Translations under genes and position numbers: made by a program
Source of the DNA: an uncultured virus (IMG/VR IMGVR_UViG_3300023108_000017)
Taxonomy: Duplodnaviria > Heunggongvirae > Uroviricota > Caudoviricetes
DNA length: 64,000 nt
Strand: one strand, 5' to 3'
Virus record (IMG/VR): IMGVR_UViG_3300023108_000017
Part shown: positions 1 to 64,000 of the stretch, in pieces
Layout of the letters: every line of letters starts with the position of its first letter
How positions within the stretch are numbered: position 1 is the stretch's first letter
The notes under the pieces: model-generated
Databases searched by the model: none
What the model was told of the DNA's origin: nothing
What the model saw: only the letters and a program-made list of their open reading frames with translations

Positions 1-30
1 ACGCTCTAGCTAATCTAGGATTATTGTGGT

Positions 31-471
31 ATGAAATCAACAAAATGGGATAAGCGTTTCCTTGAATTAGCCAAACTATGCGGATCGTGGTCGAAAGACC
101 CGTCAACTCAAGTGGGTGCTGTGATAGTAGATGGTAATAATAGAATTGTATCTATTGGTTTTAACGGTTTTCCACAAGGCGTTGAAGATTCTGAAGAAAG
201 ACTAGTTGACAGAGAGAGAAAATATGATATAATAGTACACGCAGAGGCGAATGCTCTGATGTTTGCAAACAAATCTGTAGAAGGATGTACTTTATACACT
301 TGGCCGTTTCAACCTTGCTCTAGATGTGCTGGTTTAATTATACAGTCTGGTATAACTAGAGTGGTTTCGGTAGTACATAGCGATGATCGTTGGAAAAAAA
401 ATTTCGAAATTTCTTGCCAATTACTCAAAGAAGCTGGTATAACATTAAAGGAATACGAGAGTGAAGAGTAG
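31..471 (+). CDS. dCMP deaminase (zinc-dependent)
   Basis: N-terminal SKDPSTQVGAVIV, then GFNGFP, HAEANA and PCSRC motifs of the dCMP deaminase/ComEB family. Confidence 0.93.
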   Translation: MKSTKWDKRFLELAKLCGSWSKDPSTQVGAVIVDGNNRIVSIGFNGFPQGVEDSEERLVDRERKYDIIVHAEANALMFANKSVEGCTLYTWPFQPCSRCAGLIIQSGITRVVSVVHSDDRWKKNFEISCQLLKEAGITLKEYESEE

Positions 472-655
472 GCAGGAACAAATAGAAGATCTGGTTCAGG
501 AATGTTATCTTGTACACCAAGAGTCTATAATAGTTCAGTTGATAGTTAAGCTAGAAGAAGAATACAGAGAGATAGCAACATTATCAACAATGGGAGAGTA
601 TGAAAAAGATTGGACGCATCAACAAGTGTTAGATTTTATAACTTTTGAAACATAG
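461..655 (+). CDS. hypothetical protein
   Basis: GTG start overlapping the upstream gene; fills the gap in a tightly packed operon. Confidence 0.6.
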   Translation: MKSRQEQIEDLVQECYLVHQESIIVQLIVKLEEEYREIATLSTMGEYEKDWTHQQVLDFITFET

Positions 656-664
656 GAGATATCT

Positions 665-838
665 ATGCCGACAGTAGAGGAAATGGCTCAAGCACACCTT
701 GGCAACGTACAAAAAGCTATAGGTGAATTAGAAGCACAAAAAAAACAGATTGAAGAAGAAATTAATAAGCTTGTTGCTTATTTAAATGAAGGTTCATCCG
801 TTTTGACTAATAGTGAAATAACAAGCGAACAAAATTAA
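665..838 (+). CDS. small coiled-coil hypothetical protein (57 aa, absent from ORF track)
   Basis: AGGAG at 654-658, ATG 665, TAA 836-838; MPTVEEMAQAHLGNVQKAIGELEAQKKQIEEEINKLVAYLNEG... Confidence 0.8.
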   Translation: MPTVEEMAQAHLGNVQKAIGELEAQKKQIEEEINKLVAYLNEGSSVLTNSEITSEQN

Positions 839-849
839 AGGAGAGCTTT

Positions 850-1167
850 ATGAATTCTACACAGTTTTTTGATAAGTTAGACAATATTGCATGTTCATAT
901 AAGTGGACAGTTAATAAGAACAAGGTTAATGCCACAATTCAAAGTGGACCAAATGTTGGCACTACTTTGAATCCAATTACTGCATTGGCTCATAAGTCTG
1001 GATTTGGTATTTTTGAAAACACAAGAGATGGTGCTGAATGTGCCGCTAGCTTGCTTGGAATCCCAAGAGATCTTGCTAGACAATTATACAGTGCTACTAT
1101 TGGCAATAAAAATAGAGGAAGTGTTCAAGTTTTTCGTGGTAGAATTCGTTCAGCTTTGGAGGTTTAA
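850..1167 (+). CDS. hypothetical protein
   Basis: AAGGAG RBS upstream; abuts ssb. Confidence 0.8.
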   Translation: MNSTQFFDKLDNIACSYKWTVNKNKVNATIQSGPNVGTTLNPITALAHKSGFGIFENTRDGAECAASLLGIPRDLARQLYSATIGNKNRGSVQVFRGRIRSALEV

Positions 1168-1500
1168 ATGAATATTAATACTTGGCTAGGTTGTGGCCGT
1201 CTAACTAAGGATGCAGACTTTTCTGTGACGCAGAAGGGTACATCTATGTCAAAGTTTCGCATGGCGGTAAATGACCGCAGAAACGATGAAACTCTTTATC
1301 TTAATGTCTTATGCTTTGGTAAAATGGCTGAAGCGCTCAAAGATCACCTAACAAGAGGAAGACTTGTAGGTGTTCAGGGTAAGATTAAGATTGATGATTA
1401 TCAGGACAAGGAAGGCAATCAAAGAAATTCTGTTTGCGTTATGGCAGATGAAATTTCACTTGGTCCAAATGGGGCAACCACAAAGTCTGAAGCGTCTTGA
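1168..1500 (+). CDS. ssb: single-stranded DNA-binding protein (short, no acidic tail)
   Basis: GRLTKD, FRMAVN, VLCFGKMAE, RGRLVGVQGKI and YQDKEG motifs of the SSB OB-fold. Confidence 0.92.
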   Translation: MNINTWLGCGRLTKDADFSVTQKGTSMSKFRMAVNDRRNDETLYLNVLCFGKMAEALKDHLTRGRLVGVQGKIKIDDYQDKEGNQRNSVCVMADEISLGPNGATTKSEAS

Positions 1501-1525
1501 AGGTTTGTTGGATGAAGAAAGGACG

Positions 1526-1561
1526 AATAGCCCGATAGGAAACTGTCGGGCTATTTTTTTA
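1526..1561 (+). terminator. Rho-independent terminator
   Basis: AATAGCCCGATAG-GAAA-CTGTCGGGCTATT stem-loop followed by a T run. Confidence 0.9.
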
Positions 1562-1572
1562 AGAAATGGCAC

Positions 1573-1600
1573 TTGACTTGCCGATAGAAAGTGGTATACT
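1573..1600 (+). promoter_or_regulatory. sigma70-type promoter
   Basis: TTGACT-16 nt-TATACT with a TG extended -10, just after a terminator and before an AAGGAG RBS. Confidence 0.7.
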
Positions 1601-1621
1601 CTTAGGTAAAGGAGAACCACA

Positions 1622-2056
1622 ATGGGACATGAGCATTCTTTAGTAGATGAATTTTTAGCAATTGGCTTCGTCTGTATTTTTTTATACCATCTAAATCAAG
1701 CTATGCAAAAAGCATCTGGCATCGATTGGGATAATATTGAATTATTTAGGATAACAGACATTTACGCAAAAGATTGTGAATTAAAAACAAATCAAAGCAC
1801 TGTCGATAACAGTCGTACAGAAACCAAAAAACGCCAGACACAGAACAAAAAGAAAAAAACACAGAAAAAGAAAAAGCAAAAAAAGCCAGAAGAAAGAAAT
1901 AGCAATGGCTATACAGCTTTACAGCAAGATTGTTTTGATGCTCTATCAGCGCTGGGGTTTAAATACAAGAAAGAAAAACAGTTCATTTTGAATAAAACTT
2001 TTAATGAACATAAGCCCGCAACTGTTGAAGAGTTCATAAGCTTGGTGTTTAAATGA
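1622..2056 (+). CDS. hypothetical protein (N-terminal hydrophobic segment, Lys-rich linker, small helical C-terminal domain)
   Basis: strong RBS; ORF track. Confidence 0.7.
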   Translation: MGHEHSLVDEFLAIGFVCIFLYHLNQAMQKASGIDWDNIELFRITDIYAKDCELKTNQSTVDNSRTETKKRQTQNKKKKTQKKKKQKKPEERNSNGYTALQQDCFDALSALGFKYKKEKQFILNKTFNEHKPATVEEFISLVFK

Positions 2057-2466
2057 AAATACAGAAACAGTCTATAGTCATAGCTAATTCTATGTTAGAA
2101 AAAGCAAAGAGAAGTAGGATTTCAAAAAATAAATTTTTTCACTTCGCTTTTGCTTTCAAGAAAAGTAAGCTTATAGCTATAGGTCAAAATAATCCAGAAA
2201 AAACTAATGCAAGAGCTTTCAGAATAGCAAAACATTTTGGAATTAAATTGCATTATCCATATCTTCACGCAGAAACTGATTTAATATCTAAGCTTATAAC
2301 TGGATCACACGCAGATGATTCCATATCTCTTGTCATAATAAGACTTAATAAAAATGGGCAGCTAAGAAACAGCAAGCCATGCAAAAGATGTAGTCATATA
2401 TTAAATGCTTTGAATTTTAATAAGGTTTACTGGAGTACTGATTATGGTTTCAGGAAATTTAAGTAA
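2053..2466 (+). CDS. cytidine/deoxycytidylate deaminase-fold protein (second, divergent)
   Basis: LHAETD and SKPCKRC zinc-binding motifs; IAIGQN strand. Confidence 0.85.
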   Translation: MKIQKQSIVIANSMLEKAKRSRISKNKFFHFAFAFKKSKLIAIGQNNPEKTNARAFRIAKHFGIKLHYPYLHAETDLISKLITGSHADDSISLVIIRLNKNGQLRNSKPCKRCSHILNALNFNKVYWSTDYGFRKFK

Positions 2467-2467
2467 C

Positions 2468-2980
2468 ATGAGAACGTATCTTATCGGCGCTATGGATAGA
2501 GTGCCAGATGGCGGCGCTGGATGGAGAGACTTTATCACTCCAAAATTAAAAGAAATGAATATTAAAGTTCTTGATCCATGCAAAAAGCCAATAGAGAGCG
2601 CCAAGGAAGACGTTAACACTAGGCAGCAAATCGAACACTATAAAGAAACTGGCCAATTTGAAAAAATTAGAAATAAATTTGGACACATCAGAAATGCTGA
2701 TTTAAGATGCGTAGATGTTTCAGACTTTGTGATTGCACAAATTGACATGAATGTACATATGTGCGGATCTTATGAAGAAATTGTTACAGCTAATAGGCAA
2801 AAAAAACCGATACTAGTATGGTGCAAACAAGGAAAGCACCAAGCACCGAACTGGTTGTTTTTTATGATACCGCACGAACAAATATTCAGCAGCATGGAAG
2901 AATTGTTGTCTTACTTAGAAAGCATAAACAGAAGACAAAACATAAAAGATCTAAAAAGATGGTTTTTTATAGGAGAATGA
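2468..2980 (+). CDS. nucleoside 2-deoxyribosyltransferase / dNMP N-glycosidase-like protein
   Basis: YLIGAM..., WR, VLDP, D..CVDVSDFVIA, GSYEE and KPIL pattern; likely start is ATG 2468, just after the upstream stop. Confidence 0.75.
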   Translation: MRTYLIGAMDRVPDGGAGWRDFITPKLKEMNIKVLDPCKKPIESAKEDVNTRQQIEHYKETGQFEKIRNKFGHIRNADLRCVDVSDFVIAQIDMNVHMCGSYEEIVTANRQKKPILVWCKQGKHQAPNWLFFMIPHEQIFSSMEELLSYLESINRRQNIKDLKRWFFIGE

Positions 2981-2981
2981 A

Positions 2982-3659
2982 ATGAAATTAGAAAATATAA
3001 CGCTTATAGCAATAGCTGGAAGACCCCAAGATATAGAGCAGAACAAAAAAGTTCTTAGACATTGCACAAGTCTTATAGATTTTGAAAAAGTTATTCTATT
3101 ATCATGCGAAGACGACAAAGAATTTGAAACGAAAAACATTGGTCTCCTAGATACCGCTATGCATTCACGCTTCTGTGTAGAAAGTTTAACAGACTTTGTA
3201 TCAACTGACTATTGCCTAGTAGTTCAACCTGACGGCTTTGTTATCAATACAAGTATGTGGTCTGAGGATTTTTTAAACTATGATTACATAGGCGCTCCTT
3301 GGCCCAGTTATGGATTTGCTGTTGGTAATGGTGGATTTTCATTGAGAAGTAAAAAATTTCTAGAAACATCCTCTAAGATTAAATATTTTAGCGATGCCCA
3401 TTTAAGGGCTGGTCTAACTCCTTTTCATTTTATACATGGACACGTTGTGCCAGAAGACTGGTTTTTATGTGTCAATAAACGACAAGAATTAGAAGAAAAT
3501 GGAATAGCATTTCCAACTGCCGAATTAGCATACAAGTTTTCTATAGAGTATAGCCACCCAAAATTTACGCCGATGTTTAATTCAGAAGATATAAACTCTT
3601 ATAATTCTTTTGGTTTTCACGGTAACTTTAACAGAGCGGCAATGGAGTTAATCAAATGA
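2982..3659 (+). CDS. DUF5672-like putative glycosyltransferase (GT-A fold)
   Basis: LVVQPDGFV, YDYIGAPW, VGNGGFSLRSKK, EDWF and FGFH motifs. Confidence 0.8.
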   Translation: MKLENITLIAIAGRPQDIEQNKKVLRHCTSLIDFEKVILLSCEDDKEFETKNIGLLDTAMHSRFCVESLTDFVSTDYCLVVQPDGFVINTSMWSEDFLNYDYIGAPWPSYGFAVGNGGFSLRSKKFLETSSKIKYFSDAHLRAGLTPFHFIHGHVVPEDWFLCVNKRQELEENGIAFPTAELAYKFSIEYSHPKFTPMFNSEDINSYNSFGFHGNFNRAAMELIK

Positions 3660-4756
3660 ACGCAATAAACATAATATCACCAATTAATAAGCTAGGATAT
3701 GGAATATCAGGTCTAAACATAGTAAAAACTTTATCAAGTTTGTATGACGTTTCTTTATTCCCCATCGGGCCTATAGATCTTGATAGTCAAGAGGACGCCG
3801 ACATAATTAAACAATGTATAATGAATTCTTATATGCCAGATTTTTCAGCACCATGCATAAGAATATGGCATCAGCACGATATGGCGCAATTTGTAGGAAA
3901 AGGTCCAAGAATAGGATTTCCATTCTTTGAATTAGATGTTTTCACCGAACACGAAAAACATCATCTAAACAGTTTAGACTTTATATTTGTTTCTTCAGGT
4001 TGGGCAAAAAGTATATGCGAAAAAGAGTTAAAATTGAATCCAGAAAATATTCTCGTTGTGCCACTTGGAGTAAATACTGATATATTTCAAAAATCAGAAT
4101 CAAGTAAAAATAAAAATACAGTGTTCTTTAATTGTGGAAAATGGGAGGTTAGAAAAGGACACGACGTTATACCGCAAATGTTTAATAAAGCGTTTACACC
4201 AGAAGATGATGTTGAATTATGGATGATGTGTGAAAATCCATTCCTTACAGAGAATGAACAGTTAAAGTGGCAAGACGTTTATAAACAAACAAAACTGGGC
4301 GATAAAATAAAGTTTATACCAAGGGTGAATACATCTCAAGAAGTGTATAATATTATGAGTCAAATAGATTGTGGCATCTTTCCCTCAAGGGCAGAAGGGT
4401 GGAACCTAGAGCTGCTAGAAGTACTTGCTTGTGGGAAGAAGGTTATTACTACTAATAATTCTGCACATACAGAGTACTGCAATAAAGATAATTCTATTTT
4501 AATAGATACTCCAGAACTAGAAATTGCTGTTGATGGTAAATTTTTTAAAGGATTTGGTCAATGGAGTTCGATAACACAAAAGAACATAGATCAGTTCTCA
4601 GAAGCAATGAAAACTATTCACTTGAAAAAACAGTCTGGAAACCTTACAATTAACGAACAGGGAGTCAGAACGGCTCAAAGCTTCAACTGGAATAACACTA
4701 GCAGAAAGATTCAAACACATGTTCAATTTATTCAAAAGAAAGAACAAGCAAGCTGA
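3656..4756 (+). CDS. GT-B (GT4-like) glycosyltransferase
   Basis: VVPLGVNTDIF, GKWEVRKG and FPSRAEGWNLELLEVLACG (E-x7-E) motifs. Confidence 0.9.
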   Translation: MNAINIISPINKLGYGISGLNIVKTLSSLYDVSLFPIGPIDLDSQEDADIIKQCIMNSYMPDFSAPCIRIWHQHDMAQFVGKGPRIGFPFFELDVFTEHEKHHLNSLDFIFVSSGWAKSICEKELKLNPENILVVPLGVNTDIFQKSESSKNKNTVFFNCGKWEVRKGHDVIPQMFNKAFTPEDDVELWMMCENPFLTENEQLKWQDVYKQTKLGDKIKFIPRVNTSQEVYNIMSQIDCGIFPSRAEGWNLELLEVLACGKKVITTNNSAHTEYCNKDNSILIDTPELEIAVDGKFFKGFGQWSSITQKNIDQFSEAMKTIHLKKQSGNLTINEQGVRTAQSFNWNNTSRKIQTHVQFIQKKEQAS

Positions 4757-5084
4757 TGAAAACACAAGTATTTCTGCGCAAATAACATTAACAATCAGCG
4801 ATATGCATGAAATACAACCAACATTAAACGTATATATCAAAGATTATAGTGATGATAGTATATTGTCTTTATGCTCATTAGTTCAGCTTTTTGGGGCAAA
4901 AGATTCAAAGAGCGAGGCGTTAGACATAATAAAAACTTTTTTTCAGAGAGATGGTGAAGGCGAAGCTTTTGAAAAAGTAACTAACATCATTACGTTTATT
5001 GATAACTCTGGCCAAAAAGTTGGAGAAATACAATCCCCGTGCATTAAACCTTCGGATCTAATGAAATATGAGTCAAAAATTTAA
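4719..5084 (+). CDS. hypothetical protein
   Basis: ORF track; overlaps both neighbours as in an operon. Confidence 0.7.
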   Translation: MFNLFKRKNKQADENTSISAQITLTISDMHEIQPTLNVYIKDYSDDSILSLCSLVQLFGAKDSKSEALDIIKTFFQRDGEGEAFEKVTNIITFIDNSGQKVGEIQSPCIKPSDLMKYESKI

Positions 5085-5529
5085 GAAGAAAATAGGCTGG
5101 CAAAAGTACGAAACGTTACTAGAAGAACAGTTGTCGTCTAACTTCTTGTTAAATCTATTAAGCAAACACAAGCTACACGTTGAGGATGTAGAAGAATACG
5201 ACAGCGATATTGTTGATGATAAAGACGAAGAAGATTCTTCTTCAGAAGCATTCATGATACCGATAACTAGCAAATTAATAGAAGAAGCCAACATTATACA
5301 AAATTTTGATTGCTGGATTGGTCATACAAATTTTGACATAACTCAAGATATTAAAGATAGCCTTGATACCATACAAGGCGTAGAGCTTATGAATATAATG
5401 AGTAGATATAGATTTTTTATAGGAATTGGAAGGATGTTTGAGTTTAAAAATGTTCGTAGATTGATAGAAAACACTTTGATAAAGGAGAATTTTGAAAATG
5501 AAAACCATGAACATAAATCAGAGAATTGA
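5068..5529 (+). CDS. hypothetical protein
   Basis: ORF track; acidic linker and a folded-looking C-terminus (CWIGHTNFDIT...SRYRFFIGIG). Confidence 0.75.
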   Translation: MSQKFKKKIGWQKYETLLEEQLSSNFLLNLLSKHKLHVEDVEEYDSDIVDDKDEEDSSSEAFMIPITSKLIEEANIIQNFDCWIGHTNFDITQDIKDSLDTIQGVELMNIMSRYRFFIGIGRMFEFKNVRRLIENTLIKENFENENHEHKSEN

Positions 5530-5977
5530 AAAAGCTTTAAAAGACCAAGACGTTGTTAAAATAATGAACAAGGCGTGTCAAAGCTTTTCGAGGCAATTGG
5601 ACCAAGACACAATCTACACATGTAAAATAAACGCGCTGTGGAAGTCTTTGGTTAACTACAACCCGTCAAAAAACACAAAGTTTACCACATATTTGTACAA
5701 GGGTGTTTTGATTGAGTGCTTGAAATCTATCAAGTTTGAAAACAAGGGTAAATTCGTCAAAAAAATATTACATGAAAATATACCTTCAAAATCTAATGAC
5801 AACATTCTAATAGAATTGGTAGACATACTAGACAGCGACGAGGATAAGCAGCTACTTATAGATAAATATATGAACAAAACTATTCAGGAAATGTCAGAAA
5901 GTAGATCTTATAGCCGTGAAACAGTCAGAAAAAAGCTAAAAAAAATCTACCACAAAATCAAAAAAGAATCTGAATAG
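5492..5977 (+). CDS. phage RNA polymerase sigma factor-like protein
   Basis: region 2-like ALWKSLVNYNPSKNTKFTTYLY and region 4-like HTH KTIQEMSESRSYSRETVRKKL. Confidence 0.75.
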   Translation: MKMKTMNINQRIEKALKDQDVVKIMNKACQSFSRQLDQDTIYTCKINALWKSLVNYNPSKNTKFTTYLYKGVLIECLKSIKFENKGKFVKKILHENIPSKSNDNILIELVDILDSDEDKQLLIDKYMNKTIQEMSESRSYSRETVRKKLKKIYHKIKKESE

Positions 5978-5987
5978 TGTATATTAT
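5977..5987 (+). promoter_or_regulatory. candidate late promoter GTGTATATTAT
   Basis: intergenic, ahead of a structural/lysis block; a similar motif lies in the intergenic gap at 46931-46916 (-). Confidence 0.45.
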
Positions 5988-6047
5988 GCTAGGAGAGGAT
6001 TATTAAAGGACAAGGAAATGATTTAGTTCCAAAAAATGGAGATTATT

Positions 6048-6713
6048 ATGGCTACGGTTCAAGTTCAAGTTTTAGATGGAGCATCAACTTCAGCAACCAC
6101 TGAAAATAATGGTGGAACAGTTGTAAATGGTGGGAATATTCCAGCTGGAAGTCCAATGACTAACAATAGAAGCTTAGTAGATGTTGCTGACGGCGGTGAC
6201 GAATACGGCTCAGTAGTAGTAAAAAGAAATTTCCCCTCTAGTAAAGATTTTCGCGGCGCAATCGAAGCCAAAGGTCTAAACAATGGCACTTTTGCTTTTT
6301 ATCCTAACGCCCAAGAAGGAGAAAGAAATTTCTTGATTCGCGGAGTTGGTACGGCTGACGGAAACAATAAAATTAATAATTCTGCAAGTTCTGTAGTGGC
6401 CATGCCAGCCTCAGAGGTTGGATTGAGAAGTGTAAGCCCAATTCACCTGACCGTTTCAAGCGTACAGCTTGGTGAAGATGACGCTTCCTTTGATGTTCTA
6501 GCCAGACCTTCAACAGCAATGGTTCCGGGTAGAACAAAGGGTACAGATGCTGGTGCTGCATCAACATTTGTGAATCCTGAAGATGGCACTCCAGCAGTTG
6601 CTACGGAAATTCTTCCAAGCAGAGCAGTTCCGGGCGAACTAACCTATCATTTTGGTGGATTGGCAGCGCCAACAACTGACGAGTACAAAGCAAGAGATAG
6701 CTACGAAGCATAA
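6048..6713 (+). CDS. hypothetical protein, probably abundant virion component
   Basis: GGAG RBS at 6038-6041; Ala/Gly/Thr/Ser-rich; bracketed by a candidate promoter and a hairpin. Confidence 0.6.
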   Translation: MATVQVQVLDGASTSATTENNGGTVVNGGNIPAGSPMTNNRSLVDVADGGDEYGSVVVKRNFPSSKDFRGAIEAKGLNNGTFAFYPNAQEGERNFLIRGVGTADGNNKINNSASSVVAMPASEVGLRSVSPIHLTVSSVQLGEDDASFDVLARPSTAMVPGRTKGTDAGAASTFVNPEDGTPAVATEILPSRAVPGELTYHFGGLAAPTTDEYKARDSYEA

Positions 6714-6735
6714 TTAATTATATATTCTAGCTTAC

Positions 6736-6775
6736 GGAAAGCACTCCTAGTGGGTGCTTTCCACTCTTTCTTTCT
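6736..6775 (+). terminator. probable terminator hairpin
   Basis: GGAAAGCACTC-CTAGT-GGGTGCTTTCC followed by a pyrimidine-rich tract. Confidence 0.65.
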
Positions 6776-6792
6776 ACTTGGAGATTCTCACT

Positions 6793-7389
6793 GTGACCGA
6801 AATCAATCCAGAAATAATAGCAATTATCGTTGGATCAATTGGTAGTGTAATTGGATTCTTTACTTTTCTCTGGAAGAGGTTTGTCAAACCGCTTGTAAAA
6901 CTCGTTAAAAATCACGATGTTTTTATCAAGTCTGTGGATGATCTACGCCTTTTAATAGAAAAAGAATTACAAACAAATGGTGGAAATAGTATAAAAGATG
7001 CTATTATAGACATGAGAGCCACCTGTAGCAGAATAGAAGGAAGACAAAAAGTAATTATACAACGAACAAAAGCCGCTTTACATTACAGTAACGTTGCTTT
7101 GTTTGAGACAGACGCAGAAGGTAGATTGGTCTGGTGTAACGCAATGATGCAAGATTACACCAAAGACATAGTAAGTAGTATAGAGGGTTTTGACTGGATT
7201 AATCTTTTCGCAGAAGAAGAAAGAGAAGAAGTGCAAGCAGAATTCTTTTCTTGCTTAAAAATGAATAGAAGGTTTAACAAAACCACAAGACTTCAAAACA
7301 ATACAACGGTTAGGCTTATTGGCTACCCGTATAGGATTTCCGATAGTGAGCATGGCGGCTTTTTAATCAGTTTACAAGAAGAGGTATAA
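6793..7389 (+). CDS. membrane-anchored PAS-domain protein
   Basis: GGAG plus GTG 6793; TM IIAIIVGSIGSVIGFFTFLW; coiled segment; PAS pattern ALFETDAEGRLVWCN...IEGFDWINLFAEEEREEV. Confidence 0.7.
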   Translation: MTEINPEIIAIIVGSIGSVIGFFTFLWKRFVKPLVKLVKNHDVFIKSVDDLRLLIEKELQTNGGNSIKDAIIDMRATCSRIEGRQKVIIQRTKAALHYSNVALFETDAEGRLVWCNAMMQDYTKDIVSSIEGFDWINLFAEEEREEVQAEFFSCLKMNRRFNKTTRLQNNTTVRLIGYPYRISDSEHGGFLISLQEEV

Positions 7390-7391
7390 CA

Positions 7392-7616
7392 ATGGCTGAT
7401 ACAGACAATAATTCACCGGCTTTTAGTTTGAATGTTACAGACGTTCTTGAAATCAGTAAAAACACCGCACTTGTTGCTTTGGCTGCTGGTTTAACATATT
7501 TAGGCGAAAATTTAGCAGACCTAGATTTAGGTAATCTGGGCGTTATGTTTGTTCCAATCGCGGCAGTTGTTATTAATACTATCGTAAAGTGGGCCAAAAA
7601 TAACGTACCGGAGTAA
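7392..7616 (+). CDS. holin-like small membrane protein
   Basis: 74 aa with two hydrophobic helices and a basic C-terminal KWAKNN; GAGGT RBS. Confidence 0.55.
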   Translation: MADTDNNSPAFSLNVTDVLEISKNTALVALAAGLTYLGENLADLDLGNLGVMFVPIAAVVINTIVKWAKNNVPE

Positions 7617-7620
7617 AAAA

Positions 7621-8541
7621 ATGTTTAATAAACCTAGAGATCTACTTAATGCTTACAAGGATGGTTTTGTAGGCTCATGGTGTGACCCCGAAGACACGGA
7701 CAAACTTCTTGGTGAGCTGCCGCACCCCTTGTTTGGTGTGGCAGCTTCTGATTTATACAGCAGCGGAAAAGGTAAAACGGCATTACTCTATAAGTCTGTC
7801 CAGAAATATGATCCCACGTTTGGCGGTCACGAACGACAGGTTACGGGGGATTGTGTCAGTCACTCTACACGCAACGCCGTAGACGTTACCAGAAGCCATG
7901 AAATTATTGGTGGGGATAGAGAAGATTTTGTTGCCAGAGGTGCTACAGAAGCTATTTATGGATCTAGAGGTCATGGCGGTCAAGGTATGTCATGCTCTGT
8001 TGCTGCTAGATTCGTCCACCAAAATGGCGGAATTTTAGTAAGAAAAGATTATGGTTTTGTAGATTTATCTAAATATGACGGAATGCTTGGCGCTGGTTGG
8101 GGAAGAAGAGGAGTGCCTTCTGAAGTTGTAAAAGAGGGTAAAAGGCATCAAGTTAAAACCATTAGTATGATTAAGTCTGTAGAAGAAGCTAGAGATGCCA
8201 TTGCCAATGGGTATGCTTTAAGTGTCTGTAGTAATTATGGATTTTCATCACGCAGGGATAAACATGGTATAGCCCGTAAATCTGGATCATGGAATCACGC
8301 AATGGCATGGACGGCGATGGACGATTCCCACGAAGTATATAACGAAACTTTATTCTTAATACAAAATAGCTGGGGAGTATTTAATGGTGGCCCAAAGCGT
8401 TTTGGACAGCCAGAAGGGTCTTTCTGGATTAGGGAAAGAGATGCCGCCGGTATGTTAAACCAAAATGGAGCGTGGGCATTTAGCGATGTTGACGGCTTTC
8501 CTCCACGAAAAGTAAAATGGACTATAGACGAGGTATTTTAA
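7621..8541 (+). CDS. papain-like (C1-family) cysteine peptidase
   Basis: QVTGDCVSH (oxyanion Q, catalytic C), WNHAM (H), IQNSWG (N) and GSFWI. Confidence 0.85.
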   Translation: MFNKPRDLLNAYKDGFVGSWCDPEDTDKLLGELPHPLFGVAASDLYSSGKGKTALLYKSVQKYDPTFGGHERQVTGDCVSHSTRNAVDVTRSHEIIGGDREDFVARGATEAIYGSRGHGGQGMSCSVAARFVHQNGGILVRKDYGFVDLSKYDGMLGAGWGRRGVPSEVVKEGKRHQVKTISMIKSVEEARDAIANGYALSVCSNYGFSSRRDKHGIARKSGSWNHAMAWTAMDDSHEVYNETLFLIQNSWGVFNGGPKRFGQPEGSFWIRERDAAGMLNQNGAWAFSDVDGFPPRKVKWTIDEVF

Positions 8542-11500
8542 TGTCTTCACAATATAAGCATATTCAGCTTAGGCGCGGCAAACAATCTGCATTCCATCAG
8601 TCCAACCCAGTATTAAAAGAAGGTGAACCGGCTTTTGCTGTAGATGTTGGTCAGCTAAAAATAGGAGACGGGAAAAAACCTTGGAGTGAATTGCCTTCAT
8701 TTCATAACAATGTTTTAAAATCAGTATCTGTAGACATTCCAGCAATACAAGCAAATACTTCGGAAACGGTAGCAATTACTGTTGCAGATATAGATGCTAG
8801 AAATACCTATGCCGTACTTGTCGTGCCAGACTCTATTTTACCAGACTATGTTACTATCAGATATGCTTATGTATCAAACGATAATGAAGTTTCTGTAGTT
8901 CTAACTAATGTTGATAACTCAGCAATTGACGGGAATGAAATAAACAATTATTCTCCAGCAACAAGTGATGTAAAGCTAAGCGTTGTAATATATTTTGTAA
9001 ACATTTTCTCAGAAACAGTTATTACAACAACAACCCCAGATCCCGTTGTTGATGATGTTCTTTCTTACGGATATAACGAGTTTGGTCAATTGTCCTTATC
9101 AGATAATTTAGATAAACTACAGCCAACTCTAGTATTTGATAATGGAAAAAAGTGGTCAACCTTTGAGCTTGGAAATTATCATACTCTAGCCTTAGATTAT
9201 GATAAAATTTTACATTCTTGCGGTTACAATTATTACGGGCAGTTAGGAATAGAATCTAATGGTGTTGGAACAAACATAAAAGATCTATCAGAAATACAAA
9301 ACACATACTTTAAAAACGGTGAAGTTTTTAGTTCTGGTTATCCGATTAAGCAAACTTGGTCAAGAATATCGGCTGGATCACATCACTCTTTAGCAATAGA
9401 TAGTAGCGGCAATTTATTTTCGTGTGGTGATGGATCTTATGGGGCTTTAGGTCTTGAAGATACAAACGCTAGAGATGCTTTTACAATTATTGGAAAAGAC
9501 GTTTACTTTGTAGATCTAAATAGACTAACAGAGAACGGAATTAACTCTGTAGATAACAGGTTCACATTAAATGATATTAATATCAACGCTAATTTTATAG
9601 CCAATAACGGAAAATACATTGTTAGCGGTATATCTCCTAGTAACGCAATTTCTTTAGTTCATAATTCCACCGCTGACATTATTGCATATTCTGGCGGCGT
9701 ATTAGAACAAACTATAAATAACCAAAGATACTATTCAGACTACCTTCTTATCGATGTTTCTGGAGATTATAACAAGGCAAGCTTAACATCTTTAAATGGT
9801 TCTTATTTAAATAACGGACAAGATATTCTTTATTACAAAAGCTTAAACGGTGGCTGGCAAGAAGTGTCTGCTGGTAATCACCACTCTTTAGGTATAAAAA
9901 ATAATGAGTTATACACTTGGGGCAATAATAGCTTTGGGCAACTTGGCGACGGCGATCACAGAGATGTTCACGTTCCACAAAAAATTACAGATAAAAATGA
10001 CTGGGTTCAAGTAAAAGCAGGCAACAGTCACTCGTTGGCTCTTGATAGTAATGGAGATATATACGCTTTTGGGAATAATCAATATGGACAGCTTGGTATT
10101 GGCAGTGTCAACCACGCTGATATTCCAACAAAAATAAACTTTGATTTTTCACAAATACAAGACGTTAATTTTACATATCTTCCTTCAGGTTCATACGTAG
10201 ACGTACAAGAATACAATCATAAACAGGTGTACGTTTTAGACTACACTCAGGGTAAGCAATATAATCCTCTGGAGCGCTTTGTGCTATCTAGCGGACAGTA
10301 CATAATTTACAATGTCCCACAATCAGATCCAATCGCTATTTTAAACAGAGGAAAAACAAATACTATTAAATACAATGGAGATATCAACGGTGGATGCTTG
10401 AATTTAGTTAACACAACTGCCGATGGAACTTATAATTTCTATTATGGAAACGTCTATATTGACGTTCTAGGAAATTTTGACAAGGTTAGTATATATTCAT
10501 ACAATCATGGATACATGGGAGGAAAAAATCTTCTATTTTACGAAAAACCAAATTATGTTATTGAAGATATATCAGCTGGAGCAAACCATAGCTTAATTAA
10601 AACGGATACAGATCAAGTTTTGAGTTTTGGTAGAAACCATAAAGGTCAGCTTGGTACTGGTGACAATTTGGACAGATCAGTTCCGTTTAGACTTAGTGAA
10701 AGTAATATTGAAAAAATATCTACTGGTGCAAACCATTCTCAACTTGTTGATAATCAACATTACATATGGTCGTTTGGAGACAACGACCGTGGACAATTAG
10801 GATTAGGAGATAGAGTTCCTAGAAATCTTCCTTCACAAATGCAGTCTCCAATACGATGGCAAAACACGTTCAATGGTGGAGATCATTCTTACTCAACAGT
10901 ATTAAGTTATTTTCCCAATGTTCCCACAAACTTAAATGTTGAAAATGCAAACACCAGTAATATTGTTGGTAATCGACAATTACTAGTATCATGGAGTCAT
11001 GAAACAGCTCTACAGGAAGCAGTTACTCATTACGTCATTGAATACTCTATTGATAACGGAGTAACTTGGTCCGTTTACAGTAACAATGCTTTGTCAAACA
11101 ATTTTAATAATCAGCAACCACAAGTATCAAATCTTTCATTCATCTTAGACGGGCTGAATAATTCAGAAAGTTATTTAGTGAGAATAGCTGGGGTCAATCG
11201 TGTTGGCAAGGGACAGTACACATCAACTTCTCAGCCTATTTCGCCAGAAGAAGCTACGGACGGATTATTTGATAGCGTGATTCTTTATTCACACTTCGAC
11301 AATAGTTTAGATGATTTATCGAATAACAGTTATCCTTATGACACAAGTTTCTTGACTAATATCGACAGTGAAGGAACAAGATATCTAGACGGAGCATTCT
11401 CAGAATGCTTAAGATTATATCGTTACGACTCAATGAGATATGATACTAGTTTCAATCTCGATGGAGAGTATACAATTGAATTTTTCTTTAATCCAAGAAA

Positions 11501-11939
11501 TAGATCTGAAGACATCAATGCTAATCCTTCTGGAAACCCAATCATTACGCTAAATGACAGCAACAGTAATCAATATCTTAATATTATGTATTACGGTAAC
11601 GATACAACTGGATATGATCTTAAGATATTTAAAACTGACGGAACAAATTTAATAAATATTCAAGATTACAACTTCAATGGTTTTGACCACATAGCACTAA
11701 CAAGAACAAGCGGAATTCCAGACAATCCATCGAGCGTGGAATTGCTACAACTTTACATAGATGGAAACGTTGTCGCAAGCGGAAGAGATAGTTCTAGTTA
11801 TGTAATAGATTCTGTGCTATTAGGATCTGGCCAATATTTCCACGACTTTGAAATTGACGAATTACGGCTCTCAAGCGGAATAAGGTATGACAATAATTTC
11901 ACACCAACAACCAAACCTTTCGGTATAGGATTATCATAA
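8541..11939 (+). CDS. tail fibre/adhesin: Mtd-like N-terminal anchor, 7 RCC1 repeats, FN3, LamG/concanavalin-like domain
   Basis: IQLRRG...NPVLKEGE...KIGDG; seven G-x-N-xx-GQLG-type repeats; YVIEYS...W...LDGLNN..SYLVRIAGVN..G.G (FN3); YTIEFF...HIAL...LYIDG...IDELRLS (LamG). Confidence 0.85.
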   Translation: MSSQYKHIQLRRGKQSAFHQSNPVLKEGEPAFAVDVGQLKIGDGKKPWSELPSFHNNVLKSVSVDIPAIQANTSETVAITVADIDARNTYAVLVVPDSILPDYVTIRYAYVSNDNEVSVVLTNVDNSAIDGNEINNYSPATSDVKLSVVIYFVNIFSETVITTTTPDPVVDDVLSYGYNEFGQLSLSDNLDKLQPTLVFDNGKKWSTFELGNYHTLALDYDKILHSCGYNYYGQLGIESNGVGTNIKDLSEIQNTYFKNGEVFSSGYPIKQTWSRISAGSHHSLAIDSSGNLFSCGDGSYGALGLEDTNARDAFTIIGKDVYFVDLNRLTENGINSVDNRFTLNDININANFIANNGKYIVSGISPSNAISLVHNSTADIIAYSGGVLEQTINNQRYYSDYLLIDVSGDYNKASLTSLNGSYLNNGQDILYYKSLNGGWQEVSAGNHHSLGIKNNELYTWGNNSFGQLGDGDHRDVHVPQKITDKNDWVQVKAGNSHSLALDSNGDIYAFGNNQYGQLGIGSVNHADIPTKINFDFSQIQDVNFTYLPSGSYVDVQEYNHKQVYVLDYTQGKQYNPLERFVLSSGQYIIYNVPQSDPIAILNRGKTNTIKYNGDINGGCLNLVNTTADGTYNFYYGNVYIDVLGNFDKVSIYSYNHGYMGGKNLLFYEKPNYVIEDISAGANHSLIKTDTDQVLSFGRNHKGQLGTGDNLDRSVPFRLSESNIEKISTGANHSQLVDNQHYIWSFGDNDRGQLGLGDRVPRNLPSQMQSPIRWQNTFNGGDHSYSTVLSYFPNVPTNLNVENANTSNIVGNRQLLVSWSHETALQEAVTHYVIEYSIDNGVTWSVYSNNALSNNFNNQQPQVSNLSFILDGLNNSESYLVRIAGVNRVGKGQYTSTSQPISPEEATDGLFDSVILYSHFDNSLDDLSNNSYPYDTSFLTNIDSEGTRYLDGAFSECLRLYRYDSMRYDTSFNLDGEYTIEFFFNPRNRSEDINANPSGNPIITLNDSNSNQYLNIMYYGNDTTGYDLKIFKTDGTNLINIQDYNFNGFDHIALTRTSGIPDNPSSVELLQLYIDGNVVASGRDSSSYVIDSVLLGSGQYFHDFEIDELRLSSGIRYDNNFTPTTKPFGIGLS

Positions 11940-12997
11940 TGGCAGAAAACAAAAACACAACAACAATACAGTTCAAAAGAGGAACTGCCGCCGAGTTGGC
12001 TAGTTATGTTCCGAGTTCTGGAGAGCCAGTTTTCGCTACAGACTTAAAACTTTTAAAAGTCGGTGACGGACAACAATCTTTTGAGGATATCTCATCACCA
12101 CCCAGCGAAGCCTCTGTTTATTACGTTCACAACAATACCGGAAATACAATTTATAAAGGTCAAGCAACATACACTAACGGTGTAACCGCTGGTGGAAAAA
12201 TTATTACTATTGATAGATATATAGCTGATGGTACAATCGAATCAATAAGATTTTTAGGTTTAGCAAAAGAAGATATTGCTCACGGTAGCGATGGAGAAAT
12301 TGTACACTTCGGACATGTTACACATGTGAACACCACTTCTAATGGGGTAAACATTAACGCAACTGGATCTGATTTTCAGCAGGGAGATATTTTATACGCA
12401 AGCCCAACGGTTGCAGGCACTCTTACTACCACAAAACCAACACAGGGAGCAATTTCTGTAGCTTTTGTTTTAGATGCTGGTACTAATGGAGAATTATTTG
12501 TAAGACCCTCCATAGAAGAAGACGATTATTCCGTTGACGAAGTTACAGTTAGTTCTACCCCGCTGAGTAACTGGAATGTAGGTGGATCTTCTGCTAATTT
12601 TGTTAAAGTTACCCCAACGACAGGAACTAATATAACTGGTATAGATAAAAACTACAAACACAAAAGATTCACTATTTTAAATGACTCGTCAAGCTATAAT
12701 ATTACTTTAACTCCTCAAGCTGTTGGAAGTTCGGCTGGAAATAAACTTAGATTTTCTGAAGGGGTTGGAAGTATACTTTACCCAAAAGAAAAAGCAGACT
12801 TCATATATGACAACATAGACGAAGAATGGCTTGTGGTTAAACACGGAATTAGCTCTAATACTAAGCCAATAACTAATGCTTATGGGTCAGCAGTTGTGAG
12901 TGGTGTATATAATGCTGTAATTGTAAGTAGCGGTACATATAATCACTTACAACAAAACAACATAACAGATCCAAACACAATATATTTCGTTCCATAA
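11939..12997 (+). CDS. tail fibre protein with Mtd-like N-terminal anchor
   Basis: IQFKRGTAAE...GEPVFATD...KVGDG; C-terminal DPNTIYFV motif. Confidence 0.75.
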   Translation: MAENKNTTTIQFKRGTAAELASYVPSSGEPVFATDLKLLKVGDGQQSFEDISSPPSEASVYYVHNNTGNTIYKGQATYTNGVTAGGKIITIDRYIADGTIESIRFLGLAKEDIAHGSDGEIVHFGHVTHVNTTSNGVNINATGSDFQQGDILYASPTVAGTLTTTKPTQGAISVAFVLDAGTNGELFVRPSIEEDDYSVDEVTVSSTPLSNWNVGGSSANFVKVTPTTGTNITGIDKNYKHKRFTILNDSSSYNITLTPQAVGSSAGNKLRFSEGVGSILYPKEKADFIYDNIDEEWLVVKHGISSNTKPITNAYGSAVVSGVYNAVIVSSGTYNHLQQNNITDPNTIYFVP

Positions 12998-13007
12998 GAG
13001 GTAAACA

Positions 13008-13112
13008 ATGCCACCAATTTACCTTGGAGATAAAGCTGTAACAGTATATAAAGGTGATACAGTAGCTAGCAATGTTTCCATAGGAACAGTAATCGTACAA
13101 GCGTACACATAG
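13008..13112 (+). CDS. 34-aa fibre-associated micro-protein (absent from ORF track)
   Basis: GAGGT RBS, ATG 13008, TAG 13110-13112; MPPIYLGDKAVTVYKGDTVASNVSIGTVIVQAYT. Confidence 0.7.
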   Translation: MPPIYLGDKAVTVYKGDTVASNVSIGTVIVQAYT

Positions 13113-13134
13113 TCAAAAACATAAGGGGTTTAAC

Positions 13135-13902
13135 ATGCCAGATTATAGCAAAACGAGAATCCAATTTAGAAAAGGAACTGCTGCCGAATGGGGCGCTGCC
13201 GCACCCGTAGTATTGGCTAGTGGAGAACCGGGATTTGTAACAGACACCAACACGCTTAAAATCGGTGATGGATCTACTGTTTTTTCTTCACTAAGCGCAA
13301 TTACTGGTGGTGGTGGTGGTGGTGGATCTGAAGTAAATGATTTAACATCGATTGTAACATGGACCAATGTGCCAGATGCTAACATTACCGAAAGTTCGGT
13401 TGTTCAACATTCTGGAGCTTTACAAGTCACCGAATCGCAAGTAGTAGACTTGGGGGCATATATCACAACAGAAACAGACCCTGTTTTTACCGCACATACT
13501 GTTAGTAGCATTACGGATGGGACCGGCTTGTTACAAAATGATGGAGCGGGCAATTGGAGTTACGATAACTCGACATATTTAACCTCAGTGACAAACATAG
13601 ATACAACTAATTTTAATGCAACAGCAATCGTTACAGAGACTGAAGGTATTAGTAGCAACGATAATGATACTACTCTACCTACATCGGCGGCTGTAAAAGA
13701 TTATGTAGATAATAACGCTGGCACTACCTATACGGCTGGCGATGGATTGACTCTTACCGGCACAGAATTTAGTGCAGATTTATTAAGCGACACTTCTGCC
13801 GTTGCTAATTCTGTTCAAATTACAAATATTGTAGCTATTAGTCAGGCTAATTATAATAGTTTGGGTAGTTACGACGCTAATACTCTATATTACATAACAT
13901 AG
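13135..13902 (+). CDS. tail fibre protein with Mtd-like N-terminal anchor
   Basis: IQFRKGTAAEW...GEPGFVTDT..LKIGDG; LPTSAAVKDYVD; YTAGDGLTL; C-terminal YDANTLYYI. Confidence 0.78.
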   Translation: MPDYSKTRIQFRKGTAAEWGAAAPVVLASGEPGFVTDTNTLKIGDGSTVFSSLSAITGGGGGGGSEVNDLTSIVTWTNVPDANITESSVVQHSGALQVTESQVVDLGAYITTETDPVFTAHTVSSITDGTGLLQNDGAGNWSYDNSTYLTSVTNIDTTNFNATAIVTETEGISSNDNDTTLPTSAAVKDYVDNNAGTTYTAGDGLTLTGTEFSADLLSDTSAVANSVQITNIVAISQANYNSLGSYDANTLYYIT

Positions 13903-13909
13903 GTTTAAC

Positions 13910-15520
13910 ATGAAATTTGGATCTACAGATATTTCACAACACTATGTTGGTTCATCGCTCGTTCCACGTATTTATAACTGTGAAGATACTAATTATGTAC
14001 GAAGCGAAACTGCCTTTGATGCAGATGTTTTAATTGTTGGTGGTGGTGGCGGTGGTGGTACGGCTCTTGGAGGGGGAGGTGGTGGTGCTGGTGGATATAG
14101 AGAGTTCACAAAGAAGTACTATACTGGAACAAGTTACACTGTAACTGTTGGTGCTGGTGGATCAGCTAATTCTGTGGGGAGCGATTCTTCAATAGAAAGA
14201 ATTGGTTCAGGTGGTGGTGCTGGTGGTGTAACAACTGGTGGCAATGGCGGTTCTGGCGGTGGAGGAAATGGCTTTCTGTCTAATGCTGGTGGATCGTCCA
14301 CATCGCCAAGATGCAACGGTTCTGCACAAGGTAATGATGGAAGCGGAGGGAACGGCGTATTTGCCCAAGGTGGTGGAGGAGGTGGAGCTAATGCAGCTGG
14401 TTCTGGCGCTGGTAATGGAGGTAACGGAACAGCGAGTTCAATCACCGGATCTAGTGTGACAAGAGCAGGCGGCGGTGGTGGTGGAGATACTAGTGGTGGT
14501 GGGGGTAGCACTGCTACTCCCGGTTCTGGAGGTTCTGGTGGAGGTGGTGACGGTGGATCTGGTAATCAAACAAATGATTCTGCCGCTGCTGCTGGAGATA
14601 ATGGTACAGCCAATACTGGTGGTGGGGGCGGTGGAGGAGCATACTATCACGACTCTTCTACTGGATGGAATCTAGGTGGCACTGGTGGTAACGGAGGTTC
14701 TGGATTTGTTTGTATTAAGTTCCCAGACACCATTACAATAACAATTGGCGGCGGCTTAACATACACATCATCCACAAGCGGCGGCTATACTACTGTTCAG
14801 TTTACTGCTGGTACTGATACTATTGAATTTTTCTGGAATCCAAAAACATATAGCGGTTTAGAGCTTTGGCTAGACTCTAACGATAGTGAAACTATCACAT
14901 TAAACGGTGGAACTGTAAGTCAGTGGGATGATAAGTCTGGGAATGATTATCACGTATCCCAAGGTACAGCTAGTAACCAACCCGCACTAACTTCTAATGT
15001 ATTAAATGGTAGGGATGTTTTGAGATTTGATGGGGGCGATTGGCTTGAGAATTTGGTCGCTACACCCGTTGGCGGTTCAACTAATAGAACTATTTTTATC
15101 GTGGCTAACTATACTGGAAGTAGTATAGATTATCTACTGTATCTTGGCACAGCATCAAACTCCCCTTCAAATGGTAGTGTTTTTGGAGTTAGTCAAGAAA
15201 CAGCAGTCAGAGTGTCTAATGGCAATAGAATATTTAATGATAGTGTTTCATCTAGTCATAGTATTTTATCATTAATTCTAGACGGGACAACTACTTCGGA
15301 TTTATCAGCATGGAAAAACGCAACATCATTAGGTGTGAGTTCAACAAATAATCAAACAATTAATACTAGTTCTCGTTTTTATGTTGGCGGTCCAACATCC
15401 ACTGTTGGAGGTTTATTAGAAGGAGATATTGCAGAAGTAATTATATATAACTCGGCATTATCAACCGCTCAAAGACAGCAAGTAGAAAGCTATCTAAGCA
15501 ATAAATGGGGTATAACATGA
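13910..15520 (+). CDS. glycine-rich fibre protein with C-terminal lectin/LamG-like domain
   Basis: VLIVGGGGGGG...GGGAGG, YTVTVGAGG, GTANTGGGGGG, GGSGFV; then LELWLDS...QWDDKSGN...GDIAEVIIYNSALS...YLSNKWG. Confidence 0.8.
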   Translation: MKFGSTDISQHYVGSSLVPRIYNCEDTNYVRSETAFDADVLIVGGGGGGGTALGGGGGGAGGYREFTKKYYTGTSYTVTVGAGGSANSVGSDSSIERIGSGGGAGGVTTGGNGGSGGGGNGFLSNAGGSSTSPRCNGSAQGNDGSGGNGVFAQGGGGGGANAAGSGAGNGGNGTASSITGSSVTRAGGGGGGDTSGGGGSTATPGSGGSGGGGDGGSGNQTNDSAAAAGDNGTANTGGGGGGGAYYHDSSTGWNLGGTGGNGGSGFVCIKFPDTITITIGGGLTYTSSTSGGYTTVQFTAGTDTIEFFWNPKTYSGLELWLDSNDSETITLNGGTVSQWDDKSGNDYHVSQGTASNQPALTSNVLNGRDVLRFDGGDWLENLVATPVGGSTNRTIFIVANYTGSSIDYLLYLGTASNSPSNGSVFGVSQETAVRVSNGNRIFNDSVSSSHSILSLILDGTTTSDLSAWKNATSLGVSSTNNQTINTSSRFYVGGPTSTVGGLLEGDIAEVIIYNSALSTAQRQQVESYLSNKWGIT

Positions 15521-15852
15521 TCTATTATGTATTTGATACAGAAAATGAAGCGATAGCTGCTGAAAACTTAATTGTTAACAATATTAAGTCATGGGTTGAA
15601 ACATACACCCCTTCGGTTATTAATGATTCTGGAGACGCTATTGTTGGAAGAAGACCTCAAACTGGAGAAGTGGCTTCAGGACAAACATCTAGGTGGGCAA
15701 TCCCAAAAGAAAGATTAGATGGTAAATGGGTATTTGAAAAGCCAACCGCTATTCATCTTGGCCCAATACCGTTATCAACTGTTATTAGCGGAGTGACCGC
15801 TGTAGAGCAAGCTTATGAAGATTCTTGGTTCCCAGAGCCAGAGGTGATATAG
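15517..15852 (+). CDS. hypothetical protein (possible fibre assembly factor)
   Basis: ATGA overlap with the upstream stop; RWAIPKERLDGKWVF motif. Confidence 0.6.
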   Translation: MIYYVFDTENEAIAAENLIVNNIKSWVETYTPSVINDSGDAIVGRRPQTGEVASGQTSRWAIPKERLDGKWVFEKPTAIHLGPIPLSTVISGVTAVEQAYEDSWFPEPEVI

Positions 15853-16233
15853 ATGCCATATTATGCAATATTAGACGAAAACAACATAGTAACCACAGTT
15901 ATTGCTGGTAAGGATGAAAATAGCACAAATTGGGAGGCGTACTATAGTTCTCTGCTTGGTAAAACTTGCAAGAGAACATCGTATAATACAAGGGCTGGCG
16001 TTCACGCAGAAGGTGACACTCCCTTTAGAAAAAACTATGCTGGAATAGGTTACTCATACGATGAAACTAGAGATGCCTTTATTCCACCAAAACCATACAA
16101 CAGCTGGGTTCTTGTAGAAGATTCATGCACTTGGGAAGCTCCAATAGCACAACCAAACGATGGAAATGCTTACATTTGGAATGAAAACACAACAAACTGG
16201 GAAATTTTCGAAATACCTAATAACGGAGAATAA
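15853..16233 (+). CDS. conserved phage protein typically adjacent to Gly-rich fibres (possible chaperone)
   Basis: YAILDENNIV...RTSYNT...RKNYAGIGYSYDETRDAFIPPKPYNSW...WEAP pattern recognised from aquatic phages. Confidence 0.7.
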   Translation: MPYYAILDENNIVTTVIAGKDENSTNWEAYYSSLLGKTCKRTSYNTRAGVHAEGDTPFRKNYAGIGYSYDETRDAFIPPKPYNSWVLVEDSCTWEAPIAQPNDGNAYIWNENTTNWEIFEIPNNGE

Positions 16234-16235
16234 AC

Positions 16236-16478
16236 ATGGCCATTGTATCAACAACAGACGTAGTTCAAAATATAGATTCAACTAGAGAAGTAGCACGTAA
16301 CGCAAGCGTGGTGTGTAGCTGCTTTCCAACTGGAGAATCATTTACTGTCGATACCAATACAGACAGTAATTTTGTCAACTTCGACACAAGTTTAACATAC
16401 ACGGCAGTCGAATCCTTGTATACTTCAAGATTTGATGATATCGCATATTACAATGCGGTTAACGGAGGTACTCCATGA
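16236..16478 (+). CDS. hypothetical protein
   Basis: GGAG RBS; ORF track. Confidence 0.7.
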   Translation: MAIVSTTDVVQNIDSTREVARNASVVCSCFPTGESFTVDTNTDSNFVNFDTSLTYTAVESLYTSRFDDIAYYNAVNGGTP

Positions 16479-16879
16479 AAAAATTTCTTGATTATGTTAT
16501 AGTATCTTTAGTTTCAGTCATACTGACCCTCTCGCTAGCCCCAAGCATTCCCAAAGTAATAGACGGGGGAAGTCCTTGGTCTAGCGGGTTTAATAATGGT
16601 TATAGTTGCAACACCAGTGAAATAGCCAAGATGTATGAGGGTTACGTTAATGAATGGAAAAAAGATATTTCAAAGTCATTTGACGAAGCCGAGACAATAG
16701 TTTTCAATGTAACTCCTACTCCAGACATTATTGGGCCTCATGAAGACCCTAAAAAATGTATCTGTAAAGGTAGCGGAGTAATTGTACAAGGAGATGGACA
16801 TAAAACAGTTTGTCCATACCACGGATCTAAATTTGGCAAAGACGTTATTATTAAACCATTACAGACATTGGAGGAATAA
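16475..16879 (+). CDS. exported/membrane protein with Zn-finger-like motif
   Basis: N-terminal hydrophobic signal; CICKGSG...GDGHKTVCPYH. Confidence 0.65.
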   Translation: MKKFLDYVIVSLVSVILTLSLAPSIPKVIDGGSPWSSGFNNGYSCNTSEIAKMYEGYVNEWKKDISKSFDEAETIVFNVTPTPDIIGPHEDPKKCICKGSGVIVQGDGHKTVCPYHGSKFGKDVIIKPLQTLEE

Positions 16880-17146
16880 ATGGAACCAGAAATGATGTTT
16901 AGAATTGCGGCAATTTTAGTCGCTTCCTTTTTATTACTATCAGGAGCAAATTATCAACCCATGCTTAATTGGGCCAAAAGTTTATTCAAGAAAAAGAATG
17001 TAGTAATCCCATCTAATTCAGGCGTAAATTTCTTAGACGTTGTTAGCTCTTGGCACACAGTCAAAGAACAGTGCGTTGAATTAGGGCTACATGAAGCTGC
17101 TGAAAAATTAGATGAGGTATTTCCTCTTTTAAATTCGGAGGACTAA
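16880..17146 (+). CDS. small membrane protein
   Basis: GGAGG RBS; N-terminal TM helix. Confidence 0.7.
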   Translation: MEPEMMFRIAAILVASFLLLSGANYQPMLNWAKSLFKKKNVVIPSNSGVNFLDVVSSWHTVKEQCVELGLHEAAEKLDEVFPLLNSED

Positions 17147-17147
17147 T

Positions 17148-17615
17148 ATGTACAAAAGAATAATAGCAGTTGTTTTGTTGCTTTATTCTGTGTTTGGTCA
17201 AGGTTTACTAGACGGTTTTGATAAACCAGAACCCAAGCCAGAGCCTAACCCTGCGGCAGAAATACTGAATGTAGAAAAACCAACAGAAAAAATCTTAAAA
17301 GATATCAGTGTTTTTTCAGACATAGTATCTGAGCCTTCCGATAGGGCTAAGTTGGCTATTTTTAATTATGAATTTGCTGAAAGAGTTTCTGGTTATGAAA
17401 CATCTGTGCAGCAGGTAAACGACGTTTATGCTTTTGCTGGAAAAATTTTTTTCAAGAAAAAACTCGTAGACAAATACGAGGGACTATCTGAAAACCTAAA
17501 AAGAATTCTGGAAAAAATTCTAACAAATGATGATCACCTAGTAACCGCAGAAGAAAAACAATCTCTTCATGAGTATTTTATGGGAATAGCGTGGGTATTA
17601 ATTCAAAAGGGGTAA
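17148..17615 (+). CDS. exported protein with Pro-rich linker
   Basis: signal-peptide-like N-terminus; KPEPKPEPNP linker. Confidence 0.7.
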   Translation: MYKRIIAVVLLLYSVFGQGLLDGFDKPEPKPEPNPAAEILNVEKPTEKILKDISVFSDIVSEPSDRAKLAIFNYEFAERVSGYETSVQQVNDVYAFAGKIFFKKKLVDKYEGLSENLKRILEKILTNDDHLVTAEEKQSLHEYFMGIAWVLIQKG

Positions 17616-17618
17616 GCC

Positions 17619-18251
17619 ATGTCTCCAAAAGAAATAAGCGAAGTTCTATTTAAAATTTTTAGTGACGAGGGATTTAGTGTAAATGGATTTAAGATTAAAT
17701 CAGAAAGCCCCCTTGTTGCAAACGTCTATAATGATGGCGAAAGATCAACTATAAGTTTTGGAACTAATTATCCCAAAGCAGAAATTACCCGCCTAATAAC
17801 TTTGTACGCATATATTGAACAATTAGTTTTCAGAAAAGATGGTGGAACTGTTAGGCTTAAGAACTTCCCAGACATTAGTTTTGGTTATGATAAATCAAGT
17901 ATACTTGATTTTCTAGATCACTTAACGTATGCTGGCCACCAGTGTCAAATAGAAGAAGAAATAAAAGAAAAATATTCCGATGATACAAAAAGAAAAATCG
18001 CTAAAGACTGCTTGCAATACGCCACAGAATGGGCTACAATAGTTAGTCAGTCTGGTGGATTTTGCGAGGCTGGACCATCAAAAAGAAAAGAATTGAAACG
18101 CCAGTGCTATAATTTTGTTGTAGAAAACGTAAGGGAAAACGCGAAAGAAAAAAAATATGGGTCCGTAATATTGACATATCTCTTGGTATTCATTATAATA
18201 CCAGCAGTTGCTAGATTTATTATTGTGAGATTGCTTGAAAAATATTTCTAA
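17619..18251 (+). CDS. hypothetical protein with C-terminal TM helix
   Basis: YGSVILTYLLVFIIIPAVARFII. Confidence 0.7.
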   Translation: MSPKEISEVLFKIFSDEGFSVNGFKIKSESPLVANVYNDGERSTISFGTNYPKAEITRLITLYAYIEQLVFRKDGGTVRLKNFPDISFGYDKSSILDFLDHLTYAGHQCQIEEEIKEKYSDDTKRKIAKDCLQYATEWATIVSQSGGFCEAGPSKRKELKRQCYNFVVENVRENAKEKKYGSVILTYLLVFIIIPAVARFIIVRLLEKYF

Positions 18252-18283
18252 ATAATTACCACTAACAGGAAAGACGGTGATCG

Positions 18284-20482
18284 ATGTCAATAAAGTCATT
18301 GATGAACTATACGTTCGTATCTAAATATGCAAGATGGTGTCCAGAAAAGAAGAGAAGAGAAACTTGGCAGGAATCAGTTGACAGAGTTAAGCAAATGATG
18401 CTTGACAAATACGTAGATCCTAATGATGATAATGTTTTGGACGTTAAGGAAGCAATAACTCAAGCATATGAGGACATGAGAAAGAAAAAGATTCTTGGTT
18501 CTCAACGGGCTTTGCAGTTTGGCGGCGCTCCAGTTTTCAAGCACAACGCCAGAATCTATAATTGCATTGCGTCTTATACAGACAGGGTACGTTTCTTCCA
18601 AGAGTGCATGTATTTATTATTGTGTGGATGTGGTACTGGCTTTTCTGTTCAGAAACATCATATTGATAAGCTGCCAAAGATAGTTAAATCAAAAGAAGGA
18701 CAAAAGAAATTTGTCATTGAAGATTCTATTGAGGGTTGGTCTGACGCTGTGGGCGTATTGGTGTCAAGCTATTTTAGAAAGTGCGATCTTTTTCCAGAAT
18801 ATAACGGAAAGAATGTATCTTTTGATTACACGAAAATTAGACCGGCTGGATCATATTTAAAATCTAGCGGCGGCAAAGCTCCCGGTCCAGAACCTCTAAA
18901 GAAAGCACTAACAAGCATCAAGAAAGTCCTAGACAATATCATTAAAGAGGGCCGCGATAAAATTAAACCAATCGAAGCATATGACATTGTTATGTTTGGT
19001 GCTGACGCCGTAATTAGTGGTGGCGTTAGGCGTAGTGCTACAATTTGTCTTTTCTCTGCTGACGATGAAGAAATGGCAAAGGCTAAAACTGGCTCATGGT
19101 TTATTGATAATCCACAAAGAGGACGATCAAACAACTCAGCACTATTACTAAGAAATAAAACATCAAAAAAACAATTCAATGAACTTATGCAATCCGTGAA
19201 AGAATTTGGAGAACCCGGATTCGTATGGTCTGACTCTACAGAGCTGATTGTAAATCCATGTGTGGAAATTGGCATGTGGCCCGTAGATGAAACAACTGGC
19301 GAAAGTGGATGGCAAGCCTGCAATCTGTCTACAATTAACTGTGCCAAAGTTAAAACTGTAGAAGATTTTTATGCAGCGTGTGAGTCTGCCGCAATTATCG
19401 GAACGCTACAAGCTGGATTTGCTGAATTCCCCTACCTCGGTAAAGCTTCTGAGAATATTATTAGTCGTGAAGCCCTGTTGGGAGTGTCAATGACGGGGAT
19501 TATGGAACAGCATGAAATATGCCTAGACCCGAAAGTTCAGAAGAAGGGTGCAGAAATAGTAAAGAAAACTAATGAAAGAATCGCAAAGCTAATTGGTATC
19601 AATAAAGCAGCACGTACCACCTGCGTTAAGCCAGAAGGTACATCTAGCTGTATCCTTGGAACCTCTTCTGGAATTCACCCCCATCACGCCAAGAGATACA
19701 TCCGTAGAGTCCAAGCAAATAAAATGGAGCCAATATACCAGTACTTCAAAACAATCAACCCTAGAGCTTGTGAGGAGTCCGTATGGTCTAATAACGACTC
19801 GGATGACGTTGTGGCGTTTTGTGTAGAAGTTCCAGACGGTTCTAAGATTAAAAATCAACTAGGGGCGATAGACTTACTAGAATACGTAAAAAGCACACAG
19901 GAAAACTGGGTAATTAATGGTACAAATCCAGAACAATGCACACAAAAGTGGCTGACGCACAATGTTTCCAATACAATTAACGTTAAGCCAGAAGAGTGGG
20001 ACGCTGTGACAGATTTTATTTATGATAATCGCCAGTATTTCTGCGGTGTTTCACTGCTTCCAATCGCTGGTGATAAAGATTATGCACAAGCTCCCTTCAC
20101 AACAGTGTATTTACCTAGTGAGCAGATACAACATTACGGAGATGCGGCAGTGTTTGTAAGCGGTTTAATTGAAGTTGGTCTTTCTCTCTATGAAGATAAT
20201 TTATGGGCGGCTTGTGATAGTCTATTAGGAGTTGGTCAAAAGATTAAAGGCTCAGAGAAAAAAGAATATAGAGATAGATGCCAAAAATTTGCCGATAGAT
20301 ACATGAACGGAGACCTTAAACTACTCACGTATTGTATGAAAGATGTTTACAATTGGAAAAACTGGCTAGATATGAACCGTGAATATAAAGAAGTAGATTA
20401 TACTCAAGTTATCGAAGAGGAAAATAATGTCAAAGCAGAGCAAGAGTGGGCCTGCTCTGGAGGATCTTGCGAAATTCGCTAA
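18284..20482 (+). CDS. nrdJ: class II (adenosylcobalamin-dependent) ribonucleotide reductase, monomeric RTPR type
   Basis: RRETW, IYNC, GCGTGFSV, GGVRRSA, NPCVEI, CNLSTIN, TTCVKPEGTSS and C-terminal ACSGGSCE; no beta-subunit gene nearby. Confidence 0.92.
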   Translation: MSIKSLMNYTFVSKYARWCPEKKRRETWQESVDRVKQMMLDKYVDPNDDNVLDVKEAITQAYEDMRKKKILGSQRALQFGGAPVFKHNARIYNCIASYTDRVRFFQECMYLLLCGCGTGFSVQKHHIDKLPKIVKSKEGQKKFVIEDSIEGWSDAVGVLVSSYFRKCDLFPEYNGKNVSFDYTKIRPAGSYLKSSGGKAPGPEPLKKALTSIKKVLDNIIKEGRDKIKPIEAYDIVMFGADAVISGGVRRSATICLFSADDEEMAKAKTGSWFIDNPQRGRSNNSALLLRNKTSKKQFNELMQSVKEFGEPGFVWSDSTELIVNPCVEIGMWPVDETTGESGWQACNLSTINCAKVKTVEDFYAACESAAIIGTLQAGFAEFPYLGKASENIISREALLGVSMTGIMEQHEICLDPKVQKKGAEIVKKTNERIAKLIGINKAARTTCVKPEGTSSCILGTSSGIHPHHAKRYIRRVQANKMEPIYQYFKTINPRACEESVWSNNDSDDVVAFCVEVPDGSKIKNQLGAIDLLEYVKSTQENWVINGTNPEQCTQKWLTHNVSNTINVKPEEWDAVTDFIYDNRQYFCGVSLLPIAGDKDYAQAPFTTVYLPSEQIQHYGDAAVFVSGLIEVGLSLYEDNLWAACDSLLGVGQKIKGSEKKEYRDRCQKFADRYMNGDLKLLTYCMKDVYNWKNWLDMNREYKEVDYTQVIEEENNVKAEQEWACSGGSCEIR

Positions 20483-20494
20483 TAAGGAATTTTT

Positions 20495-20950
20495 ATGATA
20501 AAAAAGAAAAAGGAAAAACCAACTATGCATTTTGTAGGAATTCAACTTTTAACTCAAACAGCTAAGATGCCAACTAAATCCAATAGAAGTGATGCTGGCT
20601 TTGATTTATACTCAGACGAAGATAAGTTTGTATTTGCACATAAACGAACAGTAATTAAAACTGGGATAAGCACAGAGATGAGTAACAATATGGCTGGTTT
20701 AATTTGGCCTCGCTCTGGACTTTCCGTAAAACACGGCATAGATGTATTAGCTGGTGTCATAGATGCTGGCTACAGAGGAGAGATCATGGTTTGTCTCTAC
20801 AATACTTCTGATGAAGATGTGGAAATAAAACGTGGGGATAGAATCGCTCAGATGATATTCCAAGAGGTTCCTGTTGTATCTTTACAGTTAAGAGACGAAC
20901 TAGGTTCCTCACAACGAGGGAGTAACGGCTTTGGTAGCACAGGCAAATAA
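20495..20950 (+). CDS. dut: trimeric dUTPase
   Basis: AGFDL, PRSGLS, GVIDAGYRGEI, GDRIAQ and RGSNGFGSTG (motifs 1-5). Confidence 0.96.
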   Translation: MIKKKKEKPTMHFVGIQLLTQTAKMPTKSNRSDAGFDLYSDEDKFVFAHKRTVIKTGISTEMSNNMAGLIWPRSGLSVKHGIDVLAGVIDAGYRGEIMVCLYNTSDEDVEIKRGDRIAQMIFQEVPVVSLQLRDELGSSQRGSNGFGSTGK

Positions 20951-21611
20951 CAACAATAGAAAAAAGCGACAAGAGAAAAAGAAACCTAAGCAAAACCATT
21001 TGGAGGCCAAAACTGAAAATCAAAAGATATATATTAGGTCAATTGTAGAGAACGACGTTGTTTTCTGCACCGGACCTTCTGGTAGCGGTAAATCTTTTAT
21101 TCCAGCTGGGTTAGCAGCTCAGAAGTTATTAAAAGATGAAATTGAAACAGTTATAGTTACTCGCCCTTTAGTTTGTACTGGTAGAGACATTGGTTCTTTG
21201 CCGGGGGAATTAAATGAAAAAATTAAACCATATTTACAGCCAATGGAAGAAAATTTAAAGTATTTCCTTGGTAGAGACAAGTTTGGTTATTATTATAACC
21301 AAAAAAGAATTAGGTTTGAACCATTAGAAACCATGCGTGGTTCCACATTCCATGATTCATTTATGATTTTAGATGAAGCTCAAAACTGTACTAATGAACA
21401 GATAAAAATGTTCATAACAAGAATGGGCAATCATTCTAAAGTAATTATAAATGGTGACAACAAACAGACGGATATCTACAAGTATAGTGGATTAGACTTC
21501 TGCTTGGAAAGATTATCTGATGTTCCGGGTGTTGGAATTTGCAAATTAGAGTATCATGATATACAGAGAAACGGAATTATTGGAGCTATACTTTATGCAC
21601 TGGAGTCATAA
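20931..21611 (+). CDS. phoH: PhoH-like ATPase
   Basis: GPSGSGKS, TRPLV, GSLPG, MRGSTF, ILDEAQN and GDNKQTD. Confidence 0.95.
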   Translation: MVAQANNNNRKKRQEKKKPKQNHLEAKTENQKIYIRSIVENDVVFCTGPSGSGKSFIPAGLAAQKLLKDEIETVIVTRPLVCTGRDIGSLPGELNEKIKPYLQPMEENLKYFLGRDKFGYYYNQKRIRFEPLETMRGSTFHDSFMILDEAQNCTNEQIKMFITRMGNHSKVIINGDNKQTDIYKYSGLDFCLERLSDVPGVGICKLEYHDIQRNGIIGAILYALES

Positions 21612-21991
21612 TGCTATACGATTATGAATGTAGTAATTGCAAACATTTTATGGAAGATGTTTATCAATCAATAAAAGATGAAGCACTAACAAAATGTCCA
21701 AAATGCAAGAAAAAATCACTAGAAAGAATAATATATGGTGGAAGTCACTTTAGTGTTAAAAAATCATGCAATAATCAACAACCAGATGGTTGTTTTAAAA
21801 CAACATACGGACAAGGAAACAAGAAAAAAATTCAGCAAAAACACTTTAACGTAGTTGTCAACAATGCTTTAAAAAATGAAATGAACAACGTAGACCCAAA
21901 AGATAGAAAGAAGTGGGCAGACAAAAGAGCGAATCAAGATTTTTGCGAAAAAGTATACGTAAAAGAAACAACAAAAAAGAGGAAAGACTAG
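21611..21991 (+). CDS. FmdB-like zinc-ribbon protein
   Basis: YDYECSNC...QSIKD...CPKCKK..LERII. Confidence 0.8.
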   Translation: MLYDYECSNCKHFMEDVYQSIKDEALTKCPKCKKKSLERIIYGGSHFSVKKSCNNQQPDGCFKTTYGQGNKKKIQQKHFNVVVNNALKNEMNNVDPKDRKKWADKRANQDFCEKVYVKETTKKRKD

Positions 21992-22332
21992 TGAGATATA
22001 TTGACAATCCAGAAAAAAATAATCTACAAAAGTTTAAAACAGAAGAAAGCAAATATGATAGAAACGGTCAACTTGTAGAGTCAGATAATATGGCTTTAGC
22101 TAAGTGTGTTACGGTTTTAGATGGATCAAGAATAATCTCTAGAAGGTTTTTTGTTAGTACTCATAACGGAAGCCTATATGATCCTCTCGGGGCAAGCAGT
22201 AATAGAGAAAAATTTTTGCAACTCAAAACGAAAGAAGTAAACCAAAAAACTTTTGATTATTATATGCAGTACTTAGAGAGTAAAAATTCTATTTTTTTAA
22301 CAAGATCTCAAAGAGGATTTATTAATGGCTAA
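21991..22332 (+). CDS. hypothetical protein
   Basis: likely GTG start at 21991 overlapping the upstream stop (track ORF 21913..22332). Confidence 0.65.
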   Translation: MRYIDNPEKNNLQKFKTEESKYDRNGQLVESDNMALAKCVTVLDGSRIISRRFFVSTHNGSLYDPLGASSNREKFLQLKTKEVNQKTFDYYMQYLESKNSIFLTRSQRGFING

Positions 22333-22627
22333 ATTGAAGCGTGGCCCACTGAGTAAAGTTGAAAATTACTATCTTCTTGGCAATCAGAACAATTTAACCC
22401 CAGAAGAGCTAGCATCAGATTTGAATAGATCTGTAGCAAGTATAGAAAAAGTATTGAGAAAAACAAGAAAAGATTTAGAGCATGTCAGCGAAGAAACTAT
22501 TGTGAGCCAACAGTTTGTTAGACAGAAGGGCGTTACGATTATGACAGAAAACGCATCATCCATGATAGATCAGGCCAAACAGTCAAGACAAAGGAAAAAC
22601 CCGGAATGCATAACGAAAATAAAATGA
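22325..22627 (+). CDS. hypothetical protein, possible HTH
   Basis: TPEELASDLNRSVASIEKVL is HTH-like. Confidence 0.6.
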   Translation: MAKLKRGPLSKVENYYLLGNQNNLTPEELASDLNRSVASIEKVLRKTRKDLEHVSEETIVSQQFVRQKGVTIMTENASSMIDQAKQSRQRKNPECITKIK

Positions 22628-23067
22628 ATTATATCTTTGGAAAAGAAAGCTTCAGAAAGTTCTATAGAAGCTTAACCGACACTGAGAGAAGAACAATATT
22701 TATTATCGTTGGTACTTCTGATGGACAAGAAGTTTACTTAACAGAATATAAGCAGTGGCTTTCTTTTGGTGATTACATATCACAAACCAGCTCCAGAATA
22801 GATAAAATAAGTTTACAATATAGAAGTCACGTTGTACCAATTGATACTTCTAATTCAGACGGTGTATATTTAGTCAAAACTGCTAAGGGGCAGATGGGTG
22901 GAGCTACGAAGGATTGTTATAGCGTTGGAATAGTAAAGGGTAATAAAGTATACAGACAATTGTACATTACTCCAGAGCTAATAAAAGACATAGAATTTGA
23001 AGATGATTTAAATTGTTGCATTGAGGAAGCGTTGATACTACATGAGCAAAAAGCCAAAACTATTTAA
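22624..23067 (+). CDS. hypothetical protein
   Basis: ATGA overlap with the upstream gene. Confidence 0.7.
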   Translation: MNYIFGKESFRKFYRSLTDTERRTIFIIVGTSDGQEVYLTEYKQWLSFGDYISQTSSRIDKISLQYRSHVVPIDTSNSDGVYLVKTAKGQMGGATKDCYSVGIVKGNKVYRQLYITPELIKDIEFEDDLNCCIEEALILHEQKAKTI

Positions 23068-23563
23068 CCAATCTTATCAAAAGCAATGGTCGGAAACACA
23101 TAAGTACAAGCATATTCACACTGGAGAATACTGTACTTTTGAGGCTTATGTTGCCGAATATTTGATTATAAGATGGACCGACACGTTCAAGATGGATAAA
23201 CCTTCTTATAAATTTTGGACCTCTGGCGACAAGTATCACGAATGCTTCATGAGAAACATGAAAGCTTTGCAATCTTTGAAAAAAAAATTTGCAGAAAATA
23301 TTATTATAGAAGCAATTAACTCTAAGTATTTTGAAAAAATTTACCATATCGGAATTAAAGGGTATGGACCAAGAGGCTGGAAGTACAATAAGGTTGCAAT
23401 AGAAGCTGTTACGAAGTACAATAATGAGGTAGAGGAATCAAAAAAAATCTCTGACCAAATAAAAGATGCTAATGTTGAAGAAATTAAGAGAGAAGAAGTT
23501 GCAAGAAGAACAAAGTCTATACCAAAACAAAAAAGTATTTTCAATAAACTGAGGAATTTATGA
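23042..23563 (+). CDS. hypothetical protein
   Basis: ORF track; GAGG RBS; directly upstream of the recA-like gene. Confidence 0.75.
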   Translation: MSKKPKLFNQSYQKQWSETHKYKHIHTGEYCTFEAYVAEYLIIRWTDTFKMDKPSYKFWTSGDKYHECFMRNMKALQSLKKKFAENIIIEAINSKYFEKIYHIGIKGYGPRGWKYNKVAIEAVTKYNNEVEESKKISDQIKDANVEEIKREEVARRTKSIPKQKSIFNKLRNL

Positions 23564-24669
23564 GCAAAGTAAAGAAAAAGAATTCAAGTAAATTTGAAAG
23601 CGACGTTGTAAGCAATTCAATTGTTAGCAAGTATGGAGATGTCGTTAGGAGTGGTACAGAAGTTCTTGAGGCTATCAATAGCCTTCAAGTAATCGGCGTG
23701 TCACCAGCACTCGACATTGCCTTGGGTGGCGGTTTAAGGGAGGGTAGTGTTGTAGTAATGACTGGAGATCCCAAATCCGGCAAGACTACAACCGCCCTTC
23801 ATTTTGCTTCAAAGTGTCAAGCTTTGGGAAAGCGTGTCATTTATGTCAATACAGAAGGCAGACTATCACGACAGAACTTTGATGGCATTAAAGGGTTGCA
23901 GTCTGACAATATTCTGATAGTAGAATCTACTGATGACAAAATTCTATCAGCAGAAGACTTCCTTAATATCATTGAATACTACATTAACAATGATCCCGGA
24001 TGTTTAATTATTGCTGATTCTTTATCAAACATGGTTCCATCTTGTGAGCTAGAAGGAGAGGTTAGAACTGGAGTTCGCAACGCACTTCCAAGATTACTAT
24101 CCATGTTTTTCAAGCGTATCAGTGGAACCCTTATGAAGAACAAGATTATCTTAACATGTATTACTCACAACATTGCTAATACTGGCGGCTCACCATATGC
24201 TCCATCAAAGATGGCAGACTGTGGAAACATGTTGCAATATCAAGCTGGAACCAATATGGTTATCACACACAGGGGTAGATGGCAAGTGCCAAAAGATAGT
24301 GGCCCTCACGTTGGTCAAATAGCAAACTGGGCTATCAAAACATCTTGCGCTGGTGGAACACCTAATAGCACAGCAGAAAGCTGGATTAGGTACGGCGTTG
24401 GTATTGATGAAACCCAAGAAGTTGTACAGATTGCTTGTGAATTTAGATTGATTAAAACAGCTGGAGCTTGGTATACAATCCAGTGCGCTATCGACAACCT
24501 AGAAGATCCGGTAATACAAAACATTCTGAAACAAAATAAAATCTCTGACAAACCAGAGGATATAGAAAGATTTTTTAAATTCCAAGGCGCTAATAATACG
24601 CTTGAGTTTTTAAATGAAAATCCAGATATGTCATCATTCATTTACGATAAGATTAAGGAATTGTTTTAA
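23560..24669 (+). CDS. recA: RecA/UvsX-like recombinase (divergent)
   Basis: SPALDIALGGGL, Walker A GDPKSGKTT, Walker B IIADSL, GIDE, AGAWY and KFQG. Confidence 0.85.
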   Translation: MSKVKKKNSSKFESDVVSNSIVSKYGDVVRSGTEVLEAINSLQVIGVSPALDIALGGGLREGSVVVMTGDPKSGKTTTALHFASKCQALGKRVIYVNTEGRLSRQNFDGIKGLQSDNILIVESTDDKILSAEDFLNIIEYYINNDPGCLIIADSLSNMVPSCELEGEVRTGVRNALPRLLSMFFKRISGTLMKNKIILTCITHNIANTGGSPYAPSKMADCGNMLQYQAGTNMVITHRGRWQVPKDSGPHVGQIANWAIKTSCAGGTPNSTAESWIRYGVGIDETQEVVQIACEFRLIKTAGAWYTIQCAIDNLEDPVIQNILKQNKISDKPEDIERFFKFQGANNTLEFLNENPDMSSFIYDKIKELF

Positions 24670-24815
24670 TGGCTAAAGTAGATCTAACAAAGACAGAGGC
24701 TTGGAGAATACTGGATGCTCTTAATGTATATAAGAAAGATTATGAGTTAACGGAATACGTAAAGAAAACCATTCGCAACGCAGAAAAGAAATTGAAAAAG
24801 ATTGTTAATGAATAA
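24669..24815 (+). CDS. small hypothetical protein (48 aa, absent from ORF track)
   Basis: TAATG coupling to the recA stop; MAKVDLTKTEAWRILDALNVYKKDYELTEYVKKTIRNAEKKLKKIVNE. Confidence 0.7.
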   Translation: MAKVDLTKTEAWRILDALNVYKKDYELTEYVKKTIRNAEKKLKKIVNE

Positions 24816-24897
24816 TAACGAAGTGTGGCCTAAGATTGTTGGACTTATTGCGGTGTGGATCATTCTTTATTTCTATATGCGTAGACCAAAAAAATGA
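24808..24897 (+). CDS. 29-aa single-TM peptide (absent from ORF track)
   Basis: MNNNEVWPKIVGLIAVWIILYFYMRRPKK; overlaps both neighbours. Confidence 0.55.
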   Translation: MNNNEVWPKIVGLIAVWIILYFYMRRPKK

Positions 24898-24957
24898 ATA
24901 CAATACTTCAAATATGTGCTGGTATATTGCTAGCTAGATTTATAGAATGGATTTTGT

Positions 24958-25380
24958 ATGAAAGTTATAGGCTTAAATGGCAGAGAGTACGTTTGGAATT
25001 TAAACGGATATTCTGTTGCCGCCAACGACAAACGCAAGAGATCAAAGTACCACGTTCGCGCAAGAGAAGTCTTGAAGACTGTCTTCCATAGTTATAGAAT
25101 ACTTGAAGAAGTTAAGTTGCCGGGAAGCACACCAAGGCACAGAAAAGGAGTACTTTATTTAGATTTTTATATTCCACAGATAATGCTTGCAGTAGAAGTT
25201 CACGGACAACAACATTATGAATTTACTCCATTCTTCCATAAGACAAAAGCAGATTTCGTGTTGGCAAAAGCCAAGGATGAAGATAAAATAGAGTGGTGCA
25301 AGTTGAACAAAATTGACCTGATTGAATTGAAGTATTCTGACACAGACGATCAATGGAGAGAACAAATTGAAAACAGCTAA
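24958..25380 (+). CDS. PD-(D/E)xK endonuclease, Vsr/DUF559-like
   Basis: ILEE...LYLDFYIP...AVEVHGQQHY...D..K..WC. Confidence 0.8.
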   Translation: MKVIGLNGREYVWNLNGYSVAANDKRKRSKYHVRAREVLKTVFHSYRILEEVKLPGSTPRHRKGVLYLDFYIPQIMLAVEVHGQQHYEFTPFFHKTKADFVLAKAKDEDKIEWCKLNKIDLIELKYSDTDDQWREQIENS

Positions 25381-25828
25381 AGAAACCGTTGAAAACTTTC
25401 TTGAAAAGCTAGATCAATTCACGAATGAAACAAACACAAAGTTTGCCACATTTCGAGAAGAATTCCTATTAGCCGCAGATATGGAGATGGATCAGGTTAA
25501 AAAGCTTAATCAGGAAGAGCTTTTTGATTATGCATATGCTCTCTACGGGTACGCCTCGTATGTTCAGGATCAAATCAACAGGCAGAAAGTTGTATTTAAT
25601 TTATGTAATGATCAACTACAAAAAATGGTAGCAAAGTATCATGAAAAATTTAGTCCTTACACTAAACATGAAATAAGAATGCAGATGATAGTTGTTGACA
25701 ATGAATATGCCGCATCTATTGACAATTACAAACAAGTCGCAGAAGCGAGGATACAAGAGCTAGATGGCAAAGTGTATGAGCTAAAACGCAAAGGGGATAT
25801 ACTAATGGAAAAGGGGAAAAGAATATGA
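25367..25828 (+). CDS. helical hypothetical protein (possible recombination mediator)
   Basis: coiled-coil composition; lies between the recA-like gene and the helicase; function inferred from position only. Confidence 0.6.
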   Translation: MKTAKETVENFLEKLDQFTNETNTKFATFREEFLLAADMEMDQVKKLNQEELFDYAYALYGYASYVQDQINRQKVVFNLCNDQLQKMVAKYHEKFSPYTKHEIRMQMIVVDNEYAASIDNYKQVAEARIQELDGKVYELKRKGDILMEKGKRI

Positions 25829-26247
25829 ATCTTAAAAGTCTAGTTAGCAGTTTAAGCTTTGAAGAACAAACAGAGTTATTAGATATTTTAATGGAATTCG
25901 GTAAAACTGGAAGCGGCGTACTCATGGAAAATGAAGGATTGGCTGGAAGTACCATGCCTCCACACATTGTGGATGAATTTGGTGGCAGCGTTTCGTCAGA
26001 TTTTCAAGTAAAAAAGCAGAACAATTTAAGCAAAAAAAGAAAAGAAGCGGTGAGAGCCAATAAAAATACTTGGAAGGACACCGGAGAAGACAGGCACATC
26101 GAAACCCCAGCGGCTAGCATTACTCCTCGTAATAGATCTAAACCTAAAAAAACAACTGTTACATGCCACAAGTGTGGAAAAGAAAGCAAGATAAATGCAG
26201 GTCTTGTTTATGGAGAGTTTTATAGATGCGACAAGTGCATAGGATAA
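25825..26247 (+). CDS. hypothetical protein with C-terminal zinc ribbon
   Basis: CHKC...CDKC. Confidence 0.7.
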   Translation: MNLKSLVSSLSFEEQTELLDILMEFGKTGSGVLMENEGLAGSTMPPHIVDEFGGSVSSDFQVKKQNNLSKKRKEAVRANKNTWKDTGEDRHIETPAASITPRNRSKPKKTTVTCHKCGKESKINAGLVYGEFYRCDKCIG

Positions 26248-26254
26248 TAACTAG

Positions 26255-27727
26255 GTGAACTCAAATAAATTATTAGATATCGGTTCGGAAAGAGCCGTGC
26301 TGGCAGGACTTATGCAATACGGAGTAGACGTATATGTTCGCATATCCGACCTTGTTACTTCAGAAAGCTTTGTAAATACAAATAATCAAGCTATATACAA
26401 ATGCTTAGAAGATATTATTTTAGAAGAAAAATCTGTAGACATAGCTTCTTTATTAGCCTCCGCAGAAAAGCTGAATTTAATTGAAACCATCAGCACAAAG
26501 CAAGAAATTAAATACATCAAATCGCTTTTTGATTTTCCCGTCAATCAGGATAACATCATTAAGTTTGCCGCACAATTAAAGAAATTTGAGTTCGCCAGAA
26601 AAATAAAAAATCTATCACTAAAAGTACATAAAGACATAGATAGAATTGATGGCTCTGAAACAATAGATGAAATTATTGGGGTGCTTGAGAATCCAGTAAC
26701 CGACTTCTTGAGAGAAGATAGCGGCAGCGAAAACCCAGAAAAAATAGGCGAAGGCGTAGAAGATTATGTACAATTTTTATCAGAAAATAAATGCGATATC
26801 ATTGGTATACCAACGGGATTCTCTCGATATGACGAAGCCATTGGCGGTGGTCTTAGACGAAAATGCGTTGACCTTGTATCTGCAAGACCAAAAGTTGGTA
26901 AATCAGTATTCGCTGATAATGTTGCCCTTAATGTATCTTCATTAGGTATTCCCGTTCTGGTGTTGGACACAGAAATGTCTAAAGAAGATCATTTGAATCG
27001 ACTGTTAGCAAATATTAGTGGCGTTACAATTAATGAAATAGCAACTGGTAAATTCGTTGACGATGAAGAGAAACTAACTAAAGTAAACGAAAGTGTAGAA
27101 AAGCTTAACAGTGTGCCATATAGCTACATTAGCGTTGCTGGCAAGCCGTTTGAGGGCATTTTGAATTTAATCAAACGTTGGATAGTTCAGGAAGTTAAAA
27201 CAGACGAGAGCGGCAAAACAAATGAATGTCTCATCATATATGATTACCTCAAGCTGATGTCGTCCTCATCTATCACAAACAATATTCAGGAATATCAAGC
27301 ATTAGGATTCCAAATTACCTCTTTGCATAATTTATGCGTTAAGCTAGACATACCTTGTCTATCCTTTGTGCAATTGAATCGTGACGGCATTACCAAAGAA
27401 AGTACTGATGCCGTTAGTGGATCAGATCGTTTAATTTGGCTGTGTACTTCTTTTAGTATCTTTAAAGCAAAATCTCCAGAAGAACTTGCGGAAGATGGTC
27501 CAAACGCTGGTAATAGAAAACTAGTACCCATTGTCTCTAGACATGGAGCTGGCCTAGACGATGGAGACTATATAAATATGCAAATGGTTGGGTCTCACGC
27601 AAAGCTGATAGAATTAAAAACTCGCAACGAGTTTAAAAATCAGCCAATAGGAGATACTGGTCTAATAGATGCAGACAAGATAGGAAATATTGACTTAAAT
27701 GATGAACCTGAAGAAGATCAAGAATAA
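26255..27727 (+). CDS. dnaB: replicative DNA helicase
   Basis: ERAVLAGL, GIPTGF, ARPKVGKS, DTEMS, IIYDYLKLM, QLNR, SGSD and SRHG. Confidence 0.95.
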   Translation: MNSNKLLDIGSERAVLAGLMQYGVDVYVRISDLVTSESFVNTNNQAIYKCLEDIILEEKSVDIASLLASAEKLNLIETISTKQEIKYIKSLFDFPVNQDNIIKFAAQLKKFEFARKIKNLSLKVHKDIDRIDGSETIDEIIGVLENPVTDFLREDSGSENPEKIGEGVEDYVQFLSENKCDIIGIPTGFSRYDEAIGGGLRRKCVDLVSARPKVGKSVFADNVALNVSSLGIPVLVLDTEMSKEDHLNRLLANISGVTINEIATGKFVDDEEKLTKVNESVEKLNSVPYSYISVAGKPFEGILNLIKRWIVQEVKTDESGKTNECLIIYDYLKLMSSSSITNNIQEYQALGFQITSLHNLCVKLDIPCLSFVQLNRDGITKESTDAVSGSDRLIWLCTSFSIFKAKSPEELAEDGPNAGNRKLVPIVSRHGAGLDDGDYINMQMVGSHAKLIELKTRNEFKNQPIGDTGLIDADKIGNIDLNDEPEEDQE

Positions 27728-28733
27728 ACTAAACAAAGAGATAGAACAAGTTCTTACTAAATTGGAAATAAAGTATGAGCTTTTCTCTGATAATATATAC
27801 TCAACCTGTCCGGTTCATGAAAACAGTGATAATCCAAGGGCGTTCTCTTTTTCTGTTGATAAAGGTATATGGAAGTGCTGGACTAGAGATTGTCAACACG
27901 AATATAAAAACGACGTATTTGGTTTAATACAAGGAGCATTATCATTACAGGCTGGCAAAGAGGTTTCATTTAAAGAAGTAATGTCTTGGGTGTCTTCTAA
28001 TTTTAACACCGGTCGCCTGTACAGTTTTAACACTACAAATCCAGAGCAAGACGAAGAAGTAGAACCTTCTGTTTACGAATTGCTAGAAATACTCAAAAAG
28101 CAAGACGACAAGTCAGAAGATAAAGCGCTAGATTACAAATTCGAAGTACAGCTGCCATCAAATTATTTTTATAACAGAGCTTTTAAAAAATCAACCCTAA
28201 GATATTTTGGAGTGGGAGATTGTGATACAGAAAGTATAATGAAAGACAGAGCTGTAATACCAATTCACAATGACGATGGCAGCAAAATAGTCGGATATAT
28301 AGGAAGATCTACCAAAGAATATAAGATTCCTAAATTTTTGTTATACCCAAAAGGGTTTGAGAAAAGGCAGTATCTATATAATTATCATAGGGCAAAAAAA
28401 GAAGCAAACGCACTGTCCAGCATCTACTTATTAGAGGGACAAGGAGACGTTTGGAAAATGTACGAAGCGGGTGCTAAAAACGCAGTGAGTATATTTGGTA
28501 AAACCCTTTCTGACCAACAGGAAAAAAAACTCAGAAAATTAGCCGTTACAAATATCATTGTTTTAATGGACAACGACCAAGCTGGCAAAGAAGCGAGAAT
28601 ACAAATACAAAGACAGCTGGGAAGAATGTACTCATTAACATTTCCTCAATTAACAAGAAAAGACGTTGGAGAAATGAATCCTAAAGAAATTAAAGAGCAA
28701 ATATTAGAAATCAACAAAGGAATTAAAAGATGA
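27699..28733 (+). CDS. dnaG: DNA primase (Zn-binding plus TOPRIM)
   Basis: CPVH...WKCWTRDC, RAVIPIHN, GYIGR, LLEGQGD, MDNDQAG and KDVGE. Confidence 0.92.
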   Translation: MMNLKKIKNKLNKEIEQVLTKLEIKYELFSDNIYSTCPVHENSDNPRAFSFSVDKGIWKCWTRDCQHEYKNDVFGLIQGALSLQAGKEVSFKEVMSWVSSNFNTGRLYSFNTTNPEQDEEVEPSVYELLEILKKQDDKSEDKALDYKFEVQLPSNYFYNRAFKKSTLRYFGVGDCDTESIMKDRAVIPIHNDDGSKIVGYIGRSTKEYKIPKFLLYPKGFEKRQYLYNYHRAKKEANALSSIYLLEGQGDVWKMYEAGAKNAVSIFGKTLSDQQEKKLRKLAVTNIIVLMDNDQAGKEARIQIQRQLGRMYSLTFPQLTRKDVGEMNPKEIKEQILEINKGIKR

Positions 28734-29434
28734 CAAAAATTATTGGCATATCTGGCAGAAAGCAGTCTGGGAAAAACACAGTAGCCAACATTATAAATGG
28801 AGATGTTTTGAAAGACTTGAAAATGATTCAAGACTATAGAGTTGGTAGCGATGGACAATTAAATATCTTAACCACCAATAGAGATAATGTTAGTGGCTGG
28901 GGAATATTAGATCTATTAAGGCGAGATAAAGATTTTGTTTCTTACGCCGAGTATAACATTTGGCCATACATCAAAATACATCACTTTGCGGATTACCTTA
29001 AAATGATTTGCATAGATCTTTTTGACTTTGAGCCTAAACAAGCCTATGGCACTGACGAAGATAAAAATACCTATACAAAATACGGCATGACGGCAAGAGA
29101 ATTTTTACAACATTTTGGAACAAATGTTATGCGAGAAATTAAAGACACCGTGTGGCTAGACAGAACTATGAAAACCATTGAGGAAGAGCAATCTGTCATT
29201 GCTGTAATACCAGATGTGAGATTTCCAAATGAAGTACACGCAATTAAAGATGCTGGAGGTTTCGTCATAAGGCTTACGAGAGACACCACCCATAGCACTC
29301 ACCAGTGTGAGTCAGCGTTGAATCAAGACGTTTTTGACTGGGATATTTTTGACTACATTATTGACAATCAAGAATATAACATATCAGAACTACAAGAACA
29401 GACATTACTCATGAATCATATCTGGAGAAATTAA
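28730..29434 (+). CDS. deoxynucleoside monophosphate kinase
   Basis: IIGISGRKQSGKNT, FADYLK, REFLQHFGT, IPDVRFPNE and H.CE. Confidence 0.9.
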   Translation: MTKIIGISGRKQSGKNTVANIINGDVLKDLKMIQDYRVGSDGQLNILTTNRDNVSGWGILDLLRRDKDFVSYAEYNIWPYIKIHHFADYLKMICIDLFDFEPKQAYGTDEDKNTYTKYGMTAREFLQHFGTNVMREIKDTVWLDRTMKTIEEEQSVIAVIPDVRFPNEVHAIKDAGGFVIRLTRDTTHSTHQCESALNQDVFDWDIFDYIIDNQEYNISELQEQTLLMNHIWRN

Positions 29435-30459
29435 TGCTAATTACATACGTAAGATCATCGAGTTACAACAACTACGCTTACTGTCAAATGCAGTACTTTA
29501 TCACATATGTTTTAGGGCATCAGTCTGTAAGTGGAAAAAAGGCTGAACTAGGAACAATTGTTCACAAAGTTATGGAGTGTTTAGCTGGACTAAAAAAAGC
29601 TGATCAAGATTCAAGCTCCAGAGTAAAGTACTTAAAAATAAAAGACGACGCGCTAAAAGAAGTAAAATGCAAGCGTGTAGATTTAATGTCTGAAGAATTA
29701 ATTGACACACTTTTAGATGCAAGTTTTAAATTTTATACTGGAACATCTGTACACTCTTGGGACATGTCCGATAAACACATGTGCCACAACTTAATATGGA
29801 AAACTTTAAAATATAATGCTGGGCAATTTGATCCGAGAAAGAGAGACGTTCTTGAACCAGAACCCCATTTTGACATACCAATTGAAGAAGATTGGGCTAA
29901 GTTTGAATATAAAATGCCAGACGGAAAAACGGTAAAAGGTCAACTTGCGATTAAGGGTACGATAGACTTAGTTACCAAGGTTGACGACGAAACAATAGAA
30001 GTAATAGACTGGAAAACGGGAAGGCGGCTAGACTGGGCTACGGGAGAAGAAAAGACATATGAAAAACTATGCTCAGACCCCCAGCTTTTATTGTACAACT
30101 ATGCCATATCCAAGCTTTTCCCCGAATATAAACAAGCCATTATGTCAATATTCTTTATTAAAGACGGTGGCCCATTCTCTATGTGCTTCGATGAGTCTGA
30201 CCAGAAGAAATTCCTGAATATGCTCAAAAGTAGATTTCAAGAAATACAGAAAAATGATGCGCCAAAACCCATTTCTGCCGATAGAAGTAACTGGAAATGC
30301 ACCAAATTGTGTCATTTTTGTAAAAACAATTGGAAAGACTCAGGCCAAAATATGTGTATGTATATAGAGAACCATCTGCAAAAACACGGAATGGAAAAAA
30401 CCATTGCTAATTGCACCAGAGAAGGTTTTGACATAGGTTTTTACGAAGCTCCCGGCTAA
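29434..30459 (+). CDS. Cas4/RecB-like PD-(D/E)xK exonuclease with probable Fe-S cluster
   Basis: N-terminal Cys, GTIVH, GTIDLV...IDWKTG, QLLLY and C-terminal CTKLCHFC. Confidence 0.88.
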   Translation: MLITYVRSSSYNNYAYCQMQYFITYVLGHQSVSGKKAELGTIVHKVMECLAGLKKADQDSSSRVKYLKIKDDALKEVKCKRVDLMSEELIDTLLDASFKFYTGTSVHSWDMSDKHMCHNLIWKTLKYNAGQFDPRKRDVLEPEPHFDIPIEEDWAKFEYKMPDGKTVKGQLAIKGTIDLVTKVDDETIEVIDWKTGRRLDWATGEEKTYEKLCSDPQLLLYNYAISKLFPEYKQAIMSIFFIKDGGPFSMCFDESDQKKFLNMLKSRFQEIQKNDAPKPISADRSNWKCTKLCHFCKNNWKDSGQNMCMYIENHLQKHGMEKTIANCTREGFDIGFYEAPG

Positions 30460-30473
30460 GAAAAGAGGAATAT

Positions 30474-31349
30474 ATGGACAAAAAACTAACTATTGGAATG
30501 GCCACATATGATGATTACCACGGCGTGTACTTTAGCATACAATCATTATTGCTATATCACAAAATTGCCAGAGAACCCACAACAGAAATAATCATTATTG
30601 ATAACAATCCATCAGGAAGGCATGGAAAACAGCTACAATCTGTTGTAGGAGGCTGGCTAAAGGACAAGGTAAAGTATATACCATATACTGAAAAAACGAC
30701 AACAGCATCCAGAAATCAAATCTTTAAAAACGCACAAGGCAAATATTGCATCTCAATGGATTGCCATGTATTGTTTCCCATTGGTAGTATAGATGCTTTA
30801 ATGAATTATTATGAGAAAAATCCAGATTGCAAAAACATTGTATCTGGACCCATGATGTATGATAATCATGTAGGTTTTTCCACGCATTTTAAGCCAACTT
30901 GGGGTGGAGACATGTATGGACAGTGGGCAAAGGACGAAGAGGGCATGAAGTCGGGAAAGCCCTTTGAGATTCCTATGATGGGTCTTGGAACTTTTTCATG
31001 TGAAACAAAAAACTGGCTAGGTTTCAATAATGAATTCAGAGGATTCGGAGGAGAAGAGGGATATATACATGAAAAATTTAGGCAAAATGGAGGCAAGGCA
31101 ATATGCTTGCCTGAGTTTAAATGGCTACATAGATTTGGAAGGCCCGATGGAGTTCCTTATAAACTGTCTTTAGAAGATAGGATATGGAATTATTTCTTGG
31201 GCTGGATGGAGCTTAAACAAGATCCAGAACACCCCATGATTAAAGAAATATATGAATATTTTAAGACTAGAATACCTGAAAGAAGATTAAACATGATACT
31301 AAAACAGGCTATAAAAACCAATGGAGAACAAAATGCCAATTCCAAATAA
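30474..31349 (+). CDS. GT-A (GT2-like) glycosyltransferase
   Basis: LTIGMATYD, IIIIDN, RN, ISMDCH and GFGGEE. Confidence 0.85.
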   Translation: MDKKLTIGMATYDDYHGVYFSIQSLLLYHKIAREPTTEIIIIDNNPSGRHGKQLQSVVGGWLKDKVKYIPYTEKTTTASRNQIFKNAQGKYCISMDCHVLFPIGSIDALMNYYEKNPDCKNIVSGPMMYDNHVGFSTHFKPTWGGDMYGQWAKDEEGMKSGKPFEIPMMGLGTFSCETKNWLGFNNEFRGFGGEEGYIHEKFRQNGGKAICLPEFKWLHRFGRPDGVPYKLSLEDRIWNYFLGWMELKQDPEHPMIKEIYEYFKTRIPERRLNMILKQAIKTNGEQNANSK

Positions 31350-31968
31350 AAAAAATGGAGAAGAAAGAAACGAGTTTTTGTCTAGGTGCATGAGCGACGA
31401 AACAATGAAAAAAGAATATGCACCAAAACAAAGAACTTCTATATGCTTAAGCAAAGCGTCAGAAGATTTAAACATGGTTGCTCAGGCTGATTTTGAGCTT
31501 TACTTCAATGAATATGGATACGAAGAAGAAATTACAAAAGAAAATTTCTACATACCGTCAGAGGCTGACTATGAAGAATTTGGAGAAGAAGTAGAAGAAT
31601 ACGACGCTGCCTCCCTTTGGGAAAATATTCGCAAAAAGAAAGAACGTGAAGGCAAAAACTACAAGCCAGCCAAGAAGGGCGATAAAGATAGACCTGACCC
31701 AGAAGCTTGGAAAAAAGCTCAGTCGGTAGAATATCAAGGTCGCAAAGTAAAACTAAATAAGCCATTTAGAACCCCGGACGGACCAAAGAAAATGAGTGTG
31801 TACGTCAAGAACGACAAAGGTAATGTAGTTAAAGTAAACTTTGGTGATCCTAATATGGAAATCAAGAAGGATAATCCGGCTAGACGAAAAAGTTTTCGCG
31901 CTAGACACAACTGTGACAATCCGGGTCCAAAATGGAAAGCTCGTTATTGGTCGTGTCGCGCTTGGTGA
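31333..31968 (+). CDS. modular basic phage protein (DUF6321-like C-terminal domain)
   Basis: EYQGRKVKLNKPFRTPDGPKK..VYVKN...VKVNFGDPNMEIK.DNPARRKSFRARHNC...ARYWSC; GGAG RBS before ATG 31333. Confidence 0.75.
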   Translation: MPIPNKKNGEERNEFLSRCMSDETMKKEYAPKQRTSICLSKASEDLNMVAQADFELYFNEYGYEEEITKENFYIPSEADYEEFGEEVEEYDAASLWENIRKKKEREGKNYKPAKKGDKDRPDPEAWKKAQSVEYQGRKVKLNKPFRTPDGPKKMSVYVKNDKGNVVKVNFGDPNMEIKKDNPARRKSFRARHNCDNPGPKWKARYWSCRAW

Positions 31969-31971
31969 TAT

Positions 31972-32220
31972 ATGACTCTAACAAAAAAATGGAAAGAACA
32001 TCTTTCTAAAAATAACATGACCTACTGTGAACACTTTGTGTTTGCGGTTGGTCATGGCCTTGGATGTATTAGGGCCGGAATTTATTTATGCATACATGGA
32101 ATATTGCCATGTTTTTACAGACATGCTGGCAGTAAGCTGGTTCATAAGTTGGAAATTGATTTTGTTGACCATGAAGAAGAAATTAAAAATGGCAAAATTA
32201 ACCATAATACCAATGAGTAA
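31972..32220 (+). CDS. DUF6356-like protein
   Basis: HL..NNMTY.EHF.FA...IHGILP pattern. Confidence 0.65.
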   Translation: MTLTKKWKEHLSKNNMTYCEHFVFAVGHGLGCIRAGIYLCIHGILPCFYRHAGSKLVHKLEIDFVDHEEEIKNGKINHNTNE

Positions 32221-32275
32221 TGGTCCAAGGCTTAGTGATAAAGAACCTAAAAAGCAGCCCATGCCTCCAAAATAG

Positions 32276-32304
32276 TTGCGTAAGACGATTGTATGAGCTA
32301 TAAT
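32276..32304 (+). promoter_or_regulatory. sigma70-type promoter for the dnaE cluster
   Basis: TTGCGT-17 nt-TATAAT in the intergenic gap; AGGAG RBS downstream. Confidence 0.75.
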
Positions 32305-32340
32305 AGCTTAGTTGTACAAAAATTTGAGTGAGGAGATTGA

Positions 32341-33900
32341 ATGAATTGGTTCCCTTTGCGTAATTTTACACATTACAGTTTGCTAAAAGGATTCTCAAAA
32401 CCAACTGAACTTGCAAAGATTTGTGCTGATAATGATTATCCAGCATGTGGTATTGCAGATTACAAATCTATATCTGGTTGCGTATCATTTTTTCAGGCTT
32501 GCAAGAAAGTCGGCGTTAAGCCAATCCTTGGATGCTCCTTTGATAACACCACAGTCTTTGCTAGAAATAAAGATGGATGGTTTGACTTAATAGAAATTGT
32601 GTCATCTCTAGATGAAGATGGAAATGTTAATACAAAATTCTGTCAAGAGATTATGTCGAGAGACAATCTTATAGCTACAAGTAAAGATATTCAGCCAAGC
32701 TACTACGCTGAGTCTAAGCAGGCAGATCTGCATAGAGTATTATTATGTTCAGCGTTAAAGACCACGTTACCTAAAATACAAAAACAGCTTCGCAAGAACG
32801 AACTGGACAAAGCAGTATCGGAGTATTTTACACACGACGACAAGTGCATACAGCCCGCTGCGGTAACAAAAGAACTGCAACTTGTCTATGAGGTGTGTGA
32901 GGATTATGACATTCTCAGTCCACCCATGCTTCCTAAGTTCGATTGTCCAAACGGACTATCCGAAGAAGATTATCTAAAAGTTCTTGCTAGAGAAGGTTGG
33001 AAACGCCACCTTATTGATACTGGCAAAGTAAAGAAACCAGAAGACAAGCAGAAATATCTAGATAGATTCAATTCAGAACTACAAGTCATTAAAGATGCAA
33101 ATCTATTTGGTTATTTCCTCATTGTGCAGGATATAATCAGGCACGTAGAACATGACATGGGGTGCTTGGCTGGTCCGGGTAGAGGTTCTGCGGCTGGATG
33201 CTTGATATCATACTTAATTGGTATCACAAAGATTGACCCAGTAGAATACGACTTGCTGTTTGAAAGATTTTACAACGCTGGACGAAACACTGATGGTCAT
33301 GTATCTCTACCAGATATTGATATGGACGTTCCGGGTAAGAGGCGTGATGATGTTATAGATTATCTCAAGGACAAGTACGGCAAAGACCATGTGAGCCAAA
33401 TGATTACATTCGGTAGACTGCAAGGGCGAAGCGCAATAAAAGAAGTGCTGCGTATAAATGATGCGTGTTCTTTTGGCGAGATGAACGCTATAACAAAGAG
33501 TATACCAAACGAAGCAGATATTTCTGATCAACTTGCAGACATGGATGATGAAGATAGATCTATTATTCGTTGGTCATTATTGAATCGTGCTGACGAGTTG
33601 AGAGATTTTTGCCACATTCTGGAAAATGGAAAACTGGAAGGCGATTACGCGCAATATTTCCAGCAAGCTATAGACATTGAAGGAACTTTTAAAACACAAG
33701 GTAAACACGCCGCAGGCGTGGTCATATCGAAAGATCCGCTACATAAAGTATGTCCAATGGTTAAGCAGAAAGGATCGTCAGAAAAGATTGCAGGATTGGA
33801 AATGTCCGACTTAGAGGCTCTAGGTCATGTAAAATTTGACGTTCTAGGAATTAATCTCCTAGATAAACTAATGAAAATACAGGAGATAAAGAATGGCTAA
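32341..33900 (+). CDS. dnaE: DNA polymerase III alpha, N-terminal half (degenerate PHP, palm, thumb)
   Basis: YFLIVQD, GPGRGSAAGCL, LLFERF, PDIDMD, HAAGVVI and KFDVLG; stops shortly after the third catalytic Asp. Confidence 0.95.
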   Translation: MNWFPLRNFTHYSLLKGFSKPTELAKICADNDYPACGIADYKSISGCVSFFQACKKVGVKPILGCSFDNTTVFARNKDGWFDLIEIVSSLDEDGNVNTKFCQEIMSRDNLIATSKDIQPSYYAESKQADLHRVLLCSALKTTLPKIQKQLRKNELDKAVSEYFTHDDKCIQPAAVTKELQLVYEVCEDYDILSPPMLPKFDCPNGLSEEDYLKVLAREGWKRHLIDTGKVKKPEDKQKYLDRFNSELQVIKDANLFGYFLIVQDIIRHVEHDMGCLAGPGRGSAAGCLISYLIGITKIDPVEYDLLFERFYNAGRNTDGHVSLPDIDMDVPGKRRDDVIDYLKDKYGKDHVSQMITFGRLQGRSAIKEVLRINDACSFGEMNAITKSIPNEADISDQLADMDDEDRSIIRWSLLNRADELRDFCHILENGKLEGDYAQYFQQAIDIEGTFKTQGKHAAGVVISKDPLHKVCPMVKQKGSSEKIAGLEMSDLEALGHVKFDVLGINLLDKLMKIQEIKNG

Positions 33901-34573
33901 TAGGGATTATATTGTATTTGACTTTGAGACAGGATCTCGCAATCCTCATAAAACACAGCCGACGCAGATAGCGGCAGTAGCTCTTGACGGAAGAAGCTTA
34001 ACACTTAAGGGAACTTTTAATAGTGAAATTAAACCTATTCTTGATGACGATGAAGCAATTGCTGCTGGAATAGATCCAATTGAAGAAGGAGCATTAAAAG
34101 TCACTGGCAAAACCAGAGAGGGACTAGCTAAAGCACCAGCTTTAAAATCTGTTTGGAATAAGTTTACAAAGTTTGTTGATCAATACAACTGGAAGGGGGA
34201 ACCATTCTTTGCTCCGATACCTGTAGGATATAACATTATCGGCTTTGATATGATTATTATCAACAGGCTTTGCAAGCAATACGGCCAATGGGATAGTAAT
34301 CGTAGTCAACAAAAACTATTTAGCAAGGTTTACAAAGTAGATCTTATGGACAATGTGTTCTTGTGGACTGAGGGTGATCCTAGCGTTAAATCAATTAGCA
34401 TGGATTCTTTACGTGAACGTATGGGGCTGTCTTCAGAAAACGCTCACGACGCATTGCAAGACGTTAAGGACACTGCTAACATATTCATAAAGCTTCTGAA
34501 AACGCATAGGGCTGTTTACCAAAACATTGAATTTGAAAAGGCATTTGCTAATGGAAATCTCTATATTAAATAG
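33893..34573 (+). CDS. dnaQ: DEDDh 3'-5' exonuclease (DnaQ/epsilon-like)
   Basis: ExoI VFDFETG, ExoII GYNIIGFD and ExoIII AHDALQD. Confidence 0.9.
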   Translation: MANRDYIVFDFETGSRNPHKTQPTQIAAVALDGRSLTLKGTFNSEIKPILDDDEAIAAGIDPIEEGALKVTGKTREGLAKAPALKSVWNKFTKFVDQYNWKGEPFFAPIPVGYNIIGFDMIIINRLCKQYGQWDSNRSQQKLFSKVYKVDLMDNVFLWTEGDPSVKSISMDSLRERMGLSSENAHDALQDVKDTANIFIKLLKTHRAVYQNIEFEKAFANGNLYIK

Positions 34574-35087
34574 CTCATTGACACAAACAAAAAAGCAGTT
34601 ATTGATAAAGGAAGTTATCATACCTTATCATCCATCTTTTGCAGAAGCTGTTAATATCGAAAAAATTAATCCAGAATGGTTTGATGTTTCTCTTCTTTTA
34701 GAAGAGGCGATGTCACACGTTGGTGGGTACGAAAGAATAGACTGTCACCACATGGACTTTAGTGACGGAAGCGATTGTAAGTCTTCTACTATAAATAATA
34801 GAAAAAGAGGATTAGTTGATAGGGTTGTTTCGCACGGAGGAAAAGAAAAACGTGGAACCCTAAGAGTAGTTGTATACAACTCAATAAAACAAAATGTAAT
34901 GTATTACGCATTACCTAAGAAAGATTGGATTAAAATGGTAAGTATACACCCTACAAATAAACAGGGTTCAATAAGCTACGGCTACAAGACCGAAGAAGAT
35001 GCTATACCTAAATTTGAACAATTTAGATGTAAAACGTTTGAAGAGTTATGTTTAACTAAGAATCAAGAATATGATGATGGAATATAA
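34527..35087 (+). CDS. hypothetical protein, putative PD-(D/E)xK endonuclease
   Basis: LLEE...MDFSDGSDCKS resembles E...D-x5-DxK; true start uncertain. Confidence 0.5.
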   Translation: MNLKRHLLMEISILNSSLTQTKKQLLIKEVIIPYHPSFAEAVNIEKINPEWFDVSLLLEEAMSHVGGYERIDCHHMDFSDGSDCKSSTINNRKRGLVDRVVSHGGKEKRGTLRVVVYNSIKQNVMYYALPKKDWIKMVSIHPTNKQGSISYGYKTEEDAIPKFEQFRCKTFEELCLTKNQEYDDGI

Positions 35088-36636
35088 TGACAATAAAACT
35101 TGGCAACTGTTTGCAGACGGCAAAACTAAAGGTATTTTTCAGCTAGAAAGCAACCTTGGTAAATCTTGGTCAAAGAAACTTGCCCCAAGTAATATTGAAG
35201 AACTGTCTGCATTGATTGCAATCATTAGGCCGGGATGCCTCAAAGCTTATGTTGATGGCAAGTCTATGACACAGCACTTCATTGACCGTAAGCATGGTCG
35301 TGAAGAAGTAACATATTTACATGAAGCATTAGAGGAAATCCTAGCTCCCACCTATGGCGTTCTGGTCTATCAAGAGCAGTCTATGCGTATCGCCCAAAAG
35401 ATCGCTGGCTTCGATCTACAGGAGGCTGATGAGCTTCGTAAGGCAATTGGTAAAAAGAAGGCTGACCTTATGGCAAAGGTTAAGAAAAAGTTTATAGCTG
35501 GGGCTAAGAAGACTAAGATTGTAACAAAGGAAGAAGCAGAACAAATCTTTGGGTGGATTCAGGCTTCATCTCGATACGCTTTTAATAAGTCTCATAGCAT
35601 ATCATATGCCGTGTGTTCTTACTGGAGTGCTTATCAGAAAGCTCACAACCCAGAAGAGTTTTTTCTATCTTATTTGTATTACGCCAACGAGAAGCAAGAT
35701 CCACACCAAGAGATATATGAATTAGTGTCAGAAGCAAAGCTTTTTGAAATTCAAACCAAAACGCCAAGCATTGCTAATTATCAGGAAAAATTTAATACAA
35801 AAAAACATAAAATCTACTTTGGTATCAAGGATATTAAATCTCTAACTGGGAAAACCGGAGATTCTGTACTAAGCGCAATATCACAGTCAGAATTAGAACT
35901 GGATAAAAAAATAACCAAGTTTTCATGGCTGGAATTGCTGTTGTTTTTCTCTTCTCGTATTAATTCTACAGCCTTTAAAGCTCTGGCATCTATAGGTTTC
36001 TTTAGAGACTTTAATGGCAAGGTAACAAGAAATAAGGCTCTATACGATTACGAAATATACAGAGTTTTAACTCAAGCAGAAAAGAAATGGCTTGCCACTA
36101 ACTATGAAAGTAAAAAGTGGAAAAATTTTACATCCGCACTTATAGATTTAGCTCCAACAAAGAAAGAGGGTGGAGGAACTAGCAAGCAAGAAAGAAAGCA
36201 AATTATCAGCAATGAAATTAACTTGTTAGAAAATCCACCATACAGCTTGGAAGATGAACCCACTTGGTTAATTGACCAAGAAGTAAAGTTTTTGGGCTGC
36301 CCAGTAACGTTGTCGAAAATAGATGTTTCAGACACATCTGCTGCTAATACAACTTGTAAAGAAATAGTCAACGGAAAACACGGGCAAAACTTGTGCGTGG
36401 TAGCCAACATACAGCGAGTGTCAGATTATAAAATAAGCAAGGGAGACTCGAAAGGACAAACGATGTCGTTTTTAACCATAGAAGACGACACATGCGTACT
36501 AGACAGCGTGATAGCATTCCCAAAAACAAAACAAAAATATAAATACATTTTATATGAGGGAAATAATTTAATTCTATGCGGGTCTGTATCCAAAAACGAC
36601 TCGTCTTTTATTATTGAGAAAATTCACGAAGTTTAG
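35071..36636 (+). CDS. dnaE: DNA polymerase III alpha, C-terminal half (fingers, HhH, OB-fold)
   Basis: TKGIFQLES, IIRPG, TYGVLVYQEQ, ADELRKAIGKKK, YAFNKSHS..Y, IYFGIKDIK and MSFLTIED. Confidence 0.95.
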   Translation: MMMEYNDNKTWQLFADGKTKGIFQLESNLGKSWSKKLAPSNIEELSALIAIIRPGCLKAYVDGKSMTQHFIDRKHGREEVTYLHEALEEILAPTYGVLVYQEQSMRIAQKIAGFDLQEADELRKAIGKKKADLMAKVKKKFIAGAKKTKIVTKEEAEQIFGWIQASSRYAFNKSHSISYAVCSYWSAYQKAHNPEEFFLSYLYYANEKQDPHQEIYELVSEAKLFEIQTKTPSIANYQEKFNTKKHKIYFGIKDIKSLTGKTGDSVLSAISQSELELDKKITKFSWLELLLFFSSRINSTAFKALASIGFFRDFNGKVTRNKALYDYEIYRVLTQAEKKWLATNYESKKWKNFTSALIDLAPTKKEGGGTSKQERKQIISNEINLLENPPYSLEDEPTWLIDQEVKFLGCPVTLSKIDVSDTSAANTTCKEIVNGKHGQNLCVVANIQRVSDYKISKGDSKGQTMSFLTIEDDTCVLDSVIAFPKTKQKYKYILYEGNNLILCGSVSKNDSSFIIEKIHEV

Positions 36637-36683
36637 TTGTTTTTTTATGGTGTAGCAGCTAATATACTACGATAGGAGATATT

Positions 36684-37001
36684 ATGAATCACTGTTGCTT
36701 TACTGGATATTTAGTTGAAAATCCAAGGACTAATTTCGTTGGCGATGTTTTACTGTCTGAATTTGTAATGGTTGTTTATAGCTACAGAAAAACAAAAAAG
36801 ACAGGAGAAAAAAATAGAATACCAACGTACATACAATGCGAAGCGTGGCACACTGGGGCAGAAATAATAGAAAGAAATACAAGGAAGGGCAGTAAGATAA
36901 CCATTCACGCCTCTGTAAAGCACAGATCTAAAGACGATGAAGAATTAATATTTAGAGTCAACGAATTTGACATATGTAATCAAGGAGAAGAAGATTATTA
37001 A
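36684..37001 (+). CDS. second, divergent SSB-like OB-fold protein
   Basis: MN.C.FTGYL..NP, IQCEAW...AE and KGSKI pattern; AGGAG RBS. Confidence 0.75.
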   Translation: MNHCCFTGYLVENPRTNFVGDVLLSEFVMVVYSYRKTKKTGEKNRIPTYIQCEAWHTGAEIIERNTRKGSKITIHASVKHRSKDDEELIFRVNEFDICNQGEEDY

Positions 37002-37645
37002 TGATTCCAAATAATATCATCTTGACTTACAAAAACAATAAAATACCCAGCTATATAATAAGCAATATTAAAAAATTAAATCCCGAAAAGGATGTTTTAT
37101 TTTTTTCAGACGAAGATGTTATAAGGTTCTTAAAAAGAGAGTATGATCAGTCTTATGTAGATTTCTTCCATACTCTAAGAAGAGGTTGCACTAAGGGGGA
37201 TTTTTTCAGGTACTGCTATCTTCTTAAAAGAGGTGGATATTACTGCGATATTGATATTGAACACAAAGTGCCGATTTCCTCATATGTCATAAAAGACTTA
37301 AATTTTTTTAGTGTGATATCTGCTATTGGTCCTATGATTTTTCAGGCATTGTTGTATACCGAAAAGGACAATGAGATTGTTTATGAGTGCATTAAAGACA
37401 TAATGAAGCCAGAAACCGCACAGCATGAATTTTATTACACGACAGAAGACATGTATAAAAATGTAAGCAAACTCATGAATAAACAAGAATTGAGAATGGG
37501 TCAGTATCAAGCAGGCAACATAAATATACAGCTAGCGCAAGAAGTAAGCCTTGGCAGTAAATATGCTTGCATTTACCAAGGGAGGGTAATAGCTATGTCA
37601 AGATATGAAAATTACACAAGAGGATTGGGATTTTTAACAAAATGA
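37001..37645 (+). CDS. GT32/OCH1-like DXD glycosyltransferase
   Basis: MIPNNI..TY, LNPE, DFFRYCYL..RGGYYCDID. Confidence 0.9.
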   Translation: MIPNNIILTYKNNKIPSYIISNIKKLNPEKDVLFFSDEDVIRFLKREYDQSYVDFFHTLRRGCTKGDFFRYCYLLKRGGYYCDIDIEHKVPISSYVIKDLNFFSVISAIGPMIFQALLYTEKDNEIVYECIKDIMKPETAQHEFYYTTEDMYKNVSKLMNKQELRMGQYQAGNINIQLAQEVSLGSKYACIYQGRVIAMSRYENYTRGLGFLTK

Positions 37646-39300
37646 GAAAAACTAGGATATTATTCTGTTCTGAAGCTACATTTCTTAATACTGGGTATGC
37701 CACCTATACGAGGGAAATACTTAAATATTTGTATAGTACTGGCAAATATGAAATAGCAGAATTAGCTGCTTACGGTATGGACAAAGATCCAAGATCAAAA
37801 GCTCCTTGGAAGTTTTTTGGTGTTATGCCAGACCCTTCGAATCAAGAACTAACCAAGCTATACAAAGGTAATCCCAAGAGTCAGTTTGGAGGCTTTGCTT
37901 TTGAGAGGGTATGTCTAGAATTCTTGCCCGACATTGTGTGTGATATTAGAGATTTTTGGATGACAGACTTTGTTTATAATTCCCCTTTTAGAAAATTCTT
38001 TAAGTGGGCATTAATGCCAACGGTGGACGCATACCCACAAGCAAAAGAGTGGATTAGTATGTATAGTACGGCAGATGCCTGCCTCAGTTATTCAGACTGG
38101 TCTGGAGAAGTGCTTAAAAAGCAGTCAAGAAATAAAATAAATTACATAGGAACCGCACCCCCTTCGGCAGACTTGTCGTATGAGCCAATAGAAAACAAAG
38201 AGTCCTTAAGGGAAAGCTTGGGTATCGATCCTAATATCAAAATTATTGGAACGGTAATGAGAAACCAAAGAAGAAAACTTTATCCAGATCTTTTTAAGGC
38301 TTTTAGAAAGTTTTTAGACTCATCAAGCAACCCTAATGAATATAAGCTATATTGCCACACCAGCTATCCAGACGCTGGGTGGGATTTGCCAGAGATATTA
38401 TCAGAGCATTCTCTGCACTCATACGTTTTATTTACATACGTATGTCTAGAAACTGGTAGATTTTTTGCCTCACACTTTAATGGGGCAGTAACCAGATCTC
38501 CATTTACTGGTAAATTTTCCGCTAAACTGTCTAATGTTAAAAACGGACTATCTTATCCCGATTTAGCAAAAATTATGAATTGTTTTGATTTATATGTTCA
38601 ATATGCAAACTCAGAGGGTTTTGGATTACCACAGGTAGAAGCAGCTTCGTGTGGAATCCCCGTTATGAGTATAGACTACTCGGCTATGTCCAGCGTTATT
38701 AAAAAACTAAATGGGTACGCTATACCTTATAAGTCTCTTTATAAAGAAATGGAAACTGGATGTGAAAGAGCAGTGCCAGACAATGATGCTGCTGCTAAAA
38801 TGTTTTCTGAATTTTTCTCAAAACCATTAGCTATGAGAAAGAAAGAAGGATTTGAAACACGGCAAAACTTTTTGAAGTATTTCCAATGGGACATAAGCGG
38901 TAAGGTTTGGGAATCATATTTTGACTCAGTTGAAACTTTAAGTCTGGAAAAATCTTGGAAATCTCCAGCAGATATACAAAAGCCAGCACATAAAATTCCA
39001 GAAGAGCTTAACAACGTCTCATACCCAGATGTGGTAAACTGGCTTTTTGATAAAGCTTTATGCAAGCCACAAGACAAATACAATTACGAATATGACAGTA
39101 TCTTAAATAATCTTACATATGGATTTAGTACATCGCCAATTATAGGTTCTTTTTTTAATGAAGATGATTCAGTTGTATCTCTATCTAAAAAAATTGAAAA
39201 TCAACCGTTCACAATAAAATACGCACACGAACAACTGGTGAACAAAAGAAACAATATAAATCTATGGGAAGCAAAGAGGGCAGAGGTTTTTAATCTATGA
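37642..39300 (+). CDS. GT-B (GT4-like) glycosyltransferase
   Basis: TGYA, VMRNQRRK and DLYVQYANSEGFGLPQVEAASCGIPV. Confidence 0.9.
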   Translation: MRKTRILFCSEATFLNTGYATYTREILKYLYSTGKYEIAELAAYGMDKDPRSKAPWKFFGVMPDPSNQELTKLYKGNPKSQFGGFAFERVCLEFLPDIVCDIRDFWMTDFVYNSPFRKFFKWALMPTVDAYPQAKEWISMYSTADACLSYSDWSGEVLKKQSRNKINYIGTAPPSADLSYEPIENKESLRESLGIDPNIKIIGTVMRNQRRKLYPDLFKAFRKFLDSSSNPNEYKLYCHTSYPDAGWDLPEILSEHSLHSYVLFTYVCLETGRFFASHFNGAVTRSPFTGKFSAKLSNVKNGLSYPDLAKIMNCFDLYVQYANSEGFGLPQVEAASCGIPVMSIDYSAMSSVIKKLNGYAIPYKSLYKEMETGCERAVPDNDAAAKMFSEFFSKPLAMRKKEGFETRQNFLKYFQWDISGKVWESYFDSVETLSLEKSWKSPADIQKPAHKIPEELNNVSYPDVVNWLFDKALCKPQDKYNYEYDSILNNLTYGFSTSPIIGSFFNEDDSVVSLSKKIENQPFTIKYAHEQLVNKRNNINLWEAKRAEVFNL

Positions 39301-40415
39301 AAGTATTATACATAGGCCACTACAAGGAAGGAACTGGATGGGCTAAGTCAGCAGAAAGAATTATTCTTTCGATGACTAAAGCCGGAATAGATGTTGTGTG
39401 TAGAAACATTACTCTTACCAGAGATAACCCAATTCCAGAATGGCTATCGGAACTAGAGCAAAAGGAAGAGCAGGATATCGACATTTGTATCCAACACGTT
39501 TTGCCGCACATGCTTGTTGGAACAAATAGATTTAAGAAAAACATAGCTTATACTATGTTTGAATCTAACAACATACAAGATAATATTTGGATTAACTATC
39601 TTGAGATAATGGACGAAGTGTGGGTTCCGTGCAGTGAAAACAAAACAGATTTAATAAACGCTGGAATCAAAAACGTTAAAGTTGTACCAATACCTTGCGA
39701 TACAGAAGCTATTAAGCAAGAAAACAAAATGGAAGTAAATTTTGACAGATATAACGCAACTTCTTCTTATAAGTTTTATGCAATATCTGATTTAACTAAA
39801 AGAAAAAATATAGAATCACTAATCAAATGTTATTACAGCGCATTTGGCCCAGAGGAAAATGTAAGTTTAATATTAAAGGTTGGTAAATTCGGGTTTGATT
39901 CAAGGCAGATATTTCAGCACATGGAAAAAATGTGCAAAAAAATAAGAGAAGATTTAGCGATTTATAAGGATCACGATAGTTATGGAGATATAATAATCAT
40001 TGCAGAACGATTTTCTGAAAATGAGATAAAAAATCTACATCAACTTTGCGATTGTTTTGTAAATCTTTCTCACGGAGAGGCTTGGTCGATACCTTCGTTC
40101 GACGCGATGAGTTATGGAAACCACCCCATATGCACAAAATGGGGAGGGCCATGTGATTATATTTTAGAAGACAATAAAGATACGGGATATTTAATAGAAA
40201 GATCCCAAGAAATTTGCTCTAACGAGGGCGCTGCGTTTGAACACATATTCACAGGAAACGAATATTGGGCAAGACCAGACGAAAGAATGGCAGTAGAAGC
40301 TATGCGATTTTACTTTAAACAAAATAAACCAAAAAACAAAGATGGATATAAGCAGGCTTTAAATTTTAATTTACAAACGGTTGGCGAAAAGATAAAGGAA
40401 ATTATTAATGAATAA
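39297..40415 (+). CDS. GT-B (GT4-like) glycosyltransferase
   Basis: TGWA, DEVWVPC, RKNIE and DCFVNLSHGEAWSIPSFDAMSYG. Confidence 0.88.
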   Translation: MKVLYIGHYKEGTGWAKSAERIILSMTKAGIDVVCRNITLTRDNPIPEWLSELEQKEEQDIDICIQHVLPHMLVGTNRFKKNIAYTMFESNNIQDNIWINYLEIMDEVWVPCSENKTDLINAGIKNVKVVPIPCDTEAIKQENKMEVNFDRYNATSSYKFYAISDLTKRKNIESLIKCYYSAFGPEENVSLILKVGKFGFDSRQIFQHMEKMCKKIREDLAIYKDHDSYGDIIIIAERFSENEIKNLHQLCDCFVNLSHGEAWSIPSFDAMSYGNHPICTKWGGPCDYILEDNKDTGYLIERSQEICSNEGAAFEHIFTGNEYWARPDERMAVEAMRFYFKQNKPKNKDGYKQALNFNLQTVGEKIKEIINE

Positions 40416-41394
40416 AGTAAAGGAAGTTATAGAAAAAGCCAACAATACAAACAATAATAGAAAGCTAAATATACTTACTTTTCCCACACACGAAAGGTAC
40501 GAAACCCAGCTTTGTAAGACTGGGCATAATTTTTATGCAGTAAACGCTAGAGGGGGAAAGAAATGGAAAAAAGAATACGCAAGCATACCAGAAAACTACC
40601 TGATAATGCCAGAGGACAAGCTATTATCATACTTAAGCTTTGATTTAATATTGGCCCAGAGTAGATTTGATCAATTTAGCATTGCTTATAAGCTGAGAGA
40701 TATTTTAAAGATACCACTTATTTCTCTAGAACACACAACGCCCACGCCCAACCTTGTGGCAAATGGGCAAATAAATGCTATGAGAGCAATGGTTGGAGAT
40801 ATTAATGTTTTTATTTCGGAATATTCCAGATCTGAATGGGGAATTGTATATAACTCAACGGTAATTAAACACTCTGTCGATACAATGGTGTTTGACAATA
40901 AAAAACAAAGCAGAGAAAATAAAGTATTAACAGTTGCTAACGACTTTATAAATAGGGATTACTGCTTGAATTTCACGGGGTGGAAGAGCATAGTAGAAGG
41001 CTTAGATTTCACATTGGTTGGAGATAATCCGGGCTTATCAGAACCAACAGAGTCGGTTGAGCAGTTGGTTAGTATTTATAATTCTCACTCTGTGTTTTTA
41101 AACTCTTCAACTTTTAGCCCCATACCAAAATCAGTATTAGAAGCAATGTCCTGTGGGTGCGCAGTAGTATCAAAAGCAACGTGCATGATACCAGAAGTTG
41201 TTACTCATGGTGTAGAAGGTTTTATCTCTAATGATGAAAAAGAGTTAAAAAAATATACTCAGCAACTTTTAGACAATCCAGAATTGGCGAGAAAAATGGG
41301 CGACAACGCAAGAAAGAAAATATTAGCTGATTTTAGAGAAGATGTCTTCTTAGAAAACTGGAACAAGACCTTTGAAGCAACACGGAGTTTATAA
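40408..41394 (+). CDS. GT-B (GT4-like) glycosyltransferase
   Basis: VFLNSS..SPIPKSVLEAMSCGCAVV...PEVVTHGVEG...MGDNARK. Confidence 0.88.
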   Translation: MNKVKEVIEKANNTNNNRKLNILTFPTHERYETQLCKTGHNFYAVNARGGKKWKKEYASIPENYLIMPEDKLLSYLSFDLILAQSRFDQFSIAYKLRDILKIPLISLEHTTPTPNLVANGQINAMRAMVGDINVFISEYSRSEWGIVYNSTVIKHSVDTMVFDNKKQSRENKVLTVANDFINRDYCLNFTGWKSIVEGLDFTLVGDNPGLSEPTESVEQLVSIYNSHSVFLNSSTFSPIPKSVLEAMSCGCAVVSKATCMIPEVVTHGVEGFISNDEKELKKYTQQLLDNPELARKMGDNARKKILADFREDVFLENWNKTFEATRSL

Positions 41395-41395
41395 A

Positions 41396-41815
41396 ATGAA
41401 ATTGCAGATATATAGCAAAGAAAACAGTAGTAGTATAATAGAAAACATACAAACTATAGAGATGAAAGAAATATCTGAAGATCTACTTCCAAATGATTCT
41501 GTTATGCAGATAATTGTTGAAGACGCTCTTTCCTATGCAGATAATGATGATTTCATGAAGTGTTTGGGCTTTTGTGCTAAAAAGCTCAGGCTTGGTGGAG
41601 AATGTTTCATACAAGATATCGACATTGACCTTCTTTGTAAAAATACAATAAGGAATAGAGATACAGATTATTTTAACAGGGCAATAAAAAACAAGATCAA
41701 TGTTCATCCAGCTATTTTAGTTAAAAAAGTTATGACAGAAATGAATTTAATTTGCAGCACATTAGAGTTTTCATCTTCTGAGAGTAAGTACAATATTAAG
41801 TTTACGAAACAATGA
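41396..41815 (+). CDS. degenerate SAM-methyltransferase-like protein
   Basis: DSV.QI...DALSY...KKLRLGG.CFI matches the C-terminal part of class I MTases; no GxG motif. Confidence 0.5.
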   Translation: MKLQIYSKENSSSIIENIQTIEMKEISEDLLPNDSVMQIIVEDALSYADNDDFMKCLGFCAKKLRLGGECFIQDIDIDLLCKNTIRNRDTDYFNRAIKNKINVHPAILVKKVMTEMNLICSTLEFSSSESKYNIKFTKQ

Positions 41816-42540
41816 GCATACAATATATTACATCAAAAAGTAAAAAGAAAAAAAGACCAAAGGGAAAAATAACCGTAATATTGGTCTATCATTCTTTTAT
41901 ACCAAAGATGAAGTCGTTTGGGAACGCGGCTTTTATTCCAATAGGAAAAAACAACCAGAGAGTTATAGATTACCAAATACAGTCGATAAAGAAAGTGATA
42001 GAAGATTTTGAAATAATTATTGTGTCGGGATATGACTCCAAAAGAATTAGAAAGTATGTATACAGTAAGTATAAAAATGTTGACATCAGATGCGTTGAAA
42101 ACATTAATTACGAAAATTCTGGAATATGTGAATCAATTAGATTGGCCATAAATAATACAAACAATAGGCGCGCGCTAATAGTAAACGGCAATTATATAGT
42201 GGGGCCAAAAGATCTTGAGGGGCTATTAAGAGAAAGAAAGCACATAGTTATATCTAACGATAGAACCTTAGACATAAAAGTAAATTTAAATCAAGAAACA
42301 CAAACTATAGAACACCTGTCATTTGGAAGCTTTGGAGACGGATGGTGTGAAGTTTTAAGCATAGAAGAATCCAGCATTAATGATTTCAATAAGATAATAA
42401 ATTCTGGCAATTTTAACAATAAAATATTCTATGAGGTTATCAATCATATGATTAAAAAAGGAATAAAAATATTACCCTACCAAGGCTGTGAATCAATAAT
42501 TAAATTGAGCAACGCCATACAGGAAGAGGTGCAAAAGTGA
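41812..42540 (+). CDS. nucleotidyltransferase-fold protein (LicC/sugar-phosphate NTP transferase-like)
   Basis: MKSFG...I, VIDYQI, EIIIVSGY and VEN.NYE.S..CESIRLA; the canonical LAAG motif is degenerate. Confidence 0.7.
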   Translation: MSIQYITSKSKKKKRPKGKITVILVYHSFIPKMKSFGNAAFIPIGKNNQRVIDYQIQSIKKVIEDFEIIIVSGYDSKRIRKYVYSKYKNVDIRCVENINYENSGICESIRLAINNTNNRRALIVNGNYIVGPKDLEGLLRERKHIVISNDRTLDIKVNLNQETQTIEHLSFGSFGDGWCEVLSIEESSINDFNKIINSGNFNNKIFYEVINHMIKKGIKILPYQGCESIIKLSNAIQEEVQK

Positions 42541-43409
42541 ACTTTGCAATATTTAACTATAGCACAAAAGATTCTTCTCAGCCAATTTATTTACACGAAG
42601 AAATTAATAAGATTCCAAATTGTAAATGTATAATGATAAATGGTGGGACTGAAAACTTGTACCATGTTTATGACCGAACATTGCCTGATATTGTAATTAT
42701 GAATATTGGAACTGACTTGAGAAGTGTAATACACTACAATCAAAATTCTGAAAAAAAAGTTAAGCACATAATAAACATCGACCTAGTTGAAGCAAAGCAT
42801 ATGCCAATAATTAAAGAAATACTAAAGCAAAAGGATATAAATTGCCCGTTGGTATTCAGCTCAAACATAAAGCACAAGCAAGAAAATTTTGGAATACCGT
42901 ATGAGCATGTTTTACAGTGTGCTAATGATAAAATTGAAAGCGCTAGCGTGGATTTCAAGATAGACAAAGCCATAGTCATTAATAAAAAAGAAGACAAGAA
43001 AGAATATTCCGGTTCTTATCATTTCCTTTCAAGTTCTACAGAGAACGTTGGGGCAGATTCAAACTTAAACCCGTTCTCTATGGCTGGTATTTTGCACAAT
43101 TATAACGAAATTATTTTCAGGAACATTAAGCCTAATTTGATTCCAGAAACTTTTTTTAATGCAATCAGGCTATCTCGTTCAAAAGTTTATTTTGATAACG
43201 ACAGCAAAGAAGAAGCCAATGTTCTGCAATCGTCATTATCAAAAATGCTAGATGAAGAAACAATGTTTGATTTTAATAAAGAAAAGATATATAATCAAGA
43301 AAAAGTACGCTTGAAGATAGAAGACAAACACAAGCCAAGCAATAGACTGAAGCAAATTTTTTCACAAATAAAAGAAACGCATATTTTTCTGGAAGGTATG
43401 GAGAAATGA
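42537..43409 (+). CDS. hypothetical protein in glycosylation locus
   Basis: ORF track; alternating alpha/beta pattern (PDIVIMN). Confidence 0.65.
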   Translation: MNFAIFNYSTKDSSQPIYLHEEINKIPNCKCIMINGGTENLYHVYDRTLPDIVIMNIGTDLRSVIHYNQNSEKKVKHIINIDLVEAKHMPIIKEILKQKDINCPLVFSSNIKHKQENFGIPYEHVLQCANDKIESASVDFKIDKAIVINKKEDKKEYSGSYHFLSSSTENVGADSNLNPFSMAGILHNYNEIIFRNIKPNLIPETFFNAIRLSRSKVYFDNDSKEEANVLQSSLSKMLDEETMFDFNKEKIYNQEKVRLKIEDKHKPSNRLKQIFSQIKETHIFLEGMEK

Positions 43410-43410
43410 T

Positions 43411-43848
43411 ATGAATAAAAATGTTGGAATATGTGTAGACATGCAATCGGAATCACAACGGCTGCTAGCAAAACAAGTGTGTGATTATCTTCAGGAAAAA
43501 ACAAATATGAACCCCGTGATATTCTATGATCCATCCGGTCCCGTGTCTTTTGATTTTAAGACATCCGTTTTAAATGTAGAACAGCTGTGGGGGTTTTGTG
43601 GAATTGTTTTAAACACATCGCTTAAGATGATTGCGAGAGTTGCAAACAAAACATCTGAAATAAAATCTTATTATGTACCAACTACAGACGATCACATAGA
43701 TCCAGTTTTTGTTATGAGTATCAACGATGACTTTACGATATTAGCACAGAGTGGAGAAATAGAAGAAACGCTAAAAAGAATTATTGGGGATAATCTAAAA
43801 ATTAAAGTGTTTGACGGTGTGGAGAATTTAGTAAGGAGTTTGACATGA
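43411..43848 (+). CDS. hypothetical protein in glycosylation locus
   Basis: ORF track; GGAG RBS. Confidence 0.65.
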   Translation: MNKNVGICVDMQSESQRLLAKQVCDYLQEKTNMNPVIFYDPSGPVSFDFKTSVLNVEQLWGFCGIVLNTSLKMIARVANKTSEIKSYYVPTTDDHIDPVFVMSINDDFTILAQSGEIEETLKRIIGDNLKIKVFDGVENLVRSLT

Positions 43849-44612
43849 ACGAAACTCAAATAGTAAAATTGTATGAAAAAGAAAATAAAAGCACATATGA
43901 AATAGCAGACATTATGAATACCTATCCAAATAAAATAAGAAGAATACTGATCAAGAATAAAGTAGATCTTAAAAGTAAGAGTGAAGCACAGAGAAACGCA
44001 CTGCAAACAGGCAAGGCAAAAATACCTACAGAAGGAAGAAAGAGAAGTAAAGAAGAAAGATTAAAAATAAGCAAGTCACAAAAAAATCAGTGGAACAAAA
44101 TGACAAAAGATAAATATAATTCTCATGTGCAAAGGGCTAAAAATAGATGGAAGAATATGCCACAAGAAGACAAGGAAAACATGAGAAGGTTAGCCATTAA
44201 GGCTATACAGAATGCTGGCAAGGAAGGATCTAAGCTGGAAAAATTTTTGAAAAACGAATTCACGAAACTGGGCCACACTGTGGAAATTCACAAGAAGAAT
44301 CTTGTACCCAACCAAAATCTTGAGATCGATATGTTTTTCCCAAAGATTAAGGCTATCATAGAGATAGATGGGCCTTCTCATTTCATGCCAATATGGGGAG
44401 AAGAAAAGCTACAAAAGCAAATTAAGGCAGACAGCAACAAAACAGGGTTGATTTTGAGCAAAGGATTTGTTATAATTAGAGTCAAGCATATGTCAGACTC
44501 TTTGTCCCTGACGGAAAAAGAAGATCTGAAGAACAAAATTGCTAATATTTTAGACAATATCGAGTCTAAATTCCCACCAAAAAGCAAGAGATATATTGAA
44601 ATTGAAGCATAA
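43845..44612 (+). CDS. putative homing endonuclease (HTH, basic helical repeats, Vsr/DUF559-like nuclease)
   Basis: STYEIADIMNTYPNKIRRIL; RSKEERLKISKS; SKLE...EIDMF...IIEIDGPSH...D..K. Confidence 0.75.
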   Translation: MNETQIVKLYEKENKSTYEIADIMNTYPNKIRRILIKNKVDLKSKSEAQRNALQTGKAKIPTEGRKRSKEERLKISKSQKNQWNKMTKDKYNSHVQRAKNRWKNMPQEDKENMRRLAIKAIQNAGKEGSKLEKFLKNEFTKLGHTVEIHKKNLVPNQNLEIDMFFPKIKAIIEIDGPSHFMPIWGEEKLQKQIKADSNKTGLILSKGFVIIRVKHMSDSLSLTEKEDLKNKIANILDNIESKFPPKSKRYIEIEA

Positions 44613-44624
44613 ATGGAGGATTAA

Positions 44625-45383
44625 ATGTTTGTTGAACAAGACTTATTTGAAGGAGTTGAAGAATTGAGTACACCGTCAAACACAGATACGTCGGTAAAAA
44701 ATGTTATTCTAAACGATGCGCCAGACATGTTATCGTCAGAGTGGCATGATTACGCTATGAGCCTCTTTAATGAAGATGAGCTGATGAATGGCCACCCTTT
44801 AGTAACGGGCCTTAGAAGGGTCTCTGAGCTTGTTCTGGGGCAAATTATGTACAGTGGTCCAACACAAGTATTTCCAGTGACTAGAGATGACCATCATGGC
44901 AGAGCAACTGTGGTATTTACTGTGAGATTTGCCAACGGTTCTGAATATTCTGAGGTTGCTGACGCTTGGGAAGGCAATACTGATGATATGTTCTGTGCCT
45001 ACGCCGTTGCCATTGCTAGCACCAGAGCAGAAGCTAGAGCTTTACGCAAAGCCCTTAAAATCAAGGGTGTGGCAGCAGAAGAATTGACCAAAAAAGACAC
45101 AGCAAAGATCGTTCGTGACATTTCGAAGCAGACCGCTAGCACTAGCGGAGACTATGACGAAGGAGGAAGAATGAGCGATGCGCAATATAATTTTATAGAT
45201 ATTAAATGTAAGCAGCTAAACGTAGACGGAGAGGCGTTATTCACGGTGTTTAAAGTAGACAAAAACCGCAAGGTTTCAAAGAAGGTCGCAAGTGATATCA
45301 TTGATCGTCTTAATGAATATCAACGTGACAAGGGTTCAATCCCAACAGGTGTTATTGGCTATAACGAAGAGTGGAGATCATAA
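44625..45383 (+). CDS. putative single-strand annealing protein (Rad52/Sak-like)
   Basis: ATVVFTV...VADA...AIASTRAEARALRKAL.I..VAAEEL, plus a C-terminal SDAQ...ASDIIDRL helical module. Confidence 0.6.
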   Translation: MFVEQDLFEGVEELSTPSNTDTSVKNVILNDAPDMLSSEWHDYAMSLFNEDELMNGHPLVTGLRRVSELVLGQIMYSGPTQVFPVTRDDHHGRATVVFTVRFANGSEYSEVADAWEGNTDDMFCAYAVAIASTRAEARALRKALKIKGVAAEELTKKDTAKIVRDISKQTASTSGDYDEGGRMSDAQYNFIDIKCKQLNVDGEALFTVFKVDKNRKVSKKVASDIIDRLNEYQRDKGSIPTGVIGYNEEWRS

Positions 45384-45716
45384 ATGAGATTGTCTTATAC
45401 AACTAAAAATAATAGACTACAAGTAGAAATCGAAGGTGAGTCACAAAGAGACTTATTCAATGAGCTTAATAAGTTTCAGGAAGTTTTTGAGAATGATGTT
45501 TGTGGCAAGTGTCAAGGCGAAGACATTCAGTATGTTGTACGTACCGTTGACGACAATCAGTACTACGAACTTAAGTGTAAGTCTTGCGGAGCAAAGCTAG
45601 CCTTTGGTGCGCATAAGAAGGGTGGCGGCTTATTTCCTAAGCGTAAAGACGGCGACACTTGGCTGCCAGACAATGGTTGGCAGAAGTGGAATCCTAAGTC
45701 CAAGCAGATGGAGTAA
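45384..45716 (+). CDS. zinc-ribbon hypothetical protein
   Basis: CGKC...CKSC; last gene of the + strand arm. Confidence 0.75.
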   Translation: MRLSYTTKNNRLQVEIEGESQRDLFNELNKFQEVFENDVCGKCQGEDIQYVVRTVDDNQYYELKCKSCGAKLAFGAHKKGGGLFPKRKDGDTWLPDNGWQKWNPKSKQME

Positions 45717-45728
45717 AGATAAAAATCT

Positions 45729-45774
45729 AAAAAGAAGGCTATCCCAACCAATTGGAAGGGGTAGCCTTTTTTAT
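45729..45774. terminator. bidirectional terminator between convergent arms
   Basis: A run, AAGGCTATCCC...GGGGTAGCCTT stem, T run; lies between convergent stops at 45716 and 45801. Confidence 0.85.
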
Positions 45775-45800
45775 TAAATCAAGAAACTCTATGATTACTA

Positions 45801-46124
45801 CTACGGAGACGAGGTGGTTGTGGTGGTTGGCTCTGCTTCAATATCCAAATTTCCAAAACTATAAGAAAGCTGCGCTGTAAAGCTAAAAGTTTTAGTTAAA
45901 GTATCAGCGTCCGTCGCAACCTGACCAGTAGATGTAGTCATTTTTGTCAGATCTGAGCCAGCTAATGCTTTGTTCACAGCCAAAAGAAGGCTCATGCAAA
46001 GCTCTTTACCATCGTCGCCTGTGGAATAACTTTCTAAACTTGAAATTGGAATTGACACACTTGTGCCATTGTCGGTTGCTCCTACAAAAATATCTGTAAT
46101 TGAACTTAAATTTGAGGCTGACAT
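45801..46124 (-). CDS. hypothetical (probable virion) protein with Thr-rich tail
   Basis: AAGGAG RBS; ends EPTTTTTSSP. Confidence 0.7.
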   Translation of the reverse strand: MSASNLSSITDIFVGATDNGTSVSIPISSLESYSTGDDGKELCMSLLLAVNKALAGSDLTKMTTSTGQVATDADTLTKTFSFTAQLSYSFGNLDIEAEPTTTTTSSP

Positions 46125-46149
46125 AAAAGATCTCCTTGTTAGTAAACTG

Positions 46150-46893
46150 TTATGCTAAATACTCTAGAGTAAAAAATAATCCGTACTGGGTTTTACTGCC
46201 AATACTTGTTGGTTCAGCGCTCATGGCAACATACCAATCATGCTGGGTGGAAAGATGTTCTACACCTTCTGTCGTTTGATATCCAAGTCCACTATCTGTC
46301 TCCAGTGAATCAGAATTTTCTCCATGCATTCCGGGAGAGGGTGTAAAAGTCATTTCTAAAGCACCGTTAAAAGTTTGGTCGTCAATGCTGCTAATTCCTT
46401 GACCAAACTCAACCCAAGTATCTCTGTTTCGTGCGCGAAAATGCAAATTAGAATAACTCGTTTCAGCAGCTGGATGTCTAGCTTCATAGACATATGTAGT
46501 TACTCCACTTGCGGCATTTTCAGGATTATCTCTGTCAAAAATACGAAGTTTACAATTTTGAACTCTAACCGGATCGTCGTTTGTAAATCTAATATTAAGA
46601 GGGCATAAATAATTGGGCAGATTTGGCAAAGGCATACTAACACCATTAGCCTCCACAACGCCAGCGGTATTGGCATCTCCTACCGAGGTCATGGACGTAT
46701 TATTGCATTGAACGCCAGCAATAGTGCCAGCGGCGTTGGTGACAAAAGTAGTATTTTGAACAGATCCAACGGGAACAGACAGGCCAAAGCCTAGACCGTA
46801 AAATCCTAAACCTTCCCCGTTCTGGTGGTCAATCTCAGCTTCGGCTGAGTCTGGATCGCCAATATTGGCATAAAATTTAAGTGAAGCAGGCAT
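46150..46893 (-). CDS. hypothetical (probable virion) protein
   Basis: AAGGAG RBS; beta-rich and acidic. Confidence 0.7.
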   Translation of the reverse strand: MPASLKFYANIGDPDSAEAEIDHQNGEGLGFYGLGFGLSVPVGSVQNTTFVTNAAGTIAGVQCNNTSMTSVGDANTAGVVEANGVSMPLPNLPNYLCPLNIRFTNDDPVRVQNCKLRIFDRDNPENAASGVTTYVYEARHPAAETSYSNLHFRARNRDTWVEFGQGISSIDDQTFNGALEMTFTPSPGMHGENSDSLETDSGLGYQTTEGVEHLSTQHDWYVAMSAEPTSIGSKTQYGLFFTLEYLA

Positions 46894-46915
46894 TTGAAAC
46901 TCCTTGGATGTTTAA

Positions 46916-46931
46916 CTAATTATAGATACAC
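46916..46931 (-). promoter_or_regulatory. candidate late promoter GTGTATCTATAATTAG
   Basis: intergenic, upstream of the 46893 start; resembles the motif at 5977. Confidence 0.45.
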
Positions 46932-46944
46932 TTTTTTTGTGTTT

Positions 46945-49900
46945 TTAACTAATATTTAACGTAACGTACTGAGCATATCCGGGATATTGACTTCCAGAAT
47001 ATGCAAATTGAAATGTGTGGCTAATATCATTATGAAAGAAGAAATATGCATCATATTGCCCAGAATCATTTGGGTCTAAACCAAATTCAGTGCTTTTATT
47101 TCCTGTAATTCTTCCGGCCTCGTCTCCCGTCCCACTTGTGAGCCGTTTGATTCCACCATGCTCTTTTGGTCCTGCGTCTAGCTTAGTAATATACCTTACT
47201 TCGCCCTTGAAGGAAATAACGCCGCCTCCGTCTAGCTTTACGATATAGCCAGTCTCGTCTATTATGTTGTTTGGATCAGAGTCATCGTAGTACCTATCGC
47301 CAAAAGATCCGGGGTTTAGGTCTTCCCCGGATAGAGCATTTCCAAATTCGTCAGAGCCAAAGCTCACTCCTCCAGAAGAATCAAAAATCATTTCTATATT
47401 TGCTCGTTTGTCTAAATAATTGCCAGCAGAAATTGGTCCCTGTATAACTTTCATGCTAGAAGGTGAAAGTCCAATAGTTAATTTTTTGTACGCAAAGCCA
47501 CCGGATGTTAGTAACATTCCTCTTCTAATCGGGTCTTTAGTCCAGTCAGAAGTTGCTTTATAGTCGCTTTCGTGTGTTACTAAAGAACCTGCTGATGGAA
47601 AAGATCCATCGCTAAGAGTCGGAACTGGAAAGTCTACTTCTGAACCACTAGAATTAAAATGTAGAGCTGCAAAGTATCTTGTGTCCCATATAGTGTTTTC
47701 TCTAGGCCAAGCGTCGAAAACTCTGCAATGTAGGGCAGTTGTGCCAAAATAGTTATAAGCACCAACAGCACTACCGTATTGATTCCATCCAATATTACGA
47801 GGGGAGGTTCCGGGAGTAAACGCAACAAAGCCAAAAACAGCAGCCATAGTGCTAAATTGGGGAGCTTGTCCCGGAAGGGCGCTCTGAAACATGGGCGCTC
47901 CAAAATCTTCGAACACTTCCATGTTGATAGTGCCGCCTCCCGGTCTAGTAAATCTATTTATAGCGGCTGTAATGCCAACTAAGTTTAATCCTTCTTTTTC
48001 GTAGTCATCATCTTCGTATATTGTTAAAGTGCCAAGAGGTTTACTTAGTGGAGTAGATTTGATAAAATGATCATAAGGTAAGTAAGACCCAACGTTCAGG
48101 CTACTAAAGCGACTAAACATATTACCAAACATGTGAGAATCACCATTGGCATATCCGTCCATTACCTCTTTTATTTCTTTTCTTTTTTCGAATGAAGTAG
48201 TTGTGCCAACAACCTCTTGTTCGCCAGTATTTGTAATTTGCTGAAGCAAGCCTCCCTGCCCACCGCTTAAAATTGCCCCGCCTCCTCCACCCAAACTTGA
48301 AGCGTAGGGGTCAGAATGTATAACCATTTCTGCTGGAAGAGGAGAAAATTGTATATGATTTGGATTGGCGGGCGTAAGTCCTCTACTTTGCGCAACGGTT
48401 GGAGAACTAGATATGTCAGACCTATATTGTGAAGCAGCTGAATACAAAGTATTGCTATTTAAAAGAGATTGCCAATGATCCAAAGGTAATATTGGAGAGC
48501 TACTATTATCATCGCTATAATAGCCATTTACCGCCATGTCTGCTGGAGTATCTTCTCTAGGTCCATTGAAACTATATCCGGGAAAATACAAATCGCTATT
48601 GATACCAGCCGGTCCAGAGTTATTAACCCCAGCGGCCAATGAAGCCTGATAACCATCTGGAAAGCTTGGCCCCCACCAATTTTTTAAGTGAGATCCCATA
48701 AGAGCGTCAGTGGTAAATGCGGCCATAGCAGTAGTAACATTGGTATACTGAATATATTTAGCGCTATCAAAAGAAGATGCTACAAAATATCCAAGACTAG
48801 GATTAAAGCTGACATTAGATCCATCATTTAAGGACATTATTTCAGTAGCATCATGAAAAGGAAGCATAGAAGAACTACCGCCAGCAACACCGTTCTTCCA
48901 AGAGAAATACCAATTCTGCCTAGCTTTATACTCGTATTTTCCAGCGCTCCACATTTCATTAGACATAGCAGCATCTCTAAAAAAAGCATCTGAATTAGCA
49001 ATTAATTTTGAAAATGTCCAAGCTCCCATTTTTGTGGGAAGGCCTTCGCCAGCAATGCTGAACTCTTGAATGATCCATTCTGCACCTATTAGGGTACACA
49101 TAACAAGAGTTCCAGCAGTAAATGATTTTTCCGACCTATTAACAACTCTAATTTTTTCTACTCTCTTCGCATTATATTCAATAATAAGATTAGGACCGAA
49201 TAGATTTGGATTTCCGTCCTGAGCTGAAACTGGAACAGCTAGCCCTGAAGCAAAATTACCTGTATAGTATTCAGATCCTCTAGAGTAAAATAAGTCTCCA
49301 TCTGAGTCGTTTTGTAAAAAGCCATCACTGTCTTCGTCTGGCATCTGGAAGGCGGTGTTGCCAGCGGCAGCAACGGGAGTTATAAGTCTGGCCAAAATGG
49401 TTTGTGTCGATTCCCAAGCTCCTAGAGAGTCATTATAAGAAAGTCTTATTTTGCCAGTAGCTAAATCATTAATAGAATTTCCAGACATATCTTCTGGCTT
49501 AACATAAACTCCAGCATGTAGCGAAGATCTTGCTGCGTCAGTTTTTGATTTAGAATACTTAAGTCCAGTGGCAGAAACCGCAACGTCTGAAATAATTTGA
49601 GAACCTTTTTGTGCGGTTACTCTTTCTTGTCTATCAACCCCCTCTCCGGGTATGTGGAAGTACAAATTGGTATAAACAGATGGATCGTTTTTGCTAAAAA
49701 GTCCACCCATTAAAGTATAGCACCTAGTAGGTGCTTCTTTGACTGGACTTATATTCTCTTCTAACCACTTTTTTGCGCCCCTAACTTTACTGACAGAGGC
49801 TGTTTTATCGTTACTATTTTCTACAATTAAACCTTCAATCTGTGACTCAAAGGTAGAAACTAATCCAATAATATCAGTAGATGATTTTGAGCCACCTCCC

Positions 49901-50151
49901 CCCTGCCAAGTTCCCGAATTCATTGTATTGAATAGGATTTGAAGACCGTTGCTCCCGTTGGCCGATTTAATATCATTAAAAAAAGCTTCATCTCCTATCT
50001 CGTCTTCAAAACTTTTGAGTTCTACTAGAGCCTTGTTTAAGCTATCTTTTGTAAACGACCCAAGACCTACGGCTACCATCTTGGGGTCATTAGTAACAAA
50101 AGAATGAAATTCGGTTGAAGAAGAGTAGGCGTTCCCAGAACTAAGTCCCAT
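46945..50151 (-). CDS. large hypothetical virion/tail protein (1068 aa)
   Basis: long Gly/Ser-rich ORF in the - strand structural block. Confidence 0.65.
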   Translation of the reverse strand: MGLSSGNAYSSSTEFHSFVTNDPKMVAVGLGSFTKDSLNKALVELKSFEDEIGDEAFFNDIKSANGSNGLQILFNTMNSGTWQGGGGSKSSTDIIGLVSTFESQIEGLIVENSNDKTASVSKVRGAKKWLEENISPVKEAPTRCYTLMGGLFSKNDPSVYTNLYFHIPGEGVDRQERVTAQKGSQIISDVAVSATGLKYSKSKTDAARSSLHAGVYVKPEDMSGNSINDLATGKIRLSYNDSLGAWESTQTILARLITPVAAAGNTAFQMPDEDSDGFLQNDSDGDLFYSRGSEYYTGNFASGLAVPVSAQDGNPNLFGPNLIIEYNAKRVEKIRVVNRSEKSFTAGTLVMCTLIGAEWIIQEFSIAGEGLPTKMGAWTFSKLIANSDAFFRDAAMSNEMWSAGKYEYKARQNWYFSWKNGVAGGSSSMLPFHDATEIMSLNDGSNVSFNPSLGYFVASSFDSAKYIQYTNVTTAMAAFTTDALMGSHLKNWWGPSFPDGYQASLAAGVNNSGPAGINSDLYFPGYSFNGPREDTPADMAVNGYYSDDNSSSPILPLDHWQSLLNSNTLYSAASQYRSDISSSPTVAQSRGLTPANPNHIQFSPLPAEMVIHSDPYASSLGGGGGAILSGGQGGLLQQITNTGEQEVVGTTTSFEKRKEIKEVMDGYANGDSHMFGNMFSRFSSLNVGSYLPYDHFIKSTPLSKPLGTLTIYEDDDYEKEGLNLVGITAAINRFTRPGGGTINMEVFEDFGAPMFQSALPGQAPQFSTMAAVFGFVAFTPGTSPRNIGWNQYGSAVGAYNYFGTTALHCRVFDAWPRENTIWDTRYFAALHFNSSGSEVDFPVPTLSDGSFPSAGSLVTHESDYKATSDWTKDPIRRGMLLTSGGFAYKKLTIGLSPSSMKVIQGPISAGNYLDKRANIEMIFDSSGGVSFGSDEFGNALSGEDLNPGSFGDRYYDDSDPNNIIDETGYIVKLDGGGVISFKGEVRYITKLDAGPKEHGGIKRLTSGTGDEAGRITGNKSTEFGLDPNDSGQYDAYFFFHNDISHTFQFAYSGSQYPGYAQYVTLNIS

Positions 50152-50153
50152 GT

Positions 50154-53100
50154 TTAACTCCAGTATGTGATGTGGTGTTCGTCTCTATTAAATGGATCAA
50201 GCGGGCTATCATAAAGAGTTTCTAGCTGCTCAAGATCAGCCGCCCTCATTGAAGGCAACAAGTGATGATGCTGCCGAGAGACAGCAATTTTTTGGTCTGA
50301 TAGATTTTCTAAAGCAGAATTATACCTGTCTCTATACTGAGACAATGTGTCATTGTCTTGCTCCAAGACTTCTTGCATAGATTCTGAGGAGGTAACAGAA
50401 GACTGAAGAGCAGTTTCTTCGCCAGCGCCTGTCACGCTAGATATAGATAAATTATTTGTTCCCGGATTTGTGTAATTAGGGTCTATGGCAGATACATAAG
50501 GTTTTAATACTTGGGCGGGAGGAGGCGCTCCTCTGAATTTATTTTTAATTAAACTCTTGCTGAACAAATCAAACTGGGCCGCACTATTTTTAAGATATTG
50601 ATTTTTTACTATATCTATTTGTTTCTGCTGTTGTCTTTGAACGTGAGCCATACTTCTACTGTAAGTTTGAAATCTGTAAGAACACCTCACACCATCTATG
50701 CCAACGTCTAGAGAAATACTGTCTAAAATTGGACCACCAGTGGATATCAGGCTGCCAATATCAACATTACCATTGGGCATACCGGGGTAGCTTACGGAGC
50801 CTTTTTCCGAAGCGAGATATAGAGTTCCAGCCAAAGAAACTCTACTATTGGCAGCTGTGTTCATTAAACTGTAAGAGCCAAAATTCCAAGGAGCCAAGCT
50901 TCCATCTGTTTGGATATCAACTTTTCCACCAGTATTTTTTAATAACTTATATTCATCTTGACCTTGAGCATTTTTAACTTTGACAGGCCCGCTATACCAA
51001 GGTCCGTAACAAGACTGTTGATTTTCTAGAGGTAAAACTGCTAAGTCTGGCTTTACACAGGGAGGTACTGAAAATAGCCTATCTGGATTGTAAAAGGTCA
51101 AACTGGAGCCATAATTATCTAAGTCTATTTTTCTATTAACAGATATAGCAGTGACTGTTCCCAGAGATTCGTTGTCAGTAAAATAAGATGGATATGCAGC
51201 AGTATTAAATTTCTGTTTTTTAGGTATATCTGATAGACTATCTCTTTTTGGAGAAACGACACTGCCTATTGTTATTAGGGCATAAGCATAATCTAGGTTT
51301 GGATAAGGAATAATTTGTCCGTTGTTAGATCTAGGAAAATCTGTAATATTGACATTGCTACCAGAAAAAAGAGGTTCGTATTGAATATTAGTTTTTAATT
51401 GTCCAGCGTTGTCGGGAACGTTTCCAGAAGCGTCTAGATGAACAGGCAATGGCATGTGGTATGTATGCGATCTCTTGCCATTGCATTGCATAACACTTCT
51501 GGTGTGCGTTACGGGCAAATAGTAAACCTGAGTGTCTAATTCTGCTGGCATAAAAGCAACCATTTGAGCAGCATTATTAGGATCTGTTTGGGGAATAATT
51601 CTAGTACCTACCGACTCTGTATAAACTCTACTGTTAGCACTAGACACATTAAGATTTTCGGCATAGTCATATCGAACATATGCTTTAATTCTGTAGTTAG
51701 ACCCAAAGCCTTGTAAATTTGCTGGCATTAGAGCGGAAGTAACGCCAAGGTTGTAAACATCTAGGCTAACAAAACCCCCAGTACTATCTGGAATATAGTT
51801 ATAGTTTAGGCTGTCATCTATTGGGTTGTGAGTTGATATAAAGCCTGATTTAAATTGAGATTGAGCAGCAGTAAAAACTGGATTGTTAGACGCTTCAACA
51901 AAAGAACCATTATTAGCAGCAGCACCTAAATCTCCATTGCCAACAGGATAGAAGCCAAACGGGCCTTCTTCATAAGTTCTTTTGTCTGCCGAAAGCTTAG
52001 GAGCGCCAAATTTGTAATTTGGCTTTGGAGGCAATCTAACTAGCCATTTTTTTCCGTAACATTCTTCTGCAACACTCTTTACAAAATTGAATACTTTTTG
52101 AGCATTTTCTTTTCTTGTTTCTACATTTTTCTTCACAATAACCATCTGACCAGTCATAGAAGAAATAATACTATCTAGATAAGCTGCGTCTACGCCTGCG
52201 CCTTGACTGCTGATAACTTTAACTGCATCATTCTCAGCTTGGCTCAATTTTCTAACTTTTCTTAACTGTTTATATTTTTCCAACAAAGAGTTAACAACTT
52301 GAGCAACACCAGCAGGGTTTGAAGAGCCTTCCAGACTGCTTAATACTCTAAGATCTGCCACCACGCTAGCTCTTTCGTCAAAAACTTTCTTAACGGTTAA
52401 ACCTAAAGCAACAGCTCTGTTGTAGTAAAGGGGATAGCCGAACGGTGGACAACAGGGGTTAAGCAACATGCCGCCAGCACCATAGCCAGCATCGTTCGTG
52501 AATAAACATCTAGGTGCTTTAAGCCCCTTTGTGTGCGTTCCATTTTCGTCATCTGTAACCTGAATTCCAGCACCCATTAAGGTTTCAGAATATTTAGGAT
52601 TTTTGTTAACAACTTCCAAGAATCTTGCGTTGTAGAATTCTAAAAAGTTTTTCCAAGCTTTAAATCCTTTTAAGGCGTATCTTAATTCTGTTTCTGTGGC
52701 GACATAATAATTTCCTACACCGAAAGCGCCAACCCCGCTACTGTCTAGTAATATCTGTTTCCAAGGACCACTACCCTTAACTGGAACAACAACATTTCCG
52801 CTTAAGGTTCCATAAAATGGAATAATCTGATCAAGGTTGCCAGCACCACCACCTCCGTGATAAGATCCACCATCGTGACTAGAAGTAAAAGCATATAAAT
52901 CAACTCGATTAGCACCAAACAAAACTTTACTAGTAGTTGGATTTGTTAATTCATATCCAATGTCAGTTTTTTCTAATAATGAATATGTATTTCCGTCATC
53001 GCTAGTATGAGATGGAAAGTTGCCAGCGTTGTTGATAAAACTATTTATTTGACCAATGGAACTTTCGTTAGATCGATTAATAAAATTGATACTAATTGTT

Positions 53101-54137
53101 CCACCAACACCGGTCTCATTTCCAAAATAAGGGCTTAGGGAAACATCAATTTCATACCCACAGCTTTCAGCAATTTCCATAACAAAAGCAAGTAAGTCTA
53201 TATTGTCTTGATCGAAAAAATATAGAGGATCTAAAGGGGGCAAGTTATAGAAGCTAACATAATAACTAAGGCCTCTATAAAAAATACCGCCAGAAAATCC
53301 AGAGTATTCACTATTGGGTAAAGCACCATTCATTGCTGCAAGTGCTTGCATTATTCTGTAATAAGGAATACCCGAAGCACTTCTTCTAGACATTGCCGTT
53401 CCGGTTACTGGAAATTTATTTTGATATCCGGGATTGCTGAAATATGGATCTCCAGCAGCAGCAGCGCCAGAGTAGTACATGTCATCACCAGCTAAACCGT
53501 TTGGGCCTCTAGAGGCAATATTTTTACTATAGCTTTTAAAGATATCTCTTGTGCTTTTTGTTGGATTATATTCAAGGAAGCCAAAAACATTGTAAACATT
53601 ATTCTCTATTTGTCCAACCCTGTCATCAGAATGGTTCAGTATTAAGTAAATGTTAGACAAGATTTCTCTTGGGTCAACAACGGTGACAGAATATGAATGC
53701 CCAGATATACTACTGGTACTATGAAATGATTGTAATAGCCCGCCAAATTTTAACACAGAGCCAGCACTACTGCCTTCGAATGCTTCTCTAATAGTAACTC
53801 TGGGATTAGAATAAACAAAAAATACAGGCATTCCAACACCCGGAGGAGAAAAAGAATCAGTTCCGCTGTGGTATGGATCATAAACACCCTTAGACTTTGA
53901 TGGATCATCTATTGTTGGATTAGTTCCATTGGGATCAACTACAAGTTCTACATTCAGAGTAGTCGGTGAAGACCCTCCACCAGCTTGAGCGCTAAACGAT
54001 TTTATAGTTGCGCCGAGAAAAGTTTGCTGTTCCGGGAAAAAACCACCCGTACTTCTAACCGACTCTCTTGTTGCAAGAGAATTATCAAGAGGTCCAGTCC
54101 AATCTTTCACAACGGAATCTGTTGAATTAGTAGACAT
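50154..54137 (-). CDS. large putative tail/baseplate protein (1327 aa)
   Basis: QQTFLGATI.SF...LNVELV.D, FGGLLQS, YSVTVVDPRE; C-terminal strand pattern resembling tail hub proteins. Confidence 0.6.
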   Translation of the reverse strand: MSTNSTDSVVKDWTGPLDNSLATRESVRSTGGFFPEQQTFLGATIKSFSAQAGGGSSPTTLNVELVVDPNGTNPTIDDPSKSKGVYDPYHSGTDSFSPPGVGMPVFFVYSNPRVTIREAFEGSSAGSVLKFGGLLQSFHSTSSISGHSYSVTVVDPREILSNIYLILNHSDDRVGQIENNVYNVFGFLEYNPTKSTRDIFKSYSKNIASRGPNGLAGDDMYYSGAAAAGDPYFSNPGYQNKFPVTGTAMSRRSASGIPYYRIMQALAAMNGALPNSEYSGFSGGIFYRGLSYYVSFYNLPPLDPLYFFDQDNIDLLAFVMEIAESCGYEIDVSLSPYFGNETGVGGTISINFINRSNESSIGQINSFINNAGNFPSHTSDDGNTYSLLEKTDIGYELTNPTTSKVLFGANRVDLYAFTSSHDGGSYHGGGGAGNLDQIIPFYGTLSGNVVVPVKGSGPWKQILLDSSGVGAFGVGNYYVATETELRYALKGFKAWKNFLEFYNARFLEVVNKNPKYSETLMGAGIQVTDDENGTHTKGLKAPRCLFTNDAGYGAGGMLLNPCCPPFGYPLYYNRAVALGLTVKKVFDERASVVADLRVLSSLEGSSNPAGVAQVVNSLLEKYKQLRKVRKLSQAENDAVKVISSQGAGVDAAYLDSIISSMTGQMVIVKKNVETRKENAQKVFNFVKSVAEECYGKKWLVRLPPKPNYKFGAPKLSADKRTYEEGPFGFYPVGNGDLGAAANNGSFVEASNNPVFTAAQSQFKSGFISTHNPIDDSLNYNYIPDSTGGFVSLDVYNLGVTSALMPANLQGFGSNYRIKAYVRYDYAENLNVSSANSRVYTESVGTRIIPQTDPNNAAQMVAFMPAELDTQVYYLPVTHTRSVMQCNGKRSHTYHMPLPVHLDASGNVPDNAGQLKTNIQYEPLFSGSNVNITDFPRSNNGQIIPYPNLDYAYALITIGSVVSPKRDSLSDIPKKQKFNTAAYPSYFTDNESLGTVTAISVNRKIDLDNYGSSLTFYNPDRLFSVPPCVKPDLAVLPLENQQSCYGPWYSGPVKVKNAQGQDEYKLLKNTGGKVDIQTDGSLAPWNFGSYSLMNTAANSRVSLAGTLYLASEKGSVSYPGMPNGNVDIGSLISTGGPILDSISLDVGIDGVRCSYRFQTYSRSMAHVQRQQQKQIDIVKNQYLKNSAAQFDLFSKSLIKNKFRGAPPPAQVLKPYVSAIDPNYTNPGTNNLSISSVTGAGEETALQSSVTSSESMQEVLEQDNDTLSQYRDRYNSALENLSDQKIAVSRQHHHLLPSMRAADLEQLETLYDSPLDPFNRDEHHITYWS

Positions 54138-54145
54138 ATAAGATC

Positions 54146-54943
54146 CTAGTTAGAGGGCGCTGAAGATATAAACAGTGTAGCCGTTTGGGGAGGTGGCATC
54201 ATATCGAAGTTTCCTGTGTCATCATCTTGATCCTGATCATCTTGGTTATTGTCACCTGATTGACCAGATGGTGAGCTTGGTGATTTGTAATCGTCAGAAG
54301 GTCCAGTGGGGTATCTGTCTGGATTAAAATAATCTGGATCAAAAACAGAACCTCCAGAATCTGAAGTATTTTCTGGAATATTGGTGGGTGAATAATTTGG
54401 TCTATTAAAATTTTCAGCACTAGAGTGTGTCTCCACGACCACAACGTCATCCAAACCAAAATGTGTCATATTTACATCACGACGAACTGGAGCCTGAACA
54501 CCGTCCGACATTTCCATATAAGAAAAACTACTATAATAATAATCTAGATCAGACAGTTGTTGAGCCGACTCAAACTCTGACTTGGTATTAAATTTTCCCT
54601 TAACAGTGTCGTCAGAGGGATCGTTATAGTCTTGAAGGCTTTCCAGATTAAATTTATCTGAACCAGTATTTCCTCTTAATAATCCAAAGGTTGTAGAAGC
54701 GAATGACGGTATTCCTCCACTGTAAAGAACGTTAAACTCATCAAAGTCTATATAATCTTCTAGGTATGTTCTATAGTTGTTAAAAGAAATACTAAGCTTT
54801 AACGCATTTTTCTGATCAGTATTATCAAAATTCCCAATTTCAGAAACATGATCAGATGGGTATATACCATCTTCGTAATGTAGTATCACTTCCTCTAAGT
54901 AGGAAGTATCAAGCGGAGGGAATGAAGAAGTGGGAAGAGTCAT
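54146..54943 (-). CDS. acidic hypothetical protein
   Basis: ORF track; ATGA-type overlap region with the upstream gene. Confidence 0.65.
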   Translation of the reverse strand: MTLPTSSFPPLDTSYLEEVILHYEDGIYPSDHVSEIGNFDNTDQKNALKLSISFNNYRTYLEDYIDFDEFNVLYSGGIPSFASTTFGLLRGNTGSDKFNLESLQDYNDPSDDTVKGKFNTKSEFESAQQLSDLDYYYSSFSYMEMSDGVQAPVRRDVNMTHFGLDDVVVVETHSSAENFNRPNYSPTNIPENTSDSGGSVFDPDYFNPDRYPTGPSDDYKSPSSPSGQSGDNNQDDQDQDDDTGNFDMMPPPQTATLFISSAPSN

Positions 54944-56478
54944 TTATAAGCCCAAGACATGTTTAGTGAATATTGACCTTCAGTAGAGTTCCAATTTTCT
55001 GTAGCCTGCTTAAGCATTACATATCCCGCAGATGAAGGTGATGGCGCTGCATTGCTTATTAGGCTATTTATCTGATCTCTAGTGTCGCTGTGAACAGATG
55101 GGCTGGCGGTAATGTTGTCGCTCATAATTAATTCTACGTTTAAAGTTCTTTCATATTCTGTGGTCGTGTTCATATATTGAAATACGGGGCCGTCCCTCTT
55201 GCCCATTATCTGGATAGAAGCATAAACATCGGTAGGATAAGAATCTGAAACGCTGATACTTTCAGAAATAGATCCAGTAACCACATTTGTGGGTCTATTG
55301 TCATAGGTAATGTTGTAGCTAATAGCACCATCAGCGCTGGCTGAATCTGCAACAGAAATACTTTTAGGGATAGCGTTTAGAACAGAACCGCAGGCGCTTT
55401 GCGCCCTAGAGTAAACAACCGAACCCATTCCATAGCTACCATTGCCAGAAATACGATTTAATACATCTTGAGCGCCACCTCCAGCTCCCGCCAGAACAGA
55501 TTGTCTAGAATCGGTTGGCGCTCCTATTGAATATCCATTAAGTTTTCCATCTACGGTTACGGAAACTAATCTTGAGCTTGCGTCATTTTGAACCGTAGTG
55601 TTAAAAGTTTCAAACGCTCCCAGTTGTTTTAGAGTGCCGCCAGAACTATTGGCCCAGTACCCATTAATAGTGACTGAATAGCTCAATTCTGCTAAGTCTA
55701 TATTAACAGCGGTAGACATTCGCATTATGGAAGCACCTTGAATGTACTTATAATGATCTGTAACAACGTATGGTGAATATTCATTTATAGCCATCCTGCT
55801 GTCTACAAAAGCTTTAACGCCACTACATGCATTTGCATAAAAGGTTGATGAGTTATTAACGTCAGCGCCAACGGCTGGCCTGCCTTTAGCGCTACAGGTT
55901 CTAGTAAATCTATATACCTGAGCGCCCGGATCGTCATAAAGTTTACCAAGCGAATCATCTGGTTCATAAGAAAAAACGTCTGAAAAAGAAGCTAAGGGTA
56001 TTGCCACCTTGTTGCTGGTATTTCCGTGCGTCTCGCTAGTAATAGCCCCCTTGGTAGAGTCAGATGGGCTAAAAGAATCAAAGACAATATCATACCTAGT
56101 AACACCTGCAAAATTAGAAGGCTGAACTGAAACCCTTGGATTAGTTATATTAAAAGTAGTAGTACCACCAGACTGAGAGGCTGAAGATCTTACTTCTAAA
56201 GTAGTCGCATCTTCAAAAAAGCTTTGAACACTAACTAACTGCCCCAAATTAGACGTTGAGCTACAGCCAACAGCAAAGCAGGACAAAGTAACAGTAGTTT
56301 CGTATCCAAGGAGATGATTTCCTTGAATTACAGGATTTTCAGACCAACCTATTTGCGGGGGTGGTGTTATGTAGAAGCCTCCACCGGTTCTTTTGTTAAC
56401 TATAATAGCTGCGGAGTTAGAAGCTGAAGACCCAGCTGCACTTGATTGAGAAAATTTAATCTCTTGTTCACAGGACAT
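54940..56478 (-). CDS. putative tail structural protein
   Basis: beta-rich, repeated strand-Y-x-I/V-x-F/Y modules; Ser/Thr-rich. Confidence 0.6.
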   Translation of the reverse strand: MSCEQEIKFSQSSAAGSSASNSAAIIVNKRTGGGFYITPPPQIGWSENPVIQGNHLLGYETTVTLSCFAVGCSSTSNLGQLVSVQSFFEDATTLEVRSSASQSGGTTTFNITNPRVSVQPSNFAGVTRYDIVFDSFSPSDSTKGAITSETHGNTSNKVAIPLASFSDVFSYEPDDSLGKLYDDPGAQVYRFTRTCSAKGRPAVGADVNNSSTFYANACSGVKAFVDSRMAINEYSPYVVTDHYKYIQGASIMRMSTAVNIDLAELSYSVTINGYWANSSGGTLKQLGAFETFNTTVQNDASSRLVSVTVDGKLNGYSIGAPTDSRQSVLAGAGGGAQDVLNRISGNGSYGMGSVVYSRAQSACGSVLNAIPKSISVADSASADGAISYNITYDNRPTNVVTGSISESISVSDSYPTDVYASIQIMGKRDGPVFQYMNTTTEYERTLNVELIMSDNITASPSVHSDTRDQINSLISNAAPSPSSAGYVMLKQATENWNSTEGQYSLNMSWAYK

Positions 56479-56479
56479 A

Positions 56480-59400
56480 TTAATACCCAGAAGAAAATAA
56501 TGAAAAATTAATATCAGTAGAACTTATGCCGCCAGTAAATAAACCAACATAAGCAACACTATTTGTACCAGAAGGGCAATGAGCGTATAAGTTTATATCG
56601 TTTCCTTCCCGTATGTTCCCAAGCGCTATTGTACTTAATCCTAAAGTATTATACACATTAGAATTGTCTGGAACACTACAATAAAGCGGAATATCGACGC
56701 TAGAAAGGCCTAAAACAGATTTTGTATATAGTGATAATGATTGAGATTCTATATCTCCTTCATCGTCTGCAACCCTGCCGTAGACAGCCTTTATTACAGG
56801 TCTGTGTATTGAAAAACCCTTAAGATTACTATCTTGACCAGAAGCCTCTATAAAGATTTCTCCTTCTGTATTACTATAAATAAATCCAGTTGTGTGATAA
56901 GTTGTGTCTAAAGTGCTATTGTCAATGCTAAGACTTACCTTTTGGTTTGGATAACCAAATACACTAGCGTTCATAAAGCATTGTTCATCTGGAACAAATG
57001 GGGGAGTATCTCTAAGCATAGCATCAAAAAGAAAAGCGGCTCCAGCTTTCTCCAAGTCTCCAGAAATGTGTGTGCCACTCGTTGCAAATTTATGATTAGG
57101 GGTTCCAATTGCTATTGTGTAATCGGCATCTGTTCGCTTAGGCCTAAAAAGAGCTATGTTTCTTCCGAAATGCTCATTCTCTGTGCCAGAAGCGACAACT
57201 TGAGATACTTCGTCGTAGCTTTGTTGTAATCTGGACTTGTAACCATCAGGTATAAGCTTTTCAACCAAGGTCCAAGATTGTTCTTTTGTTTTAGCATTAG
57301 TAATTTTGTTTTCAAATGTGTAAACAGCGCCATTGTTCATGACACCACTAATGATACCAATTAAATCTCTAACCTCTGGATCACCCAAGTCTATAAGCTC
57401 TCTGGCTTGAGCGTCATATTCAAAATTAAAAGACTTAAACTCAAAAGCCCCTTCGATAATGGTTGTGCTGGACAGATCTACATTGATAGAATAGTCGTGT
57501 CCCGGCGCTCCTACGGCAAGTAGATCACTATAAATTTTTACGAAACTTCCAAACTGGTCAGTAAAGGTTGAATACTTTAAAAGATCATCTAAGGAATAAT
57601 CGTTTTCGCCCAAATGTTCTATAAGTTTAGATTCTATTGAGCTATCTAAGTCTTGACCAACGCCGATGCTCTTTGGTCTTAATTTAGAAATAAATTGCCA
57701 AGGTATTCCGCGACCAGAAAGTGTTACTCCTTCTCCTGTTTTTTCATAAATGTAAACTGATCCAGCGCCACCATTTCTGCTGGTAATAGTACCAAACGGC
57801 TGTGTGTAACTTTCTGTTTCTTGAACAACACCGCTCCAACTAATAGGCTGTTCTTCGTAATAGGCGGCGAAGGGAGAACCCACAACAAGCTTCCCTCTAT
57901 GATAATCTATAGAATATCCAAAAAGGTCTCCGGGATACCCAGAAACAAAAACGTCTGGATCTATAAAATCTGCTCCATGCGCGTCAATAATAGACGGCTT
58001 TCCACCAAGTATATTTGAGTCTTCGTAGTAAACGCCACCTACTTCTTGATTGAACTTTGAATTAGATCCATAAAAGTTTTGACTATCTCTAAATTTAGAA
58101 AACACAGCTGAAGAATTTTCACTTGTTAAATCTGGACGTTGAGCCGTTTCATAGTTTAAGGTTTCATTGAACATGTAAAGATTATTACCAGAGTTTACTA
58201 TAGGATTATTTTCTGGAATAAACCTTTCTATCAAGCCGCTGTTGCCAATGTTAGCAAACAGCCGCGCAGGGCTACTTCTTTCTGGAGCGATAATTTTGGT
58301 AACCGAAGTGGCAGAAAAAAGCTTAGAATTTTCATTTTCTGGAAAAACAGTGTCTGGGTAAAGACTTCTAATAAAGTTTGCATTTTCCTCTATTACTTCT
58401 CCGCTACGGAAGATGCATGGACCCTCAATAATGCTAGCATCACTAATTAGCGTAATTCTAGATTGATTTATACCCTGCCTTGTAGGACTGCCATAATACA
58501 ACTCCTGAGCAACCACTACTGGACCATCGTTGATTTTAGCATCTTCAAAAATATTGCTACAATCATCTAGCCTAAAGAAATCAACATTGCCGGGGCAATA
58601 TTTATTGCTATTAGAGTTCATTGGAAATGGGTCGGGAAACTCTACAGTAGTAGTAAAAGCCTCAGAACCCGGATCTGTAATCTCCCACTCGTATCTAGGA
58701 ACGCGAGACATTAGTGGAGATTCTATTACGTCAACTAACGCTCCAGAAATTCCAACTAAAGCAACCGTGCTTGGCGCTTCATCATACTTAAAGCCAACCC
58801 GAGAGCTATTGCCAGAAATAAAGAAAGACACTTCATCTACACCGGGAAGAGTGTGGAATTCTATAATATTAGATTTAAGTAAGGTGTCTTGACTCCTTCC
58901 TCCAATTTGAGAAATAACGCCAACTGGGCCATGAAACACAGAACTAAAAGTATCATCAGAATTTAAATTGTAAATGTCTTGATCGGGGGGAATAAAGGGA
59001 GAAGTAAAGCTAGGTAAAGCGTTGCAATTGGTCACGTAAACGGTTAGAGGTTCTTTTTCATAGAATGAATAAGCAGCGGTATCTAAAAAGACTCTGTAAG
59101 CAGTGTTGGGCCGAACGGGGAAAGAAATACGGGCAGTGCCACTCTTCATGTAGTAAAAGCCCAAATCATAAAATTTATCATCAACAATTCCATGATTCAG
59201 AGATGCTATAGCTGTTCCATTCTGAAGATTAATAGGTATAAAATTAGAAGTTCTTGTGTCTAATGTAATTTCATAAATATCATCTCTACTTGGAATAAAG
59301 CCATATCTAGCGCGATAGTTATAAGGATTGATGTCGGGATAAAATCTACTTAAACTTGTTTCGAATCTTTGTAGAAAATAAAAGTTTCTATTATTGTAAT

Positions 59401-62400
59401 CAACGTCTTGCGTATTATGTGCATATCTAGACTTGTTTGTTAGATAAAGCGGCTTCATGGTTAAGCCAAGTTTTTCTAGCAATATTTCTGCATTCTTTGC
59501 CGAAATCTCGTTATCATAAGTTACGATTATTTTTTTATCTTCTTGATTAAGCCATTTTTTAAGTGTCTCGATCTCTTGATCCGATGGGGCATTAAGGGGA
59601 TTGGCAACCCAGCAAACATCGTATCTATTTCCGTTAGGATGTCCAGAAATTAGTTGAGACAAACTAACATTGGTTGAAACTGTGTTTCCAGTATTCCTTA
59701 GAACAAGCTCGATGATAGAATCTGGATTAGCGTCCTTGAAGCCAGAGCGACCAGCCCAAGAATTTATTTGGGCCACGTAAGAAGAACCAAATCGGTTTTT
59801 AGCAACCATATTAAAGTAGAAGTTAATGTTTTTATCACCGAGGCCAGTGTAAAGAATTTCTAGATTTTCAGTAGCTAAAGTTCCTATTAAAAATAATTGA
59901 CTATTTTTAGTCTCTGGAATGCTCTCAGACGCAGCTAAGTGACACGCATCAGAAACCACGACCTCTCCAAGGGTTGTGTCAATGCCATTAGAGGATTTGG
60001 ATTGTAATATAGGATTTAAGCCCATCTTGTAGGGAGGATTAAAAAACTTGTTAGTATTAGAATTTAAATTTACATTTGTATTTAAACTATTGTAAAGCTC
60101 TAACTCTTCTGTCCATCCAAATTCAATTTCTCCCGTGGTAAGATTTCCGTAGGCTGGAGAAACATCTGTTTGCACGTAATCGTAATACTGAAAAAGACCA
60201 GAGGTTGGCGGTATGGCGGGAATGTTTACTACCTGTGGTTCTTTGTAATATCCAGCTACCATTAATGGAACTGGAGGTTGCTTGCCGGGGAATCGCTCTG
60301 CAAATAAATTAGGCCAATTCATTACGCCGTCTTCACTATTCCAGTTAGTTCTTAAATCGCCAGAGTGAGTCAGGGGTGGAGAACAGTAGTCGTTGTGCTG
60401 TCTGTAATACTCTGAGCATGTATAGTATTCATAAACATCTGGGGCGTGAATTCTAATATCTGCAACTCCGTTTCCAAAGACATTAGCGCTTGTGTCAACA
60501 TATGTATCTATAGAATTTTCTGGCCTAAAGGAAGGTAGTATATTTGGCCTAAGAGGACAAGAACCCTGAGTGCTAAGAGCAGCACTTTCAGTATTGGGGG
60601 TGTTAACTAGTCTCATAGAAGAATCTAATTTTGAAAGTATGTTGTTCAAAATAGGATTAGATTGATTAAATCTTCCGGCTTGCTCGAAATTTCCATCGTT
60701 GCCAACAAGAACTAAATTTCTATCACCAAGATTTAACCAGTTTTTAATTCTATTCATCACTTCGATATTACTAAAATCTACCTCTGGGCAAATGATCATT
60801 AACATCCCAGCGTCTTCAGGTATCTCAAAGTCGCTAAAGTCTGTTCTATTGAAAGATATTCCAGAAGGACTAAATAAATTTGAAAAATGATCGAACGATT
60901 CTGGGAAGCTCTGTTCATATAAAGCTTTATCTTTGTTTCCAAACTTTGAATATTCTACAACACGATTATGCCTAAAATACTTAATAGAATCTAAAACTCT
61001 AACAGCTCCAGCATTAACATAGGAAGGCCATAGTATCTGGCCGGAATTGTCGGGGTTGTAATACGAGTTTGTGTCATCTAACTCGTCTAAACTATCAGTT
61101 GGACAACCGAATGCTACAGATTCTCCAGCGTCTTCTACGGCTACGCTGTATCCCATTCTAGAAGTTGGTGCAAACTCTTCTAATAAACTTAAGTAAGTAC
61201 CCTTGTAGTCGATGTCTGTATAACTATAGGTGAAATTGTGCTTGTATTCTTGTATTGGCTTATCACCCCAGAAATCAACATCGTGTCTGTAGTCGTATTT
61301 TTCCTGATGTGAAAGCTCAAAGAATAAAGATCTGTATACACCAGAATCTCCGTCTATGAAATTACCAGAAGCTCTCAAATTTTCTATAGTGAACTTTAAA
61401 TAAGCATATCTTTCGTTTAGCTCGTCTTTTTCTAAATGATAATCTACCCAACTTTCAATATTGCTATACATTCTATGTTGTTCTCTTGGGTCTCTCTCGT
61501 AAACCATTATAGCTTCATTGATATACGGAGATCCTATTGCCAAAATAGATCCATCTTCACTCATCTTAATAGATTTACCAAACAGATCAGGAGTGATAGT
61601 ATTGTCTTCGGTGGGAGAATTAATTTGTTGAATCAAGTTCCAAGAATCAGATTCTTTTTCGAATAAGTAAACACAACCACCGCTACTGGGTGGAATGTTA
61701 AACTCAGGGAGATTTTCATTGAAAACTCCAAAAGTAGAAGGGTCTGTCAAAAGACTTAAATGATTATTAGTAGCAAGTCTTCCGCTGTCTAGCGTGAAGT
61801 CAATGACAGTAGTTGTTTGTAAAATCCAATTTTCATCCAAAGAGGTAGTAGAAAGTACGGCTCCAGATGAAGGATTTCCAAAAACATCCGTAACGCCACT
61901 TTGGAAGGCGTATTCTTGGTAATGTTCTTTAAACCTGCTAAGGGCTGGCTCTATTGCTGAAGAACCTAAAGATCTAGAGTTATCAACATACACGCCCAAG
62001 ATTGCTGGTATATTATTGTGCTGCTTGTTTGTATCATATGGATAAAGTTCATAGAAAGCATTTTTTATTTGATCTAATATTTCATCGTCTATGTCTAAGA
62101 ATTCTTGACTACCATAAGCCTCTTCTCTATGTCTAGTGATTGGTTTTTTGACAATAAAAGAAGGTTGTGGTTCTGGGAAACTTGGGCTTGGCTGTATGTC
62201 TGGATCAATCGGATGAAATATCACGATATTTATATTCAAAGAGATGGTTGGTAGCGAGTAATAAGTATACAATAGATTTTTAGAAGTAATAGATTTAACA
62301 ATGTCCCTGTAGGTTAGCGTGTATTCCTCGCCCCTTATTGTCACAGTAAAGCTAGGCAAAAATTCGTCGGTAAAAACAAAGAAAATTATATCATTGCTTT

Positions 62401-63967
62401 GTACTTGTAAGTCAGGAAATGTTCTAGACCACTGGGCGTTTGGAGCAGAAACTGCAATTATTTCTCTATTATCGCTATTAATCCAAGGGTCATCGTTTGG
62501 AACAGAGCATATATGAATATTATTTCCAAAATTTCTTCCTTCTTGACCAAGGTTCCAATTCCTCAAAATAATATCAATTCCATCTTCTTGGGTTGTTGGA
62601 GTGTCAGTGTAATAATCTCTCAGTATTCCAGACGGAAGCCTCAATTGTCCTTCTAAATACCATCCAGCTTTGTTGCTAACAATTTGGTCAAAATCAGGCT
62701 CTGGACCTCGCCTATAAAGAAAGACTGTTCCTGCATCTTGAAGGGTGTACCCCAGCTCGTCTTGAAAAGAAAAGTGGGGAGATCCAACAGCGAGTAAATC
62801 TCCATTCATAGAAAGACTGCTACCATACTGATCTCCAGCATTCCTTCCGTTCTGCACAAATGGGCTATCACCAATAAGCTTCAATCCAGAGTAAGCAACG
62901 TCGCTACCATCAATGGTATATTCCCAGCTGGCTAATTCTTTGGGAGCAGTAATCTTTGCTGAAGATCCAGATTGGCCTATAATATTTATGAAATATTTTT
63001 GCAAAGGCAATAACTTGTCGAGTTTTCTAAAACCATAAAAATGCCCACTGTAAGGAACTTCAGATCCAAAGGCGTTTATGTCTAAATTAGTATAAACATC
63101 TGAGGCTCTAAGAATGCCACCATCAACACAAACTGGATCAAACCAAACAGTGTCATGAGTTTCAACGCTTACGTCTTCGCAAGTACCTTGACCGCAACCT
63201 CCATAACAAATAAGTTGAACACCACGAATAGCGTCTGTTGCGGGAACGGTTGCGTAAACATCGTCGTTAGGCTCAGAATTCAAGCCAAAGTCATAAGAGT
63301 CCCATTTAATTAAATAATTATTAGCCAAAAATAAACCAAGGCTATCAGAAATGTTTTGAAATGATACATAATTTTCAATATATAGAGACATTCCTTCAGC
63401 AGCAGGCGCTTCTTGAAAAAAGCCAGAAATATATAAGCTGCATGAAGAAGTTTCAACAGGAGTTCTTGAGAACTCAAGCTGCCACAAAGAAAGCATCAAT
63501 GATGAATCTGAAACGCTATAGTCAGCAACGTCAATGCTTAAATGTAATAAATTGTCCACCGGCAGTCCGGGTGGATTATCTTTGGCTACAAACAAGTTGA
63601 GATAAGGGTTGTCTTCGTCTGAAAGTATATTTTCAGCACCATTAACAAATATGGGCATATAGTCAAATGGATCTAAATTATTATCGCCCCCGCCGTCTCC
63701 ATCGCCGCCTCCTTCTCCTCCCCCGTCGTCATCGTCTTGGTTTATGAAAGGATTGTTAAAAGAAAATGTTGTCAGGGTATGAAGAGACATGGAGGAGTAA
63801 TAAACATTATCGCCAGAAGCATAAAGGTTCATTTCATATTCTGGAGGTGTCTGTCCAGAATGATATAAATTCAATTGATCATAAGAATATTCCTTGCCGT
63901 TGACAAAAAGATTAATATCATCTTTTTGGTAGTAATCACCGCCAACGAATAAATTAAAACCTGCCAT
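56480..63967 (-). CDS. 2495-aa FG-GAP (integrin-alpha-like) beta-propeller virion protein with inserted domains
   Basis: seven FG...GAP...G.VY-type repeats, e.g. GDQYGSSLSMNGDLLAVGSP and DQFGSFVKIYSDLLAVGAPG; AGGA RBS. Confidence 0.8.
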   Translation of the reverse strand: MAGFNLFVGGDYYQKDDINLFVNGKEYSYDQLNLYHSGQTPPEYEMNLYASGDNVYYSSMSLHTLTTFSFNNPFINQDDDDGGGEGGGDGDGGGDNNLDPFDYMPIFVNGAENILSDEDNPYLNLFVAKDNPPGLPVDNLLHLSIDVADYSVSDSSLMLSLWQLEFSRTPVETSSCSLYISGFFQEAPAAEGMSLYIENYVSFQNISDSLGLFLANNYLIKWDSYDFGLNSEPNDDVYATVPATDAIRGVQLICYGGCGQGTCEDVSVETHDTVWFDPVCVDGGILRASDVYTNLDINAFGSEVPYSGHFYGFRKLDKLLPLQKYFINIIGQSGSSAKITAPKELASWEYTIDGSDVAYSGLKLIGDSPFVQNGRNAGDQYGSSLSMNGDLLAVGSPHFSFQDELGYTLQDAGTVFLYRRGPEPDFDQIVSNKAGWYLEGQLRLPSGILRDYYTDTPTTQEDGIDIILRNWNLGQEGRNFGNNIHICSVPNDDPWINSDNREIIAVSAPNAQWSRTFPDLQVQSNDIIFFVFTDEFLPSFTVTIRGEEYTLTYRDIVKSITSKNLLYTYYSLPTISLNINIVIFHPIDPDIQPSPSFPEPQPSFIVKKPITRHREEAYGSQEFLDIDDEILDQIKNAFYELYPYDTNKQHNNIPAILGVYVDNSRSLGSSAIEPALSRFKEHYQEYAFQSGVTDVFGNPSSGAVLSTTSLDENWILQTTTVIDFTLDSGRLATNNHLSLLTDPSTFGVFNENLPEFNIPPSSGGCVYLFEKESDSWNLIQQINSPTEDNTITPDLFGKSIKMSEDGSILAIGSPYINEAIMVYERDPREQHRMYSNIESWVDYHLEKDELNERYAYLKFTIENLRASGNFIDGDSGVYRSLFFELSHQEKYDYRHDVDFWGDKPIQEYKHNFTYSYTDIDYKGTYLSLLEEFAPTSRMGYSVAVEDAGESVAFGCPTDSLDELDDTNSYYNPDNSGQILWPSYVNAGAVRVLDSIKYFRHNRVVEYSKFGNKDKALYEQSFPESFDHFSNLFSPSGISFNRTDFSDFEIPEDAGMLMIICPEVDFSNIEVMNRIKNWLNLGDRNLVLVGNDGNFEQAGRFNQSNPILNNILSKLDSSMRLVNTPNTESAALSTQGSCPLRPNILPSFRPENSIDTYVDTSANVFGNGVADIRIHAPDVYEYYTCSEYYRQHNDYCSPPLTHSGDLRTNWNSEDGVMNWPNLFAERFPGKQPPVPLMVAGYYKEPQVVNIPAIPPTSGLFQYYDYVQTDVSPAYGNLTTGEIEFGWTEELELYNSLNTNVNLNSNTNKFFNPPYKMGLNPILQSKSSNGIDTTLGEVVVSDACHLAASESIPETKNSQLFLIGTLATENLEILYTGLGDKNINFYFNMVAKNRFGSSYVAQINSWAGRSGFKDANPDSIIELVLRNTGNTVSTNVSLSQLISGHPNGNRYDVCWVANPLNAPSDQEIETLKKWLNQEDKKIIVTYDNEISAKNAEILLEKLGLTMKPLYLTNKSRYAHNTQDVDYNNRNFYFLQRFETSLSRFYPDINPYNYRARYGFIPSRDDIYEITLDTRTSNFIPINLQNGTAIASLNHGIVDDKFYDLGFYYMKSGTARISFPVRPNTAYRVFLDTAAYSFYEKEPLTVYVTNCNALPSFTSPFIPPDQDIYNLNSDDTFSSVFHGPVGVISQIGGRSQDTLLKSNIIEFHTLPGVDEVSFFISGNSSRVGFKYDEAPSTVALVGISGALVDVIESPLMSRVPRYEWEITDPGSEAFTTTVEFPDPFPMNSNSNKYCPGNVDFFRLDDCSNIFEDAKINDGPVVVAQELYYGSPTRQGINQSRITLISDASIIEGPCIFRSGEVIEENANFIRSLYPDTVFPENENSKLFSATSVTKIIAPERSSPARLFANIGNSGLIERFIPENNPIVNSGNNLYMFNETLNYETAQRPDLTSENSSAVFSKFRDSQNFYGSNSKFNQEVGGVYYEDSNILGGKPSIIDAHGADFIDPDVFVSGYPGDLFGYSIDYHRGKLVVGSPFAAYYEEQPISWSGVVQETESYTQPFGTITSRNGGAGSVYIYEKTGEGVTLSGRGIPWQFISKLRPKSIGVGQDLDSSIESKLIEHLGENDYSLDDLLKYSTFTDQFGSFVKIYSDLLAVGAPGHDYSINVDLSSTTIIEGAFEFKSFNFEYDAQARELIDLGDPEVRDLIGIISGVMNNGAVYTFENKITNAKTKEQSWTLVEKLIPDGYKSRLQQSYDEVSQVVASGTENEHFGRNIALFRPKRTDADYTIAIGTPNHKFATSGTHISGDLEKAGAAFLFDAMLRDTPPFVPDEQCFMNASVFGYPNQKVSLSIDNSTLDTTYHTTGFIYSNTEGEIFIEASGQDSNLKGFSIHRPVIKAVYGRVADDEGDIESQSLSLYTKSVLGLSSVDIPLYCSVPDNSNVYNTLGLSTIALGNIREGNDINLYAHCPSGTNSVAYVGLFTGGISSTDINFSLFSSGY

Positions 63968-64000
63968 TTTATTATCCTATGTCAAATTGTTAAGAGTTCT

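Follow-up and report, generated by a model that had tools for sequence, protein, structure and literature searches.

Burst size and phage fitness depend on the moment at which a phage lyses its host, and the few controls of lysis timing that we know of are the dual starts of holins, the lysis inhibition of T4 and quorum-sensing transcription factors. Whether lysis could also be tied to the internal state of the cell is the question raised by three consecutive genes in a stretch of 64,000 nucleotides, here called the window, from an uncultured aquatic virus of the Caudoviricetes (IMG/VR record IMGVR_UViG_3300023108_000017). In an earlier note, made by inspection of the sequence, these genes had been read as a PAS sensor, a holin and a peptidase forming a candidate signal-responsive lysis cassette.

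Gene layout and the three encoded proteins

The positions of the features discussed are collected in Table 1. The ORF coordinates agree with the tight packing reported in the earlier note, with gaps of 2 nt between genes 1 and 2 and of 4 nt between genes 2 and 3. A longer version of gene 1 could begin at a GTG at position 6754; this codon falls within the terminator-like hairpin at 6736-6762, which makes 6793 the better start, and transcription probably enters genes 1-3 by read-through of this hairpin. The locus has no DNA match among GenBank phages (window 6000-12000 as query), and tblastn searches of the same phages with gene 1, gene 3 and protein P0154 were likewise without a match. Bacterial and archaeal species genomes contributed only one weak relative, carried by a Pyrinomonadales MAG on a contig of 2.6 kb, which offers no clue to the host.

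Table 1. Positions of the three-gene locus and of the downstream five-gene block in the window
Feature	Position	Strand	Remarks
Terminator-like hairpin	6736..6762	+	11 pairs plus T-run, after the preceding 225-aa gene
Gene 1, membrane-tethered PAS protein	6793..7389	+	198 aa, GTG start, GGAG 8 nt upstream
Gene 2, small membrane protein, holin-like candidate	7392..7616	+	74 aa
Gene 3, papain-family (C1) cysteine peptidase, candidate lysin	7621..8541	+	306 aa
Block of five small genes	16236..18251	+	direct followers of the peptidase in relatives
Block gene 1	within 16236..18251	+	80 aa
Block gene 2	within 16236..18251	+	134 aa, N-terminal anchor, C-terminal Cys motif; lipobox lipoprotein in relatives
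Block gene 3	within 16236..18251	+	88 aa, N-terminal membrane helix
Block gene 4	within 16236..18251	+	155 aa, signal peptide, Pro-rich linker
Block gene 5	within 16236..18251	+	210 aa, C-terminal membrane helix

The gene 1 protein, for which 364 homologues were found at E<=1e-3, starts with a single hydrophobic helix (residues 4-28) and continues with a helical hairpin whose turn is NGGNSIKD (residues 62-69, nt 6976-6999); N62, G63, G64, S66, K68 and D69 of this motif are invariant in 24 homologues. The remainder, about residues 99-198 (nt 7087-7386), adopts a PAS fold. PAS domains are built on a five-stranded antiparallel sheet flanked by helices, and the AlphaFold2 model of gene 1 (mean pLDDT 77.9, with 79-93 per 10-residue block in the PAS part) has strands at 102-106, 112-115, 161-167, 172-181 and 187-196 with helices in between. 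Compared with the PDB by Foldseek, the model had 206 matches at E<=1e-3, PAS/LOV throughout among the matches listed, the nearest solved structures being LOV proteins at 22-24% identity. Pfam finds the domain less readily: gene 1 itself stays under the PAS cut-off (PF00989, 17.8 bits vs 22.6), PAS_9 is matched by 14 of 24 homologues at E<=1 (best E 3.7e-4), and a gene 1 profile searched against PDB sequences found nothing significant (best E 0.25). The single N-terminal membrane helix and the C-terminal PAS-like domain described in the earlier note are therefore both borne out, the latter by model and fold comparison although the Pfam PAS scores are below cut-off; so is the remark that no kinase or other output domain is attached, nothing further being found beyond the PAS domain.

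The gene 2 protein has a strong membrane helix at about residues 49-66, with an invariant Pro55, preceded by 14 weakly hydrophobic, Ala/Gly-rich residues (25-38), and an acidic loop between the two. As only one segment is clear and the other is this short stretch, a topology with two membrane passes is plausible but not secure. Class II holins, or the pinholin type, are small proteins with two membrane segments and a charged, usually basic, cytoplasmic C-terminal tail; the whole gene 2 protein is acidic and its last residues (67-74, WAKNNVPE) carry a net charge of 0, so that a basic tail is missing. No holin family of Pfam or PHROGs is matched, and none of the 120 listed homologues out of 1043 is named a holin, while the ESM Atlas, as leads only, scores the protein at 0.95 with clusters that carry the automatic name "Holin family protein" and at 0.88 with the r1t holin. 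Of the two TM helices proposed in the earlier note, one is thus strong and the other weak, and gene 2 is best described as a weak, holin-like candidate. Prediction of a complex between gene 2 and residues 1-100 of gene 1, made with alignments, gave no answer (score 0.00) and counts neither for nor against binding. In one relative (L061) the place of gene 2 is taken by an unrelated 60-aa ORF that also has two hydrophobic stretches, and this exchange suggests that gene 1 is followed by a slot for a small membrane protein.

Gene 3 encodes a cysteine peptidase, as the earlier note had stated, and the assignment can be refined to the papain type. Its model (pTM 0.82) has a papain-type fold, with 262 Foldseek matches in the PDB at E<=1e-3, C1 peptidases throughout among those listed, and xylellain as the best (3ois, E 4e-9). 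Like xylellain and the cathepsins of family C1A, it has the catalytic Gln, Cys, His and Asn-Ser-Trp-Gly, namely Q73, C78 (nt 7852-7854), H226 (nt 8296-8298) and N249-S250-W251-G252, which are invariant in 19 relatives down to 39% identity. Inteins sit exactly at the catalytic Cys78 in the peptidases of two relatives (L025 and L029), which marks the site as one under strong selection. It differs from C1A peptidases in being phage-encoded and cytoplasmic, in an identity of 12-17% and in about 70 extra N-terminal residues modelled with low confidence; the Pfam score is below the cut-off (PF00112, 17.5 bits vs 20.7), although at E<=1 this family is matched by 11 of the 19 relatives (best E 2.2e-5). 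A gene 3 profile retrieved nothing from PDB sequences at E<=1, and since the corresponding search with gene 1 also failed, both proteins are identified by fold comparison. Gene 3 has no signal peptide and, in the Pfam scan, falls outside every known wall-hydrolase family; we know of no C1 peptidase that serves as a phage endolysin.

Relatives of the gene 1 membrane module in other phages

The earlier note had also likened the hairpin motif of gene 1 to that of small membrane proteins from phage lysis regions, and this likeness is now supported by profile-profile comparison and by the neighbours of those proteins. By hhalign, the gene 1 family matches a set of 17 short motif proteins (63-131 aa, all but one 63-91 aa) with a probability of 97.6% and an E of 2.8e-12 over the membrane helix, the motif and the next helix, and the wider PAS family matches them at 99.2% (E 2.5e-19), so that the first ~90 residues of gene 1 constitute the part homologous to the short membrane proteins. 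The family phrog_9869, whose function is unknown, is matched in hmmscan by 19 of 29 members of the wide family; the gene 1 protein of the window has no direct match to it at E<=0.01. The short proteins (phrog_9869; P1312 gp40) share with gene 1 a homologous N-terminal module of membrane helix, E-L-x-P-N-G-G-S-S-L-K-D turn and helix, but end after the hairpin at 63-147 aa, whereas gene 1 has a longer first helix and the fused PAS domain.

The neighbours of these proteins were surveyed in 32 short-type and 22 PAS-type loci. In seven of the 32, a Pfam-confirmed CHAP or SLT_3 enzyme lies at most two genes from the short protein, and in a further 14 the usual position of CHAP is occupied by a phrog_32486 protein (4 scanned against PHROGs, the others called by visible similarity). 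In the ESM Atlas the phrog_32486 protein falls among VldE / Extensin-like_C clusters, no more than a lead; phmmer against the PDB was empty, and its enzymatic nature is suggested by this lead together with its position. A small membrane protein belonging to one alignable family is found within two genes at seven or more of these loci, and phrog_37724 is matched by three of the four scanned members of that family. A homology of gene 2 to the small two-helix partners at these loci was considered and dropped (hhalign probability 1.4%). Among cultured phages, Thermobifida phage P1312 has a 147-aa motif protein just upstream of an annotated N-acetylmuramoyl-L-alanine amidase; tblastn against GenBank phages yielded one short match for protein P0211, in this same phage, while a short motif protein matched two uncultured records.

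Given the N-terminal homology to the short proteins and the CHAP/SLT enzymes and small two-helix membrane proteins that adjoin these, gene 1 is, to judge from its sequence, a lysis-cassette membrane module with a fused PAS domain; the homology to the short proteins is new here. We consider it fairly balanced, and in that sense probable, that genes 1-3 are the core of the host-lysis cassette of this phage. The gene 1 protein would then span the membrane once, with its N-terminus outside, and continue into a cytoplasmic hairpin with the NGGxSxKD turn, to the second helix of which the cytoplasmic PAS domain is fused; gene 2 would be its small hole-forming partner, possibly in contact with gene 1 as in the Gp4/Gp5 pair of mycobacteriophage Ms6. 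Having no export signal, the gene 3 peptidase would reach the envelope only once the membrane has been opened, where it would cut peptide links of the wall. By dimerisation or through a bound signal, the PAS domain could alter the pairing or oligomerisation of the membrane module and so shift the time of lysis. Antiholins bind the holin to delay or tune the formation of holes; such a role for gene 1, and the gating of lysis by a signal through the PAS protein, are conjectural.

It is quite possible, if not the expected outcome, that the genes form a lysis cassette whose PAS domain senses nothing and works as a cytoplasmic dimerisation or docking domain setting the stoichiometry of the membrane module. 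Only E105, G110, W135 and D69 are invariant throughout the wide PAS family, with no conserved Cys or His and hence no sign of a cofactor. The hallmark of flavin-binding LOV domains, a Cys within a G-x-N-C-R-F-L motif, is absent from the gene 1 family and replaced by G-F-D-W / G-x-G-W, as read from the order of the sequence after the second strand and not from a structure-based alignment. Furthermore, PAS-less short forms hold the same cassette position in other phages, which implies that the membrane module works without a sensor. On the other hand, PAS domains often bind ligands that are not predictable from sequence, and model confidence in gene 1 is highest in the PAS part, which is also strongly conserved. 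The PAS-fused form is also represented by 484 cluster representatives at E<=1e-10; it appears widespread in uncultured aquatic phages, and such numbers suggest a selectable benefit of the domain.

Gene order in relatives and the place of the peptidase

Recurrence in 80 viral loci, of which 69 are distinct in sequence, shows that the arrangement is not a matter of chance. In 79 of these 80, gene 2 lies next to gene 1, and a peptidase homologue is present in 65, directly after gene 2 in 61 of the 65. The remaining 15 show no peptidase; 11 of them have ~4.7 kb of downstream sequence in which one could have been seen, and there ribonucleotide reductase comes immediately after genes 1-2. The peptidase therefore does not form an obligate unit with genes 1-2, and of the synteny expected for the cassette the pairing of genes 1 and 2 holds while the constant presence of the peptidase does not. 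A 105-kb contig of the peptidase-less type (63% complete) likewise keeps genes 1-2 and lacks both the peptidase and all five envelope genes of the block listed in Table 1.

This pattern would also be expected if genes 1-2 were a conserved inner-membrane module with some non-lytic function, for example superinfection exclusion, interference with host signalling or membrane anchoring of a phage process, the peptidase being an unrelated, exchangeable neighbour. We regard this explanation as rather unlikely. In its favour are the constancy of the pair, the absence of the peptidase from 15 loci, the lack of a holin family match for gene 2 and the surroundings of PAS-type homologues in other phage groups: within three genes upstream and four downstream, a wall hydrolase recognised by Pfam was near 5 of 22 and an Rz-like spanin near 1 of 22, the other 16 lying beside terminase/portal, capsid, glycosyltransferase, tail-fibre or integrase genes. 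Against it stands the homology of the gene 1 N-terminal module to short proteins of lysis cassettes, and the exchange of gene 2 in L061 speaks for a small-membrane-protein slot. Moreover, holins and endolysins are often exchanged independently, so that loss of the peptidase does not part genes 1-2 from lysis.

For gene 3, the preferred reading as the lysin of the cassette depends on what else the genomes encode. Six-frame searches of three complete relatives (159-167 kb) for Phage_lysozyme, Amidase_2, SLT, Peptidase_M15_4, Peptidase_M23, CHAP and NLPC_P60, each positive in control genomes, detected none of the seven families, so that the protease remains the foremost candidate for the lysin. 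When 230 of the 234 ORFs of one of these relatives were scanned against Pfam, no wall hydrolase was found either, and the only peptidases were trypsin-like and ClpP; the papain-type peptidase of this relative, with a profile match of E 8e-178, yet falls in no Pfam family at the limit of E<=1e-4. Gene 3 may thus be called a candidate lysin, by position and exclusion only.

The peptidase could instead be a virion- or tail-associated entry enzyme or a processing protease, brought next to gene 2 by a variable region that also gathers tail-fibre genes, and this we hold to be improbable. Its stop overlaps by 25 nt the start of a 1140-aa tail-fibre gene (Mtd_N plus RCC1 repeats), relatives diverge strongly in the stretch from gene 2 to ribonucleotide reductase, and C1 enzymes are general proteases, the closest solved structure being xylellain. 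However, the main structural genes are far from the cassette and on the opposite strand, wall hydrolases are missing as described above, and in four divergent relatives, with no tail-fibre genes near it, the peptidase has additional membrane-protein genes on one side and one for a lipobox lipoprotein on the other, surroundings that resemble a holin / spanin / lysin layout.

In the window, tail-fibre genes at 8517-16233 separate gene 3 from the five-gene block, a possible envelope-disrupting section of the cassette. Spanins consist of an outer-membrane lipoprotein and an inner-membrane protein with a periplasmic domain; the Cys-motif protein of the block has a lipobox in relatives (e.g. L-G-C, L-T-G-C), and the copy in the window is anchored and has no lipobox Cys. 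The proteins of the block match nothing in PHROGs or Pfam.

A sigma-like gene is present two genes upstream in 75 of the 80 loci; an anti-sigma factor reading of gene 1 was rejected because its topology is the reverse of that of anti-sigma factors and no sigma-factor gene occurs among the scanned neighbours of the 22 homologues in other groups.

Known lysis systems and biological meaning

The lambda cassette comprises the holin S, the endolysin R and the spanins Rz/Rz1. The present locus resembles it in that a small membrane protein adjoins an enzyme without an export signal, with genes for a membrane-anchored protein and for a lipoprotein coming next in relatives; it differs in having no member of the lambda families, a protease as its enzyme and a PAS protein as an extra component. 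PAS folds have an antecedent in phage decisions, since VqmA of vibriophage VP882 reportedly has this fold and switches the phage towards lysis. This VqmA is a soluble, DNA-binding transcription factor, whereas gene 1 is membrane-anchored, lacks a DNA-binding domain and lies among lysis-like genes. The VP882 protein is a phage-encoded receptor and a homologue of VqmA, the quorum-sensing receptor of Vibrio (PMC8284805).

In the lysis inhibition of T4, the antiholin RI binds the holin T and shifts the time of lysis on a signal (PMC11413866), and gene 1 is proposed to be likewise a second phage protein that tunes a holin by a signal. In contrast to RI, which is periplasmic and responds to superinfection (PMC11413866), the putative sensor of gene 1 is a PAS fold on the cytoplasmic side, and the two proteins are not homologous. 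Another parallel is with Ms6, in which Gp4 (two membrane helices) and Gp5 (one) are an interacting holin-like pair that jointly sets the lysis time, the first segment of the two-helix protein being weakly hydrophobic and SAR-like (PMC6116114). There, as in genes 1-2, two small membrane proteins are adjacent, one of them with a single segment and the other with two (PMC6116114); a weak, SAR-like first segment is plausible in gene 2 too. The two pairs have no sequence relationship. In the proposed pair of genes 1-2, unlike in Ms6, the single-helix partner comes first and has a PAS domain on its cytoplasmic side, and a papain-type peptidase stands in place of LysA.

Among the papers listed by a search of the literature, judged by titles and beginnings of abstracts, none describes a phage lysis, holin or antiholin protein with a PAS domain of this kind or a C1-family endolysin. 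As a tentative proposition, many phage lineages may time the bursting of the host from an internal signal (energy, redox or a metabolite) by means of a large family of uncharacterised proteins with a cytoplasmic PAS domain on a lysis-derived single-helix module, with the wall cut, in the present group, by a papain-type protease in place of a known endolysin family. If this is true, a PAS domain on a membrane protein of the lysis cassette would provide a post-translational route from the internal state of the cell to lysis, and a papain-type lysin of family C1 would be a new enzyme class in phage lysis, possibly of use for enzyme-based antibacterials.

The gene cluster and its surroundings

The window is a portion of a large uncultured phage genome and encodes ribonucleotide reductase, dUTPase, PhoH, a RecA-like protein, DnaB helicase, primase, a DnaE-type polymerase in two ORFs, many glycosyltransferases, tail fibres, and giant structural proteins. 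Related viral contigs are up to 167 kb long; two of them carry terminal repeats and are classed as complete. The three genes considered here encode a PAS-bearing membrane protein (gene 1), a small membrane protein (gene 2), and a cysteine peptidase (gene 3), and they are as tightly packed as the earlier note had described. By tblastn, neither gene 1 nor gene 3 matched GenBank phages. The GTG at 6793 has GGAG 8 nt upstream, while an alternative GTG start at 6754 lies within a hairpin; homologue lengths, mostly 193-204 aa, are consistent with the start of gene 1 at 6793.

Coordinates of the three genes and of associated features in the window and in related loci (L-numbers)
Feature	Coordinates	Strand	Remark
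Gene 1	6793-7389	+	ORF; gap to gene 2, 2 nt
Gene 2	7392-7616	+	ORF; gap to gene 3, 4 nt
Gene 3	7621-8541	+	ORF
Terminator-like hairpin	6736-6762		3' of the 225-aa protein gene, upstream of gene 1
Envelope block (five small genes)	16236-18251		Beyond the tail-fibre genes
Intein-bearing peptidase gene	L025:5803-7740		
Intein-bearing peptidase gene	L029:5807-7849		

Upstream of the cluster, a conserved 225-aa protein (6036-6713), which has no family match and is found in 79 of 80 relatives, is possibly made in abundance; its gene is followed by the region's strongest terminator-like hairpin and preceded by a sigma-70-like gene (5492-5977) with weak region 2 and 4 matches.

Conservation was followed across 80 related loci, 69 of them with distinct gene-1 DNA. 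Gene 2 comes directly after gene 1 in 79 of the 80, and 65 contain a peptidase homologue. Its best match lies at most 120 nt from gene 2 in 57; in four more the peptidase gene is next to gene 2 but contains an insertion, and in the remaining four it is found beyond one or two membrane-protein genes and has a lipoprotein gene on its 3' side. Synteny thus holds for genes 1 and 2 but only in part for the peptidase, which is not seen in 15 loci; in 11 of these, with ~4.7 kb of downstream sequence, ribonucleotide reductase is found directly after gene 2. A 105-kb contig of this last type (63% complete) keeps genes 1 and 2 and has no peptidase, no tail-fibre genes, and none of the five envelope genes. 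Locus L061 has, where gene 2 would be, a 60-aa ORF (L061:5575-5757) that is unrelated to it and encodes two hydrophobic stretches.

In the window, tail-fibre genes (8517-16233) stand between the peptidase and the envelope block, four of whose five products have a signal peptide, a membrane anchor, or a C-terminal membrane helix. In L050 the peptidase is directly followed by homologues of at least four of these five envelope genes, portions of the same series occur in L025, L070, L077, L080, and L083, and in G007, a complete relative, four are clustered a few kb downstream of its peptidase. The tail-fibre cluster is far from the main structural genes. Among its products are a 1140-aa protein that combines Mtd_N, RCC1 repeats, and fn3, another two Mtd_N proteins, and a glycine-rich protein of 536 aa, and the set varies strongly among relatives, like a host-range cassette.

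Elsewhere in the window, two ORFs (32341-33900 and 35071-36636) make up the DnaE-type (Pol III alpha) polymerase, and between them lie a gene for an RNase T-like exonuclease (33893-34573) and an ORF of 186 aa (34527-35087); the polymerase of G007 likewise forms two ORFs, with the exonuclease gene alone between them. The - strand at 46945-63967 carries three giant ORFs (1068, 1327, and 2495 aa), which have no PHROGs match and an FG-GAP repeat as their sole Pfam match; homologues of these ORFs occur in G007 and in another relative, G002.

The PAS-bearing membrane protein and its short relatives

The single N-terminal membrane helix proposed for the gene 1 product is recovered as a hydrophobic helix at residues 4-28, and because a Lys/Arg cluster follows it, the positive-inside rule predicts a cytoplasmic location for the remainder of the protein. 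In the AlphaFold2 model (mean pLDDT 77.9) a long helix (6-61), a break at N62-G-G, and a second helix (65-97) lead to a compact five-stranded PAS fold, with which the protein ends. This agrees with the earlier reading of a PAS-like domain without a kinase or other output domain: Foldseek gave 206 PDB matches at E<=1e-3, all those listed being PAS or LOV, and Pfam PAS models match at scores under their cut-offs. The alignment of the wide family has no conserved Cys or His, and the LOV cysteine motif, by sequence order, would coincide with the family's G-F-D-W / G-x-G-W.

Homologues number 364 proteins at E<=1e-3 in a word-indexed search and 1893 cluster representatives at the same threshold in an exhaustive profile search, of which 484 reach E<=1e-10; among the 150 representatives listed, the majority have 180-240 aa and a match spanning both the motif and the PAS part. 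A diverse alignment shows a constant plan of membrane helix, variable linker, x-E-L-x-P-N-G-G-S-S-L-K-D, helix, and PAS domain. The motif region, the turn of a helical hairpin, is matched by phrog_9869 (98 positions, unknown function) in 19 of 29 family members, the gene 1 product itself having no match at E<=0.01. A 225-aa member of the family is encoded at L084:1163-1840, on a 2.6-kb contig of a Pyrinomonadales MAG, with two membrane/coiled-coil protein genes upstream and an ORF resembling a small terminase subunit downstream; the contig probably represents part of a prophage or phage.

Scanning viral contigs for the motif gave 40 loci of the PAS type and another 40, of the short type, whose proteins stop after the hairpin. 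By hhalign, the gene 1 family aligns with 17 short proteins over helix, motif, and next helix (97.6%, E 2.8e-12), and the wider PAS family does so at 99.2%. Among the 32 short-type loci read (six with match statistics identical to another, one duplicate, and one with no callable ORF were left out), a Pfam-confirmed CHAP or SLT_3 enzyme is at most two genes away in seven, a look-alike of the SLT_3 gene (assigned by likeness) occurs in one, and 10 have no recognisable neighbour; in 14, of which four were scanned and the remainder assigned by visible similarity, the position held by CHAP in sister loci is taken by a phrog_32486 protein, which the ESM Atlas groups with VldE / Extensin-like_C clusters. 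At least seven short-type loci have, within two genes of the short form, a small membrane protein of one alignable family, matched by phrog_37724 in three of four scanned members and without homology to gene 2. In Thermobifida phage P1312 a 147-aa motif protein is directly upstream of an annotated amidase endolysin. This P1312 protein, the product of P1312_040 (L094:4707-5150), has a single membrane helix and a P-N-A-G-G-S-L-R-D motif at its C-terminal end; its annotation as 'sensory protein kinase CreC' looks wrong. The motif thus occurs in small lysis-region membrane proteins, as had been suggested, and profile similarity shows the N-terminal module of gene 1 to be homologous to them.

Of the PAS-type loci, 22 were read, the rest being 17 from the phage group of the window itself and one near-duplicate; the reading extended over as many as three upstream and four downstream genes, with 105 of 139 neighbouring ORFs scanned against Pfam and short or antisense ORFs judged spurious left out. 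A wall hydrolase is among the neighbours in five, namely Amidase_2 in the mutually related L097, L105, and L112, Peptidase_M15_3 in L107, and Phage_lysozyme in L134, and an Rz-like spanin is found in L096. For the other 16 the neighbours are genes for terminase/portal, capsid, glycosyltransferase, tail fibre, integrase, or nucleotide metabolism; lysis cassettes are therefore not the sole setting of the PAS-fused form.

The small membrane protein and the papain-type peptidase

The gene 2 product (74 aa) has an acidic loop, a strong membrane helix (49-66) with an invariant Pro55, and a 14-residue Ala/Gly/Thr-rich stretch (25-38), which resembles the weakly hydrophobic first segment reported for Ms6 Gp4 (PMC6116114). 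Its description as a two-helix holin is tentative: the ESM Atlas offers a lead, grouping it at 0.95 with clusters that bear the automatic name 'Holin family protein', but the first stretch is short for a second helix, no match was obtained in Pfam or PHROGs, and among 120 listed of 1043 homologues none is called a holin by any source and none has a Pfam domain.

The cysteine peptidase predicted as the third gene is borne out by a model (pTM 0.82) that matches C1 peptidases, with xylellain as the best PDB fold match (3ois, E 4e-9) among 262 at E<=1e-3, and by Q73, C78, H226, and N249-S-W-G, invariant across 19 sequences down to 39% identity; neither a signal peptide nor a membrane segment is predicted. 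The L025 and L029 homologues contain an intein of ~340-375 residues inserted immediately before C78, beginning with Cys and ending with H-N or K-N, then C-V-S-H, the +1 residue being the catalytic Cys78. In L031 the peptidase coordinates are identical to those of L029, and in L050 an interruption near the corresponding position leaves the gene as two ORFs.

In the complete 166.6-kb relative, a Pfam scan at E<=1e-4 of 230 of 234 called ORFs (four spanning locus joins were left out) detected no wall hydrolase, and the peptidases it picked up were trypsin-like and ClpP alone; this relative's own papain-type peptidase, located by profile, has no Pfam family score at this threshold. Phage_lysozyme, Amidase_2, SLT, Peptidase_M15_4, Peptidase_M23, CHAP, and NLPC_P60, each detected in control genomes, gave no match when five relatives, three complete and two partial, were searched in six frames. 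By this exclusion, which is moderate evidence because a novel hydrolase would escape detection, the papain-type enzyme is the best candidate lysin. Besides the trypsin-like peptidase, the same relative (G007; loci L085-L093) carries genes for ThyX, a GMP reductase/IMPDH-like enzyme, ferritin, UvdE, a lipid desaturase, a sulfotransferase, GDP-mannose dehydratase, and a second sigma-like protein.

A proposed lysis cassette

Full-text searches, judged by title and abstract start and with subscription journals outside their scope, listed no paper that describes a holin, antiholin, or lysis-cassette protein bearing a PAS domain. Among characterised systems, the gene 1-gene 2 membrane pair most resembles Ms6 Gp4/Gp5 (PMC6116114), and the proposed signal-dependent lysis timing has its nearest parallel in holin T and antiholin RI of phage T4 (PMC11413866).

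The best-supported account, with roughly even chances of being correct, is a lysis cassette composed of a PAS-bearing lysis-region membrane protein, a putative hole-former, and a candidate papain-type lysin. The signal responsiveness suggested for it in the earlier note is more doubtful, and a sensing role of the PAS domain is put forward only tentatively. In the proposed cassette, gene 1 would encode a lysis-region membrane protein with one helix, to which a cytoplasmic PAS domain was added, gene 2 would provide the small protein that pairs with it and forms the hole, and gene 3 would supply an unusual papain-type lysin, let out once the membrane opens.
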